Assembly: GCF_006345805.1 (NCBI RefSeq)
Contig: NC_043002.1
Coordinates: forward strand, 70,494,001 to 70,558,000
From: Octopus sinensis
Taxonomy: Eukaryota
Direction: 5' to 3'
DNA length: 64,000 nucleotides
Shown: positions 1-64,000 of the stretch, in pieces
How the letters are laid out: each line of letters opens with the position of its first letter
Position numbering within the stretch: position 1 is the stretch's first letter
The notes under the pieces: model-generated
Seen by the model: only the letters and a program-made list of their open reading frames with translations
Databases searched by the model: none
Told to the model about the DNA's origin: nothing
Program-made: the position numbers and the translations under genes

Positions 1-1268
1 AGAACATCGAAATGTATAGAAACGAAAACGCCGATATGTACGACGTAGAGAAAAGGCTTCTCCAGCTGGTAGTTACATTTAGTTACCAAACCTCAATCCC
101 AAAGACAGGCAAATTAGTAGTTTAACAGCAATGTTTATAGACAGCATTTCACTGCTATTTGTATCAATTACCAAATTTTTAAGAGACTCTTTCAAAGAAC
201 ATTGGCTCAAATAAACTTAGTTTTAAGGAAACAAATTCTGACTCTTGCAGAGTAAATGGCTTCACTGTTAAGCTGCTAGCAATAATTGCATCTGTCTTAA
301 CGGTTGAAAGAAACTGCTGGTAAATCACATCTGAATGTTATTTGTTGGAATAATTTGAGAGAACCACCTGCGACTTCATAGATAATGCCCTATTGTGTCA
401 CCATCACAGCGCATTTAATTGACGTTTAAATAATTTCTCCACTTGAAATTATGTGAACAGTTTAGTTTACAAACCATATTATAATTTTTCTTCCAGTTTA
501 TCTTTCACTGATATAAAACCAAAAACAGAGGCGCCTAAACAGACGATCTAAATACAAGAAATAACAATAAAATCCCCATAGATCACATTCTGCTATGTTA
601 ATACAAGAATAACAATAATACTGGACAGTCTACACTCTCCATCAATGCTTCCTAAACGGTGTGCCTGCATTGTGGAAGTGAAATTTTATTTATAAAATAT
701 GAGAAAAAATGTATACTAAAAGAATACGCAGAATATTTTAGAATCCGCGCTTCATTTAACAAATGAAGACCTGGTTTTCTGTAACTTTGATTGCTTTCTG
801 TTGGTTGAAATATATAAATACTTGTTTTAATATGTTTGTACACCTTATTCATGAAGAGTTCCCCGATTATATTTACTAATTCCAAAGTATGCTGCGAGGA
901 AAATCAAACCGAGAGCTACCGCACTAAAATTACAAAAAATATGGGATGGTCAAGGATGGAATGTCTTTTATCAGAGTCTATTAAGGATGGAATGTCTTTA
1001 TCAGAGTCTATTAAAACCTTTAATTGAAATCAACATTCCTGAATTCTGCTGACTCAGCGGACACGCACACAATACATAAAATCCGTTACACGATTATACA
1101 CGTCAGTTTACCTGTATATGGGCTGCAGGTGTGGATGTGTAGCCCAGAAGTATTGAAGTATTTTTACAGACTCCATGGTTCCGAGTTTGATCACACACTA
1201 CGTCATCTTTTGAAGAATCTGGTAGAAGCAAGCATTTAGTGTAGGGAATTCATCGTATACTGACACAC

Positions 1269-1395
1269 ACGATGAGCTTCTTTCAGTTTCCATCTACCAA
1301 ATCCACTCACAATGCTTTGGTCGGCCCGAGGCTATAGCAGACTGAACCCGGAACGATGTGGTTCATAACCAAGCTACTTACTACACAGCAAGTAC
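1269..1395 (-). mobile_element. Partial tRNA-derived SINE (family A, head region)
   Basis: Matches the recurrent GGGCTTCTTTCAGTTTCCGTC...GGTCGGCCCGAGGCTATAG...GAACCCGGAAC segment also seen at 11110-11243 and 30760-30915. Confidence 0.75.
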
Positions 1396-1780
1396 GCCTA
1401 TATATATATATGTTTGTGCATGTATTTGTGTGCGTATTACTTGATATTGTTCATTAACTTGATCAGATACCAGAAAACATCTTCTGATGGTGGGGTACAT
1501 GCATGAGTCACTTGAAATTTATGGATAATATTGATCAGAAGAAAGGAACGGGTGAAAACAAATAAACAGATAGATGCATCATTATCACATAAACAACTGT
1601 GGCATTTTCGATGCTTTGAGACAAAATGTTTCAGGAGTGTCAACATATATTTAATATGGTTGTGAGAGAAGTAATACTGCGGAAAGGAAACCTAAAACAG
1701 AGAAAAAAATCGAACAAATATATTAGTTGATTCTTAGCGACTGTCAGAGAGAAAACGTAAAGGCAAATGTATGAGTATAT

Positions 1781-1828
<48 letters not shown>

Positions 1829-1897
1829 TCATATTGCTCTGCATCGAAGAGAAATATAGTATCTTGCTTTTGGAACTGAATTATATCATTCTCGTCC

Positions 1898-2285
1898 AAT
1901 CACATGTTTCCGGGTTCATTCCCACTGCGTGGCACCTTGGGCAAGGATCTTCTACTATAGTCTCGGGGCGACCAAAACCTTGTGAGTGGAGTTGGTAGAC
2001 GGAAACTGAAAGAAGCCCGTCGTATATATGTATATATATATATATATGTATATGTATGTGTGTGTGTATGTTTGTGTGTCTGCATTTGTCCCCCCAACAT
2101 CGCTTAACAACCAATGCTGGTGTTTTTACCTCACCATAACTTAGCGGCTCGACAAAAGAGACCGATGGAATAAATACTTACAAAGAATAAGTCCTGGGAT
2201 CGATTTGGTCAGCTAAAGGCAGTGTTCCAGCATGACCGCAGTCAAATGACTGAAACAGGTAAAAGAGTAAAAGAGTAAAGAGAGA
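1898..2285 (+). mobile_element. tRNA-derived SINE family A, near full length, with internal (TA/TG)n
   Basis: B-box-like GGGTTCATTCCC, conserved body, and CATGACCGCAGTCAAATGACTGAAAC...AAAAGAGT tail; other copies at 6688, 10890 and 30500. Confidence 0.85.
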
Positions 2286-3034
2286 GTATAAGCTTGATTA
2301 TAGACAGTGATGGGTGATAAAGGAAATACGTATCCGACAATGTTTTGAGGTAACCCCCAAAAAGTAACAGAGCCCTGCATTTGCTGTTCAATAAAACTGC
2401 AGTGAAAAAAATGCACCCAAAAGAAAACCACTGAAACTAATAGAAGAATAAGAGGCAAAAAAAAAAACCGTATGAAACTATAGGATTTTCGGTTTATAAT
2501 TACCTGTTTAGCAAGTTCAGTGGACAGTAGTATCCATGGAGCAATGGGTAAATTATTTTAAGTATAATATGCAATGAGTATAAATCACAATTAGGTGGTT
2601 ATGTATAGTTTTATTTTTATCATACCACAATTGCTCGCAGCAAAGTACTGGTGTGGACATATTTGATACTATGTTTAAGATTAAAATGATCATTATCAAC
2701 TGGAATCCACTCCATCTACGTCACAGAAAATTAATTAAAATCTTCATTCAACCACATAAAATGTTCACAAAAAAAGATAAACTGGAATGAATTAATTTAG
2801 TGTGAATGAAGGCGGGAAGCATATTATTAGTTGAATGTTCCTCCGACGAGGCAGCCTGCATGAAACTTAAAATTTCTTTTCATCCTCACGGCAAAGTATT
2901 CTATTTCATGTTATTAATTTTTTTTTTGTAATTAATAATTGCCAATGTAGAGACTATTACTATTTCCTCGGATAACGATTTTCCTCAGATTAAATCGTTT
3001 CATTGTCATATAACATGGCACTTCGTCTTTACAC

Positions 3035-3870
3035 ATGTATCATACTTTTAGATTACACTGCTCCAAACAGTATGTTACACTGCTTACATTATGTCTCCAT
3101 ACACTGCAGTGTACTTTTAAATTAAACCGGTCTATACTGTGTGTTGCGCGATTACATCACATTTGTCAATTCGGTTCACCAGACTTTCATATTACACTTA
3201 TCTACACTATGTACTACACTTTTGTATTAGACTCCTCTTCACATTGTTTTACACTGTTAAAATACACTTCTCCACAATGTATTATACTTTCACATCGTAG
3301 TTTACAATATACCATATTTCACTTTTTCTAAACACTGTTGCACATTAAATTCACGAAGAGTGTATTACATTTTTTACATTACATTTCCCCATAAACTATA
3401 TTTCACTGTTACATCGCACCTCTCCACACAGTGTATGTACAATATCGAAAAGGATATCTCTTTTGCATTACACCTCTCTATACAGTGTGTTATACTTTCC
3501 CTTTGCTCTTCTATAAATTTCATTACCTTTTTATTTTTCATTGTATTGCGCTTTTACATCCCATTTCTCCATTCAACACTTTGCACGTTGCATTTCGCCT
3601 CGTTACACAGCGGATTATGATTTAATATTGCACTCCCATAACGTGTATTACACTTTAACATTGCGCTACACCGTATAATATTTTACATTTTCATGTTAGA
3701 GTTCTCCAGACAATGTATTAGAGTTTTGCGTTATACTTCTCCCTTTGTATTGCAATTTTACATTATATTTAAAACACTGTATTACAATTATACATTACAC
3801 TTCTCCATACAATGTACTGCATTTATACATGTTTTTTCTCCATTATTTCTGCAGTTCCGTACTACCGTCA
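3035..3870. repeat. Degenerate tandem/low-complexity repeat (TTACAC and CTTCTCCAYACAATGTAT motifs)
   Basis: The motif (C/T)TCTCCAYACA(A/G)TGTAT recurs at about 3090, 3266, 3420, 3472, 3700 and 3798; strong G depletion on the + strand. Confidence 0.5.
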
Positions 3871-4718
3871 ACCTTTTGCAGCTCAGACATCATAGAGTAT
3901 TGAAATTGATTTATAAATTAACCTGTTTGGAGGCTTCCGAAACTAGCACAGTATCCAGCTGAACATAACGATGTTCCAGGCTTCTACTGTTGTCAGCATA
4001 TTAGTGAAGATGGCTTGGCAAACGATACTAGCTTTAGCTCAGCATTGACAAAACAATAGCTTTCTACCTTGAGTGGGGGTTGTGACAGCACCCACTAGCA
4101 GAAGAAAAGAATGATGACTTTCATAGAATTTTGATAGAATCAGCTTCCCAAACCTATGGCATCTGAGACTTTGCGCTCCGCTCTTTGTTCCCTTTATAGC
4201 TAGGGTGCATGTGGCCGTATTGCCAGCACCCTTACTAGCTTATTTCGCTCGACTGTTCGCTTGCATATTCCTTCAGATCAGCACACCGTCTGTTCTTCTC
4301 TTAATACATGTCAAAGGTTGATGTCGTGCAGCTACTTAAGACAGTCCTCCCATGAGATCCTTTGCTGTAACTCTCTTGCTCCCCAAATTAAGATGGCATG
4401 CCGATAGCAAGTAGAATTTCGTAGCATTCGTTGGGTTGGCGAAAGGGTGCGCTGTTGGTTAGGCACTCTGCTGGTCGTTACTGCAAGCGTATAGAAGTTC
4501 CCAGTAGATTTATTCCGGACGAAGACTAGCAACACACCGAGAACACTACGCTGATTTTCTGACGAAACACGTAACCACAATTTCTGTAAATTCCAGAAGC
4601 AATTGCTGCGGCTGCAATTCCCCCATACGGAATATTCTTTCTGCTATACGTTACTCCTAACGTGCATACGTTGCTCCTAACGTAGATTGTATGTGGATAC
4701 ATATATACATGTGTCTGT

Positions 4719-5024
<306 letters not shown>

Positions 5025-6019
5025 CACACTTGCATGTATGTATAAATATATGTAACCATATTGTATACATATAAATATAGATGTACATAAACATACATAT
5101 ATATATATACACATATACATACGCACATGCATATTTATGAATATGTATCGAGTAATGTACAAATCAATTTGTGTTACCAAATGCTTAATGTGTCAAATCG
5201 ATATTAGTTAATGCAAGGCTAAGATTAATGGAAGTTACGTTCACAAACGCCCCGGGTGTTATTAGAGAAGGGGGTGCAAACTGGCTGATATCCCTGATAG
5301 CTTTTCTCCTATAATATAAGATACCGGGAGTAAATAATAGAGAAAGAAAATTGAGTAACGTCGTACACTCCGCGTTGCCTACGAGCTAAATCCCAGCTAT
5401 TCTCAGTCCGTTGTAAAATATCATATGCCTTTAATTTGGGTATTACTCTTAGAAATAACACATTTCTTACATTCGAATTCTCATTTTATATTCTCCTAAA
5501 GCTTAGTGCTTTTATTCGAGGAACATTCATAATAACAACAGTTAATATATTTCAGGAGACAGAAACAATCAATTCTAAGCTGTTACTGTCACATATAATA
5601 CGCCTTTATAACCCACGTATTCAATTCACGTACATTCTTGCCTTATTTATGAATTAAAACTAATGAGCAATTTCGTAATTCGTTCCCATATCGAAGCAAT
5701 AAATCAACGATAGAGATTTTACAATTATTGCTACACATTAAGGCATACTTATAATAATTTTCAATATTCATAACTTCCCTTCCATTTATATCAAATTAAG
5801 AACATAGATGGATGAGGCAGTCACATATCACATTTGAGATGAATTTATCAAAAAGTAGAACATTAAAACTCGATTATAGAAATCATTTTCAGTAGAGTAC
5901 TTAGCAAATATATAACTAATGCCCATTAACACACACTGCATACAGATCCATAAACATTCAATATCTGTTTCTAATTAGCAAAATAACACTTTACTCTCAA
6001 GCAAATATCAGCCTGCATG

Positions 6020-6072
<53 letters not shown>

Positions 6073-6687
6073 TTAACTGTCTGTCTGTCTGTCAGTCAGT
6101 CTGTTTGTCTGTCTGTCTATTTATTTCTCTTCTCCTCTCTCTCACTATGCATGTATGTATGTGCGGACGATGCGCACACACACATACACATAAATGCATA
6201 TGTATGCAAATCTATAAGTGTATGCATTGCTTGCCAACCACATGGTTCGGGGTTCAATGCCACTGTGTTTCGAGAGACATTTCAAAGAAAAACAGAAAAA
6301 AACTATTTCATGATTCCCCGAAGGTTTATAAATTTTTATGATATAAACATACACACACACGTAAGTAGGAATATAGATATGTATAGTCACACAATGTATA
6401 TATATATACACACACGCGTGTGTTTATAAGTATCTTATTTGCTGAATCTGGAGGAACAAGCAGGACTCATGCGCCGCTTGTAGATATTCTGAAACAGGTG
6501 ACGTTTGAAACTATTGATGTACTTTTAACTGATACACGTGAATAGCTGCAAGCAAAAAATCTAAGTGGAGGGAAGTGTTAGGAGGAATAGAGGTGAGAAG
6601 GAAGGAAATCGTGGAACTAGCCAGAACTGAAATCAGCTAAGTTAAGGGTCTATTTTTCAATCTCTGTTGTCATGTGATATTTTAGGC

Positions 6688-6856
6688 GAATGCGTGGCTG
6701 GGTGGTAAGAGGCTTGATTCCCAACCACATAGTCCCGGATTCAGTCTCACTTCATGGTACCTTGAGCAAATGTTTTCTACTATAGCCTCAGGCCAACCAC
6801 AGCCTTGAGGATGGATTTGGTAGATAAAAACAGAAGAAGCCCATCGTATATGTATG

Positions 6857-6893
<37 letters not shown>

Positions 6894-7095
6894 GATATAT
6901 ATATATATATATACGATGGACTTCTTATATATATATGTGTGTGTGTGTGTGTGTATCTGTGTTTGTCCCCTCCATCACCGCTTCACAACCGCAGTCTAAG
7001 GACTAAGCTTAAAAAAGTAAGTTCCGGAGTCGACTTGTTCGACTAAAACCTTTCATGGCGGTGCTACAGCATGGCCGCAGTCAAATAACTGAAAT
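6688..7095 (+). mobile_element. tRNA-derived SINE family A
   Basis: Head GCGTGGCTGGGTGGTAAGAGG...GGATTCAGTC, internal (TA)n(TG)n, tail CATGGCCGCAGTCAAATAACTGAAA. Confidence 0.85.
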
Positions 7096-8151
7096 AAGTA
7101 ACAGAATAAAAGAATATTCTACCACTTATATTCTTCCATTATTCTGAGCCGACTTTGAATGAGGTTTTATGCACCAGAATATGCGGCGGATATTGTAGCA
7201 AAATATTTGACACATCACCTGTTTATGAGAATCTATTATACTGCAGTCTACAAAGAAAAGAGTACGCTACTTTATATATTAAAAATTTTACAGCCACATG
7301 CAAACGTATCCGGTGAATTAGTTGTTGTTGCCATAAAACCTGAATGAAACCGAGGTAAGCGTTACTGTTTATTTACATTAGACTCACTGTCACGCAGTAA
7401 TATATTTCAGTAACTATAAGGTATTCGTTTTAAAATGATTCCATGCTGGAACTTCCTGCCGATATATGCATTATATGCGCATAAGGTAAAGCTTGCTACG
7501 AACAATTTTCCGAAAATATTTTATTACGGTAAGTTGCTTAAATGTTGTTTGCATTCATATGATAATTACAACGTCGAATTTTTAAAATAATTCTCACTTG
7601 TAATGTAGTATCTGTGGTATTTTATTCATCAACACAAAGTTGGAATATATTATAGATTTCAGATTAGAATGTCTTACATAAACGAAACAAAAAATCTGAA
7701 GCTGAATACATGCTGATTTTTTTCCATATTTCGGTTACTTTTGTGGTGTAGTGTTAAAGCTAATTTATTATTTTATTAGTATAAATGTAATCGCCGCATG
7801 GTGGGATGAAATTCAATGTTAACATAGGTTAGATTTAATATTGGAAATTATTGGAACAAGATAAGTATTATACGATATCCATGTAACGATATCCAAGATA
7901 AGTATTTTACGATTCTACCGAGGGAAAATAAGCGAATTTTACAAGCTAATAATAGATATATTTATATAGATAGGGGTCATGAAAAATGCTTGCTACAAAT
8001 TTTATGCTTTCACGAAATAATTAAGCGATATTAATGAAATAATCCTGCACCGAGATTCGAACCTGCCTTGCATTCGTGAAATGTTAATAGCTTACAAATT
8101 TTTGAACTGCTATTATACTTTTTAATTTATCTTTTCTACACAGAAATGTGT

Positions 8152-8438
8152 GTTGTTGTTTGTTCTTTCTCGAGCCATGCCTGGCTCATAAGGGCTGGTT
8201 TCTCGGGTTTATTGGCGTATAGGTTCCCCCACCTGGACGGGATGCAAGTCCGTTGCAGGTGAGCTGCGAGATGCAGGAGGAAAAAGTGAGAGAAAGTTGT
8301 GGCGAAAGCCTCAGCAAAAGTTCGCCATTACCTTCTACTGGAGCCGTGTGGTGCTTAGGTGTCTCGCTCATAAACACACACATCGCCAGTCCTAGACCGC
8401 CAGTCCGCTGCTCTAACCACTAGTCCATGTAGCTCCAC
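8152..8438 (-). mobile_element. tRNA-derived SINE (family C head) with a 14-bp target-site duplication
   Basis: ACACAGAAATGTGT flanks both sides (8138-8151 and 8439-8452); (CAA)n-like tail on the minus strand; A-box-like head GGACTAGTGGTTAGAGCAGCGGAC shared with 26700-26850 and 47205. Confidence 0.85.
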
Positions 8439-9333
8439 ACACAGAAATGTGTTTCATCCTAAGAGTGTAGTTGTGAAACAGCTTTTCTCAAGGAAATTAA
8501 TATCATGAAGTTAATGAATTTATATCAACCAGTAATCGAAACCGTGTTAATCCTTCAACTGTCCAAAGATTCATCATCTCAAGAGATATTACTTACAATG
8601 CATTTTTGCGTGGATATGGTGAAACGGATTTCACAGACAGTGTCAATCATTGCTGGTTTGTATTTACAGCCTGTATTCAAGAATATAGGACTGTGTGTTA
8701 ACATTAGAAATCAATATTGACCTCAAAGGCAATATGAACTCTAGTTCACACATGGGATACCAAAAGCTATTTAGTGGATGGTGTTCACTGGTTAATTACA
8801 CCCAAATGACTGCTCCAGAGTGTTAGTTTTATGATTGTTCAACCACGATTTATTAATTGAAAGACATTCATAGCGGTAACCTTGATTTGGCACCATAGGC
8901 ATATCAATTATTAAGTTGAATTCCTTCTACTTGAGGTTTCAGATAACTAATCTACTCTGACTGAGCTGAGTAACTAATTAGTTTCACTTGTATAGAAATT
9001 AAGCACAACAAACGTGCTTAAAATAATTGCTGGAATGAACTCTGGTCATTTTACACTTGGTGTAATCCAGCCAGGAACATAAGCACGCAGTGATTGCATC
9101 ATCAAATTGTTATCTACTTCATCTCATTCAATGATGAACTATACTACTACTACTACTACTACTACAGCTGTTGCTGCTGCTGCCGTTTCTGTTGCTTCTG
9201 GTTCTGCTGGTGATGGTGGCTCTATTGCTGCAGCTGCTGCTGCCGTCTCTTTTGTTTCGTATTTCCTCGTAGCTGTTAACTTATCAAGCAAACGTTTCTT
9301 CTCCTCCTGGGTCTCTCTATCTTCCTCTGTGGC

Positions 9334-9419
9334 TATATATATATATATATATATAATATGTATGTATACAAATATATATATATATATGTATGTATACAAA
9401 TATATTAATATGTATGTAT

Positions 9420-9470
<51 letters not shown>

Positions 9471-9709
9471 ATATATATACATACATATTTATGTACGTAT
9501 ATACATATATATATACATATATATGTATGTATATACAAATATATATATACATACATATTTATGTACGTATATACAAATATATATATATATATATATGTAT
9601 GTATATACAAATATATATATATATATATATTTATGTACGTATATACAAATATATATATATATATTTTTATATATGTAGGATATACAAAAATGTATATATG
9701 TGTATATAT

Positions 9710-9746
<37 letters not shown>

Positions 9747-10088
9747 TGTATGTATATATATATACAGATATATGCATGTATATACATACAAATATATGTA
9801 TGTATATATACAGATGTATGTATATATATATACAGATATATGCATGTATATACATACAAATATATGTATGTATATATACAGATATATGTATGTATATATA
9901 CAGATATATATATGTATATATACAGATATATGTATGTATATATACAGATATATGTATGCGCATATACACATATATTTATGTATATATACAGATATATGTA
10001 TGTATATATACAGATATATGTATGTACATATACAGATATATGTATATATATATAGACATATGTATATATATATGTACGTATATATATA
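9334..10088. repeat. Compound (TA)n microsatellite with a TATATACAGATATATGTATG-type higher-order unit
   Basis: Directly visible; source of the long YI-repeat pseudo-ORFs. Confidence 0.97.
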
Positions 10089-10889
10089 GCCATTTCCCCG
10101 ATGACATCTCTGTGTTTGGTCTCGCCCCCACACATACTTTGGCAGCATTGCTCAGTTTTTGTTCGTTTGGGATAAGTTTCCTCTGACTAGTAATTTCGTT
10201 AATGACCTAATCCTTGCCTTTCGGAAGAAATCCATGGAACATAGAGCGTTAGTCACTTTTCTGATATTGGGGTCATTCTCCAAGAAGCAAAAATGGTCAT
10301 TTATATCATTCGATTAACTAACTTTTCTTTCAAATAGTTTTTGAAAGTAAAAAATAAAAAGAACTAATTTGTGAACGGTAAAAATAAATACTTTCTTAAA
10401 TTGTTGTATAATGGGGTATACATATCGAAATAAATATAAAAAGGTGGCAAAACAAAGATGGAGAAATAAGTAAAAGAAATAAAAGTATTGCAAAGCTGTG
10501 GATTCCAACAAAAAATGTTAGAAAACATCTAGTGATATTTTGAATGTAAATGAGAAGTTGAGAATTTAGACTGACAAAATACGATACTGAGTCACCGGTA
10601 GATCAAATAAAGGTCTCAGCTTGACATATTTTCGCTACCTACACTTTAGATATGGGAATAAAAAATTATTGATGTTCTATTATGCCTTGCCTTTTATAGG
10701 TTGTTTATTTTACAGGCTTTTGAAAAGGTTGATTATCAAAATAATTAGCACAACGAAGAGACTGGTTTGTCGTGTTTCTTCTGGCTTTACGTTTTGAGTT
10801 CAACTTCTGTCGAAGTCAAGTTTTTCTTTCGTTCGCGTTAAAATAAATGCCAGTTGGCCTAGTTCTTTTTTCTTTTATTCTTTTCTTTG

Positions 10890-11243
10890 TTTTAGTCACT
10901 TGACTGCGGCCATGCGGGAGCACCGCATTTAGTCGAGCAAATCGACCCCAGGACTTATTCTTTGTAAGTCTAGTACTTATTCTATCGGTCTCTCTTGTCG
11001 AACCGCTAATTTACGGAGACGTAAATACACCAGCACCAGTTGTCAAGCGATGTTGGTGGGGGGGGGGGAACAACACAGACACACAAACATATACAGACAC
11101 ACACACACAGACACACACATATATATACGACGGGCTTCTTTCAGTTTCCGTCAACCACATCCACTTACAATGCTTTGTTCGGCCCGAGGCTATAGTAGAA
11201 GACACCTGCCCAAGTTGCCCGTAGTGGGACTGAACCCGAACCA
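10890..11243 (-). mobile_element. tRNA-derived SINE family A, truncated by the assembly gap
   Basis: Reverse complement of the 1898-2285 element; ends at the N run. Confidence 0.85.
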
Positions 11244-11343
11244 NNNNNNNNNNNNNNNNNNNNNNNNNNNNNNNNNNNNNNNNNNNNNNNNNNNNNNNNN
11301 NNNNNNNNNNNNNNNNNNNNNNNNNNNNNNNNNNNNNNNNNNN
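11244..11343. other. Assembly gap (100 N)
   Basis: Run of 100 N, probably a placeholder of unknown true length. Confidence 0.99.
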
Positions 11344-13201
11344 TTTTTTTTTTTTTGAAGAAGGAAAACTGATACAAGTTACAAGCGTGACACAGCTGCT
11401 ATTTAGTAGTCTGCAATTCTACAATTATTATTTCTCTGTGCTGTTTCTTCCCTGTTTCTATTATACTGCGTTTTAACGGGAGATTAATTCATATTATGTC
11501 GTTTTCATAACCCCAGCCATGATTCTTGTTTCACTGTCGCTACTATTTCTCGTGTGACAAAGATGTGCTTCAATACGAGAGGAGCGTCAGTGTTGGAAAA
11601 GACTTGTTCTTTGTTAATTGAGAATATTACTGACTGCAGATTTACGAGCAATCACATTACAGATAAATGAATCAGAGAAATTGTTTGTAATATTATTTGA
11701 AATAATTAATTATGCTTCAGGAACAGCCTGAGGTGAATGAAAAAATCACACATAGCAAAAACGCTTCTAATCTGTTTAAGCACTAAGTAGCTAGTAACAT
11801 ATTTTTGCTTTTCGCTTTTCATAAATCGTACCAAGTTGAATTAGATGAAAATTTTAATTTGGTTAATTCTAGAAATCCCAATACGGTGCGTGGACTTTTA
11901 AATTAAATTTATTTCTATGCGTGTAAACAGATATAATTTAATTTCATTTCAAGAAGTTTCACTTTGTCAGTGAAAGTGCTTCTTACATATAACTCACAGA
12001 AATGAGAGAAGTATAGCTTCAACAGTTGCAATCTAATCCATTACGTCTTAAGTCTTAGCGATTCTTAGCGTAGCTCTAGTCTTGAGTCAGTGAAATATTG
12101 TGTGGGCGATTATACTTGTATACGATATACAGCAAATCCTGAAGCAAAGCTGATAGGATTTACTGAACGTTGATATACAACGTATTTCTATAGTGGCCAA
12201 ACTTGCATTTACTTTTGGTATTCCTTTATGAAAGGGTTTCATAGTGAAACTTAAATGTATATAAATATTGATAGATATATCAAATTTATATTTCTCTGAT
12301 TTGGTTATTAGTCTAAGATTCTGGTCTTAATTATTTCCTGTTTTGAAAACGTGGACACAAGCAAACATAAAGAAATGAGAACAAAGATATAGCAAGAAAC
12401 TATCCAAAAGAAATACACATAATTATATAGAAGAAAAAGTTAGAGGTTTTCTGGTACGTAATCTTCATAAGCAGTTGCCTGTATCAAGGATTTGTTATTC
12501 GCGCAAATGTTTGGCGAATGCAGTTGTTACGAGATATGAAGCATCATCATATTAGAATAATAACTTGGCCTTGGAGGGCATAAAAACTGTTTAGAGCTCA
12601 ACAATATTTTACACTTGAAATGGAAGCATTTATTTACATTTTTAATTAGCCTGATTGTGCCAAAGAAGCATGCATACGAACGCGACAGCACATATTCACA
12701 TCAATAGACAAATAGACAAAATATTAAATATAGTCATCAACGATTGTACAACTCAGAATTTGGTTGCAACCCCATATTCCGTCTGTTATTTCCAAGTATG
12801 AGGATGTTGTATTGTTGAGTCTTTTTTGAAAACCGTACTGTCAAAGCTTAATGCAACAAGATAGTTCTATACTCATTGTAATATATTTTCGAATTCTCTT
12901 TCTTGATGAGAATGGTTTGATCTACATGACTATATCAGGTACTGTGTGGTGTTATCAGTGCATGAGTATTATTTTCTCCGTTTCAACCATCGGATTGCGG
13001 CCATACTAGAGTACCACCTTGAAAGACTTTGCAGATGAAATTGGCCATGTTCCTTTTTTTTCAAATTTGGTACTCATTTTAACCATCTTATTTTATCGCA
13101 CTGTACAAGGTACAAGGGTATAAACAAACCAGTACCGATTATCAATCACAGAGGCAAACACACACAGAGACAAGAACATACAAATACACATATATACTCA
13201 C

Positions 13202-13235
<34 letters not shown>

Positions 13236-13277
13236 TTGTCTGTCTATCTATCTATCTACGTGTGTATATGTCGGTTA

Positions 13278-13480
13278 GGCGGCGAGCTAGCAGAATCGTT
13301 AGCACGCCGGGCGAAATGCTTAGCAGTATTTCTTCTGTCGCTACGTTCTGAGTTCAAATTCCGCCGAAGTCGACTTTGCCTTTTCATCCTCTCGGGGTCA
13401 ATGAAATAAGTAACGGCTACGCACTGGGGTCGATGAAAATAGACTATCCCCCTCCCCTAAATTTCAGGCCTTGTGCCAAT
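13278..13480 (+). mobile_element. tRNA-derived SINE family B
   Basis: GGCGAGCTAGCAGAATCGTTAG (A-box-like) and GAGTTCAAATTCC (B-box); related copies at about 16510-16730 (-), 21420-21580 and 33935-34140. Confidence 0.8.
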
Positions 13481-13951
13481 AGTAGAGAAGTATATATATG
13501 ACGGTCTTCCTGTTGTCTCCATATACCAAATTCACTCAAAAGTTATTGACCACTTCGGGACTATAGTGAAGAACATTTGCTCAAGGTGTCGCGCACTGCG
13601 ATTGAACACGGTACTAGGATGTAGTGTGTTGCTAGTACGTTTTAGAACAAATTAATTTATTGAAAGTTCAAAATATCAAGTCGATTTTATTTGAAGATAC
13701 TAGAAACTAGTTAGATATTAAGGTGACCCAAAGTTAATGTGAGCCCACTGCAAATACCGTCTCCAAATGCTCTTATTAGAATCTGCCCTCTTATCAACCC
13801 AATATTCGATTATCAATAATTGGTTTTGGAGAGAGCAATGTATATCAGTTAATTAGTTAAGCTTCATGTATTCACTTGCAAAGATTTTGTAAACTTACAT
13901 TTTCATGTTTGACAGAATGTTTTTATTTATTTATTTTATTTTATTTATTTG

Positions 13952-13983
<32 letters not shown>

Positions 13984-14319
13984 CATTATTATTATTATTT
14001 TATTTTCATTATTGGTGGAGGGACATGGTCGAATGAATAATTTGTAAACCGATAAATTACGTCTATCCTCAATATTGATAGGAAAGACTAATACCGCTGA
14101 GTTCCTCCAAACATGAATTATCGAATAACAATTACTTTCAAAAGGCATGTCAAATGGCATATACGAAAAAATCAATTGCACCAAAAATCGCATATGTCTA
14201 AATACAATCTGTATTTATATACCTCCCATTTGCTTCATAATCTTACTGGAGTTATTGATACTATTTTACCTACGTATATCGTTACACTTTCGCAGAACTG
14301 ATCGCTGCTACCTTGCGAA

Positions 14320-16060
14320 TTGTTCATAACAACCGTCATTGTATCTCTATTCCCTGACTTTCTTCAGTTCTTTCTCTACTCGTCTTCTAATTTACTCGTC
14401 TAAACTTATTCTTCTCCTTTTCTCTACACTACTCTTACTAATCCACTACACAATTTCTCATTTAAAATTCTATCTCAATATGTTTCACCTCGATCTTAAA
14501 CTTGCCTTAATCCATACAAGCATTTACACCCAGCAGCAGTTATCCTTACTTAGACCCTATCTTCTAGCCACATCTTTAACTGTTGACCCCTTCCCAAAAG
14601 TGTATGTCATGATTTCCACACTACCTCTTACGCTACCTCTATATTCAGCCCTTCCCTTCACAGTCTCTCCAGGCGTCTCATGTGAGCCGACGTCTTCACT
14701 CTAACCCGTTCTATGGTCTGTACCCGACTTCTCTTTTCTTCCACCCACTCCCTACTGTTTGCACAAACCTTCAAGAATTTTATCCAGTAGCTCAGGTAAC
14801 GTCCATTTCAATCCCTCATACAGACCAAGGAATACAAACTACACTCACTCATTCATACCTTCTCGAACACCACGCTCCTGTTCATATCCCTTTCAATCCC
14901 TGTGCATTCACACATCTTGCTCTTTCTTAAATTTTCACTCCCTATTATTTGACCTACTTCCTGAAGATGAACGATCCCTTCTCTCTTGAGGCTTCCGCTT
15001 CATATCTCTCACATCTAAGTATGGTATATCTTGGTTAGCAGAAGCATGAGATATAAACAAGCTAACTGCAATAATATGGAAATAATTCAACGCATGACGA
15101 ATAAATGCTAAACAATACAGCAAATGCAGGCTAAATTGAATTGTTTAAACTAACAGAATGCGGATTAAGGAAAAATATTTCTATAGTATACATTGAGCTT
15201 CTTTTCAAGTGGCGTTCAAACCCGCAGTGAAATCGAACAAATTCTACCATGAGATAAACCTTTTACCATGATACTTCCCTTAAGTCTCATACATTTCCAA
15301 ATAACTTGAATAGGATCTTCAACCCTTAGTTATCGCTTTTCCCTCGAACGGTCAGGATAATAACTACAATCTCACCTCTTCCAACTCCTTCTTCTTTTCA
15401 CCAAGCTCCCGATATACACCTATGCACAATCATGCCACATGATAATTGTCGTCTTGCACTCAAGTACTTCTTAGACCGTCGCAATATTCTTGAATCCAGT
15501 AACTCTAATCTCCTAAAGTTTGTCCTTACTTAATTGTTTTTTCAACGGCAAATTTTACCAGCACGTCACTGGCATAGTTATTACACGTAGGATAGGATCT
15601 AGCTATGCTAAACGTTTTGCTGGTAACGTCTAGCCTCAAGTCATTCCACAGTTCATTAGTCCCCTTCTTGAAGTATGTAATAGGCATATATTTTTCTTCC
15701 TCTCACGCCTATACTATATTCACCATCGTCGTCAACACCGTCTTCATAATTAACCAATGATGGCATTTCCTTCATCTCCTCCTTCCCTGTGAATTGCTTT
15801 GGCATAAGTGTCACAGTTGGTCACCCAACCGCAGCCTCTCCAAATCTGATTTCTATAAACCGCTTGAATCCTACTCTTACTGCGAGTTTGCCTCTTCCTG
15901 CATAAGACATGCCAAACCTTCTCTCTCCACTCAGAATTCCGGCTCACTTGATAATGTTTTTATAATGAATTTGGAACCCAGTTTCATCAGAGGGACCTCC
16001 ATACTTACCCCCAGATAATGATACCCATCTCCAGGTTCGTAACGCCGAGTATATCACAGC
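14320..16060 (-). mobile_element. Heavily decayed non-LTR retrotransposon ORF2 remnant(s), possibly RTE-like
   Basis: Purine-rich minus strand with short RT-like peptides (YHYLGVSM near 15990, LWNDLRL near 15640); no open frame. Confidence 0.3.
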
Positions 16061-18584
16061 TTTTGCAGGAGATGGGATCATCATTTAGAGCATGGGTATG
16101 AGTAATGAGAATTATTTATCGAGTAACGACGAATGAAGGCAAACTCAACCAAAAATGCTGGAGTGTATTTATTAAAAAAAATTCACTAAAAGGTGAAGTG
16201 AGGTAATTTGGACAGCACTCTACCGGTCCGAGAATCAATCTCATTCACGAATTTCAACAGCAATAAGAAGAACAATAATAAAAATTGACTTTCATTTAGG
16301 CACTCGGGAGAGTGTGCTAGTCGAAACCATCAAAACCGGTATTGGCATGGTACTCTATTTTATCGAACGCGGAAGGATGAATGACTAAATTCAATTCAGA
16401 GCTATTTGAAGAACGCAAACAGTGCGAATAAGCACCGCAAAAAATCTTTTTATTTAATCTCTAACGATTATGGCAATCTTTCATCTTTTATAGTAATACT
16501 GTTCTAATGTTGGCACAAGGCTAGCAGCAGGTGAGGGAGGGGTTTGTAGGGAAGGTGTTCGGAGTGTAAGTGTCCGAGGGAAGTTGATAACATCAACTGC
16601 AAGTTTGACTAGGACTTAATTTTATGAACCGCGGAAAGATGAAATGCAAAGTTGAACTCGGTGGTATTTGAATTCAAGAATTCAAAGAGCCGTAAGATAT
16701 GCTGCTGAGTTATTTGCTGATGTGCTAATGATTCTTTCAGCTAAAAGAAAGTAAGTAAAATATATCAGCATAAGAAGAGAACCACAAGAGTCAAGTTAAG
16801 TTGAAATGGTATTTGCTGCCTGTAAAAGACCAACGTCTTTCCACTAGAAATTAATAATGGCATGCATTGAAGTGAAATACATGAAATATCAGAAGAATAT
16901 GACGAGGCTGTGAGGAATGAATCAACTTGATTTATCCTGTGAAACAGAGAACATATACGTGTAAAATGGTTAGAAATGAAAATTTCATGCACTAAAAATT
17001 ATGAAGAAATCTTCAAGCCCTAGTTAACGAGAAATGATATACCAGCAAAATCTCAATGTGGCCATATTATCACATTTGCCAATCTACAGGTACAGAGAGA
17101 TGGGGAAACCGGATATTGTTCTGAGGATTTCAAGAAAAGAAATACCTTGTAAACAGGGTACCAGTCTCAACAAACAAAAGAGGACCGTATTCGAGGGTGT
17201 ATAAGAAACTAATTTTTTCCAAAAAGTTGTTTCAAAATGTCACCTTGGATCCTCTATGCGGAGTTATACCTTCTACCATTTAATTGTATTCATGATACTC
17301 ACGTTTTCTTTAATATGTGCCGTTGAGACTGGGGTATGTCTAATATGCTAGGCTGTTTTTTTTTTCATACCATCAATTACAGTATATTCAAGATCAGTTA
17401 TGAATTTATAAAAATCAGGAATTAGAAATAACAGAATGATGGAAGTGAAAGCATTTAAATGTCCTCAAAATGGGTGGCGCTATGGGAATAGTTAAAATGT
17501 ATAAAAATGTATAAGATTGAAAACTGAAATCACAAGACTTATAAACATATAACAATACTTCCCTGGATTGTTCATATATTTCGTATAATAATTTCAATGA
17601 AATATATTTCTCAAATGATAAACATTTGCAGGTTTCCAAGTCACAGGTATATAAGTATAGACTTATACTGAAAACATACAATAAAAACATGCAATATTTT
17701 TGTAAACCTGCAATATTTCTACCGAAATAATATTAAATTTAACCGTTATCCATAGTTGCTGAGATATTCCTATCAAATGGCAGAAAATGAACTCCAGCCG
17801 TGTTCTTCCATATTTCTACGACACTAACACCGTAATCCGATAAACATGTCTGAAATACCGAAGTACGTTCAGTAATAAATAACGAAACGACAACTCATAT
17901 AGAATTACATTAACAAATTCGTTGAAAGACGATAATCTAACTTGCATGTTCGTTCTCACTCTTTCTTTTCATTGCCTCTTCCATCATCATCGCTTGTTCC
18001 AGCTGTTCTTATCTCTGGAGCTTTCTTCATTTTCTCAATCAGTCACTTTGCATGACACTTTCCTTTCGTTTCTTTTCATTCCTTTCTATTTTCACATCAT
18101 TACTTGTATTTTATCTCAACCATACATTTAAAAAAAATTTTTTTTTTTACTTAGCATTTTTCACTAGCCGAAAGTTTCTGCAACAATATTTTCAACATCT
18201 CCCAGCATCATATTTCTTCTTTTCCCTCTCACATAATCTATCTTCTCCATTTGGAAGCATTGCAGTCCATGTATATTAATTACTTTGGACACTTGGGAAA
18301 GGCTGAATATACAACTGTTGTTCTTTTTTTCTTCATAACAATTTTATAATAATAAACTTAATAATAATAATAATAATAACAAAATGATAACAATAATAAT
18401 AATAATAATAACAAAATAATAAAAATAATAATAATAACAATAATAATAACAATAATAATAATAACAATAATAACAATAACAACAATAAAAAAAATAATAA
18501 TAATAATCAAAATAATAATAATAATAATCAAAATAATAATAATAAATATAATAATGCTAACGATAAGATTAATGAATAGAAAGA

Positions 18585-19345
18585 TTTGTGAACTGGAAAA
18601 CTTAGAAAAACAAGAAAACTATTAACAGCTTATCTAAGTCACCGCCCCAAAGCAGACACAGACGGAATATATATTTACCCTACTCAGAGGGAGGTCGCCG
18701 TCTGACAGAGATAGAGGACTTGTGTAAAATAAAAGCAGTTGAGCTTGAAAAATACATATAAAAAAACCTGGACGACTACTACATGTAATAAAACGAGACG
18801 CAAAAGAAAAAATAAAAAGGAGGTGACAAAATACAATGTTGAAACAAACTACGCTGAAATGCTGATCTCAAATGACAACGCAGCAGAGACAAAAACATGA
18901 AAACAGAATAACAAAACACACTAAAGATGAAATGAAGAGAAAAAAATCACCCCATGACCAATACTCTGCAAGGTTTGACAGAGAAGTGAGCCGAAGTAAT
19001 CCGAATATTTATACAGATATGACTGTATAAGGAGTTATGTCCACAGGTCAATATGCCAAAACTACAACATGAAAACTAACAAGTAGATAACTACGACCAT
19101 GTTCAAACTGGCAAAGAAATCAAAGCTAATCGCTCTGGTATAATAATCAAGGATTCGTAAGAAAAAATACACCTGCTTACTGATCCACATTGCTGTCCCT
19201 TCTGACCAAAATATTGCCCAAAGAGAAGTAGAGAAATTGTCAATGTGCAAAGATCTCGAATTTGAAGTATTCAAGATGAGGGGCATGAAGGTGAAATCAA
19301 TACCAGTAGTAATTGGAGCCTTGTGTATGATAAAATAAAACGTAT
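18585..19345 (+). mobile_element. R4/Dong-clade LINE 3' fragment (end of RT region plus restriction-like endonuclease)
   Basis: Disrupted frames give PKADTDGIYL...GGR and TCLLIHIAVPSDQNIAQREVEKLSMCKDLEFEVFKMRGMKVKSIPVVIGAL, typical of the REL PD-(D/E)xK C-terminus. Confidence 0.75.
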
Positions 19346-19449
19346 GAACGAGTTCGCCCACATAAAATATCTGACTGATCAAGCTGTCAGTATTTTTTAT
19401 CTAAATCCGATCTGTTTTAACGCATTAGTTATCGATATTAACGCCACTT

Positions 19450-20400
19450 GAAAAGAAGCTGAATGTATACTATAGGAATATTTTTCCTTAACCCGCATGC
19501 TGTCAGCTTAAACAATTCAATTTAACCTGCATCTGCAGCATTGTTTAGCATTTATTCATCATGTGTTTAATTATTTCCATATTATTGCAGTTAGCTTGTT
19601 TATATCTCATGTTTCTGCTAACCAAGATATACCATACTTAGACTCTTCGTTCGACTGCTATAGTTATGGGTAGAGTTTTGTTCAGAAGTAGATGATCTTT
19701 TCCTCCAAACGGATCTTTGTAGCATTTATTTTGGTTTCTGGCTTCATTTTTGTTTTTACATGTGTTTATTATCTGTAATATTGATGTTATGAAGCCTTAG
19801 ACTGCAAAACATCAGGTTATGTTTGGTTGGGCCTTCGCTATCAACTCTCTTCTCCCAGATTTCTAATCTTCATTCTGTTAGCCCTGCATTGATTTCAATT
19901 CTACTTTGAACTGATCTGGAACTGTTTATTTAGTTCAAAGACTCACTGATATTTTTCTATGCAAGCGGTACTTTTGCGATTTATCGAAAAATCACCTGTT
20001 TCAGGCATTCCCGATTTCGGATACTTCTAATTTTTGTTATATTATATTTGTAATATTTGTATCTGCATATTTATTTCTGTTTGTGTCGTTCTGTTGTTGA
20101 TTTCATAGAATGATGAGAACTTTTTTCACATTTTTAAACTGTTCCATATGCTTGTTCCTCATGCTGTTTACATTGCAGTTAATATGAGTAGATCTAAAGG
20201 AATACCGACATTTCGTTGTAATCAAAATAGCTGCTGCTAAAAACTTGACGATATTCAAATTCATTCATTGTTTTCATTAGGTCGTTGGTTGCCAGGTTTA
20301 CAATTCTTTACTGTTTTGCTATGATACGCTTGAGTTTTATCGTAAATACATTCCTTAATGTCAGTTGGAAGATATTTTATTGTTTAATTCTTCAATTGTC
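19450..20400 (-). mobile_element. Possible decayed LINE ORF fragment (region upstream of RT, R4-like)
   Basis: A-rich minus strand with NKQF-like and coding-like composition next to (AAT)n; motifs are weak. Confidence 0.3.
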
Positions 20401-20483
20401 ATATTCTACTTTACTTACAATCGCATTTGTGTTCCATTGATTCTATTTTTGTGGGTGGCCAATCTTCAGATGTTTCCGAAGAC

Positions 20484-20514
<31 letters not shown>

Positions 20515-21419
20515 TATATTATTATTATTATATGTTCATAATAAAACACGCCATCGAAAGAGTTTCCGCTTGGGAGAAGTTTTTTCTAATTAAAATATCT
20601 ATTCAATTCATTGAAAGAAACTTCACTCCGAACATTGCTTATATGCGTGCATATATTTGCGATATGTGGCGATTTGAAAATGGCCACCTTATTGGCTATG
20701 GGATGTATACGATCACAGTGGTGGTCGGAGACTTAATGGTGAAAAAGTTTTAACTCCTTCACAGTGGATGTTAGGATAGATTACATGAGTGTTAAACCAT
20801 AAATAAACACTCTACAAGATGGACTCTATCGTAAGTTTGTTATTGGATGGATGAAGCAAATAATGAATCGTGTATGAGACTGGTATACTCAGCTAAAACC
20901 CTTCCTCCGATATTGTGATTTTGCTCCAACTTTAAGAATTTCTAATATTTATAACTTTAACAATAGGCTTTCTATACGATAGCTTGGCTTCTTCAAACAG
21001 CAGATGAGAAGGAAATTCTGAATATTAATTTAACGCGATCATTATAACCAGAAAGGAGACGAAAATGAAATGGCTAGAAGAAATACCTATCCAGGGTCAA
21101 TATGGACTCAACCGTGCTCCATATGGTTCTTAAGTGTTTATATCAAATTTTGTTATTAAATTTATTTGCAATAAATTGGTTGTACTTTACAATACACATT
21201 TCATTCTAGTATATAATTATAAGAATATAAAATGATTGTGAAACATTGAATGGCTATGGAAATCCATTAGAGTAAAAAGAGATGAAAGAGGTTCATTGGT
21301 TAAAAATAGTGAGAAAAATGTCTTACATCATGATTTTGCTAGATCAGAGAATATTAGGGCCGAATCAGCAAGCCACAGAGTAGTCCAAGATTAATCCAAA
21401 GCGTTAACGCATTGGACAA

Positions 21420-21580
21420 AATAGCTCGCAGTATTTAGTTTTAGAGCTTAATATTTTGAGTTCAAATACCGCCAAGGCCAACTTTGCTTTCTCCTCTTCC
21501 GGGGTTAATAAAATAATTTACAAGTTAAAGTACAGCCATCGATTACACCGTCTCATGAAATCTACAGCCTTGAGCAAATG
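21420..21580 (+). mobile_element. SINE family B, degenerate
   Basis: GAGTTCAAATACCGCCAAGGCCAACTTTGCTTT...CCGGGGTT, as in the 13278 copy. Confidence 0.7.
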
Positions 21581-23937
21581 TTAGGAAGAACCATGACGTT
21601 GAATTGTTTGACCGAATAGTTGAGACATTTGCCTCGCAATCAGAAACTATTGGGTTCGATTCCGCAGTGTGGCATCTTAAACAGATGCTTTTTATCTTCC
21701 TTGAATCGCCCCACCCTTGTTATTGAAACTGGAATGATAGAAACTGTGGATGGATGGTATTTATAATCTAAATATACAATTTTGTTACACTGCATCACGC
21801 TTTCTGTCTTACAGTAACACTAAGGATACAAATGTCTGCGGAATACTCAGCTTCTTACTCACTAATTCAATGAATGCTGAATAATCATCTTCGAAACCAA
21901 TGGAGAGCCAAGCCAATAAACTATAATTAAACAATATCCTTTAATTTCGATATGTTCTTATTCGACTTCAACATAAAATGAAATTATTGGGAACATTAGA
22001 AAACTTTATGATGCCTAAAAGCTGTATCTTTGTACAGCAAATTTTATAGTGAGTTATTTTCAATTTTCTGGGTCAGCTGATATTTATTCTGTTGCAGTTG
22101 TTAAATAGCTCTTTACCTTTGCAAGGCTACAAAAAACAGAACTAATTATCTTAATGGAATTTACCATTTATTCTTTATCAGCTCCCCACTACACTGCTGA
22201 TAGTATTTCTAAAGACAAAATACATAAAAGTAAAAAGAAAATATACAACGAACCAACATGTAGCCAGCCGTCAAGCCAGCCAACCAAGCGTTCATTATTA
22301 AAATATAACGTTTCCCAATTTTCTCATTCAAAAACGACATATTTGAACACTTTTATTTCTATTTTGAATTTCTATTCTAACATGTATATTTATTAATTCT
22401 TAACGTGCTAAAATAAAACTCATTATTAAACAAATTTATTGCTGGTTATTTATATATGCCAATTTATATTCTCGGTGAAACTGGCAATAAAACATAAAAC
22501 ATTATATGTTATGATTTACAGTGTCGCATTTAGTGATTCCCATTTGTGAATCCAAAAGTAGTCAGCCTTCAGTTTAACTTTCTGCACGAAATACTTTTCT
22601 GTTTATATTTCGTTGCCAATAAAATAAATTCAAAGCTGACAATTGTAAAATTTGAAAAGTTCCAAAATGTAAATGTTTTCTCTCACGAAACATTAACAGT
22701 GTGTATAGAACCCAGCAATACACTTTCCTTAAATAATATTGCTCTACATTTCCTTCCTGGTTAGTTTTCAGATTATAAGGCGTATATTACAAATGTTTAT
22801 TCCTCTTCAGCACTTCTCTCTCGTCAGGTTTCTTCTCCTCAAGTAAGCAAGTTTACTTGGATGCAAGCATGAATATTTAGCAAAGAGATTTGCTCAGTAG
22901 CAAGGCGATTACGTGTTTGACCCTCTTATGCGGTAACTTGATGAAATGGATTTTAGTTACGGATTGACGCAAAACCTTACGAATGAAATGTTGGTAGGCA
23001 AAAGTTAGAGGGAGCCCATCGAAGTATTGTCCCCTATTTTATGGCAGTGAACATAATCCTCCAAATGACTTAACACTACCATTTGTGTCTTTGCTTGATT
23101 GAATGAACTCAACTCAGTTTCAAACATTTGTTGACAAGATATTTGTAGATATTTTTCCCTTCCCACACCCCGCTAAATGTCTATGACACCCAGAGAAATT
23201 TATCAGGTATAGTTCTCTACTTCCATTTATGTCGTCTTAAGCTAAAAACAAAAGTATAATCGCAATATGCTCATCGATATGACTATTACATAACATTTAG
23301 GTAAATCGAGATATTACAAATCATGAAAGATGTCTACGCAATAGTCTAGGTGACTGCTTAAAACTGGCCCCTATCCCACAGTCTGAACCGTTTAACTTTT
23401 TATAAGGAAGTCCTAAATGCACAGGAGTTGTTTCTGTCTATTATTCTCTGTATTTACCTCTCTTATGATCTGTATTGGGAGGCCAACTAACCAAGGTTGA
23501 TGTTTGGTGACAATTATAAAATTCGTATATGAATGCTGTGCGGAGGTAGCGCATGTTTCATGACTCAGATTTCAAAAACAGAAAGATACCTCCAACGTTG
23601 CTGTAGGACGTGTACCTCAGAACACATTGCGGCATATAAAAGGATCTAGATATCCTCCTGCATCTATATGATGCTTCTAGCTATTATGGACTCACAGCCA
23701 CGAGTCCACAATATAAAGATCGGCGATTAACGTTGTTAACCGTGCTAAAATACTTAAGTTCAGCAAAAGGCAAGGCACGAACTTCTTCAAAGCACAAATA
23801 GACGGCTGATATTTCGTTACGGAAGTCCAGGATTAAAAGAGCCATTTATGTATTTTACTTAAGGGTAAATTATCTTGATGGAGAAATTTGTTGTGGCATT
23901 CGTAATAAGATAATATGGACATGCAGTGTTTATAAAA

Positions 23938-23990
<53 letters not shown>

Positions 23991-24559
23991 TGTATGTGTG
24001 TGTGTGTGTACGTGTGTTTTATTTGCGGCAGACGGAAATCTCTCTAGAGGCAGATGATCGTCAGAATGCTATATGAATTTCTGCTTCATTTCGCCTCTCA
24101 GTTTTTTTTCAATCGAGCAATCGACCGATTGGGTAAACGGAACTATGAACGCACATAAAATGCATATAAGAAACAGCTAAATATCGCTAAGTGATTTGTC
24201 CGGTATTTTAACCATTCTGCCACCTCGGGTAAAGGAAAGACACCCATAAGCACAAGGCACACTCTATGTAGCAAATATCCAATTAAGTAAACAACAATAA
24301 CAGTCGAGAAACACAATAGAAGAGCGCAACTTGCATTACATGCACACACAATACAACTATTGATAAAACAAAAAATTGCAACCAAACCCCATAACACAAC
24401 AAACTGACACAATATTATACTGGGAAGAGTTTGCACTCTCCAAACACGAAAAAGAACATACAATGCTGCACACCCTCCAGAAAAATGAGAGTCATGCCGT
24501 AGAAACCTGTCTGAAACTACCAAATGTCGAATAATAATAATGATAATAATAACAATAAA

Positions 24560-25270
24560 CGAAACAGTCTCACATGTGAAATGAAACAATCCCATATTAT
24601 GAAACGAAAAAAAATCTCACATATTGTGAGTGAGTGTAGCGATCTGGCCCAAAACCACTACGAAAGGAGACACGATAACGTGGCTAAGTTCGTCCACTGG
24701 AGGCTACATGTAAAGTACAGCCTGGACAGAGTACGAAAATGGTACGAACATGAACCAGAAGGAGTTACCGAGAACAAGGAGAATTAGATACTGTGGGATT
24801 TTACAAACTTGTGCGACTCTCAAATCGAGGCTCGGTGAACAGATATTGTTGTGGTAGATAAAAGGCAAGACGAAACCAAGATTATAGATATTGCAATACC
24901 TTGGCATACACGCGTAAGTGACAAAGAACTAAAAAAAGATTGAAAAATACACACTACAAAAATACGAATTGTAAAAAGGTGGACTATGAGGAGAGTGTCT
25001 GTCATTCCGGTAATTGTAGGGGTACTCGGATCACTAACACCAATCCGGGAAATGTGTCAGAAAAATCGGAAGTGACATAAGAGCAGAGCAAGCCCCACCA
25101 ATTTGCTCTGCTGGGCCAGCTAAGATATTGAGATTGGTACTTGCATGTCTCCCACGATAATTAACAATCAATAACGTGCAGAATCAGCCTTGTGAAATTT
25201 CTGATAGCAGGCTGCTGTCCGCTCTCAAAGAATCTACAAGAACAAACAAGACCGAGCATTCTGAGAAGTA
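24560..25270 (+). mobile_element. R4/Dong-clade LINE 3' fragment (zinc-binding region plus REL endonuclease), pseudogenised
   Basis: ISHIVSECSDLAQNHYERRHDNVAKFVHW...KWYEHEPEGVTEN..ILWDF...IEAR*TDIVVVDK...KIIDIAIP...KEL..IEKY...VSVIPVIVGVLG, with stops and frameshifts. Confidence 0.85.
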
Positions 25271-25499
25271 AAGCAATAATAATGGTAATATCTACTATAG
25301 GCACAAGGGCTGAATTTTAAAGGGAGGGGCTTATAACGTCGACCTAAATAATTGACTGGCACTTAATTTGCTCCACCCACCACCACCACCACCACTGAGA
25401 GGTTATAAAGCTAAATCCTTCAACTTAAAGTTGCTGGCCCGATACCAAAATGTGAAACAAGAATACAGAAACTGACAAATTTGTATGAGTATGTATTCA

Positions 25500-25530
<31 letters not shown>

Positions 25531-26099
25531 ACAAACACACACACACAATAAGAGATAATGCAAATATCTTTACAGTAACTATTTGCTCTTGAATTGATTG
25601 TCACTTGTCACATGACAGCAATTGATAAAATGGCTGTAACGAAGTGATGTTAATTCAATCAATTATACTCCATACAATGTTTAATGAAGTCAAACCATTA
25701 TTAGTCTAAAGTTATTGGCAAAAATATTAAACTTTATCATGTCATACAGGCATCATATGTCAAAGTAAAACCTACGATTCTGTCCTGGTGAATGTTTTCA
25801 AACCCACGAACTCCATAGTATGTTTACGTTTTTCTAATAACGAAATCACTATTGACAAAGAGTGGGCCGTTGCAGAACTAATTGCCAATCATTTTCAGGT
25901 TGTCTTTTACCAAACAGTTTTCTGCTTCAAAAGTGATATAAATTTTTTTTTCATTTCAGTTACACATACAGCCATATCTACAAACACTCAAACACACATA
26001 CATAGATATACAATTCATATGCATACAAATATATATAAATATATGTGTATTTGTGCGTACGGTATATACATACATACATAAATACATACATATATACAT

Positions 26100-26400
26100 A
26101 CATAGTAGCACTTCTTCGGTTGCGATGACGAGGGTCCCAGCTGATACGATCAACGGAACAGCTTGCTCGTGAAATTACCGTGCAAGTTGCTGAGCACTCC
26201 GCAGACACGTGTACCCTTATCGTAGTTCTTGGGGAGATTCTGCGTGACACAGGGTGTGACAAGGCTGACCCTTTGAAATACAGGTACTACTCATTTTTGC
26301 CAGCTGAGTGGACTGGAGCAACGTGAAATAAAGTGTCTTGATCAAAGACACAACCCGCCGCCGGGAATTGAACTCACGAGCCGAATACCCCGAAGCACTA
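26100..26400 (-). mobile_element. SINE-type interspersed repeat
   Basis: GGGAATTGAACTC (B-box reverse complement); body shares segments with 47205-47510 (GTGTGACAAGGCT..CCCTTTGAAATACAGGTAC). Confidence 0.75.
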
Positions 26401-26475
26401 AGCCACGCACCTTCACATACATACATATACACACACAATTATATATGTATGTATGTATCTCTCTCTTTCTCTCTG

Positions 26476-26544
<69 letters not shown>

Positions 26545-26546
<2 letters not shown>

Positions 26547-26850
26547 TCGTGATCCCCGTGACCGACCAGGCTGTCAGATGTTGCCACACATCGCTGGTCA
26601 CAATGCGAAGCGCATTGTTTTAACCTTCAAGTGACGCCATCCCGCTGACTAAGCGGGCAGGCCAACAGAAGAAAGAGTGAGAAAAAGTTGTGGCAAAAGA
26701 GTACAGCAGGGCCCCCCCCCCCTGTCGGAGCCTCGTGGAGCTTTTAGGTGTTTTCGCAAAATAAACACTCATAACGCCTGGTCTGGGATTCGAAACCGCG
26801 TTCCTACGACCGTGAGTCCGCTGCCCTAACCACTTGGCATTGCGCTTCTA
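26545..26850 (-). mobile_element. tRNA-derived SINE family C
   Basis: Minus-strand head GCGCAATGCCAAGTGGTTAGGGCAGCGGACTC...GGTTTCGAATCCC (A and B boxes). Confidence 0.8.
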
Positions 26851-27319
26851 CATATGTATATATATGCACAAAGAAATACGTGCATATTTGTTCGTCTCCT
26901 CCATTGAGACAGCAAAAGGAATATTGGATCCAATATAACATCAAAACAGCTAAAAGAAGAAAATAAATGGAAATTGGTCTCCAGACAGACAGTGCCACTA
27001 ACATGACAAGGGTTAGTGGCTGTGTTGCTGAAAGTAGTAAACAAATCATAGATACCTACATATCGTTCGCTTAATCACACTCACACACAGATACAGACAG
27101 ACTGACAGTCATACACATACATATTTGCTGGAAGTCAACTCGTGAGTGAATAAGACTATCCTAAACTCAGTAAGTGTGTCTGTCTATCTATCAATCTATC
27201 TATCTATCTATCTATCTCTTTATTCTATACATACATACATACATACATACATATACACATACATACATACATATCTATATAACAGATATATGAATATATA
27301 TATACATATATATATATGA

Positions 27320-27500
27320 TAGATCACTAGCCACTACACATTCTTTATTTTCTCACCTTGTTTCCTTCTGTGTTCCTTTCTGTGGAAAAGCGTAGGCTCG
27401 AAATGTTAAAGACTTTTTCACTTCCCGAGCGTTATACTAATACATCTGTTTGTTGTCTGCACCACCTGTCTTCGTCTTTTGTTATTTTTGAATTCTCCCT
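27320..27500 (+). mobile_element. Penelope-like pseudo-LTR fragment with a degenerate hammerhead motif
   Basis: Homologous to 48334-48542; CTTTCTGTGGAAAAGCGTAGGCTCGAAATGTTAAAGAC at 27375-27412. Confidence 0.5.
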
Positions 27501-28022
27501 ATATATATATACGTAGTATGTATGTAGATAGGTAGGTAGGTAGTATGTAGGTAGGTAGGTAGGTATAGCCAACATATGCTTTTCGTATTTAAAAGTACAG
27601 ATTCATTAATATTCAACCGACTGTAACCAACCCATCATTAACTCACGAGTTCTGTGATGTATCTATTAGTTTATTCCCAAAACTCACCCGATAGGCAATA
27701 ACGTTTGACTAGTGCTAAATTATATTGCAGAAGTCGATTACTTAGGTCAATATGTTAAATCGCCAACTGAATCAATACTACCAGTCAATAAGCAGGAACT
27801 GGTAAACCCTTTCATTATGCATTTTGGTTTTAACTTTACATAGATTGTAAAATAATAGAAATACTAAATAGATAGTATGTTTTCGTCTGATTTTTGCATT
27901 TGAACATCAACTTACACATTTCTGACAAAACGATCGAATAATTCGTCTTATAGAATATATTCTTCATAGAAAGCTGGTAAGTTTATGTGACGAGTTTTCC
28001 TGTTCCTTTATCTTCACTCCCT

Positions 28023-28078
<56 letters not shown>

Positions 28079-28329
28079 CTATGTGTGTAAAGAGAATTAA
28101 GATTATGTTGCCATATAGGCGTATAGTTATATAGCATCCGGAAGGGAGACCAGCTGCTGCTGCTGCTGCAACTACCACTATTTATCTTCGTCAACATCAT
28201 CATCTACTTTTTCTTCATTCATCAATATGGATTGGAACTTAAATAGATACGTCAGAAAACACAATTTAAAATTGTTTTTTAGCAGTAAATTTTAAAGATA
28301 GGTATTTCAAAATATTGACAATGTTCGTT

Positions 28330-30120
28330 TCTTCTTTACTTGTCTAATTCGACCTCTGTAAAGTCATTACCCCAGGAAATAGGCGTTAAGTTTCCAGAAA
28401 CTTGGTCCCTGTATAGGGAACTTATCTTGGTTGAATCTGGTTTTGTAGTCTATATAACCGACAACTTTGAAATGCATGGGGGGACCTGCGCTATCTTTAT
28501 CTTGTGACCTAAAAATTACTCCGCCTTGAATCGATCTGGATGTTGCAATCAAGAGTACTGGTATCCTCATTGGTATCTACAGGAAATCCAGTCCTACACT
28601 ATCAGCAATTGAAAACGACTGAGCTGGATTGCAAAGCTTTTACATCAACCTTTCTAATCAGCAAACATCAGACAACCCAGATGTACATCAAAGACAACAT
28701 TCGAATTGTCCACAAGCACCAAAAGTGGAACGATCCCAGTAAACCATACAGACACCTGAAGAAATCCGGCAGAGCATACACAGCGGCTAATCTAAAGAAT
28801 TTCAGTCCGTTACCCTTCATGTCTTGAATCACCAACCTCGTCCAGAAAGATCGACAATGTCACCAAGCCCAGGCTATTTCGAAACAGTGCCGCTACCCCA
28901 TCACCCTTACAAGCCGAGTAAGTGATCTTAAAATCAACAAAAATGTGTGTTAAGCTGTGTAGGTTCGAAATCCAGATTTCGCAGATGACTAGCACGACCA
29001 ATCTAGCGATGAGATGTCAATGAGCTGACGACACTGCATTTAGTGTGACCCCCCCCCCCCCGACGCAATGTGCATTCATACACTTCTTTCCCTGTATCAT
29101 CACGTTGCTTGAAACTTAACGAGGAGAAAATGAAACCGGATATGTAACCAATTGGTGGCCCTGGAGACCGGGTGAGACTTCGAGGATTGTGTTATGTCCT
29201 TCCAAAATGATACAGGCTAAAAATAACCAGATGTCCAACCCAGGCGGAACTCTATGCGATACATATGGTAGCTATGAACTTTGCTGTTCATCTTTCTTTC
29301 CGAGTTCTGTTCATCTGGCACGTGTCATGGCTTCTAAGGCCCTTCCTCTTTGTATTTAGTCCTTCACATTCCAGAAGGAACCTGAAGCTTTTTGTATTTG
29401 AGCTTCGGTGGCTCTTTCCACCATCCTTGATTTCAAACCGATTGTACGATACGTCACTGTGCGGCATATCGTATCCTGGATTGTCTCAGTGAAAGTATTT
29501 AACTTTTCAGCCATTTCGTCACTCTCGGCTAGCTGTCTCGCATTTTAAGTTCCTCTTCGGAGAAGTGTATTCTCTGGAGAGATGACTCGGTTACTTCAGC
29601 GAATGACAGTTTAGAAGATCTAATCCAAGCCGTTGCACCGATTCATGTCTCAGCGCCTTCATTGTTTTGTTATTGTTTTTGACGGTTTTGTTGCTGCAGT
29701 TGTTGTTCTGGTTGTTGCTGGCGCTGCTGATGTTGTTGTTGCTGCAGCTGTTGTTCTTGCTGTTATTGTTACTTATCCTCAACGCGTCCGTTGCTTTGCT
29801 GACGAAAGGGATCTCATTGTTTGCATTTTTAAAATCGCTGTTTTTCTTTGGAACAGTGTTGTCAAAAACGGAGCCTTCGCTTTTCCGAAGATCTTCTAAG
29901 CGATCCTTCTTGAAAAAAATGGCTCGGCCTTTTAGTCCGTTTGTTTTTCGACAAAAATACAGCTATCGTCTGTTCTTCTTTTTAGCCCCAAGTCGCTTCG
30001 CGCGCCCGCTCTCTCGCTCTCATTGATGTTTGGTGACGCTGCTCACGCTCGTCCATTTCTCGCATATGAGCACCACTGTGTTTTATTGTTTCCTCCATGT
30101 TGGTGGGGATAATGCAAACA
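28330..30120 (-). mobile_element. Decayed L1/Tx1-clade LINE 5' part: ORF1 remnant plus ORF2 APE endonuclease remnant
   Basis: ORF1-like RTVTYRTIGLKSRMVERATEAQIQKA and VPPGLDIWLFLACIILEG (about 29130-29465); APE-like VVLVICE, GVAALF (28810-29001) and the L1-typical GPSFWKLN (about 28390-28415); stops and frameshifts throughout. Confidence 0.75.
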
Positions 30121-30284
30121 ACTACGGTTAAAAACCAAAATCAATCGACCTGTCCTCCAAAAATGGGGGACAAGACAGAAAAATGAACTCACCGCTCGAA
30201 ATGCCCTGATTCAGTAGCAGGCAATGGCTCTCATGTCTTCTGATCTTAACTGACTGGAAATGTTACTAAGTACATTGTTTTGAC

Positions 30285-31154
30285 TTGGTATCAAAGATGG
30301 GCTACAGCAAATATTCTGCTCAATACCACAGAATTGCTTGTCAGTTGCTTGACTGTAAACATGTCATTTGGTGGCGGGTGATATGTGCATCTCTGATCTC
30401 GAGTAGGATTAGTAAGTAGTAGGGGAGCGTCATAGCCATGTGTTGAGAGGAATTCTTTGAGGTTTGGATAATTCACCTTTAGAAACGTAGGTGTTTTACT
30501 CTTTTCCTCTTTTACTTGTTTGAGTTCTTTGACTGCGGCCATGCTGGAGCATCGCCTTTAGTCGAGCAAATCGACCCCAGAACTTATTCTTTGTAAGCCT
30601 AATACTGATTCTATCGGTCTCTTTTGCCGAACCGCTAAGTTACGGGTGCGTACACACACCAGCATCGGTTGTCAAGCAATGTTGGGGGACAAACACAGAC
30701 ACACAAACACACACACACACACACAACACACACATATATATATACATATATTTATATACGACGGACTTCTTCCAGTTTCCGTCTAAAATATTCACTCACA
30801 AGGCTTTGGTCTGCCCGAGGCTATAGTAGAAGACATTTGCGCAAGGTGCCACGCAGTGGGACTGAACCCGGAACCATGTGGTTGGTAAGCAAGCTACTTA
30901 CCACACAGCCACACCTGCGTTTTGTTTAACAACCTTAAACAACCCTTATTCAGGGACCTTTTGATCGGGATGAGCTACTCGACCTGCAAAGTCATGCACT
31001 GTTTATCGTGATATGAGACCCCTATGTCGCGCACATAAAAATGTGATGTATTTGCCAGGTGTACCCTTATCAGACTGGTACTCATGATGGTTATATTGAG
31101 CTTCGTATATTTTACTCCAGTGTCACTTTGATGGCATGTGCTTCTCTCTCACTC

Positions 31155-31195
<41 letters not shown>
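30285..31195. mobile_element. AAT-tailed interspersed repeat interrupted by a nested family A SINE (about 30500-30920, minus strand)
   Basis: Flanks 30285-30500 and 30925-31150 join to match the uninterrupted copy at 31688-32120. Confidence 0.8.
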
Positions 31196-31196
<1 letters not shown>

Positions 31197-31635
31197 TTCT
31201 TTATTGGCCGTAACGACCAAACACAAAACATATGAACATTACGTAGACGAGGAATATTAATAATAATGGTTTCAAGCTTTTGTTGGTACAAGGTCAGCAG
31301 TTTCGGTCTGAGAAGGTACGTCACATGCTTCGACACTAGGGCTAAAGTGGTACTTATTTTATCGACTACAAAAAGGTGAAAACAAAGTTTGCGTGTGTGT
31401 CTTTTTGAGTATGTGTGTACAATGGAAGTGGGATGGTAAACATTCAACGCTGAAAAAAAAATCACCGTTTCAACTCTGTGTGAGTATGTGTGTGTATGTG
31501 TGTGCGTGTACAAAGGTAGTATGTGAATGTTTGTATCTGTGATTATTATGTACCTTATTATGTGCCTTGTTTATACATAAAATACTACAATTAGCCGTCA
31601 TTTTGAACAGCAAGGTGCCCGCTAGTGATAATAAT

Positions 31636-31670
<35 letters not shown>

Positions 31671-31687
31671 TAATAAATAATTGCTCA

Positions 31688-32120
31688 ATACCATAGATTT
31701 GCTTGTCAGTTATTTGACCTTAACCAGTTGAGCATGTTCCCTAGTGGCTGACTGTACGTGCATCTCTGATCACGAGCAGAAGTAGTGGGGAGTATCATAG
31801 CCATGTGTTGAGAGGGATTCTTTGAGGTTTGAATAATTCACCTCTGGAAACATAGGTGGTTCGTTCAACATCCTTAAACAACCCTTATTCAGGGACCTTT
31901 TAAGCGGGATGGGTTACTCGACCAGAAAAAAATTCTAACTGGGCCCCACCTGCAAGGTCATGTGCTGTTTATGTAGATATGAGATCACCATGTCGCGCAC
32001 ATATGGTTGTGATGCATGTGCCTAGTGTACCCTTATCAGACGGGTAGTCATGATGGTTATACTGGGCTTCGTATATTTTACCCCAGTGTCACTTTGATGG
32101 TATGCACTGCTCTCTCACTC

Positions 32121-32169
<49 letters not shown>

Positions 32170-32170
32170 T
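31688..32170 (+). mobile_element. Uninterrupted copy of the AAT-tailed repeat (possible LINE 3' end or LINE-dependent SINE)
   Basis: About 430-bp unit flanked on both sides by (AAT)n; ends GCTCTCTCACTC(AAT)n. Confidence 0.7.
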
Positions 32171-33934
32171 AATAATGATAATTTCTACTATAGGCACAAG
32201 GACTGAAATTTGGGGGGAGGGGACTAGTCGATTACATGGACCCCGGTGCTTCAGTGGTATTTAATTTATCGATCCCGATAAATTTTATTAAGGCTGCCAG
32301 ACCGCAGCCTTAATGATAATAATAATAATAATAATAATAATGATACGAAATATAATACTGTAGATATAGTGAACTGGACATGTGATAGCTTTGATAGCTT
32401 GTGGCCACGTACGTGAATCAGTGACAATAGGTATGGTCTGTGCTGTAACAAAAATCGGGCATAATCTGTAAGGACAAATCGGGAATTCAATGATGGATGC
32501 ATTAATAATAGCTTTGCATAGGAACAGAAAACGCTATAGTTCTTATGAATTATGGACAATCATTTAGAAAACCCATTCTTGAACATCAACGAAGATAAAT
32601 AAACGCTGTAAAGATTACACAATAGGGAAATAAAAAATCACAACATATCAACACCCACTGATATAAGCGAGCTAAACGATTTGCTGTACATGGGCAGGAA
32701 TAGAAAATGCGTTGTTAAATAAATAAGTATTGCTACAAGAGATAAGAATCCTCATCACGGGATAAATGATTGGACGGGTAAATATAAGTATACAATTGAT
32801 ATCTTACTTAGCAAAGTAAGTTGGATAACAGATAATCCTTTCAGAAATAAATGAAAAACATATAGAATGAATCTGTGAACACCCGAATCTTTTAAACAAT
32901 ACAAAACAAAAAATAAATAAATAGCTTAAATCATTGATTAACTGCTATATCATTTACGAAAAAAGTATTCTTTTAAAACTATGGCTTTCAAAACTACCTA
33001 CAAAAAGTCTCTTGAAAAATATCCAGTGAAAACAGAAGTAAACAATATTCTAAAATAAGTTTAAAATGAGAAACCTTTCGGAAACCAGTTTGTGAAAAGG
33101 AAATCATAGCAAAATGATATTTGGGCAGAAGATAGTTACGAGAGAGAAAACAAACCCACAAACATGTAGAAATTAAAACAAAAATATTTTGTCAACTTAT
33201 TAAGATATCTGATTTGAACGACTTCGGAAACTGGAAAATGCATGGCGCTGAGAAAACGCAAAAGCTTCCGTGGTTGTATTCCGTTTATGCTAAATATTTG
33301 AGCAGAAACAGAATTGCAGATGTGTTTGTGAGAACTGAGCGCAGTCAAACTATAAATGAATATTTCGACAGAATATAATAATTACCAAAGATTCATCTGA
33401 ATTGCAAAATTACAATATGTTCCATTAATATATCAGTACAAACTCCACTATGTATCTGTGTGGTACTAGATGAATCATAAAAATGTAGAACTAAGCAAAC
33501 AATCTACAATAAAAATAGCACATAAGAGGACTATCGAATGGAAAAAGCAGTTTAAAGAGGTAATTATTTATGGTGCTTGCGACACTGCCGCTTCACAAGA
33601 AGTCTCCTCTTCCCTTTCACGTATTAGGGTCTTGAAAAGCTAGAGCATTGTAAGTAAATACTCATGAATTATATGTCGAGCAACAACATTCTAAACTAAA
33701 ACAACAGAAGTTGGCCATATCTAGGTGCCTTAGACATTAATACAGAACGGAGGTTCACCATTATTGATTAATATGTCGTTAGAAATGTCTTTGAGCTATA
33801 AAGCATATCTTTGTATGACTAAAACTATCGTGGCTAGTATGTACTCTGATTTGGATTCACAAACCCAGTGTGGATGGGGTAACAGAAACTGCAGCATGCG
33901 AGAAGCAAGAAGAGGTTATCATTATTGCGGAATA

Positions 33935-34140
33935 AAATGAATGTGAGCTGGCAGAATTGTTAGAGAGTCGGAAAGAAAAAGCTTTGCAGTATTACCAAGT
34001 TCAAATTCCGGCGAGGTCGACTTTGCTTTTCATCATTTCAGGATTGAAAAAATATATACCAATCATGTATTGGGACGGATGAAATCGACGTGCTTACTCC
34101 TCTCAAAACTGAAGGTCTTGTGCCAAAATTAGAAATGACC
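33935..34140 (+). mobile_element. SINE family B
   Basis: GAGCTGGCAGAATTGTTAG...AAGTTCAAATTCCGGCGAGGTCGACTTTGCTTTTCATC. Confidence 0.75.
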
Positions 34141-34967
34141 ATTAGTGTGGAATAAATATCCACAATTCTTATAGCAAAAATGAAAACTGCTCTACCAGTG
34201 TCGTTTGACTTCTGAAACGACATATCACACTATATCAAGTTCGGTACAATAACCCATGCGAATTTGATATCCTAATAGGCTGCAGCAATTTCTGCTTCAG
34301 TAGACATAACCTGATGGTGTATGGCTCCTCTCTAGTTATGAATGACTATTCATTTCTGTGAAAGTTCTGCGTTATATTCAGGTTTTATATTTAATTTTGA
34401 TAATTAAACAGAAACTTCATTTAGCCAAAAACACGAAGTGAAGGAGCCGGTTTAATTGCCAACAATCCGATTATGGAACGTAATATATTAGGATACATCG
34501 GTCGTGTATCATATAGAAGTTGACTTATAGCAACTTCAATAATATATACTTAGAGACAAAATAACATAACTAATCAATATACATTTAATCACCGTATTAT
34601 TTCTTTGAAATATATCTGTGGTTAACATGCTCATTTTGTAACCACGTTATTTCGGCTTCAATCTTCATTCACGGCACCGAGAGTGTGTGTCTCCTACCAT
34701 AGACTCGGGTTTATTCATGCCTGGCCAGCATATTTAGTTGCGAAACACTGTTGGAAGTTCGTTTATTTGATATATATACGCGTGTAGACTTTTATTACTA
34801 TTTACTACTTATTGTACTTTATTGATTTTTAGAATAAGGGTTTTTTAGTATATGTTTTCTATATGATGTGAATAACATCTTTCATTTTGAATAGTTTAAC
34901 AGAGGTTTTTCTCTAAATTATATACACATAATATATATAGTGAAATTTGATTTAAAATTGTTAAATT

Positions 34968-35086
34968 GAATTTTTCCCTTGAATTATATATATATATATA
35001 TGCCTACCATATCCTATATATATATTTCCCCTCGAATTATATATATATATATATGCCTACCATATTCTATATATATTTTCCCCTCG

Positions 35087-35125
<39 letters not shown>
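34968..35125. repeat. About 53-bp tandem repeat (2.5-3 copies) with an internal (TA)n
   Basis: TTTCCCCTCGAATT(AT)nGCCTACCATAT.CTATATAT repeated. Confidence 0.85.
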
Positions 35126-35126
<1 letters not shown>

Positions 35127-36614
35127 ATATCCGGAACATATAAAGGAAGTGAGATAAGAGAATATATAGAACTGTTTCACAATCTCTTTAGCGTTCACAA
35201 TCTCTTTTTGCGTTCTCTTATTTTAGGAACAACTTCATGCATTGGTGAACCTCGAGTAAACTCTTAACTCCCACTCATAATATATTTTTTAAAATACTTT
35301 TATTTTGGGATGGATATTGTCTTTTATTTTCCTTTTATGCAAATTGTCAAAATTAACTTGAATACGCTGTAATAGGTATGCATCAACATTCAAACATTTA
35401 TACAATGCATGAAGATATATATGAATGGAAATATGTATACAGACTTGCGCTCAGAAATCAAGAGATTAATCTTCAGAACGAGTCAAAGTACTTTAAAAAG
35501 TGTGGGTGAGCTCCCTACCAACTGAAGCAATAAATACCGAACTTGAAATATGTACTGAGCTCCATTTGTATAACTAAACACGTCAAGTGTGTGTTCGAAC
35601 AGTGACGCAACCCAATGACCTAAACAGGTAAAAGAAAAGACTGTACGCATATAAGCTGCTGCCTCTTTTAACAGTGTCCATGTGGATACCTATGAAGCAG
35701 TCGCTCTCTTCCATCATGGTTGAGCTACAACCATGATGATAAACTACAACAACCGCAGCAGTTTGCAGTAGAGATTCGTAGTTGAACTGGAACTTTGGAT
35801 TCCGTATGTGGTTTTGTAAGTTAGCTTAAAGTCATTTTAATAAAGTTTGTAATTTCTTTATATGAGCATCCCAAAGTGGCCATTACGTCCAGTTAATTCT
35901 AAAACATATTAAATCAAATTTAATCCTCAATTTCAATTGAAATAAGCGCTCGGAATGGTGAGATCAATAGAGCGCCGATAAAAGATTATTTCGATATAAT
36001 TGGTTGCTGATTTGAATCTGTGAATTCCAGTTCCCATGTGGTGGCCATTTCCTTTCATCTCTTCCACGGTAGTATTTCCTGAACACTGGTGGCTTTGTCT
36101 GTATTAGAAATCATTATATTTTAATTGTAAAAACCTCGTAGCTGCAAATGAACGCACAATTTTTGTTTCAAATTATAAACAGGCTGATTTCACATTTAAG
36201 CTGTTGATAACATTGCGGGAAACAAGCAAATAGTATTAATAAAAAAAAATTGCTGTCAAGTTCAAATTTCTAATTCAAGTAATGCTGATGAACAACATGC
36301 ATTACTAATATCACGAGGATCTTGTGTAACAGAAGTGATTGGAACCAACCATTAATGTAAATTCAAGTTTGTACCTTAGGGAGAGAGAGAGAACATGAGA
36401 GAGAGAGGAAGAACATGCGAGAAAGAGAGAGAGACAGATAGAAAGATTGAGAGAGAGAGAAGGAGTGTGTGTGTGTGTGTGTGTGTGTGTGAGAAGGGAG
36501 GATTAGTGTGTGCAAGGACACTGGCAAAATATTGCAATTGAAGCGAGAGAATTTTCAATAAATTATCACGGAAGAAATGAGATACAAGTTGAACTAATAT
36601 GAAAATATCATAAA

Positions 36615-38090
36615 CTAGCAGTATAACCCGGCCTTGCCCGGGATTAAGTAACGTTTATTAAGCTAATCAAGTTCGTTCACCTATTGCATGTTTTGTGCAT
36701 GCATATATGTTCATAGACAGAAAGGAATGGAAAAATGTTGTTAAATTTGTAGATTAACACTCGCACGATTTTCACTAAGAAAAATAATATGCAACAAAAC
36801 CCTTTTTGTGGTCCGTGAAACGGAGTGGGTGTGGTGGAAGCACTGACAAATTGCTACTCACCTCTTTGTTTCTTTGTTGTTAAATAAATGAATTGTCAAC
36901 AAAACACATTTTTACTCGGCGTAAAATAAAAACAAAACTCTTTCGCACCCAAAATAATGTGTGAGAGAGAGGGGGGGGAGAAAGATGAACGATTTAAAAT
37001 AAATAAATGATTTAAAATAAATATATTGTAATTGTTGTGTGAGAAAATTTTTTGTAAAATATATTTTGTAAAATATATTGTGGGGAAAATTTTTGAGGAA
37101 AACTTTCAAGAATTCTTGTGGGAAATTTTCATAAAATTTTCAAAAATTTTTGATTCGCTGTTGTTTTCTATAATTAGAATTTTAAGGTAAATTTTCGAAA
37201 AAGTTTTCAAAAGCTTTTGGGTAATAATTTTCAAAATTAAAAAAAAATTTTTGCGGAAAATTTTCAAATAATTTTTGAAAAATGTCTGGGGAAAATTTTC
37301 GAAAACTTTTTCAAAAGTTTTTGGGGAAAATTTTCAAAAAATTTTTCAGTTATTTATGGTGAAAATTTTCAAAAAATTTGTCAAAAATTTTAGGGAAAAT
37401 TTTCAAAAATCTGAGGAAAATTTCCGAGGAAAATTTTCAAAAAATTAGAATTTTGAGGAAAATTTTCGAAAAAGTTTTCAAAAGTTTTTTGGGAAAACTT
37501 TCAAAAAATTTTTCATTTATTTATGGGGAAAATTTTCAAAAAATTTGTCAAAAATTTTGGGGAAAATTTTCAAGAATTTTTGAGGAAAATTTTTGAATCG
37601 CTCTTGTTTTCCATAATTAGAATTTAGAGGAAAATTTTCGAAAAAGTTTTAAAAAATTTTGGGGTAAAAATTTTCAAAAAATTTTTCAAAAATTTTTGAG
37701 GAAAATTTTCGAAAAATTTCTCAAAAATTTTGGGGAAAATTTTCAAAAATTTTTGAGGAAAATTTTCAAGAACTTTTGAGGAAAATATTCAGAAAATTTT
37801 CAAAGATTTTTGAATCGCTGTTGTTTTCCATAATTAGACAATACCCCAACCCTTTTGACACAATCCAATGATGTAAGCGATCTCTGACACAATGTGATGT
37901 TTTCACCATATCGTGTGTGTCTTTTTAATTATTTTTTTCTTAACTAAACACTTTCAAACTTCCGTTACTGGTAGAATGTGTCACATAGAACAGGGTTTAC
38001 TCTTAACGTTTTGAATAAAATTTGGTACTTTAGAAGTTATTTCGTCTGAAGTTACAGAGTGACAATGGACAAATTCGTGTTTGATAAGTG
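36615..38090 (-). mobile_element. Non-autonomous Helitron (3' terminus clear, 5' terminus not resolved)
   Basis: Minus-strand end CCCGG-GCAAGG-CCGGG hairpin, 8-nt spacer, CTAG|T at 36615. Confidence 0.6.
37050..37830. repeat. A/T-tract satellite (GAGGAAAATTTTCGAAAAATTTT-like units)
   Basis: Dense alternating A4-5/T4-5 palindromic tracts; a longer unit GAATCGCT.TTGTTTTCCATAATTAG recurs at about 37155, 37595 and 37812. Confidence 0.9.
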
Positions 38091-38842
38091 CCAATACACG
38101 AAACTCTCAGTTTTCGACTTACTCTCTAACTTCTGCCGATGATATATATACATATTACATAAATGTGTGAAAAAAATCTTATCACGCAATCGAACCAATG
38201 AAAGAGCCTTTACCTGGTCGCTCCACACGTTAAAAATAGCAGCCAAAGTAGCCTCCTACCTAAATCATACGCCCATTGTATGTAATGTCCTAGATTATCC
38301 CTAAAAAGACGGTTTGCTGAAGGCTGAAATGTCTTTGATTATACGTTTTCAGTATCAGGGTTGATTTGAGGCTAAATAACAACGTTATAGTCAATTTCTA
38401 TGTTAACACCCTCACGATTTTCATTAAAAAAATAATTTTTTTTGCGTGGAATCAAGACCTTGACCTCCTAATGTGCTGCAAATCCCTTATTTTGGTTCGG
38501 AAAAAATTAGGTGGGGTTCACCTCCCCATTCCCGGAATCGATGGAAATGTTTTTTCGTTGAATGAATTCCTGTGACCTCCTAATATTGCAAAATTAGGCT
38601 ACTTAAGGTTTTGGGATTTTGTTGTTTGTAATTTTTGGTGATCCATGGTGCAACGAACAAGATGGTAAAAATCCCTGCCATAAATTTGGTGTAGATGGGT
38701 AATATCAAATAAATCAATCACAACATATATTTAAATTCAACATGGATAAATTGAAATATTATTTTTCAGTATTTTATAAGGTAAGATCTTAAATTATGGA
38801 CACATTATTACTTATCTTATAACAGTAATGTCTGGAAAAATC

Positions 38843-39327
38843 ATGGATTGCATGAAAAATAAGACTCTTAAGATTATCAACCTAGAAAAGTTATTACACC
38901 TGTAATATTGCAGCTAAAATTAAAATTTGAATATTAAAAATTATTTTATTATAGTTTTCAAATAACACTATACATATTTAAGTACAATTTGGCTACTTTA
39001 TTACTTTAAATACATAAAATAGTGACTAATTAGAAAAATTTGCAAATTAGCTGAACAGTTTTGCGCAATAAAAGATGAGAACTCTAAAGAGTGATAAATT
39101 AGAAGCGGCATTCTTTTGAAAAACTTTTGGGGAAAATTTTCCAAAAATTTTTCCAAAAGCATTTTGGGGAAGAAGTAAAAAGTTTCTTATTCTTTATTTT
39201 ACTTGAAGTAGTAGTTTGTCTATACGTTTACAAGTTTGTCCTATACGTTTACAAGTGTAATAACTTGTCCCGTACTTTTCCAGGTTTATAATCTTAAGAA
39301 TATTACTTTTCATGCTTGCATTTTTCC

Positions 39328-39330
<3 letters not shown>
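38843..39330. mobile_element. TIR (MITE-like) element, degenerate copy
   Basis: Ends CATGGATTGCATG...CTTAAGATTATCAACCTAGAAAAG and TTTTCCAGGTTTATAATCTTAAGAATATT...CCATG, matching 44509-45370. Confidence 0.6.
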
Positions 39331-39391
<61 letters not shown>

Positions 39392-39468
39392 GAGCAGAGA
39401 TACCCGGCAATACCCGGTTACATTCAATTGAAGAATTAGACTTTTCTGTTATATATATATATATGGAT

Positions 39469-39504
<36 letters not shown>

Positions 39505-39586
39505 GTATATTAATATAAATACATGAAAGTACATGAAGTTTGTTAAAAAAAAAGGGGATCATGTATATACCTCCTGGCTGTTGAGA

Positions 39587-41320
39587 TTATAACACCTCGT
39601 TGTAAACAATGTTCCTTGTTTTTCCTTGTGGAACATATACAAAAAGGTTTCTTTTGGTCCCTACTCTTGAGCAGCCAACATACAGTTGCCCATGCGAGAA
39701 GCAGTGCTTTTCTATGAGAAGACCAGCTACAGAGAGGGTTTGACCCTGAGATTTGTTAATGGACATGGCAGAGCTTACACGAAGGGGGAATTGCAGTCTT
39801 CTGAATGTTAATGGAATTTCTTCTCCTGATGGAGTAAAAGGAATTCTTGGAATAAAGACGTCATCCCCTTTTCCACATCCAGAAAGAATGATCGCCTCGA
39901 TAACGTGTGACATCACTTTCTTTATCACCAGTCGTGTTCCATTGCAAAGTCTTGGTGGTTCCAGATTGCGGAGTAGCATTACAGGAGTTCCAACTTTAAG
40001 TGCTAATATGTGTGGAGGTAGTCCAGGAGGCTCCAGTGAATTGAGAAATTCAGGAGGATAGGCCACAACTTCATTTATATCTGGAAATGTATCAACAGAC
40101 TTCTAAGTGTGTATAGTGCCGGGAAGAGAATGCATTAGCTGTTGATTAATTTTGTTAACAGCGACGTTTTTTGGAGCTAATATTGCTCTTTCACACAGCC
40201 AATTGTGATTTTGGTAGTTTTGTGTGAAGTTGGGAAAGACTTTGTGTTTGAGGTCATCTACAGAATTAACAACAGAGAAAAATCACCACACTTCCATTTG
40301 TCCTGCAGCATCGAGAGGCATCGCCTTCACCAAGTGTCAAAATGTCCTGTGCAAACTTTGTGGACATTTTGTCGCCGTGTAGTTGAGCTCTCATGTTAGT
40401 GGTGAGACTGAGGATTGTAACATGATGCCACAGGGTAGAGGACTTTAGGCATGCTTGGAATTCATGTGCTCTAGTGCCTTTCGGAATGACAGGAAGAGCT
40501 TGCCTGAAATCACCTGACAACAGAAGTGTTACACCTCTCATTGGAGCCTGACAGTCTGGGATGTCTTTCAGGGCTCTATCTAATGCTTCCAAAGCTCCCT
40601 TGTGAGCCATAGTGCACTCATCCCAGACAATTAGATGACACATTTTAAGTACTTGTTCCTGATCTGAGCTTTTGTGGATGTTGCATGAAGGCATTTCGGA
40701 TGCTGCTAAATTGAGAGGGAGTTTAAAAGTTGGGTGTGTTGTCCTGCCACTGGGTAACAAAGTAGCTGCAATGCCAGAGGAGGCTGCAACTACTGCAATG
40801 TCCCGATGCTGCCTAACTTCTGCCAGGAGAAGCTTTGTAATAAATGTTTTTCCTATCCCTCCAGGAGCATCGAGGAAGAAGATTCGTGTCTCGCGTTGGC
40901 GTACACTGTCAAGAATAGTTCTGTAGGCCTGCAGCTGGTCCGGAAGTACATTTTCAACAATGTACTTTGAAAGAGCTCGAGTGTCGTAGGTTGTTTCACG
41001 AATGACAGTAGTGGGAAGGCTATTTGACCCTGACCTGAATGCTTGTGGCAGGCCATACGTCGACAATTCATTTCCACCCAGTTTAGCAATTCTGTCTTCA
41101 ATGTCAATGAGTGTTTTGTTATAGATTTCATTGCTGATACCCGCCATGTCAGGTTAGAGCAGTTGAGCTTGGCGCTGAAAGTCTTCAGCCAGGTTGTCTC
41201 TATATTTGAGCCAGAGAGTGGCCGGATCACATAGTTCGCATGCCTGTAGTAATACTGCAAATTTAGCCCTGAGACTTTTAAGTGATTGTGATAAAGCAGC
41301 CTCTCCTAAAGTTGCATTAT
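39587..41320 (-). pseudogene. Helitron PIF1-family (SF1B) DNA helicase domain, disrupted
   Basis: Motifs DAPGGIGKT (Walker A), [66 protein letters not shown] and [13 protein letters not shown]; split between ORFs 40266-41147 and 39587-40066. Confidence 0.92.
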
Positions 41321-42113
41321 TCTAGAGAATAAAGGTCGAGCGTCTTCAGCCTTTCTTCATAAGACAAATTCTTGAGACCAAGAACCATGCGGGTAGCCAG
41401 CTTCTGGACTCTTTCGAGATGCTGTATGTCTTTGAGGAGATAGGAGAAGAGGTTTGAATCCCGTACTCCAATATGGGTCTCACCAGCGTGACATAGAGCG
41501 GTAGGAATATGGCTGCTGTGAGCATTCGGAATGACCGTCGAATCAAGAACAGAACTCCGCGTGCTTTATTGGCAGCATGGACGCACTGGGCCGAAGGTGA
41601 AAAGGAGGAATCCACCAAGATACCCAGGTCCTTTACCTGATCGGTCTTCTCCAGCAGAAGACGACCCGGCTCGAAATCAAGTTGAATTGCAGGGGGAGAG
41701 CCAACAGGCAGATGACAGCACTTTGACACGTTCAGACACAAGTCCCATTCGTTAGACCATCTCCAAATTTGGTGGAGGCATCGACGAAGATCCTCTATAT
41801 CACCGCGAAGAGCGACCACTTTGACATCGTTGGCAAATAGAAGGGTGTGTTGCGTGAGGTCGTCGGGCAAGTCGTTTATGAAGACTAAGAACAATAAGGG
41901 CCCAAGCACTGAACCTTGAGGCACGCCACTGCTCGCACTGGAGACGTCGGACCGCGAACCATTAACTTGGACTTGGAAGGAGCGATCTGAGAGGAAGGCA
42001 CCAACCCATCGTACAATATCCGGATGGAAACTATATGCTTGAAGCTTGACAAGTAATAGGCGGTGGTTTACCGAGTCAAAAGCTTTGGCAAAGTCCAATA
42101 AAACGATGTCATA
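41321..42113 (-). mobile_element. CR1/L2-type LINE reverse transcriptase fragment, truncated at both ends
   Basis: LDFAKAFDSV, GVPQGSVLGPLLFLVFINDLP, LFAND (YADD position), LNVSKC, KDLGILVD, LVRPILEYG, then after a frameshift LSYEERLKTLDLYSLE. Confidence 0.92.
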
Positions 42114-43325
42114 CATACACACACACACATACACACATAATAAAGGTAAAAAATTGAATATTAATTTGATTAATATGAATTGAAAACCAGTAGTGTAGCA
42201 TATAAGACCATAGCGGATCTTCTTATAACAAAATGGATGACTATTGTTAATGGTTCATCCCTGTTATATAATACTTTCACTTTAATAGTGAAAGTGTCTG
42301 CATTACAAAAGAGAGATGTGTTTGTTTCACTTTTAACACGTAATACTGAAATAGTGGAGAAGATATGATATTGCTGTGGGGTTGCCCTAGGGAAAAAGTT
42401 AAGATTTCTTTGCTGATGACACTCCCCGGACCTTAAGTAAGGCATGTATAAAATTTGAATGAAATTGGTTGTGTAGTTCTCAAGTTTAGGGAGAAAACAC
42501 ATACAGACAGGCAGACATTCTCAGTTTTATATATAGAGAGATTAATAAAGGGATGGCCAAATAACTCTATGGCCAAAGACAATCCAACCATGACCATTCA
42601 TTCTTTGCCGCTGAAATGCAGAATATTAGACCTATATTATCCAATGTGCTTTACTCTTTTACAACGGTTAAGTATAATATGAAAGGGGTTTATTTGATAT
42701 TCTGTCATATAAAGGACACACTAAAAAGTTTTCTTGAAGACAGTAAAAAAAATTCTTTTAAGATAATGATTGTCGTAGTTTAAACATATTTAAAATTTTC
42801 TTTATTCTGGCATAATCCCAGGTATCTACTGAATATATAAACCTCTCTCGGATTATTTATGAAAAATTTAATCTTCGATTATCTAAACGTAATCTGAATA
42901 TTTTTATTCTTCATTCTAGAATAAAGCAGGAATGTTTCTATGTAAGACTGTTCGAAAGAAACATTATTCTATTGGAAGATATCCACCTGCGACAATTTAT
43001 AAAATGATTGATGCTTGTCTTGCCATTCACTCAAAGATCGTCTGGGCATGAATTCCAGCTATTGATGTGTTGTGGATTGGTTTTCACATCAGTTGTATAA
43101 AAACGTTTTACATATCACTTGACTTATTATATTCTCCTTATAATACGGATTGTCATACTATACGAGCGCTGTTGTTGCGATTCTAGCCAGAAATTTTCTA
43201 TGTTTCAGTATTTCGGAATCATCATTTTTTTTTTTTTTTTAATCTTAGAAACAACAATCCTAGGTTCTCGTATGCATTCATGTTTGGATGATTTCAGAAA
43301 TAATGGGAAGATTTGAAATAGATAC

Positions 43326-43332
43326 AATAATA

Positions 43333-43377
<45 letters not shown>

Positions 43378-43445
43378 CAACAATAAATAATAACAATGAT
43401 AATAATAAATAATAACAACAATAAATAATAACAATGATAACAATA

Positions 43446-43487
<42 letters not shown>

Positions 43488-43614
43488 CACAATAAATAAT
43501 AACAATGATAATAATAAATAATAATAATAATAACAATAAATAATAAAAATGATAATAATAAATTATAATAATAAATGATAATAACAACAATATATAATAA
43601 CAATGATAATAATA

Positions 43615-43647
<33 letters not shown>

Positions 43648-43665
43648 TAATAACAGTAAATAATA

Positions 43666-43698
<33 letters not shown>

Positions 43699-43723
43699 TA
43701 ATAACAGTAAATAATAACAATGA

Positions 43724-43759
<36 letters not shown>

Positions 43760-43798
43760 ATAATATTAACAATAATAATAATAATAAATAATATTAAC

Positions 43799-43837
<39 letters not shown>

Positions 43838-43942
43838 TATTAAGAATAATAAATAATAATAATAATAAATGATATTAAGAATAATAAATAATAATAATAA
43901 TAAATAATATTAACAATAATAATAATAATAATAATAACAATA

Positions 43943-43977
<35 letters not shown>
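43326..43977. repeat. Compound (AAT)n microsatellite
   Basis: Directly visible. Confidence 0.98.
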
Positions 43978-44365
43978 TGTGTAGTTACGTACGATAAAAC
44001 TCATACATATGCTGTTATGTATGAGATCTGTCATGAGTCACTTTATGCATAACAAAGCGTGTGGAAATATAGAATCTAGATAAATACGCTTCCATAAACA
44101 ACTACATTTTAAGAAAAGAATCATACAAGAAAGCAAATCTTTGTCCAAGCACATATTCAATAAAATGCTTCGGCGCACATGAATATGGAAATATGTTATA
44201 TAATATATTAGTGTGCTTAAACATTTACTTAACGAATGATACATTCCTCTCTCGCACACTAGAGGCACCTAGCCGATAATATATGACACCCAAGAACTCT
44301 TTTGTTTTCCTTCTCCCACGCACACGCGAGACACACACAAAACACAAATAAACAATATGTGTATA

Positions 44366-44417
<52 letters not shown>

Positions 44418-44508
44418 TTATCACGATGTTTTCAAATATTCTAGCTCAGCAGATTTTAGTAGAGATCCATGGTGTTTGCAGAAACAGTACACCCGTTTAA
44501 TATTATTA

Positions 44509-45370
44509 GATTACATGGAAAAATACGAGCAAGAGAAATAATATTCTTAAGATTATAAACCTGGAAAATTACAGGACAAGTTATTACACTTGGAAAAGTT
44601 CAGGACAAGTTATTACATCTGGTAGTTTACAGAACAAGAAACTTTTTACTTAAAATATTGCAGCTAAGCATAAAATTACAAATAAAATATTTAGATTTAG
44701 AAATTATTAGCTTTTATTAAAACTAAAAATTTTATTACAAGTAACTACTTCTATTTGTTATTACTTGTTTCTTCTATTAAAAGTAACTCAAAATATTTTG
44801 TGCACTTTAAAAAAATTATTTTTAAATATTATTAATTGATAATCAGAAATTTGAAAATAGATTATAAAAATAATAGTAGCACATAATTAGTTAGTGCAAT
44901 AATTAGGATAATACAAAAATTAGTTATATATTACAGTAAAATCTACCTAAAAAATTCACAGTAAAATTTGCTTGAGTTATTGCCAAGTCTTCACATTTTT
45001 AGTCATGACCCAATGCCTAGTTTTACATAAGGAATTTGCCTACCATACATACTATTCTAGTTTGCATAAAACATTCGCTGTGTCGGTATTTCTGGCTCTC
45101 ATTTTTTAAGTATTCTAGTGTATCATTATTTTAACAAAATGGTGGTACCGTTTTTAATTATAATGCTACTTTGTAAACTAAAATCAAATAATTTTTAATA
45201 TTGAAATTTTATCCTTCGCTGCAATATTTTAAGTAAAAATTTTCTTTTTTTGTGCTTTACCAGATGTAAAAACTTGTCCTGAACTTTTCCCCGTGTAATA
45301 ACTTGTGTAATTTTCCAGGTTTATAATCTTAAGAATATTATTTCTCTTGCTCGCATTTTGCCATGTAATC
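44509..45370. mobile_element. MITE-like element with about 170-bp terminal inverted repeats
   Basis: GATTACATGG...GAGCAAGAGAAATAATATTCTTAAGATTATAAACCTGGAAAATTAC is mirrored at 45200-45370; AT-rich non-coding interior; no clear TSD. Confidence 0.75.
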
Positions 45371-45726
45371 CATGGTTTTTCCAGGCTATGCTATTATACT
45401 AATTAATAATGTGTCAAACGTGTCAATAAAAATAAGCAATTGCATCGTCAATTTTCTCTTTAATTTATTGTTTGTAATTTGAATTATAATCATATTTATG
45501 TAGTATTCAGCTGATGTACCATTGATTGGTCGGCAAGAACTTTTTCTCCTCCATTTTTCTATAATTGGGTATGGTATATTTATACCTATAACTATATTTT
45601 TCAACTACTATTTTCATATTCTTACTACTTGCTCTGGCTGTTTTTCATGAATATGATGAATCTTTATTAGAAATCATTCTTTCTCACCTTTTAGACCTCT
45701 CAAAAAGTTTTTGGAACTTATTTTTT

Positions 45727-45804
<78 letters not shown>

Positions 45805-46537
45805 GTGTGTGTTATTTACTGATTGAATTTTCAAATTGTTAATTTGCAAAAATTATATCAATGTATTTTCATGCAGAACTATACTTTATCAAAAAGTTCC
45901 CTCCAAAAATGAATGTTTGGAAGGGGTATATTCTAAATATAACTCAAAGAGGAGAAAAAGGAAGAAATGAAGAAAAAGGAAGGAAAAAGGAAAGAAGAAA
46001 AGGAAAAAAGATGAGTGATAGAAAGAAAACATCGTTAAACCCATTCCAATACAAATTGTAAAGGAAAAATAATCAAATAAATGAATGAATCACCATTCAT
46101 TTATAGGAAGGTGGATACACTCTCTCTCTCTCTCTCTTTCCCTCTACCCATATGTCTGACTATCTCTCTATCTGTCTGACTGTCGATCTGTCTATCTATC
46201 AGCCTATCTACCTACCTATATTTCTATCTATCCATCTCCATTGTCTTGGAACTTCCCCCCCCACCCCAAAAAAAACAATATTTTCTTCTAAACAAAACCA
46301 CCAAACAACAACTTTTTTATATATAAATGAACAAGCAGTTTGTACATTCACAAAATTGTATTTGACAAGTTCTAGAGAGGACCGAAAGTGTTAATAATAT
46401 TGAAGAAATAAAAGAATTTTCTTCCAAAATTCTGCCGACTTTTTTCTCAAAACACAAACACACACATACATACATACATACATACATACATACAAACATA
46501 CATACATACATACATACATACATACATACATACATAC

Positions 46538-46625
<88 letters not shown>

Positions 46626-46751
46626 TTGTGACCCCATACAGGTACACACAGATAGATGGATAAACACACACACATATGGGCATATGTATGTGTATGTATA
46701 TATATTATATATATATATAATATATGTATGGATATCTATATATATACATAT

Positions 46752-46814
<63 letters not shown>

Positions 46815-47204
46815 TGTATATACAGAGAATTATAGTTTTACCGAAACAACTCGCAAACTATTAAGATTTCAGTCATAGCATTTGTTAAGACATAGCCATA
46901 GTACAAGACACCTTGCCTAGATTACTAAGCAGCTATATCGAACCTGGAGCCTTTGTTTACAAAGATAACTTATCAGAAATTGGACAGCCATGCCGGCGGT
47001 AATGATTGATAGGCCTTTTTGTAAGAACAGCATCTCACCGACTTGCAGTGACTTGCATGTGCCAATAGAATTCGAAGACGTGACACAAGAAGAGATAACT
47101 AAATGCACTTTGGTTTATATTTTCTTTTATCATTCCAAATATGTACTGTATTTTGAGACAAAGTATTTTGTCTTTGAATATTTACTTAGACACTATACGT
47201 CAGT

Positions 47205-47510
47205 TTGTGGAGGCGCAAAGGCCCAGTGGTTAGGGCAGTGGACTCGCGGTCGGAGGATCGCAGTTTCGATTCCCAGACTGGACATTGTGAGTGTTTATTG
47301 AACAAAAACACCTGAAGCTCTACGAGTCTCCGGCAGGGGGTGCTGGTGCACCCTGCGGTACTCTTTCACCACAACTTTCTCTCACTCTTTGTTTCTGTTG
47401 TACCTGTATTTCAAAGGACGAGCCTTGTCACAGTGTGTGTCATGCTGAATCACCCCTATAACTACGTTAAGGGAACATGTGTCTGTAGAGTGCTCAGCCA
47501 CTTGCACTTT
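47205..47510 (+). mobile_element. tRNA-derived SINE family C
   Basis: GGAGGCGCAAAGGCCCAGTGGTTAGGGCAGTGGACTC...GTTTCGATTCCC. Confidence 0.85.
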
Positions 47511-47529
47511 AATATATATATATATATGC

Positions 47530-48010
47530 ATATGTGGCTACAGAACATCATGAAACCTGTACAACAAAAAATATGAAAGAAGAGTACATGGAATATGAAC
47601 AATTTTTTCGCACGACGAAAGATACAAATGGAAAACAAGACGAACAACACAAAGAAAGACCCTTAATCAGTTGTTGGTTGCTTTTCTAGTCTCATATTTC
47701 GAGCATTTAACAATGTACGCTTTCAATAAAACAAACCTTCCTCTTTGTGTTACCTATTTTGACCCTCCGTAAAATTCCCAAATTTTATTTTTTTTGCAGG
47801 AGCAACTGTTTCATCGAAAGCATATATTGTTGTTAAATATTCGAAATACGAGAGAAGAAAAACAGTCAACAACCGATGAAGGGTCGTTCCTTATGTTATT
47901 TGTCTTGTTTTCTATTTGTCTGTTTCGTTGTCCGGAAAAATAGTGCATATTCCATGTACGCGTACTTCGTATTTTTTGTTGTACACTTTTCATAAAGTCC
48001 TGTGCCCACT
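47530..48010. repeat. Long imperfect inverted repeat (arms about 47530-47730 and 47815-48010)
   Basis: GTACAACAAAAAATA...GTACATGGAATATG...GAAAACAAGAC...GACCCTT.ATC.GTTGTTG occurs on both strands. Confidence 0.7.
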
Positions 48011-48230
48011 TATGCATATATCTATATACGTATAGATGTAAGTATGTACACATACGTTTGTATATATGCATATATATGTATGTATGTATATATATATATA
48101 TATATATGTATGTATATAGATATATACATATATATATGTATGTATATACATATATGCATATATATATGTATATATTTATATGTATATATATGTATAGATG
48201 TATGTATATATACGTATGTATATATATATG

Positions 48231-48263
<33 letters not shown>

Positions 48264-48403
48264 TTGTATATATATGTATGTATATATATATATATGTATA
48301 TACATATATATATACATATATAGCCAGATTGCCATGTTGATTCGTTAGCTTCTGCACGCATTTTTTTCTCTCCTTGTTTCTTTCTGTGTTTCTTTTCTGT
48401 GTA

Positions 48404-48441
48404 TCTTTCTGTTGAAGAGCGTAGGCTCGAAACGTAAAAGA
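48404..48441 (+). ncRNA. Type I hammerhead-ribozyme-like motif (A6U variant)
   Basis: TCTTT-CTGTTGA-A-GAGC-GTAG-GCTC-GAAA-CGT-A-AAAGA: stem I TCTTT/AAAGA, 4-bp stem II, palindromic ACGU stem III, GUA cleavage triplet. Confidence 0.5.
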
Positions 48442-48537
48442 CTTGTTTTATTTATATTCCTGAGAGCCATACTAATACAATTGTTTGTTTATATTCCATC
48501 TGCCTTGGTCTTTTGTTTATTTTCATAAAGCTTCCCG

Positions 48538-48574
<37 letters not shown>

Positions 48575-49245
48575 GAACAATCTTACTTAGAAATGGACGC
48601 GTGCGTTCCGTCATATAATAAATTAATAAATAAAGCATATGCATATATACATATATGTACGTACCTACCTCTACATGTATATATAGATGCATATATGGGT
48701 ACAGAACACCAAAAAAACGTCGAACACAATGAGAAACGAAAACATAAACACAAAACCAAGGAACTGGAAATTTTTCTTAAACAACGAAAAAATAGAGTAC
48801 AGGTCAAAAAATACAAGGAAAATTCCCCTTCTTCAGTCGCCATGGTTTCATTTACTCTGCGTTTCGAAGATGAAGGCGATACGCATCTTCGATTGAAACT
48901 TTCCTTGCCGCGAAAAGCAAATTAAATAAAATTTGAGATACTTTTGCGGAGGGGTAAAAATGGTAACAAAAACAGGACAGTAACGACAGTACAAAGTATA
49001 AACAGCAAAAGACAGGACAATGATAATAACAAGAAAAGAAGGGCTGTTAAGCCGAACGAGATAAAGTATTACGAACGCTATTTTTGAGAACGGCGAAGGA
49101 GCAACAGAAAATGCCATGTACACTTGAAGGAAGCCAGGTCAGAAAGACAGTAGCAGTGCTCTCGTCACGGGTCAATGAGAGGAGGAGCAAGAGAAAGGGA
49201 GAGAAAAAAAGGAAATGGTTGTAGAGAAAACCAGAAAGAATGAAG

Positions 49246-49287
<42 letters not shown>

Positions 49288-49770
49288 AGGTAGAAGAAAA
49301 AGAAAACCCCAAAAAATGGAGGCTGACAAAGGGAGGGGGACAGAAAGGTTAAGAGTGCGCATCATTATTAATATTAAGAACAATCTTATTTAGAAATGGA
49401 TGCGTGCGTTCCGTCATATAATAAATTAATAAATAAAACGTATGCATATATACATACATATATGTACGTACCTACCTCTACATGTATATATAGATGCATA
49501 TATGGGTACAGGACAACAAAAAAACGTCGAACACAATGAGAAACGAAAACATAAACACAAAACCTTCCTTGTGTTATTTGTCCTGTACTCTATTCCTTGG
49601 TTTTGTGTTTATGTTTTCGTTTCTCATTGAGTTCGACGTTGTTTTTGGTGTCCTGTACCCATATTTGCATGTATATATATACATGTAGCGGTAGGTACGT
49701 ACATATATATGCATATGTTTTATTTATTAATTTTATATATATATATATGTATGTATATATATATGTATGT

Positions 49771-49817
<47 letters not shown>

Positions 49818-49955
49818 TATGTATGTATATGTATATATATATATATATGCATATATAACGGGAAGCTTTATGAAAATAGACAAAAGACGAAGGCAGGTGG
49901 AAAACAAACAAACAATTGTATTAGTATGGCGCTCAGGAAATATAAATAAAACAAG

Positions 49956-49993
49956 TCTTTAACGTTTCGAGCCTACGCTCTTCAACAGAAAGA
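49956..49993 (-). ncRNA. Type I hammerhead-ribozyme-like motif (second, inverted copy)
   Basis: Minus strand TCTTTCTGTTGAAGAGCGTAGGCTCGAAACGTTAAAGA (GUU triplet). Confidence 0.45.
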
Positions 49994-50209
49994 TACACAG
50001 AGAGAAAAAAAACACAGAAAGAAGGAGAGAAAAAAAATGCGTGCAGTAACTAACGAATCAACATATGTTTATATATATATATATATGCGTATATATACAT
50101 ATACATATGCATACATATATTTACATATACATAAATATACACGCACACATATATATATTTAACGTATACATATATATACCGTATATTTAATGTATTATTA
50201 TATATAAAT

Positions 50210-50448
50210 ATAGTCTAATAAAGGGACATAAATACCCTCGATAGAAAAAAAAAAGAAGACGTTCCTATTCGCGTGGGAGTCGAACCCATGTCCCTTTATT
50301 AACGCGGCTAAGTGTTACCTATACACCAGTGAAACAGCTTCCCTCTTCCTGTCAATTTTAAGAACTATAATAGTTCGTGATTGTTTTTTTTTTATATGTA
50401 AACAAACTTTCTATATGCTTTGGCTTTTATACCCCTTTATTAGACTAT
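50210..50448. mobile_element. About 240-bp element bounded by 16-bp inverted repeats, containing a tRNA-like Pol III unit
   Basis: ATAGTCTAATAAAGGG (50210-50225) and CCCTTTATTAGACTAT (50433-50448). Confidence 0.55.
50260..50335 (-). pseudogene. tRNA-derived (Val-like 5' end) sequence with A box, B box and downstream T10 terminator; not a foldable tRNA
   Basis: Minus strand GTTTCACTGGTGTATAGGTAACAC... (A box 50318-50328), GGTTCGACTCC (B box 50276-50286), T run at about 50245-50254; acceptor and anticodon stems do not pair. Confidence 0.6.
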
Positions 50449-50476
50449 TTGCCCTAGTTTTTGCACGGTGATCGCA

Positions 50477-50484
50477 TATAAAAA
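50477..50484 (+). promoter_or_regulatory. Candidate TATA box, 30 bp upstream of the first array unit
   Basis: TATAAAAA at 50477; C-A at 50506-50507 is where homology to the repeat unit begins. Confidence 0.5.
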
Positions 50485-50694
50485 GGCTGTGTCGATTAAG
50501 TAACGCAAAAACACGAACCATTTGGTCGGTTGTGTTTTTTTCGGCTCCTGAAAATTCGGTAAAAAAGAACAAAAAGCGTTGTTGTTGTTGTGGAAATTCT
50601 GAACGGCGTTGACGCGGTTTCGCGTTTCGCTCGTTCAGCGCGTTAAACTTTTTTCTGTTTTGGCGGCCGTTTTCGGTCTGTCAGACAGAAGGAA

Positions 50695-51843
50695 ATGGAC
50701 TATGAGTCTCTAACAGACTTGTCCACGACAGATGAGGAACTGGAAAAGGCAATTGCAGTGAAGCTGATGGAGGAAAAGGCTGGAGTTTTCGAGTCTTTAT
50801 CAGACTCGCCTACGTCTGAGAAGGAGCTAGAAATGGCAGCGAGGAATTTGGAAAAGAAGCTGAGTTATACTTATGCCGGTGTAACCAAGAAGGCGGAAGA
50901 GAAAGAGGTCGACTTGGCCAAGCTACCAAGTTACCAGAAACACATGAAAAAGGAAAGCGGTGAGGTGGAACTATCACCGACACCCAGGAGAAAAGAATGG
51001 TATGATAAGAGGACCATTGTTTACAGGGTGTGCGCAAACGAAAGGAAGAGGGTAGAAGTTGTATCCATGGAATGGATAGAGGAAGCCCTGCGAAGAACTG
51101 AGGAGGAAATAAATTTTCTGACTCGAGGATCCAAGTATGGGACCGTAGTTGTGCATTTTAAAAGTGAATCTGCAGCGAGGAAGATGGCGGCGAAGGCGGT
51201 GAAGTCGGAAAAGGTAACACTGTTACCTACGTATTTAAACAGGAGGATTACACGAATAAGGGTGGAGGGAGTGCCACCAAACGTGGAGGCAGAATGGATT
51301 GTGGCGGCTGTGATCAGCGGCCACGAGGACGAAGTAGATATTCTCCATGCCTCGGTTAAGTCCGAGGGCTGGAGAGGCGTAACAGTGGAGCTGAACGTAC
51401 AGGCAGAGACCGAGGTACTGGTGGACCTGACGGAAAGCATCAGACTGGGAGAAGTGATCATGAGAGTGTGGGTGGAGGGCAGGGCTCCACGTTGTTACAA
51501 GTGTGGCCTGAGGGGTCACATAAGAGCCTTCTGCCCTCCCCCAGGGAAAGAAATGGATTCCGAACCAGAGAGAGAGAAGCAGAAACCAGAGGAGAAGGAA
51601 ACAGAGGAAGAGAATACACAGAAATGGAAGGAAGCTGGAAGTAAGAGGAAGAGAAGAATACGTGGAAAAGAAAACAATATGGAACTCCAATCCACCCCAA
51701 AACCACCCACGCCCTCTGAGTCCCACCCTACCCATGCAGACATTGAACCCACCCGCTCCCCCCCAACAAGAAAACAAAAGAAAAAAAAGAATACACACAC
51801 ACAAGAGAATGAAACGATATCAGGATGTACATTTGTACTATGA
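50695..51843 (+). CDS. LINE ORF1-like protein, copy 1 (382 aa; C-terminal module out of frame)
   Basis: RRM-like GTVVVHFKSESAARK and RIRVEGVPPNV; CX2CX4HX4C knuckle CYKCGLRGHIRAFC at 51493-51534; single-base deletions near 51810 and downstream. Confidence 0.75.
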   Translation: MDYESLTDLSTTDEELEKAIAVKLMEEKAGVFESLSDSPTSEKELEMAARNLEKKLSYTYAGVTKKAEEKEVDLAKLPSYQKHMKKESGEVELSPTPRRKEWYDKRTIVYRVCANERKRVEVVSMEWIEEALRRTEEEINFLTRGSKYGTVVVHFKSESAARKMAAKAVKSEKVTLLPTYLNRRITRIRVEGVPPNVEAEWIVAAVISGHEDEVDILHASVKSEGWRGVTVELNVQAETEVLVDLTESIRLGEVIMRVWVEGRAPRCYKCGLRGHIRAFCPPPGKEMDSEPEREKQKPEEKETEEENTQKWKEAGSKRKRRIRGKENNMELQSTPKPPTPSESHPTHADIEPTRSPPTRKQKKKKNTHTQENETISGCTFVL

Positions 51844-52244
51844 CTGAACAGAAAGAAGTTAAAAGTCTAATGGAAGAGTATAAATGGTATGATGTTGGTG
51901 AGACTAGGTATGCTGTGATTGAAAAGAAGAACATAGGTGAGTTTATGGGAGGTGTGAAAGGAAGAATTGGGAGGTGAAAGATATAAGAATGAGCGATGAA
52001 TTCGTGGAAAATATGGATGAGTATTTCGGAGTAAGAATGGATATGGAATTTATTCGTATTGGCAAGAACATTCAAGTGACTATGAAAAACAAAGGACAGG
52101 TAAGTGATGCTGACGGACGGGGCCGTTGGTATCGCTTTCATTTAATCATTTTTTCGTTTAACAATTCATGTTCATAAAATTTAATTGTAATGTTATATGT
52201 CCCCATGTTTCTTAGTGTCCCTTTCTGTGTCGCCCCTAGTGGGT

Positions 52245-52250
52245 AATAAA
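52245..52250 (+). terminator. Polyadenylation signal at the end of unit 1 (present in every complete unit)
   Basis: AATAAA followed by GAAAT and a short A run at each junction. Confidence 0.55.
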
Positions 52251-52445
52251 GAAATAAAAAAACACGAACCATTTGGTCGGTTGTGTTTTTTTCGGCTCCT
52301 GAAAATTCGGTAAAAAAGAACAAAAAGCGGTGTTGTTGTTGTGGAAATTCTGAACGGCGTTGACGCGGTTTCGCGTTTCGCTCGTTCAGCGCGTTAAACT
52401 TTTTTCTGTTTTGGCGGCCGTTTTCGGTCTGTCAGACAGAAGGAA

Positions 52446-53588
52446 ATGGACTATGAGTCTCTAACAGACTTGTCCACGACAGATGAGGAACTGGAACAGG
52501 CAATTGCAGTGAAGCTGATGGAGGAAAAGGCTGGAGTTTTCGAGTCTTTATCAGACTTGTCTGAGAAGGAGCTAGAAATGGCAGCAAGGAAATTGGAAAA
52601 GAAGCTGAGTTATACTTATGCCGGTGTAACCAAGAAGGCGGAAGAGAAAGGGGTCGACTTGGCCAAGCTACCAAGTTACCAGAAACACATGAAAAAGGAA
52701 AGCGGTGAGGTGGAACTATCACCGACACCCAGGAGAAAAGAATGGTATGATAAGAGGACCATTGTTTACAGGGTGTTCGCAAACGAAAGGAAGAGGGTAG
52801 AAGTTGTAACCATGGAATGGATAGAGGAAGCCCTGCGAAGAACTGAGGAGGAAATAAATTTTCTGACTCGAGGATCCAAGTATGGGACCGTAGTTGTGCA
52901 TTTTAAAAGTGAATCTGCAGCGAGGAAGATGGCGGCGAAGGCGGTGAAGTCGGAAAAGGTAACACTGTTACCTACGTATTTAAACAGGAGGATTACACGA
53001 ATAAGGGTGGAGGGAGTGCCACCAAACGTGGAGGCAGAATGGATTGTGGCGGCTGTGATCAGCGGCCACGAGGACGAAGTGGATATTCTCCATGCCTCGG
53101 TTAAGTCCGAGGGCTGGAGAGGCGTAACAGTGGAGCTGAACGTACAGGCAGAGACCGAGGTACTGGTGGACCTGACGGAAAGCATCAGACTGGGAGAAGT
53201 GATCATGAGAGTGTGGGTGGAGGGCAGGGCTCCACGTTGTTACAAGTGTGGCCTGAGGGGTCACATAAGAGCCTTCTGCCCTCCCCCAGGGAAAGAAATG
53301 GATCCCGAACCAGAGAGAGAGAAGCAGAAACCAGAGGAGAAGGAAACAGAGGAAGAGAATACACAGAAATGGAAGGAAGCTGGAAGTAAGAGGAAGAGAA
53401 GAATACGTGGAAAAGAAAATAATATGGAACTCCAATCCACCCCAAAACCACCCACGCCCTCTGAGTCCCACCCTATCCATGCAGACATTGAACCCACCCG
53501 CTCCCCCCCAACAAGAAAACAAAAGAAAAAAAGAATACACACACACAAGAGATTGAAATCGATATCAGGCCGTACATTTGTACTATGA
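52446..53588 (+). CDS. LINE ORF1-like protein, copy 2 (380 aa), with the 89-aa module as a separate overlapping ORF 53585-53854
   Basis: Same motifs; in-frame 6-nt deletion near the N-terminus; 1-nt shorter A run near 53525. Confidence 0.75.
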   Translation: MDYESLTDLSTTDEELEQAIAVKLMEEKAGVFESLSDLSEKELEMAARKLEKKLSYTYAGVTKKAEEKGVDLAKLPSYQKHMKKESGEVELSPTPRRKEWYDKRTIVYRVFANERKRVEVVTMEWIEEALRRTEEEINFLTRGSKYGTVVVHFKSESAARKMAAKAVKSEKVTLLPTYLNRRITRIRVEGVPPNVEAEWIVAAVISGHEDEVDILHASVKSEGWRGVTVELNVQAETEVLVDLTESIRLGEVIMRVWVEGRAPRCYKCGLRGHIRAFCPPPGKEMDPEPEREKQKPEEKETEEENTQKWKEAGSKRKRRIRGKENNMELQSTPKPPTPSESHPIHADIEPTRSPPTRKQKKKRIHTHKRLKSISGRTFVL

Positions 53589-54189
53589 CTGAACAGAAAG
53601 AAGTTAAAAGTCTAATGGAAGAGTATAAATGGTATGATGTTGGTGAGACTAGGTATGCTGTGATTGAAAAGAAGAACATAGGTGACTTTATGGTGATGTG
53701 TGAATGCGAGAATTGGGAGGTGAAAGATATAAGAATGAGCGATGAATTCGTGGAAAATATGGATGAGTATTTCGGAGTAAGAATGGATATGGAATTTGTT
53801 CGTATTGGCAAGGAACATTCAAGTGACTATGAAAAACAAAGGACAGGTAAGTGATGCTGACGGACGGGGCCGTTGGTATCGCTTTCATTTAATCATTTTT
53901 TCGTTTAACAATTCATGTTCATAAAGTTTAATTATAATGTTATATGTCCCCATGTTTCTTAGTGTCCCTTTCTGTGTCGCCCCTAGTGGGTAATAAAGAA
54001 ATAAAAACACGAACCATTTGGTCGGTTGTGTTTTTTTCGGCTCCTGAAAATTCGGTAAAAAAGAACAAAAGCGGTGTTGTTGTTGTGGAAATTCTGAACG
54101 GCGTTGACGCGGTTTCGCGTTTCGCTCGTTCAGCGCGTTAAACTTTTTTCTGTTTTGGCGGCCGTTTTCGGTCTGTCAGACAGAAGGAA

Positions 54190-55605
54190 ATGGACTATGA
54201 GTCTCTAACAGACTTGTCCACGACAGATGAGGAACTGGAACAGGCAATTGCAGTGAAGCTGATGGAGGAAAAGGCTGGAGTTTTCGAGTCTTTATCAGAC
54301 TCGCCTACGTCTGAGAAGGAGCTAGAAATGGCAGCAAGGAAATTGGAAAAGAAGCTGAGTTATACTTATGCCGGTGTAACCAAGAAGGCGGAAGAGAAAG
54401 GGGTCGACTTGGCCAAGCTACCAAGTTACCAGAAACACATGAAAAAGGAAAGCGGTGAGGTGGAACTATCACCGACACCCAGGAGGAAAGAATGGTATGA
54501 TAAGAGGACCATTGTTTACAGGGTGTACGCAAACGAAAGGAAGAGGGTAGAAGTTGTAACCATGGAATGGATAGAGGAAGCCCTGCGAAGAACTGAGGAG
54601 GAAATAAATTTTCTGACTCGAGGATCCAAGTATGGGACCGTAGTTGTGCATTTTAAAAGTGAATCTGCAGCGAGGAAGATGGCGGCGAAGGCGGTGAAGT
54701 CGGAAAAGGTAACACTGTTACCTACGTATTTAAACAGGAGGATTACACGAATAAGGGTGGAGGGAGTGCCACCAAACGTGGAGGCAGAATGGATTGTGGC
54801 GGCTGTGATCAGCGGCCACGAGGACGAAGTGGATATTCTCCATGCCTCGGTTAAGTCCGAGGGCTGGAGAGGCGTAACAGTGGAGCTGAACGTACAGGCA
54901 GAGACCGAGGTACTGGTGGACCTGACGGAAAGCATCAGACTGGGAGAAGTGATCATGAGAGTGTGGGTGGAGGGCAGGGCTCCACGTTGTTACAAGTGTG
55001 GCCTGAGGGGTCACATAAGAGCCTTCTGCCCTCCCCCAGGGAAAGAAATGGATCCCGAACCAGAGAGAGAGAAGCAGAAACCAGAGGAGAAGGAAACAGA
55101 GGAAGAGAATACACAGAAATGGAAGGAAGCTGGAAGTAAGAGGAAGAGAAGAATACGTGGAAAAGAAAATAATATGGAACTCCAATCCACCCCAAAACCA
55201 CCCACGCCCTCTGAGTCCCACCCTATCCATGCAGACATTGAACCCACCCGCTCCCCCCCAACAAGAAAACAAAAGAAAAAAAAGAATACACACACACAAG
55301 AGATTGAAATCGATATCAGGCCGTACATTTGTACTATGACTGAACAGAAAGAAGTTAAAAGTCTAATGGAAGAGTATAAATGGTATGATGTTGGTGAGAC
55401 TAGGTATGCTGTGATTGAAAAGAAGAACATAGGTGACTTTATGGTGATGTGTGAATGCGAGAATTGGGAGGTGAAAGATATAAGAATGAGCGATGAATTC
55501 GTGGAAAATATGGATGAGTATTTCGGAGTAAGAATGGATATGGAATTTGTTCGTATTGGCAAGGAACATTCAAGTGACTATGAAAAACAAAGGACAGGTA
55601 AGTGA
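54190..55605 (+). CDS. LINE ORF1-like protein, copy 3 (471 aa, intact)
   Basis: Uninterrupted frame: acidic N-terminus, RRM-like region, CCHC knuckle, charged/Pro-rich linker, C-terminal module. Confidence 0.85.
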   Translation: MDYESLTDLSTTDEELEQAIAVKLMEEKAGVFESLSDSPTSEKELEMAARKLEKKLSYTYAGVTKKAEEKGVDLAKLPSYQKHMKKESGEVELSPTPRRKEWYDKRTIVYRVYANERKRVEVVTMEWIEEALRRTEEEINFLTRGSKYGTVVVHFKSESAARKMAAKAVKSEKVTLLPTYLNRRITRIRVEGVPPNVEAEWIVAAVISGHEDEVDILHASVKSEGWRGVTVELNVQAETEVLVDLTESIRLGEVIMRVWVEGRAPRCYKCGLRGHIRAFCPPPGKEMDPEPEREKQKPEEKETEEENTQKWKEAGSKRKRRIRGKENNMELQSTPKPPTPSESHPIHADIEPTRSPPTRKQKKKKNTHTQEIEIDIRPYICTMTEQKEVKSLMEEYKWYDVGETRYAVIEKKNIGDFMVMCECENWEVKDIRMSDEFVENMDEYFGVRMDMEFVRIGKEHSSDYEKQRTGK

Positions 55606-55942
55606 TGCTGACGGACGGGGCCGTTGGTATCGCTTTCATTTAATCATTTTTTCGTTTAACAATTCATGTTCATAAAGTTTAATTATAATGTTATATGTCC
55701 CCATGTTTCTTAGTGTCCCTTTCTGTGTCGCCCCTAGTGGGTAATAAAGAAATAAAAAACACGAACCATTTGGTCGGTTGTGTTTTTTTCGGCTCCTGAA
55801 AATTCGGTAAAAAAGAACAAAAAGCGTGGTTGTTGTTGTGGAAATTCTGAACGGCGTTGACGCGGTTTCGCGTTTCGCTCGTTCAGCGCGTTAAACTTTT
55901 TTCTGTTTTGGCGGCCGTTTTCGGTCTGTCAGACAGAAGGAA

Positions 55943-57358
55943 ATGGACTATGAGTCTCTAACAGACTTGTCCACGACAGATGAGGAACTGGAACAGGCAA
56001 TTGCAGTGAAGCTGATGGAGGAAAAGGCTGGAGTTTTCGAGTCTTTATCAGACTCGCCTACGTCTGAGAAGGAGCTAGAAATGGCAGCGAGGAATTTGGA
56101 AAAGAAGCTGAGTTATACTTATGCCGGTGTAACCAAGAAGGCGGAAGAGAAAGGGGTCGACTTGGCCAAGCTACCAAGTTACCAGAAACACATGAAAAAG
56201 GAAAGCGGTGAGGTGGAACTATCACCGACACCCAGGAGAAAAGAATGGTATGATAAGAGGACCATTGTTTACAGGGTGTTCGCAAACGAAAGGAAGAGGG
56301 TAGAAGTTGTAACCATGGAATGGATAGAGGAAGCCCTGCGAAGAACTGAGGAGGAAATAAATTTTCTGACTCGAGGATCCAAGTATGGGACCGTAGTTGT
56401 GCATTTTAAAAGTGAATCTGCAGCGAGGAAGATGGCGGCGAAGGCGGTGAAGTCGGAAAAGGTAACACTGTTACCTACGTATTTAAACAGGAGGATTACA
56501 CGAATAAGGGTGGAGGGAGTGCCACCAAACGTGGAGGCAGAATGGATTGTGGCGGCTGTGATCAGCGGCCACGAGGACGAAGTAGATATTCTCCATGCCT
56601 CGGTTAAGTCCGAGGGCTGGAGAGGCGTAACAGTGGAGCTGAACGTACAGGCAGAGACCGAGGTACTGGTGGACCTGACGGAAAGCATCAGACTGGGAGA
56701 AGTGATCATGAGAGTGTGGGTGGAGGGCAGGGCTCCACGTTGTTACAAGTGTGGCCTGAGGGGTCACATAAGAGCCTTCTGCCCTCCCCCAGGGAAAGAA
56801 ATGGATCCCGAACCAGAGAGAGAGAAGCAGAAACCAGAGGAGAAGGAAACAGAGGAAGAGAATACACAGAAATGGAAGGAAGCTGGAAGTAAGAGGAAGA
56901 GAAGAATACGTGGAAAAGAAAATAATATGGAACTCCAATCCACCCCAAAACCACCCACGCCCTCTGAGTCCCACCCTATCCATGCAGACATTGAACCCAC
57001 CCGCTCCCCCCCAACAAGAAAACAAAAGAAAAAAAAGAATACACACACACAAGAGATTGAAATCGATATCAGGCCGTACATTTGTACTATGACTGAACAG
57101 AAAGAAGTTAAAAGTCTAATGGAAGAGTATAAATGGTATGATGTTGGTGAGACTAGGTATGCTGTGATTGAAAAGAAGAACATAGGTGACTTTATGGTGA
57201 TGTGTGAATGCGAGAATTGGGAGGTGAAAGATATAAGAATGAGCGATGAATTCGTGGAAAATATGGATGAGTATTTCGGAGTAAGAATGGATATGGAATT
57301 TGTTCGTATTGGCAAGGAACATTCAAGTGACTATGAAAAACAAAGGACAGGTAAGTGA
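55943..57358 (+). CDS. LINE ORF1-like protein, copy 4 (471 aa, intact)
   Basis: Same organisation as copy 3. Confidence 0.85.
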   Translation: MDYESLTDLSTTDEELEQAIAVKLMEEKAGVFESLSDSPTSEKELEMAARNLEKKLSYTYAGVTKKAEEKGVDLAKLPSYQKHMKKESGEVELSPTPRRKEWYDKRTIVYRVFANERKRVEVVTMEWIEEALRRTEEEINFLTRGSKYGTVVVHFKSESAARKMAAKAVKSEKVTLLPTYLNRRITRIRVEGVPPNVEAEWIVAAVISGHEDEVDILHASVKSEGWRGVTVELNVQAETEVLVDLTESIRLGEVIMRVWVEGRAPRCYKCGLRGHIRAFCPPPGKEMDPEPEREKQKPEEKETEEENTQKWKEAGSKRKRRIRGKENNMELQSTPKPPTPSESHPIHADIEPTRSPPTRKQKKKKNTHTQEIEIDIRPYICTMTEQKEVKSLMEEYKWYDVGETRYAVIEKKNIGDFMVMCECENWEVKDIRMSDEFVENMDEYFGVRMDMEFVRIGKEHSSDYEKQRTGK

Positions 57359-57698
57359 TGCTGACGGACGGGGCCGTTGGTATCGCTTTCATTTAATCAT
57401 TTTTTCGTTTAACAATTCATGTTCATAAAGTTTAATTATAATGTTATATGTCCCCATGTTTCTTAGTGTCCCTTTCTGTGTCGCCCCTAGTGGGTAATAA
57501 AGAAATAAAAAAACACGAACCGTTTGACGTCGGTTGTGTTTTTTTCGGCTCCTGAAAATTCGGTAAAAAAGAACAAAAAGCGTGGTTGTTGTTGTGGAAA
57601 TTCTGAACGGCGTTGACGCGGTTTCGCGTTTCGCTCGTTCAGCGCGTTAAACTTTTTTCTGTTTTGGCGGCCGTTTTCGGTCTGTCAGACAGAAGGAA

Positions 57699-59113
57699 AT
57701 GGACTATGAGTCTCTAACAGACTTGTCCACGACAGATGAGGAACTGGAACAGGCAATTGCAGTGAAGCTGATGGAGGAAAAGGCTGGAGTTTTCGAGTCT
57801 TTATCAGACTCGCCTACGTCTGAGAAGGAGCTAGAAATGGCAGCGAGGAATTTGGAAAAGAAGCTGAGTTATACTTATGCCGGTGTAACCAAGAAGGCGG
57901 AAGAGAAAGGGGTCGACTTGGCCAAGCTACCAAGTTACCAGAAACACATGAAAAAGGAAAGCGGTGAGGTGGAACTATCACCGACACCCAGGAGAAAAGA
58001 ATGGTATGATAAGAGGACCATTGTTTACAGGGTGTGCGCAAACGAAAGGAAGAGGGTAGAAGTTGTATCCATGGAATGGATAGAGGAAGCCCTGCGAAGA
58101 ACTGAGGAGGAAATAAATTTTCTGACTCGAGGATCCAAGTACGGGACCGTAGTTGTGCATTTAAAAGTGAATCTGCAGCGAGGAAGATGGCAGCGAAGGC
58201 GGTGAAGTCGGAAAAGGTAACACTGTTACCTACGTATTTAAACAGGAGGATTACACGAATAAGGGTGGAGGGAGTGCCACCAAACGTGGAGGCAGAATGG
58301 ATTGTGGCGGCTGTGATCAGCGGCCACGAGGACGAAGTGGATATTCTCCATGCCTCGGTTAAGTCCGAGGGCTGGAGAGGCGTAACAGTGGAGCTGAACG
58401 TACAGGCAGAGACCGAGGTACTGGTGGACCTGACGGAAAGCATCAGACTGGGAGAAGTGATCATGAGAGTGTGGGTGGAGGGCAGGGCTCCACGTTGTTA
58501 CAAGTGTGGCCTGAGGGGTCACATAAGAGCCTTCTGCCCTCCCCCAGGGAAAGAAATGGATCCCGAACCAGAGAGAGAGAAGCAGAAACCAGAGGAGAAG
58601 GAAACAGAGGAAGAGAATACACAGAAATGGAAGGAAGCTGGAAGTAAGAGGAAGAGAAGAATACGTGGAAAAGAAAATAATATGGAACTCCAATCCACCC
58701 CAAAACCACCCACGCCCTCTGAGTCCCACCCTATCCATGCAGACATTGAACCCACCCGCTCCCCCCCAACAAGAAAACAAAAGAAAAAAAAGAATACACA
58801 CACACAAGAGATTGAAATCGATATCAGGCCGTACATTTGTACTATGACTGAACAGAAAGAAGTTAAAAGTCTAATGGAAGAGTATAAATGGTATGATGTT
58901 GGTGAGACTAGGTATGCTGTGATTGAAAAGAAGAACATAGGTGACTTTATGGTGATGTGTGAATGCGAGAATTGGGAGGTGAAAGATATAAGAATGAGCG
59001 ATGAATTCGTGGAAAATATGGATGAGTATTTCGGAGTAAGAATGGATATGGAATTTGTTCGTATTGGCAAGGAACATTCAAGTGACTATGAAAAACAAAG
59101 GACAGGTAAGTGA
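57699..59113 (+). pseudogene. LINE ORF1-like, copy 5, frameshifted (1-nt deletion in a T run at about 58160)
   Basis: CATTTAAAAG versus CATTTTAAAAG in other copies; splits into 168-aa and 308-aa ORFs; could be a sequencing error. Confidence 0.75.
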
Positions 59114-59450
59114 TGCTGACGGACGGGGCCGTTGGTATCGCTTTCATTTAATCATTTTTTCGTTTAACAATTCATGTTCATAAAGTTTAATTATAATGTT
59201 ATATGTCCCCATGTTTCTTAGTGTCCCTTTCTGTGTCGCCCCTAGTGGGTAATAAAGAAATAAAAAACACGAACCATTTGGTCGGTTGTGTTTTTTTCGG
59301 CTGCTGAAAATTCGGTAAAAAAGAAGAAAAAGCGTTGTTGTTGTTGTGGAAATTCTGAACGGCGTTGACGCGGTTTCGCGTTTCGCTCGTTCGGCGCGTT
59401 AAACTTTTTTCTGTTTTGGCGGCCGTTTTCGGTCTGTCAGACAGAAGGAA

Positions 59451-60866
59451 ATGGACTATGAGTCTCTAACAGACTTATCCACGACAGATGAGGAACTGGA
59501 ACAGGCAATTGCAATGAAGCTGATGGAAGAAAAGGCTGGAGTTTTCGAGTCTTTATCAGACTCGCCTACGTCTGAGAAGGAGCTAGAAATGGCAGCGAGG
59601 AATTTGGAAAAGAAGCTGAGTTATACTTATGCCGGTGTAACCAAGAAGGCGGAAGAGAAAGGGGTCGACTTGGCCAAGCTACCAAGTTACCAGAAACACA
59701 TGAAAAAGGAAAGCGGTGAGGTGGAACTATCACCGACACCCAGGAGAAAAGAATGGTATGATAAGAGGACCATTGTTTACAGGGTGTGCGCAAACGAAAG
59801 GAAGAGGGTAGAAGTTGTATCCATGGAATGGATAGAGGAAGCCCTGCGAAGAACTGAGGAGGAAATAAATTTTCTGACTCGAGGATCCAAGTACGGGACC
59901 GTAGTTGTGCACTTTAAAAGTGAATCTGCAGCGAGGAAGATGGCAGCGAAGGCGGTGAAGTCGGAAAAGGTAACACTGTTACCTACGTATTTAAACAGGA
60001 GGATTACACGAATAAGGGTGGAGGGAGTGCCACCAAACGTGGAGGCAGAATGGATTGTGGCGGCTGTGATCAGCGGCCACGAGGACGAAGTGGATATTCT
60101 CCATGCCTCGGTTAAGTCCGAGGGCTGGAGAGGCGTAACAGTGGAGCTGAACGTACAGGCAGAGACCGAGGTACTGGTGGACCTGACGGAAAGCATCAGA
60201 CTGGGAGAAGTGATCATGAGAGTGTGGGTGGAGGGCAGGGCTCCACGTTGTTACAAGTGTGGCCTGAGGGGTCACATAAGAGCCTTCTGCCCTCCCCCAG
60301 GGAAAGAAATGGATTCCGAACCAGAGAGAGAGAAGCAGAAACCAGAGGAGAAGGAAACAGAGGAAGAGAATACACAGAAATGGAAGGAAGCTGGAAGTAA
60401 GAGGAAGAGAAGAATACGTGGAAAAGAAAATAATATGGAACTCCAATCCACCCCAAAACCACCCACGCCCTCTGAGTCCCACCCTATCCATGCAGACATT
60501 GAACCCACCCGCTCCCCCCCAACAAGAAAACAAAAGAAAAAAAAGAATACACACACACAAGAGATTGAAAACGATATCAGGATGTACATTTGTACTATGA
60601 CTGAACAGAAAGAAGTTAAAAGTCTAATGGAAGAGTATAAATGGTATGATGTTGGTGAGACTAGGTATGCTGTGATTGAAAAGAAGAACATAGGTGAGTT
60701 TATGGGGAGGTGTGAAAGGAAGAATTGGGAGGTGAAAGATATAAGAATGAGCGATGAATTCGTGGAAAATATGGATGAGTATTTCGGAGTAAGAATGGAT
60801 ATGGAATTTATTCGTATTGGCAAAGAACATTCAAGTGACTATGAAAAACAAAGGACAGGTAAGTGA
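59451..60866 (+). CDS. LINE ORF1-like protein, copy 6 (471 aa, intact)
   Basis: Same organisation as copy 3, with the variant GEFMGRCERKNW block. Confidence 0.85.
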   Translation: MDYESLTDLSTTDEELEQAIAMKLMEEKAGVFESLSDSPTSEKELEMAARNLEKKLSYTYAGVTKKAEEKGVDLAKLPSYQKHMKKESGEVELSPTPRRKEWYDKRTIVYRVCANERKRVEVVSMEWIEEALRRTEEEINFLTRGSKYGTVVVHFKSESAARKMAAKAVKSEKVTLLPTYLNRRITRIRVEGVPPNVEAEWIVAAVISGHEDEVDILHASVKSEGWRGVTVELNVQAETEVLVDLTESIRLGEVIMRVWVEGRAPRCYKCGLRGHIRAFCPPPGKEMDSEPEREKQKPEEKETEEENTQKWKEAGSKRKRRIRGKENNMELQSTPKPPTPSESHPIHADIEPTRSPPTRKQKKKKNTHTQEIENDIRMYICTMTEQKEVKSLMEEYKWYDVGETRYAVIEKKNIGEFMGRCERKNWEVKDIRMSDEFVENMDEYFGVRMDMEFIRIGKEHSSDYEKQRTGK

Positions 60867-61201
60867 TGCTGACGGACGGGGCCGTTGGTATCGCTTTCAT
60901 TTAATCATTTTTTCGTTTAACAATTCATGTTCATAAAGTTTAATTATAATGTTATATGTCCCCATGTTTCTTGGTGTCCCTTTCTGTGTCGCCCCTAGTG
61001 GGTAATAAAGAAATAAAAAACACGAACCATTTGGTCGGTTGTGTTTTTTTCGGCTGCTGAAAATTCGGTAAAAAAGAAAAAAGCGTTGTTGTTGTTGTGG
61101 AAATTCTGAACGGCGTTGACGCGGTTTCGCGTTTCGCTCGTTCAGCGCGTTAAACTTTCTTCTGTTTTGGCGGCCGTTTTCGGTCTGTCAGACAGAAGGA
61201 A

Positions 61202-62350
61202 ATGGACTATGAGTCTCTAACAGACTTATCCACGACAGATGAGGAACTGGAACAGGCAATTGCAATGAAGCTGATGGAAGAAAAGGCTGGAGTTTTCGAG
61301 TCTTTATCAGACTCGCCTACGTCTGAGAAGGAGCTAGAAATGGCAGCGAGGAATTTGGAAGAGAAGCTGAGTTATACCTATGCCGGTGTAACCAAGAAGG
61401 CGGAAGAGAAAGGGGTCGACATGGCCAAGTTGCCAAGTTACCAGAAATACATGAAAAAGGAAAGCGGTGAGGTGGAACTATCACCGACACCCAGGAGAAA
61501 GGAATGGTATGATAAGAGGACCATTATTTACAGGGTGTTCGCAAACGAAAGGAAGAGGGTAGAAGTTGTAACCATGGAATGGATAGAGGAAGCCCTGCGA
61601 AGAACTGAGGAGGAAATAAACTTTCTGACTCGAGGATCCAAGTACGGTACCGTAGTTGTGCATTTCAAAACTGAGTCTGCAGCGAGGAAGATGGCGGCGA
61701 AGGCGGTGAAGTCGGAAAAGGTAACACTGTTACCTACGTATTTAAACAGGAGGATTACACGAATAAGGGTGGAGGGAGTGCCACCAAACGTGGAGGCAGA
61801 ATGGATTGTGGCGGCTGTGATCAGCGGCCACGAGGACGAAGTGGATATTCTCCATGCCTCGGTTAAGTCCGAGGGCTGGAGAGGCGTAACAGTGGAGCTG
61901 AACGTACAGGCAGAGACCGAGGTACTGGTGGACCTGACGGAAAGCATCAGACTAGGAAACGTGATTATGAGAGTGTGGGTGGAGGGCAGGGCTCCACGTT
62001 GTTACAAGTGTGGCCTGAGGGGTCACATAAGAGCCTTCTGCCCTCCCCCAGGGAAAGAAATGGATTCCGAACCAGAGAGAGAGAAGCAGAAACCAGAGGA
62101 GAAGGAAACAGAAGAAGAGAATACACAGAAATGGAAGGAAGCTGGAAGTAAGAGGAAGAGAAGAATACGTGGAAAAGAAAATAATATGGAACTCCAATCC
62201 ACCCCAAAACCACCCACGCCCTCTGAGTCCCACCCTATCCATGCAGACATTGAACCCACCCGCTCCCCCCCAACAAGAAAACAAAGAAAAAAAAGAATAC
62301 ACACACACAAGAGATTGAAATCGATATCAGGCCGTACATTTGTACTATGA
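61202..62350 (+). CDS. LINE ORF1-like protein, copy 7 (382 aa), with the 89-aa module as overlapping ORF 62347-62616
   Basis: Most divergent copy; 1-nt deletion in the A run near 62285. Confidence 0.75.
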   Translation: MDYESLTDLSTTDEELEQAIAMKLMEEKAGVFESLSDSPTSEKELEMAARNLEEKLSYTYAGVTKKAEEKGVDMAKLPSYQKYMKKESGEVELSPTPRRKEWYDKRTIIYRVFANERKRVEVVTMEWIEEALRRTEEEINFLTRGSKYGTVVVHFKTESAARKMAAKAVKSEKVTLLPTYLNRRITRIRVEGVPPNVEAEWIVAAVISGHEDEVDILHASVKSEGWRGVTVELNVQAETEVLVDLTESIRLGNVIMRVWVEGRAPRCYKCGLRGHIRAFCPPPGKEMDSEPEREKQKPEEKETEEENTQKWKEAGSKRKRRIRGKENNMELQSTPKPPTPSESHPIHADIEPTRSPPTRKQRKKRIHTHKRLKSISGRTFVL

Positions 62351-62952
62351 CTGAACAGAAAGAAGTTAAAAGTCTAATGGAAGAGTATAAATGGTATGAT
62401 GTTGGTGAGACTAGGTATGCTGTGATTGAAAAGAAGAACATAGGTGAGTTTATGGGGAGGTGTGAAAGGAAGAATTGGGAGGTGAAAGATATAAGAATGA
62501 GCGATGAATTCGTGGAAAATATGGATGAGTATTTCGGAGTAAGAATGGATATGGAATTTATTCGTATTGGCAAAGAACATTCAAGTGACTATGAAAAACA
62601 AAGGACAGGTAAGTGATGCTGACGGACGGGGCCGTTGGTATCGCTTTCATTTTATCATTTTTTCGTTTAACAATTCATTTTCATAAAGTTTAATTATAAT
62701 GTTCTATGTCCCCATGTCTTTTGGTGTCCCCTTCTGTGTCGCCCCTAGTGGGTAATAAAGAAATCAAAAACACGAACCATTTGGTCGGTTGTGTTTTTTT
62801 ACGCTCGTAAAATTCGGTAAAAAAGAACAAAAAGCGTTGTTGTTGTTGTGGAAATTCTGAACGGCGTTGACGCGGTTTCGCGTTTCGCTCGTTCAGCGCG
62901 TTAAACTTTTTTCTGTTTTGGCGGCCGTTTTCGGTCTGTCAGACAGAAGGAA

Positions 62953-64000
62953 ATGGACTATGAGTCTCTAACAGACTTGTCCACGACAGATGAGGAACTG
63001 GAACAGGCAATTGCAATGAAGCTGATGGAAGAAAAGCCTGGAGTTTTCGAGTCTTTATCAGACTTGTCTACGTCTGAGAGGGAGCTAGAAATGGCAGCAA
63101 GGAAATTGGAAGAGAAGCTGAGTTATACCTATGCCGGTGTAACCAAGAAGGCGGAAGAGAAAGGGGTCGACTTGGCCAAGCTACCAAGTTACCAGAAACA
63201 CATGAAAAAGGAAAGCGGTGAGGTGGAACTATCACCGACACCCAGGAGAAAAGAATGGTATGATAAGAGGACCATTGTTTACAGGGTGTTCGCAAACGAA
63301 AGGAAGAGGGTAGAAGTTGTAACCATGGAATGGATAGAGGAAGCCCTGCGAAGAACTGAGGAGGAAATAAATTTTCTGACTCGAGGATCCAAGTATGGGA
63401 CCGTAGTTGTGCACTTTAAAAGTGAATCTGCAGCGAGGAAGATGGCAGCGAAGGCGGTGAAGTCGGAAAAGGTAACACTGTTACCTACGTATTTAAACAG
63501 GAGGATTACACGAATAAGGGTGGAGGGAGTGCCACCAAACGTGGAGGCAGAATGGATTGTGGCGGCTGTGATCAGCGGCCACGAGGACGAAGTGGATATT
63601 CTCCATGCCTCGGTTAAGTCCGAGGGCTGGAGAGGCGTAACAGTGGAGCTGAACGTACAGGCAGAGACCGAGGTACTGGTGGACCTGACGGAAAGCATCA
63701 GACTGGGAGAAGTGATCATGAGAGTGTGGGTGGAGGGCAGGGCTCCACGTTGTTACAAGTGTGGCCTGAGGGGTCACATAAGAGCCTTCTGCCCTCCCCC
63801 AGGGAAAGAAATGGATCCCGAACCAGAGAGAGAGAAGCAGAAACCAGAGGAGAAGGAAACAGAGGAAGAGAATACACAGAAATGGAAGGAAGCTGGAAGT
63901 AAGAGGAAGAGAAGAATACGTGGAAAAGAAAATAATATGGAACTCCAATCCACCCCAAAACCACCCACGCCCTCTGAGTCCCACCCTATCCATGCAGACA
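62953..64000 (+). CDS. LINE ORF1-like protein, copy 8 (partial, runs off the window end)
   Basis: ATGGACTATGAG at 62953; open through the CCHC knuckle. Confidence 0.8.
   Translation, partial: MDYESLTDLSTTDEELEQAIAMKLMEEKPGVFESLSDLSTSERELEMAARKLEEKLSYTYAGVTKKAEEKGVDLAKLPSYQKHMKKESGEVELSPTPRRKEWYDKRTIVYRVFANERKRVEVVTMEWIEEALRRTEEEINFLTRGSKYGTVVVHFKSESAARKMAAKAVKSEKVTLLPTYLNRRITRIRVEGVPPNVEAEWIVAAVISGHEDEVDILHASVKSEGWRGVTVELNVQAETEVLVDLTESIRLGEVIMRVWVEGRAPRCYKCGLRGHIRAFCPPPGKEMDPEPEREKQKPEEKETEEENTQKWKEAGSKRKRRIRGKENNMELQSTPKPPTPSESHPIHAD

What the first reader, a model, noticed from the sequence alone, without database searches (positions are those of the whole stretch)
50477..52263. The repeat unit coincides with a predicted transcript: TATA at -30, start at the unit boundary, end at AATAAA
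Seen: homology between the unique left flank and the repeat begins at C-A 50506-50507, exactly 30 bp after TATAAAAA (50477). Each complete unit ends AATAAAGAAAT and is fused to the next unit's AAAAACACG. Junction A runs are only 5-7 nt and no TATA lies at -30 of internal units. Inference: the unit boundaries were set by an RNA (start site to polyadenylation site), for example through RT template jumping or a circular cDNA/RNA intermediate, and the array was then expanded at DNA level. Only the first copy would keep the external promoter, while the rest need read-through or an internal promoter.
Basis: partly seen in the sequence, partly recalled or inferred. Interest (0 to 1): 0.7.

Follow-up and report, generated by a model that had tools for sequence, protein, structure and literature searches.

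The report
Octopus gag-only LINE element in tandem

Summary
The array starts at 50507, 30 nt after TATAAAAA (50477). It has seven full units of about 1750 bp and an eighth cut by the window end. Units are joined as ...AATAAAGAAAT + A5-7 + CACGAACC.

The unit is a complete non-autonomous non-LTR retrotransposon of Octopus. It has a CpG-rich 5' UTR and one 471-aa ORF with two RRM-like domains and a CCHC knuckle. That ORF is homologous to ORF1 of neighbouring autonomous LINEs. The unit ends in a roughly 45-nt 3' module, ...GCCCCTAGTGGGTAATAAAGAAAT. An autonomous endonuclease/reverse-transcriptase (EN/RT) LINE and a tRNA-SINE carry the same module.

Solitary 5'-truncated copies in O. vulgaris have 14-16-bp target-site duplications directly after this tail, with no poly(A). 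So AATAAA belongs to the LINE tail.

Five of the seven O. vulgaris loci fetched also hold head-to-tail arrays, some mixing different family members. Arrays therefore appear to be seeded by retrotransposition-type end-to-end joining. Mosaic shared variants point to later DNA-level exchange.

The TATA flank is unique to this locus. The family's 5' end is the same elsewhere without it. No transcript data could be obtained.

Verdict: a new member of known kinds (ORF1-only LINE derivatives; TE-derived tandem arrays). Interest is modest.

The parts
50477..50484 (+). TATAAAAA in the unique left flank, 30 nt before the first unit
   Evidence: Chance about 0.006 (TATAAA) to 0.04 (TATAWA) per position. 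The flank 50200-50506 has no copy in seven other loci.
50507..64000 (+). Head-to-tail array of the 1.75-kb element: seven full units and an eighth cut by the window end
   Evidence: Units are 96.9-99.3% identical over the first 1230 alignment columns; there are 90 variable columns over the whole unit, 34 of them shared between units.
50507..52255 (+). Unit 1, complete at its 5' end; the ORF is split (382 aa + fragments)
52256..54002 (+). Unit 2; the ORF is split by a 1-nt loss in an A run (380 aa + 89 aa)
54003..55753 (+). Unit 3, the reference unit with an intact ORF
54003..54189 (+). 5' UTR of unit 3; CpG-rich (18 CpG, observed/expected 1.98), a candidate internal promoter
   Evidence: ORF 0.63, window background 0.81. 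The promoter role is inferred.
54190..55605 (+). ORF of 471 aa, a LINE ORF1 homologue. Also intact in units 4 (from 55943) and 6 (from 59451)
   Evidence: BLASTP to the ORF1 of an EN/RT LINE gives E=5e-30 and to element B gives E=2e-39. dN/dS is 0.3-0.5 between loci.
54397..54975 (+). Two tandem RRM-like domains (residues about 70-262)
   Evidence: AlphaFold2 pLDDT is 88-97 over this core. Foldseek top PDB matches are tandem-RRM proteins, E=4e-5.
54985..55032 (+). CCHC zinc knuckle, RCYKCGLRGHIRAFCP
55595..55605 (+). CAG|GTAAGT splice-donor-like site, with the ORF stop (TGA) two codons into it; present in every unit
   Evidence: Twenty-two O. vulgaris gene models match the last ~88 codons (most over nearly their whole length); those whose sequences were read splice here to unrelated exons.
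55709..55753 (+). Conserved 3' module ...GTCCCTTTCTGTGTCGCCCCTAGTGGGTAATAAAGAAAT, which contains the AATAAA
   Evidence: Shared with elements B and D, the autonomous LINE-P, deleted LINE-P copies and a tRNA-SINE.
52245..52269 (+). Example junction: AATAAAGAAAT + A7 + CACGAAC. The others begin at 53992, 55743, 57496, 59251, 61004 and 62754
55754..57506 (+). Unit 4, intact ORF
57507..59261 (+). Unit 5, ORF broken at codon 168
59262..61014 (+). Unit 6, intact ORF
61015..62764 (+). Unit 7, the most diverged unit (96.9-97.9%); ORF split
62765..64000 (+). Unit 8, cut by the window end

Best explanation
The repeat unit is one full-length copy of a non-autonomous, ORF1-only non-LTR (LINE-type) retrotransposon of Octopus.

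Shown:
- It encodes a gag-like ORF1 protein with two RRM-like domains, a CCHC knuckle and a C-terminal part of unknown fold. It has no endonuclease or reverse transcriptase.
- It carries the same roughly 45-nt 3' module as an autonomous EN/RT LINE.
- The right boundary of the unit is the LINE tail, and AATAAA lies inside it.

Inferred:
- The partner LINE's reverse transcriptase probably starts copying at that module by target-primed reverse transcription.
- The left boundary is the 5' end of the element's RNA.
- The array was seeded when complete copies were joined tail-to-head with only a few extra bases. This happened either by repeated insertion at the tail of a resident copy or by the reverse transcriptase jumping from the 5' end of one RNA to the 3' end of another.
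- Unequal exchange and gene conversion at the DNA level then enlarged and reshuffled the array.
- The TATA box in the flank is not part of the element and did not define its start. At most it may now help transcribe unit 1.
- The other units would rely on the CpG-rich 5' UTR as an internal promoter, or on read-through.
For: ORF1 identity:
- BLASTP to the ORF1 lying directly upstream of an EN (PF03372) and RT (PF00078) ORF2 in L001 gives E=5e-30.
- There are 359 homologues in the representative library.
- The AlphaFold2 core has pLDDT 88-97 and matches tandem-RRM proteins. The CCHC knuckle is seen.
- No EN or RT is present in the unit.

Shared tail:
- ...GCCCCT(T/A)GTGGGTAATAA... ends the window unit, elements B and D, a nearly intact LINE-P (EN PF03372; RT PF00078 at E=1e-30; best PDB match L1 ORF2p at E=1e-42) and a tRNA-SINE.

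Insertion by target-primed reverse transcription:
- Solitary copies truncated at unit positions 817 and 1645 have 14-16-bp target-site duplications directly after ...AATAAAGAATCA.
- SINE copies have 14-15-bp duplications directly after their tails (AATAAAGAAAT in L001; AATAAAGAATTAA in L007).

RNA-defined 5' end:
- CACGAACC in the window, CACGTG and AACGTG in L001, CACATG in L004, CAACGAA in L007 and AACATT in LINE-P each follow a tail with 0-6 filler bases.

Head-to-tail joining is a habit of the family:
- Arrays or dimers occur in L001, L002, L004, L005 and L007.
- Heterologous joins occur: LINE-P to U, U to B, B to deleted LINE-P, and U to D.
- One tail-to-internal join occurs in L004 at 3134.

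Lineage under protein constraint: dN/dS is 0.3-0.5.

DNA-level exchange:
- 34 of 90 variable columns are shared by subsets of units, for example U6/U7/U8, U2/U3 and U4/U5.
- U1 shares a 3' block with U6/U7.
- Published frame for TE tandems followed by unequal exchange: PMC5932611.
Against: - No transcript or 5'-end data could be obtained, so the RNA ends are inferred from DNA only.
- The direct autonomous parent was not found. LINE-P shares only about 34% ORF1 protein identity and the last 27-45 nt with the unit.
- The first unit carries the same A5 run as the internal junctions. A DNA-level duplication between flanking A runs explains this at least as simply as RNA-level joining.
- The test for clustering of shared variants in neighbouring units is only suggestive (P=0.07).
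- TATAAA exactly at -30 has a nominal chance of only about 0.006, so calling it incidental is a judgement.
- Loci were found through annotated gene models, which may favour arrays.
Confidence: 0.72

Rival explanations
1. This locus is a source gene. The flanking TATA box sets the transcription start at 50507, the RNA ends at the AATAAA site, and a reverse transcriptase concatenated that RNA (by template jumping or a circular intermediate) to found the array here.
For: TATAAAAA lies exactly 30 nt upstream of the first base shared with the internal units, with nominal chance 0.006-0.04. The junctions carry only short A runs.
Against: - The same element, with the same 5' terminus to within a few bases, occurs on at least 12 O. 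vulgaris chromosomes and in other arrays with unrelated upstream sequence.
- The flank is unique to this locus.
- The end at AATAAAGAAAT is a family-wide LINE tail with no poly(A).
- A cDNA multimer would have to return to its own source locus.
Confidence: 0.08
2. Purely DNA-level origin. One ordinary full-length insertion, flanked on both sides by a short A run (a short target-site duplication, or a tail A run and a target A run), was duplicated by slippage or unequal exchange between those A runs and then expanded. No RNA-level concatenation was involved.
For: - The first unit is preceded by A5, the same spacer as at the internal junctions.
- Shared and mosaic variants among units.
- A published model places a target-site duplication in TE tandem junctions (PMC5932611).
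Against: - Target-site duplications in this family are 14-17 bp, or much longer, not 5 bp.
- Tail-to-head joins between different family members, and a tail-to-internal join, cannot come from duplicating one copy.
- Several loci show distinct junction types.
Confidence: 0.17
3. The array is an assembly artefact: a collapsed or over-expanded repeat, or a chimeric join.
For: Frameshifts fall in homopolymer runs, which may be sequencing errors. The window contains one 100-N gap, at 11244-11343.
Against: The units differ at 90 columns in a structured way. Similar arrays occur at five loci of an independent chromosome-level O. vulgaris assembly. No gap lies in or next to the array.
Confidence: 0.03

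Closest known systems
ORF1-present 'bipartite' non-autonomous LINEs: HeT-A (Jockey clade), HAL1 (L1 clade), Ag-Sponge (CR1 clade), as listed in PMC5786205
   Same: It keeps a 5' UTR, an ORF1 and the LINE 3' end. It lacks EN and RT. Its ORF1 is under purifying selection (dN/dS 0.3-0.5). It coexists with an autonomous LINE that carries the same tail.
   Different: The direct autonomous parent was not identified, and the LINE clade was not determined. The ORF has an extra C-terminal part of about 90 aa that ends at a splice-donor-like site.
Drosophila telomeric HeT-A/TART/TAHRE arrays
   Same: A gag-only element and its autonomous relatives lie head-to-tail in mixed arrays, some with 5'-shortened members (L001, L004, L007).
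   Different: The seven O. vulgaris loci lie 5 to 135 Mb inside chromosome records, not at their ends. There is no evidence for a promoter in the upstream unit's 3' end. The spacing from the tail to GGTCG is not conserved.
TE-derived tandem arrays formed by double insertion and then unequal exchange, for example the R1 array on the D. melanogaster X chromosome (PMC5932611)
   Same: Complete non-LTR elements lie in tandem. There are tail-to-internal joins and distinct 5' truncations, followed by DNA-level expansion.
   Different: The window junctions hold no recognisable flank-derived target-site duplication, only A5-7. The insertion preference appears to be for tails of the family itself rather than for a host gene site.
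LINE ORF1 proteins built of RRM domains plus CCHC knuckles ('type I' in the Khazina and Weichenrieder 2009 scheme; recalled from memory, not checked here)
   Same: A predicted tandem RRM-like core followed by one CCHC knuckle.
   Different: No Pfam family covers the core. Only one knuckle is present. There is an additional C-terminal part.

Membership tests
ORF1-only (bipartite, ORF1-present) non-autonomous LINE | The ORF is homologous to ORF1 of an autonomous EN/RT LINE | tested here: met
   BLASTP E=5e-30 to the ORF1 upstream of EN/RT in L001. tblastn shows 34% identity to LINE-P ORF1.
ORF1-only (bipartite, ORF1-present) non-autonomous LINE | No endonuclease or reverse transcriptase in the element | tested here: met
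   There is one long ORF per unit and Pfam finds only a weak CCHC match. The only ORF2-derived tblastn hit in the window's left 50.5 kb is an EN-like fragment at 28328-29082, outside the array; the array itself was not in that search, so absence of EN/RT in the units rests.
ORF1-only (bipartite, ORF1-present) non-autonomous LINE | The 3' end is shared with an autonomous LINE | tested here: met
   The roughly 45-nt module is aligned in A1. LINE-P has EN, RT and zf-RVT domains. The last 27 nt are 93% identical.
ORF1-only (bipartite, ORF1-present) non-autonomous LINE | Dispersed 5'-truncated copies with target-site duplications | tested here: met
   L006 holds copies starting at unit positions 817 and 1645, with duplications of 14-16 bp.
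ORF1-only (bipartite, ORF1-present) non-autonomous LINE | Derived from a known autonomous element by internal deletion (5' part also shared) | tested here: inconclusive
   There is no DNA-level similarity to LINE-P outside the tail. The parent was not found among seven loci.
ORF1-only (bipartite, ORF1-present) non-autonomous LINE | Mobilised in trans by the partner's ORF2 protein | not testable with these tools
   This needs a retrotransposition assay.
HeT-A/TART-type telomeric retrotransposon array | Located at chromosome ends | tested here: not met
   The O. vulgaris loci lie at 13.9 of 41 Mb, 32.3 of 119 Mb, 135.1 of 182 Mb, 37.7 and 65.4 of 85 Mb, 38.9 of 148 Mb and 5.0 of 129 Mb. The position of the window itself is unknown.
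HeT-A/TART-type telomeric retrotransposon array | Mixed head-to-tail arrays of a gag-only element with autonomous relatives | tested here: met
   On the L001 minus strand: U, then deleted LINE-P, then LINE-P, then U. On the plus strand: U, U, U, B, then deleted LINE-P.
HeT-A/TART-type telomeric retrotransposon array | A promoter in the 3' end of the upstream element drives the downstream one | not testable with these tools
   TAATAAA lies at -12 of each unit. The spacing from the tail to GGTCG is about 31 nt in the window, 38 in L001 and 42 in L007, so it is not conserved.
TE tandem formed by double insertion plus unequal exchange (R1-array type) | A copy of the target-site duplication sits between tandem units | tested here: inconclusive
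   In the window only A5-7 lies between tail and head. L001 has an identical 17-mer after three tails, but this could equally be a tail extension plus the 5' end.
TE tandem formed by double insertion plus unequal exchange (R1-array type) | Tail-to-internal joins or different 5' truncations within arrays | tested here: met
   L004 3134: tail plus AGAAATAGAA joined to unit position 1471. The first unit of L007 is truncated at about 130-143.
TE tandem formed by double insertion plus unequal exchange (R1-array type) | Later DNA-level exchange among units | tested here: met
   There are 34 shared variable columns, and a mosaic in which U1 shares a block with U6/U7. The adjacency permutation test gives P=0.07, so support is moderate.
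LTR retrotransposon or LTR-internal-LTR array | Terminal direct repeats (LTRs) within or around a unit | tested here: not met
   No direct repeat longer than 28 nt and no inverted repeat is present in the unit. The solitary copy in L003 has no LTRs.
Pol II gene with a TATA promoter that defines the unit start | TATA box 25-35 nt upstream of the start | tested here: met
   50477-50484, at -30 of 50507.
Pol II gene with a TATA promoter that defines the unit start | The promoter is associated with the element at other loci | tested here: not met
   The flank is unique. Other left boundaries have unrelated sequence. The TATAAAG in L002 and L005 lies in one shared segment.
Pol II gene with a TATA promoter that defines the unit start | Mapped transcription start at the boundary | not testable with these tools
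   No transcript contigs could be reached; the window's ORFs are not on record.

The most novel reading that the evidence does not exclude
The family may have a built-in array-building way of integrating. Its reverse transcriptase would preferentially prime on the tails of resident family members, or jump end-to-end between RNAs. It would then lay down mixed head-to-tail arrays of gag-only and autonomous elements at internal chromosomal sites, as HeT-A and TART do at Drosophila telomeres but without telomeres. Neighbouring units, or chance flanking TATA boxes, might supply the promoter.
Probability: 0.15. Interest if true: 0.55.

Novelty: new member of a known kind. Interest (0 to 1): 0.3.

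Why it matters
- It turns an apparently odd 'transcript-shaped' satellite into an identified mobile element with a named partner LINE and SINE. That helps repeat annotation of octopus genomes.
- The element is a source of misleading gene models. Twenty-two O. vulgaris predicted proteins match the element's last 88 codons; those read start with them and splice to unrelated exons.
- It offers a natural series for studying how non-LTR elements turn into tandem arrays. The series runs from solitary copies through dimers, 3-unit arrays and mixed arrays to arrays of nine or more units.

Tried and rejected
- Exact-protein look-ups of the window's 471-aa and 89-aa ORFs found nothing on record. No transcript contigs and no view beyond the window's right end could be obtained.
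- Pfam gave no family for the ORF core. The PDB sequence profile matched only the CCHC knuckle.
- The first protein search returned only proteins matching the C-terminal 89 aa. The exhaustive representative search was needed to find ORF1 relatives.
- ARAGORN found no tRNA in the window, although the flank holds a tRNA-like piece.
- A consensus fold of the shared tails gave only a 3-bp hairpin with one compensatory change. That is too weak to claim a recognition stem-loop.
- I first took the TATAAAG about 28 nt upstream of the L002 array as a second, independent flanking TATA. L005 showed it lies in a roughly 65-nt segment shared by paralogous loci and duplicated on both sides of a unit, so I rejected it as independent evidence.
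- I considered the tail's TAATAAAG as a TATA for the next unit, about 31 nt before GGTCGG in the window. The spacing is 38-42 nt in L001 and L007, and the motif is absent in L004, so this is left as a low-probability idea.
- LTR, TIR and Penelope-like readings were rejected. There are no terminal repeats, and the partner has an APE-type endonuclease.
- The 'truncated' copy in L001 at 8338 may be an internal deletion that keeps the first six bases, not a 5' truncation. I did not use it as evidence.
Full report
**Observation**

TATAAAAA occupies 50477-50484. The unique flank ends ...TAAGTAACGC at 50506, and the first repeat unit begins AAAAACACGAACC at 50507.

Units start at 50507, 52256, 54003, 55754, 57507, 59262, 61015 and 62765. 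They are 1747-1755 bp long and 96.9-99.3% identical over the first 1230 alignment columns, the part present in all eight units. The eighth is cut by the window end, so the right end of the array cannot be seen.

Each junction is AATAAAGAAAT, then A5-7 (once CA5), then CACGAACC. Internal units have no TATAWA at -30. They have only the tail's own TAATAAA at -12.

In the left 50.5 kb of this AT-rich window, a position has TATAAA starting at -27..-33 with a frequency of about 0.006. For the looser TATAWA the frequency is about 0.04.

**What the unit is**

The unit has three parts:
- a 187-nt 5' UTR with CpG observed/expected of 1.98, against 0.63 in the ORF and 0.81 in the window background;
- one ORF of 471 aa, intact in units 3, 4 and 6 and broken elsewhere (by 1-nt losses in A runs in units 2 and 7);
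- a 148-nt 3' UTR.

Pfam sees only a weak CCHC knuckle. The organism is an Octopus: every close protein hit is from O. vulgaris or O. sinensis.

The exhaustive search found 359 relatives of the ORF core. An AlphaFold2 model built on 29 of them is confident over residues 70-285 (pLDDT 88-97). Its best matches among solved structures are tandem-RRM proteins, the top one IMP3 RRM12 at E=4e-5.

In locus L001 of O. vulgaris, a homologous ORF (BLASTP E=5e-30) lies directly upstream of an ORF2 with an endonuclease domain (PF03372) and a reverse transcriptase domain (PF00078). The window ORF is therefore a LINE ORF1. The unit itself has no EN or RT.

**The 3' boundary**

The last roughly 45 nt of the unit are ...GTCCCTTTCTGTGTCGCCCCTAGTGGGTAATAAAGAAAT. 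The same module ends several other elements:
- a second ORF1-only element, B, whose ORF1 is 37% identical;
- a 75%-identical relative, D;
- a nearly intact 5.2-kb autonomous LINE, here called LINE-P, with ORF1, EN, RT and zf-RVT domains, whose best solved relative is human L1 ORF2p at E=1e-42;
- internally deleted LINE-P copies;
- a tRNA-derived SINE.

The SINE copy in L001 has a perfect 15-bp target-site duplication directly after ...AATAAAGAAAT. Two solitary 5'-truncated copies of the unit in L006, starting at unit positions 817 and 1645, have 14-16-bp duplications directly after ...AATAAAGAATCA.

So the AATAAA is part of a family-wide LINE tail, and genomic copies carry no poly(A). The genomic 3' end looks set by where the partner's reverse transcriptase starts copying. 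The hexamer AGAAAT at the tail is present one to three times in different copies.

**The 5' boundary**

At independent tail-to-head junctions with different upstream partners, the downstream element begins within a few bases of the same point:
- CACGAACC in the window;
- CACGTG and AACGTG in L001;
- CACATG in L004;
- CAACGAA in L007;
- AACATT in LINE-P.

Between tail and head lie 0-6 filler bases. The left boundary of the unit is thus the family's RNA 5' end, give or take the A run.

**The TATA box**

The flank 50200-50506 has no relative in seven other loci. It contains a MITE-like element with 23-nt inverted ends, and the TATA box lies between that element and the array.

Target-site duplications in the family are about 15 bp, so a motif at -30 is outside the duplication and has no obvious link to integration.

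L002 also has a TATAAAG 28 nt before its first unit. L005 shows this motif lies in a roughly 65-nt segment within a 545-bp left arm shared by L002 and L005, and the segment is duplicated on both sides of a unit in L005. It is not an independent second case.

I conclude that the window's TATA did not define the unit. Whether it now drives unit 1 is untested.

**How arrays form**

Head-to-tail arrangement is typical of this family. Five of the seven O. vulgaris loci show it:
- L002: at least 10 units.
- L004: at least 9 units.
- L007: 3 units. The first is 5'-truncated, and the whole array is bounded by a 101-nt duplication of the SINE it sits in.
- L005: a U-to-D dimer.
- L001: two diverging mixed arrays, containing LINE-P to U, U to B, and B to deleted LINE-P joins.

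Joins between different family members, and a tail-to-internal join (L004 at 3134), cannot arise from duplicating one copy. They point to retrotransposition-type joining. This could be repeated target-primed insertion at resident tails or end-to-end template jumping, and I could not separate the two.

Units and D copies are more alike between loci (95-99%) than the arms that flank them (82-92%). That suggests recurrent insertion or conversion at paralogous sites.

Within the window, 34 of 90 variable columns are shared by subsets of units, and U1 shares a 3' block with U6/U7. This fits DNA-level exchange, although the test for clustering in neighbouring units gives only P=0.07.

The sequence of tandem seed followed by unequal exchange is the published frame for TE-derived arrays (PMC5932611).

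**A serious rival for this locus**

A single insertion flanked by A runs, duplicated between those runs, would also explain why unit 1 carries the same A5 run as the internal junctions. The right end of the array would decide between the two.

**Comparison with known systems**

ORF1-only LINE derivatives are known: HeT-A, HAL1 and Ag-Sponge (PMC5786205). Tandem arrays of non-LTR elements are also known: the R1 array and the Drosophila telomeric arrays.

This element fits both kinds. It differs from HeT-A in that the seven O. vulgaris loci are internal to their chromosomes. The ORF evolves under constraint, with dN/dS 0.3-0.5, as expected if the lineage spreads through active copies.

I did not determine the LINE clade or find the direct autonomous parent.

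**Verdict**

This is a new member of known kinds, of modest interest.

Noticed in passing
window 52097-52107 and the same site in every unit (53844, 55595, 57348, 59103, 60856, 62606): CAG|GTAAGT, a strong splice-donor-like site, lies two codons before the ORF stop. Twenty-two predicted O. vulgaris proteins on at least 12 chromosomes match the last 88 codons (MTEQ...EKQRT); those whose sequences were read use them as a first exon spliced here to unrelated downstream exons. This is either real exonisation or a recurrent annotation artefact.
   Followed up: partly
window 50210-50448: A MITE-like element with 23-nt inverted ends (50210-50232 and 50426-50448). It contains a tRNA T-arm-like piece, but ARAGORN calls no tRNA. 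It lies just left of the TATA box.
   Followed up: partly
window 48177-48535 and 49861-50212: An inverted pair of roughly 360-nt segments, 83% identical, flanked by TA-rich microsatellites.
   Followed up: no
window 28328-29082 (-): A fragment resembling a LINE apurinic-type endonuclease, 29-34% identical to the L001 LINE endonuclease. It is a different LINE remnant.
   Followed up: no
window 11244-11343: A run of 100 N, which is an assembly gap.
   Followed up: no
window 37178-37800: An A/T-rich satellite with periods of 35, 23 and 11 nt, about 17 copies.
   Followed up: no
L005 8620-8690 and 10421-10487; L002 5178-5236: A roughly 65-nt segment carrying TATAAAG lies 28 nt before GGTCGCG, the 5' start of U and D there. 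In L005 it is present on both sides of one unit, like a very long target-site duplication. The left arm (545 bp) is shared by L002 and L005, and the right arm (about 500 bp, a LINE-P-like ORF1 start) by L002, L004 and L005, at 82-92% identity, while the embedded units are 95-99% identical.
   Followed up: partly
L007 5181-5282 and 10424-10524: A 3-unit array sits inside a tRNA-SINE, with about 101 nt of SINE sequence duplicated on both sides (92% identical). The SINE itself has a 14-bp target-site duplication, ATATATAAACCATT.
   Followed up: partly
L001 8321-8337, 8657-8673, 10408-10424: The identical 17-mer AGAAATCTACCCACGTG follows three successive tails and precedes three different downstream elements (expected by chance 0.03). 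It could be a target-site duplication, a 3' transduced tag, or a tail repeat plus the conserved 5' start; this was not resolved.
   Followed up: partly
L001 12331-13065 and 8338-8656: These derivatives keep only the first 6-25 nt and the 3' part of their parent element (a deleted LINE-P and a deleted U). This suggests internal template switching or deletion flush with the 5' end.
   Followed up: no
window 54190-55605, residues 383-471: The C-terminal 'MTEQ' part of the ORF has no Pfam or PDB relative, is predicted with low confidence, and shows dN/dS of 0.84 against 0.3-0.4 for the rest of the ORF.
   Followed up: partly
window 42262-42550 (-) and L005 8153-8446: Another dispersed repeat, 82% identical between the two places. 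It forms part of the left arm of the composite loci.
   Followed up: no
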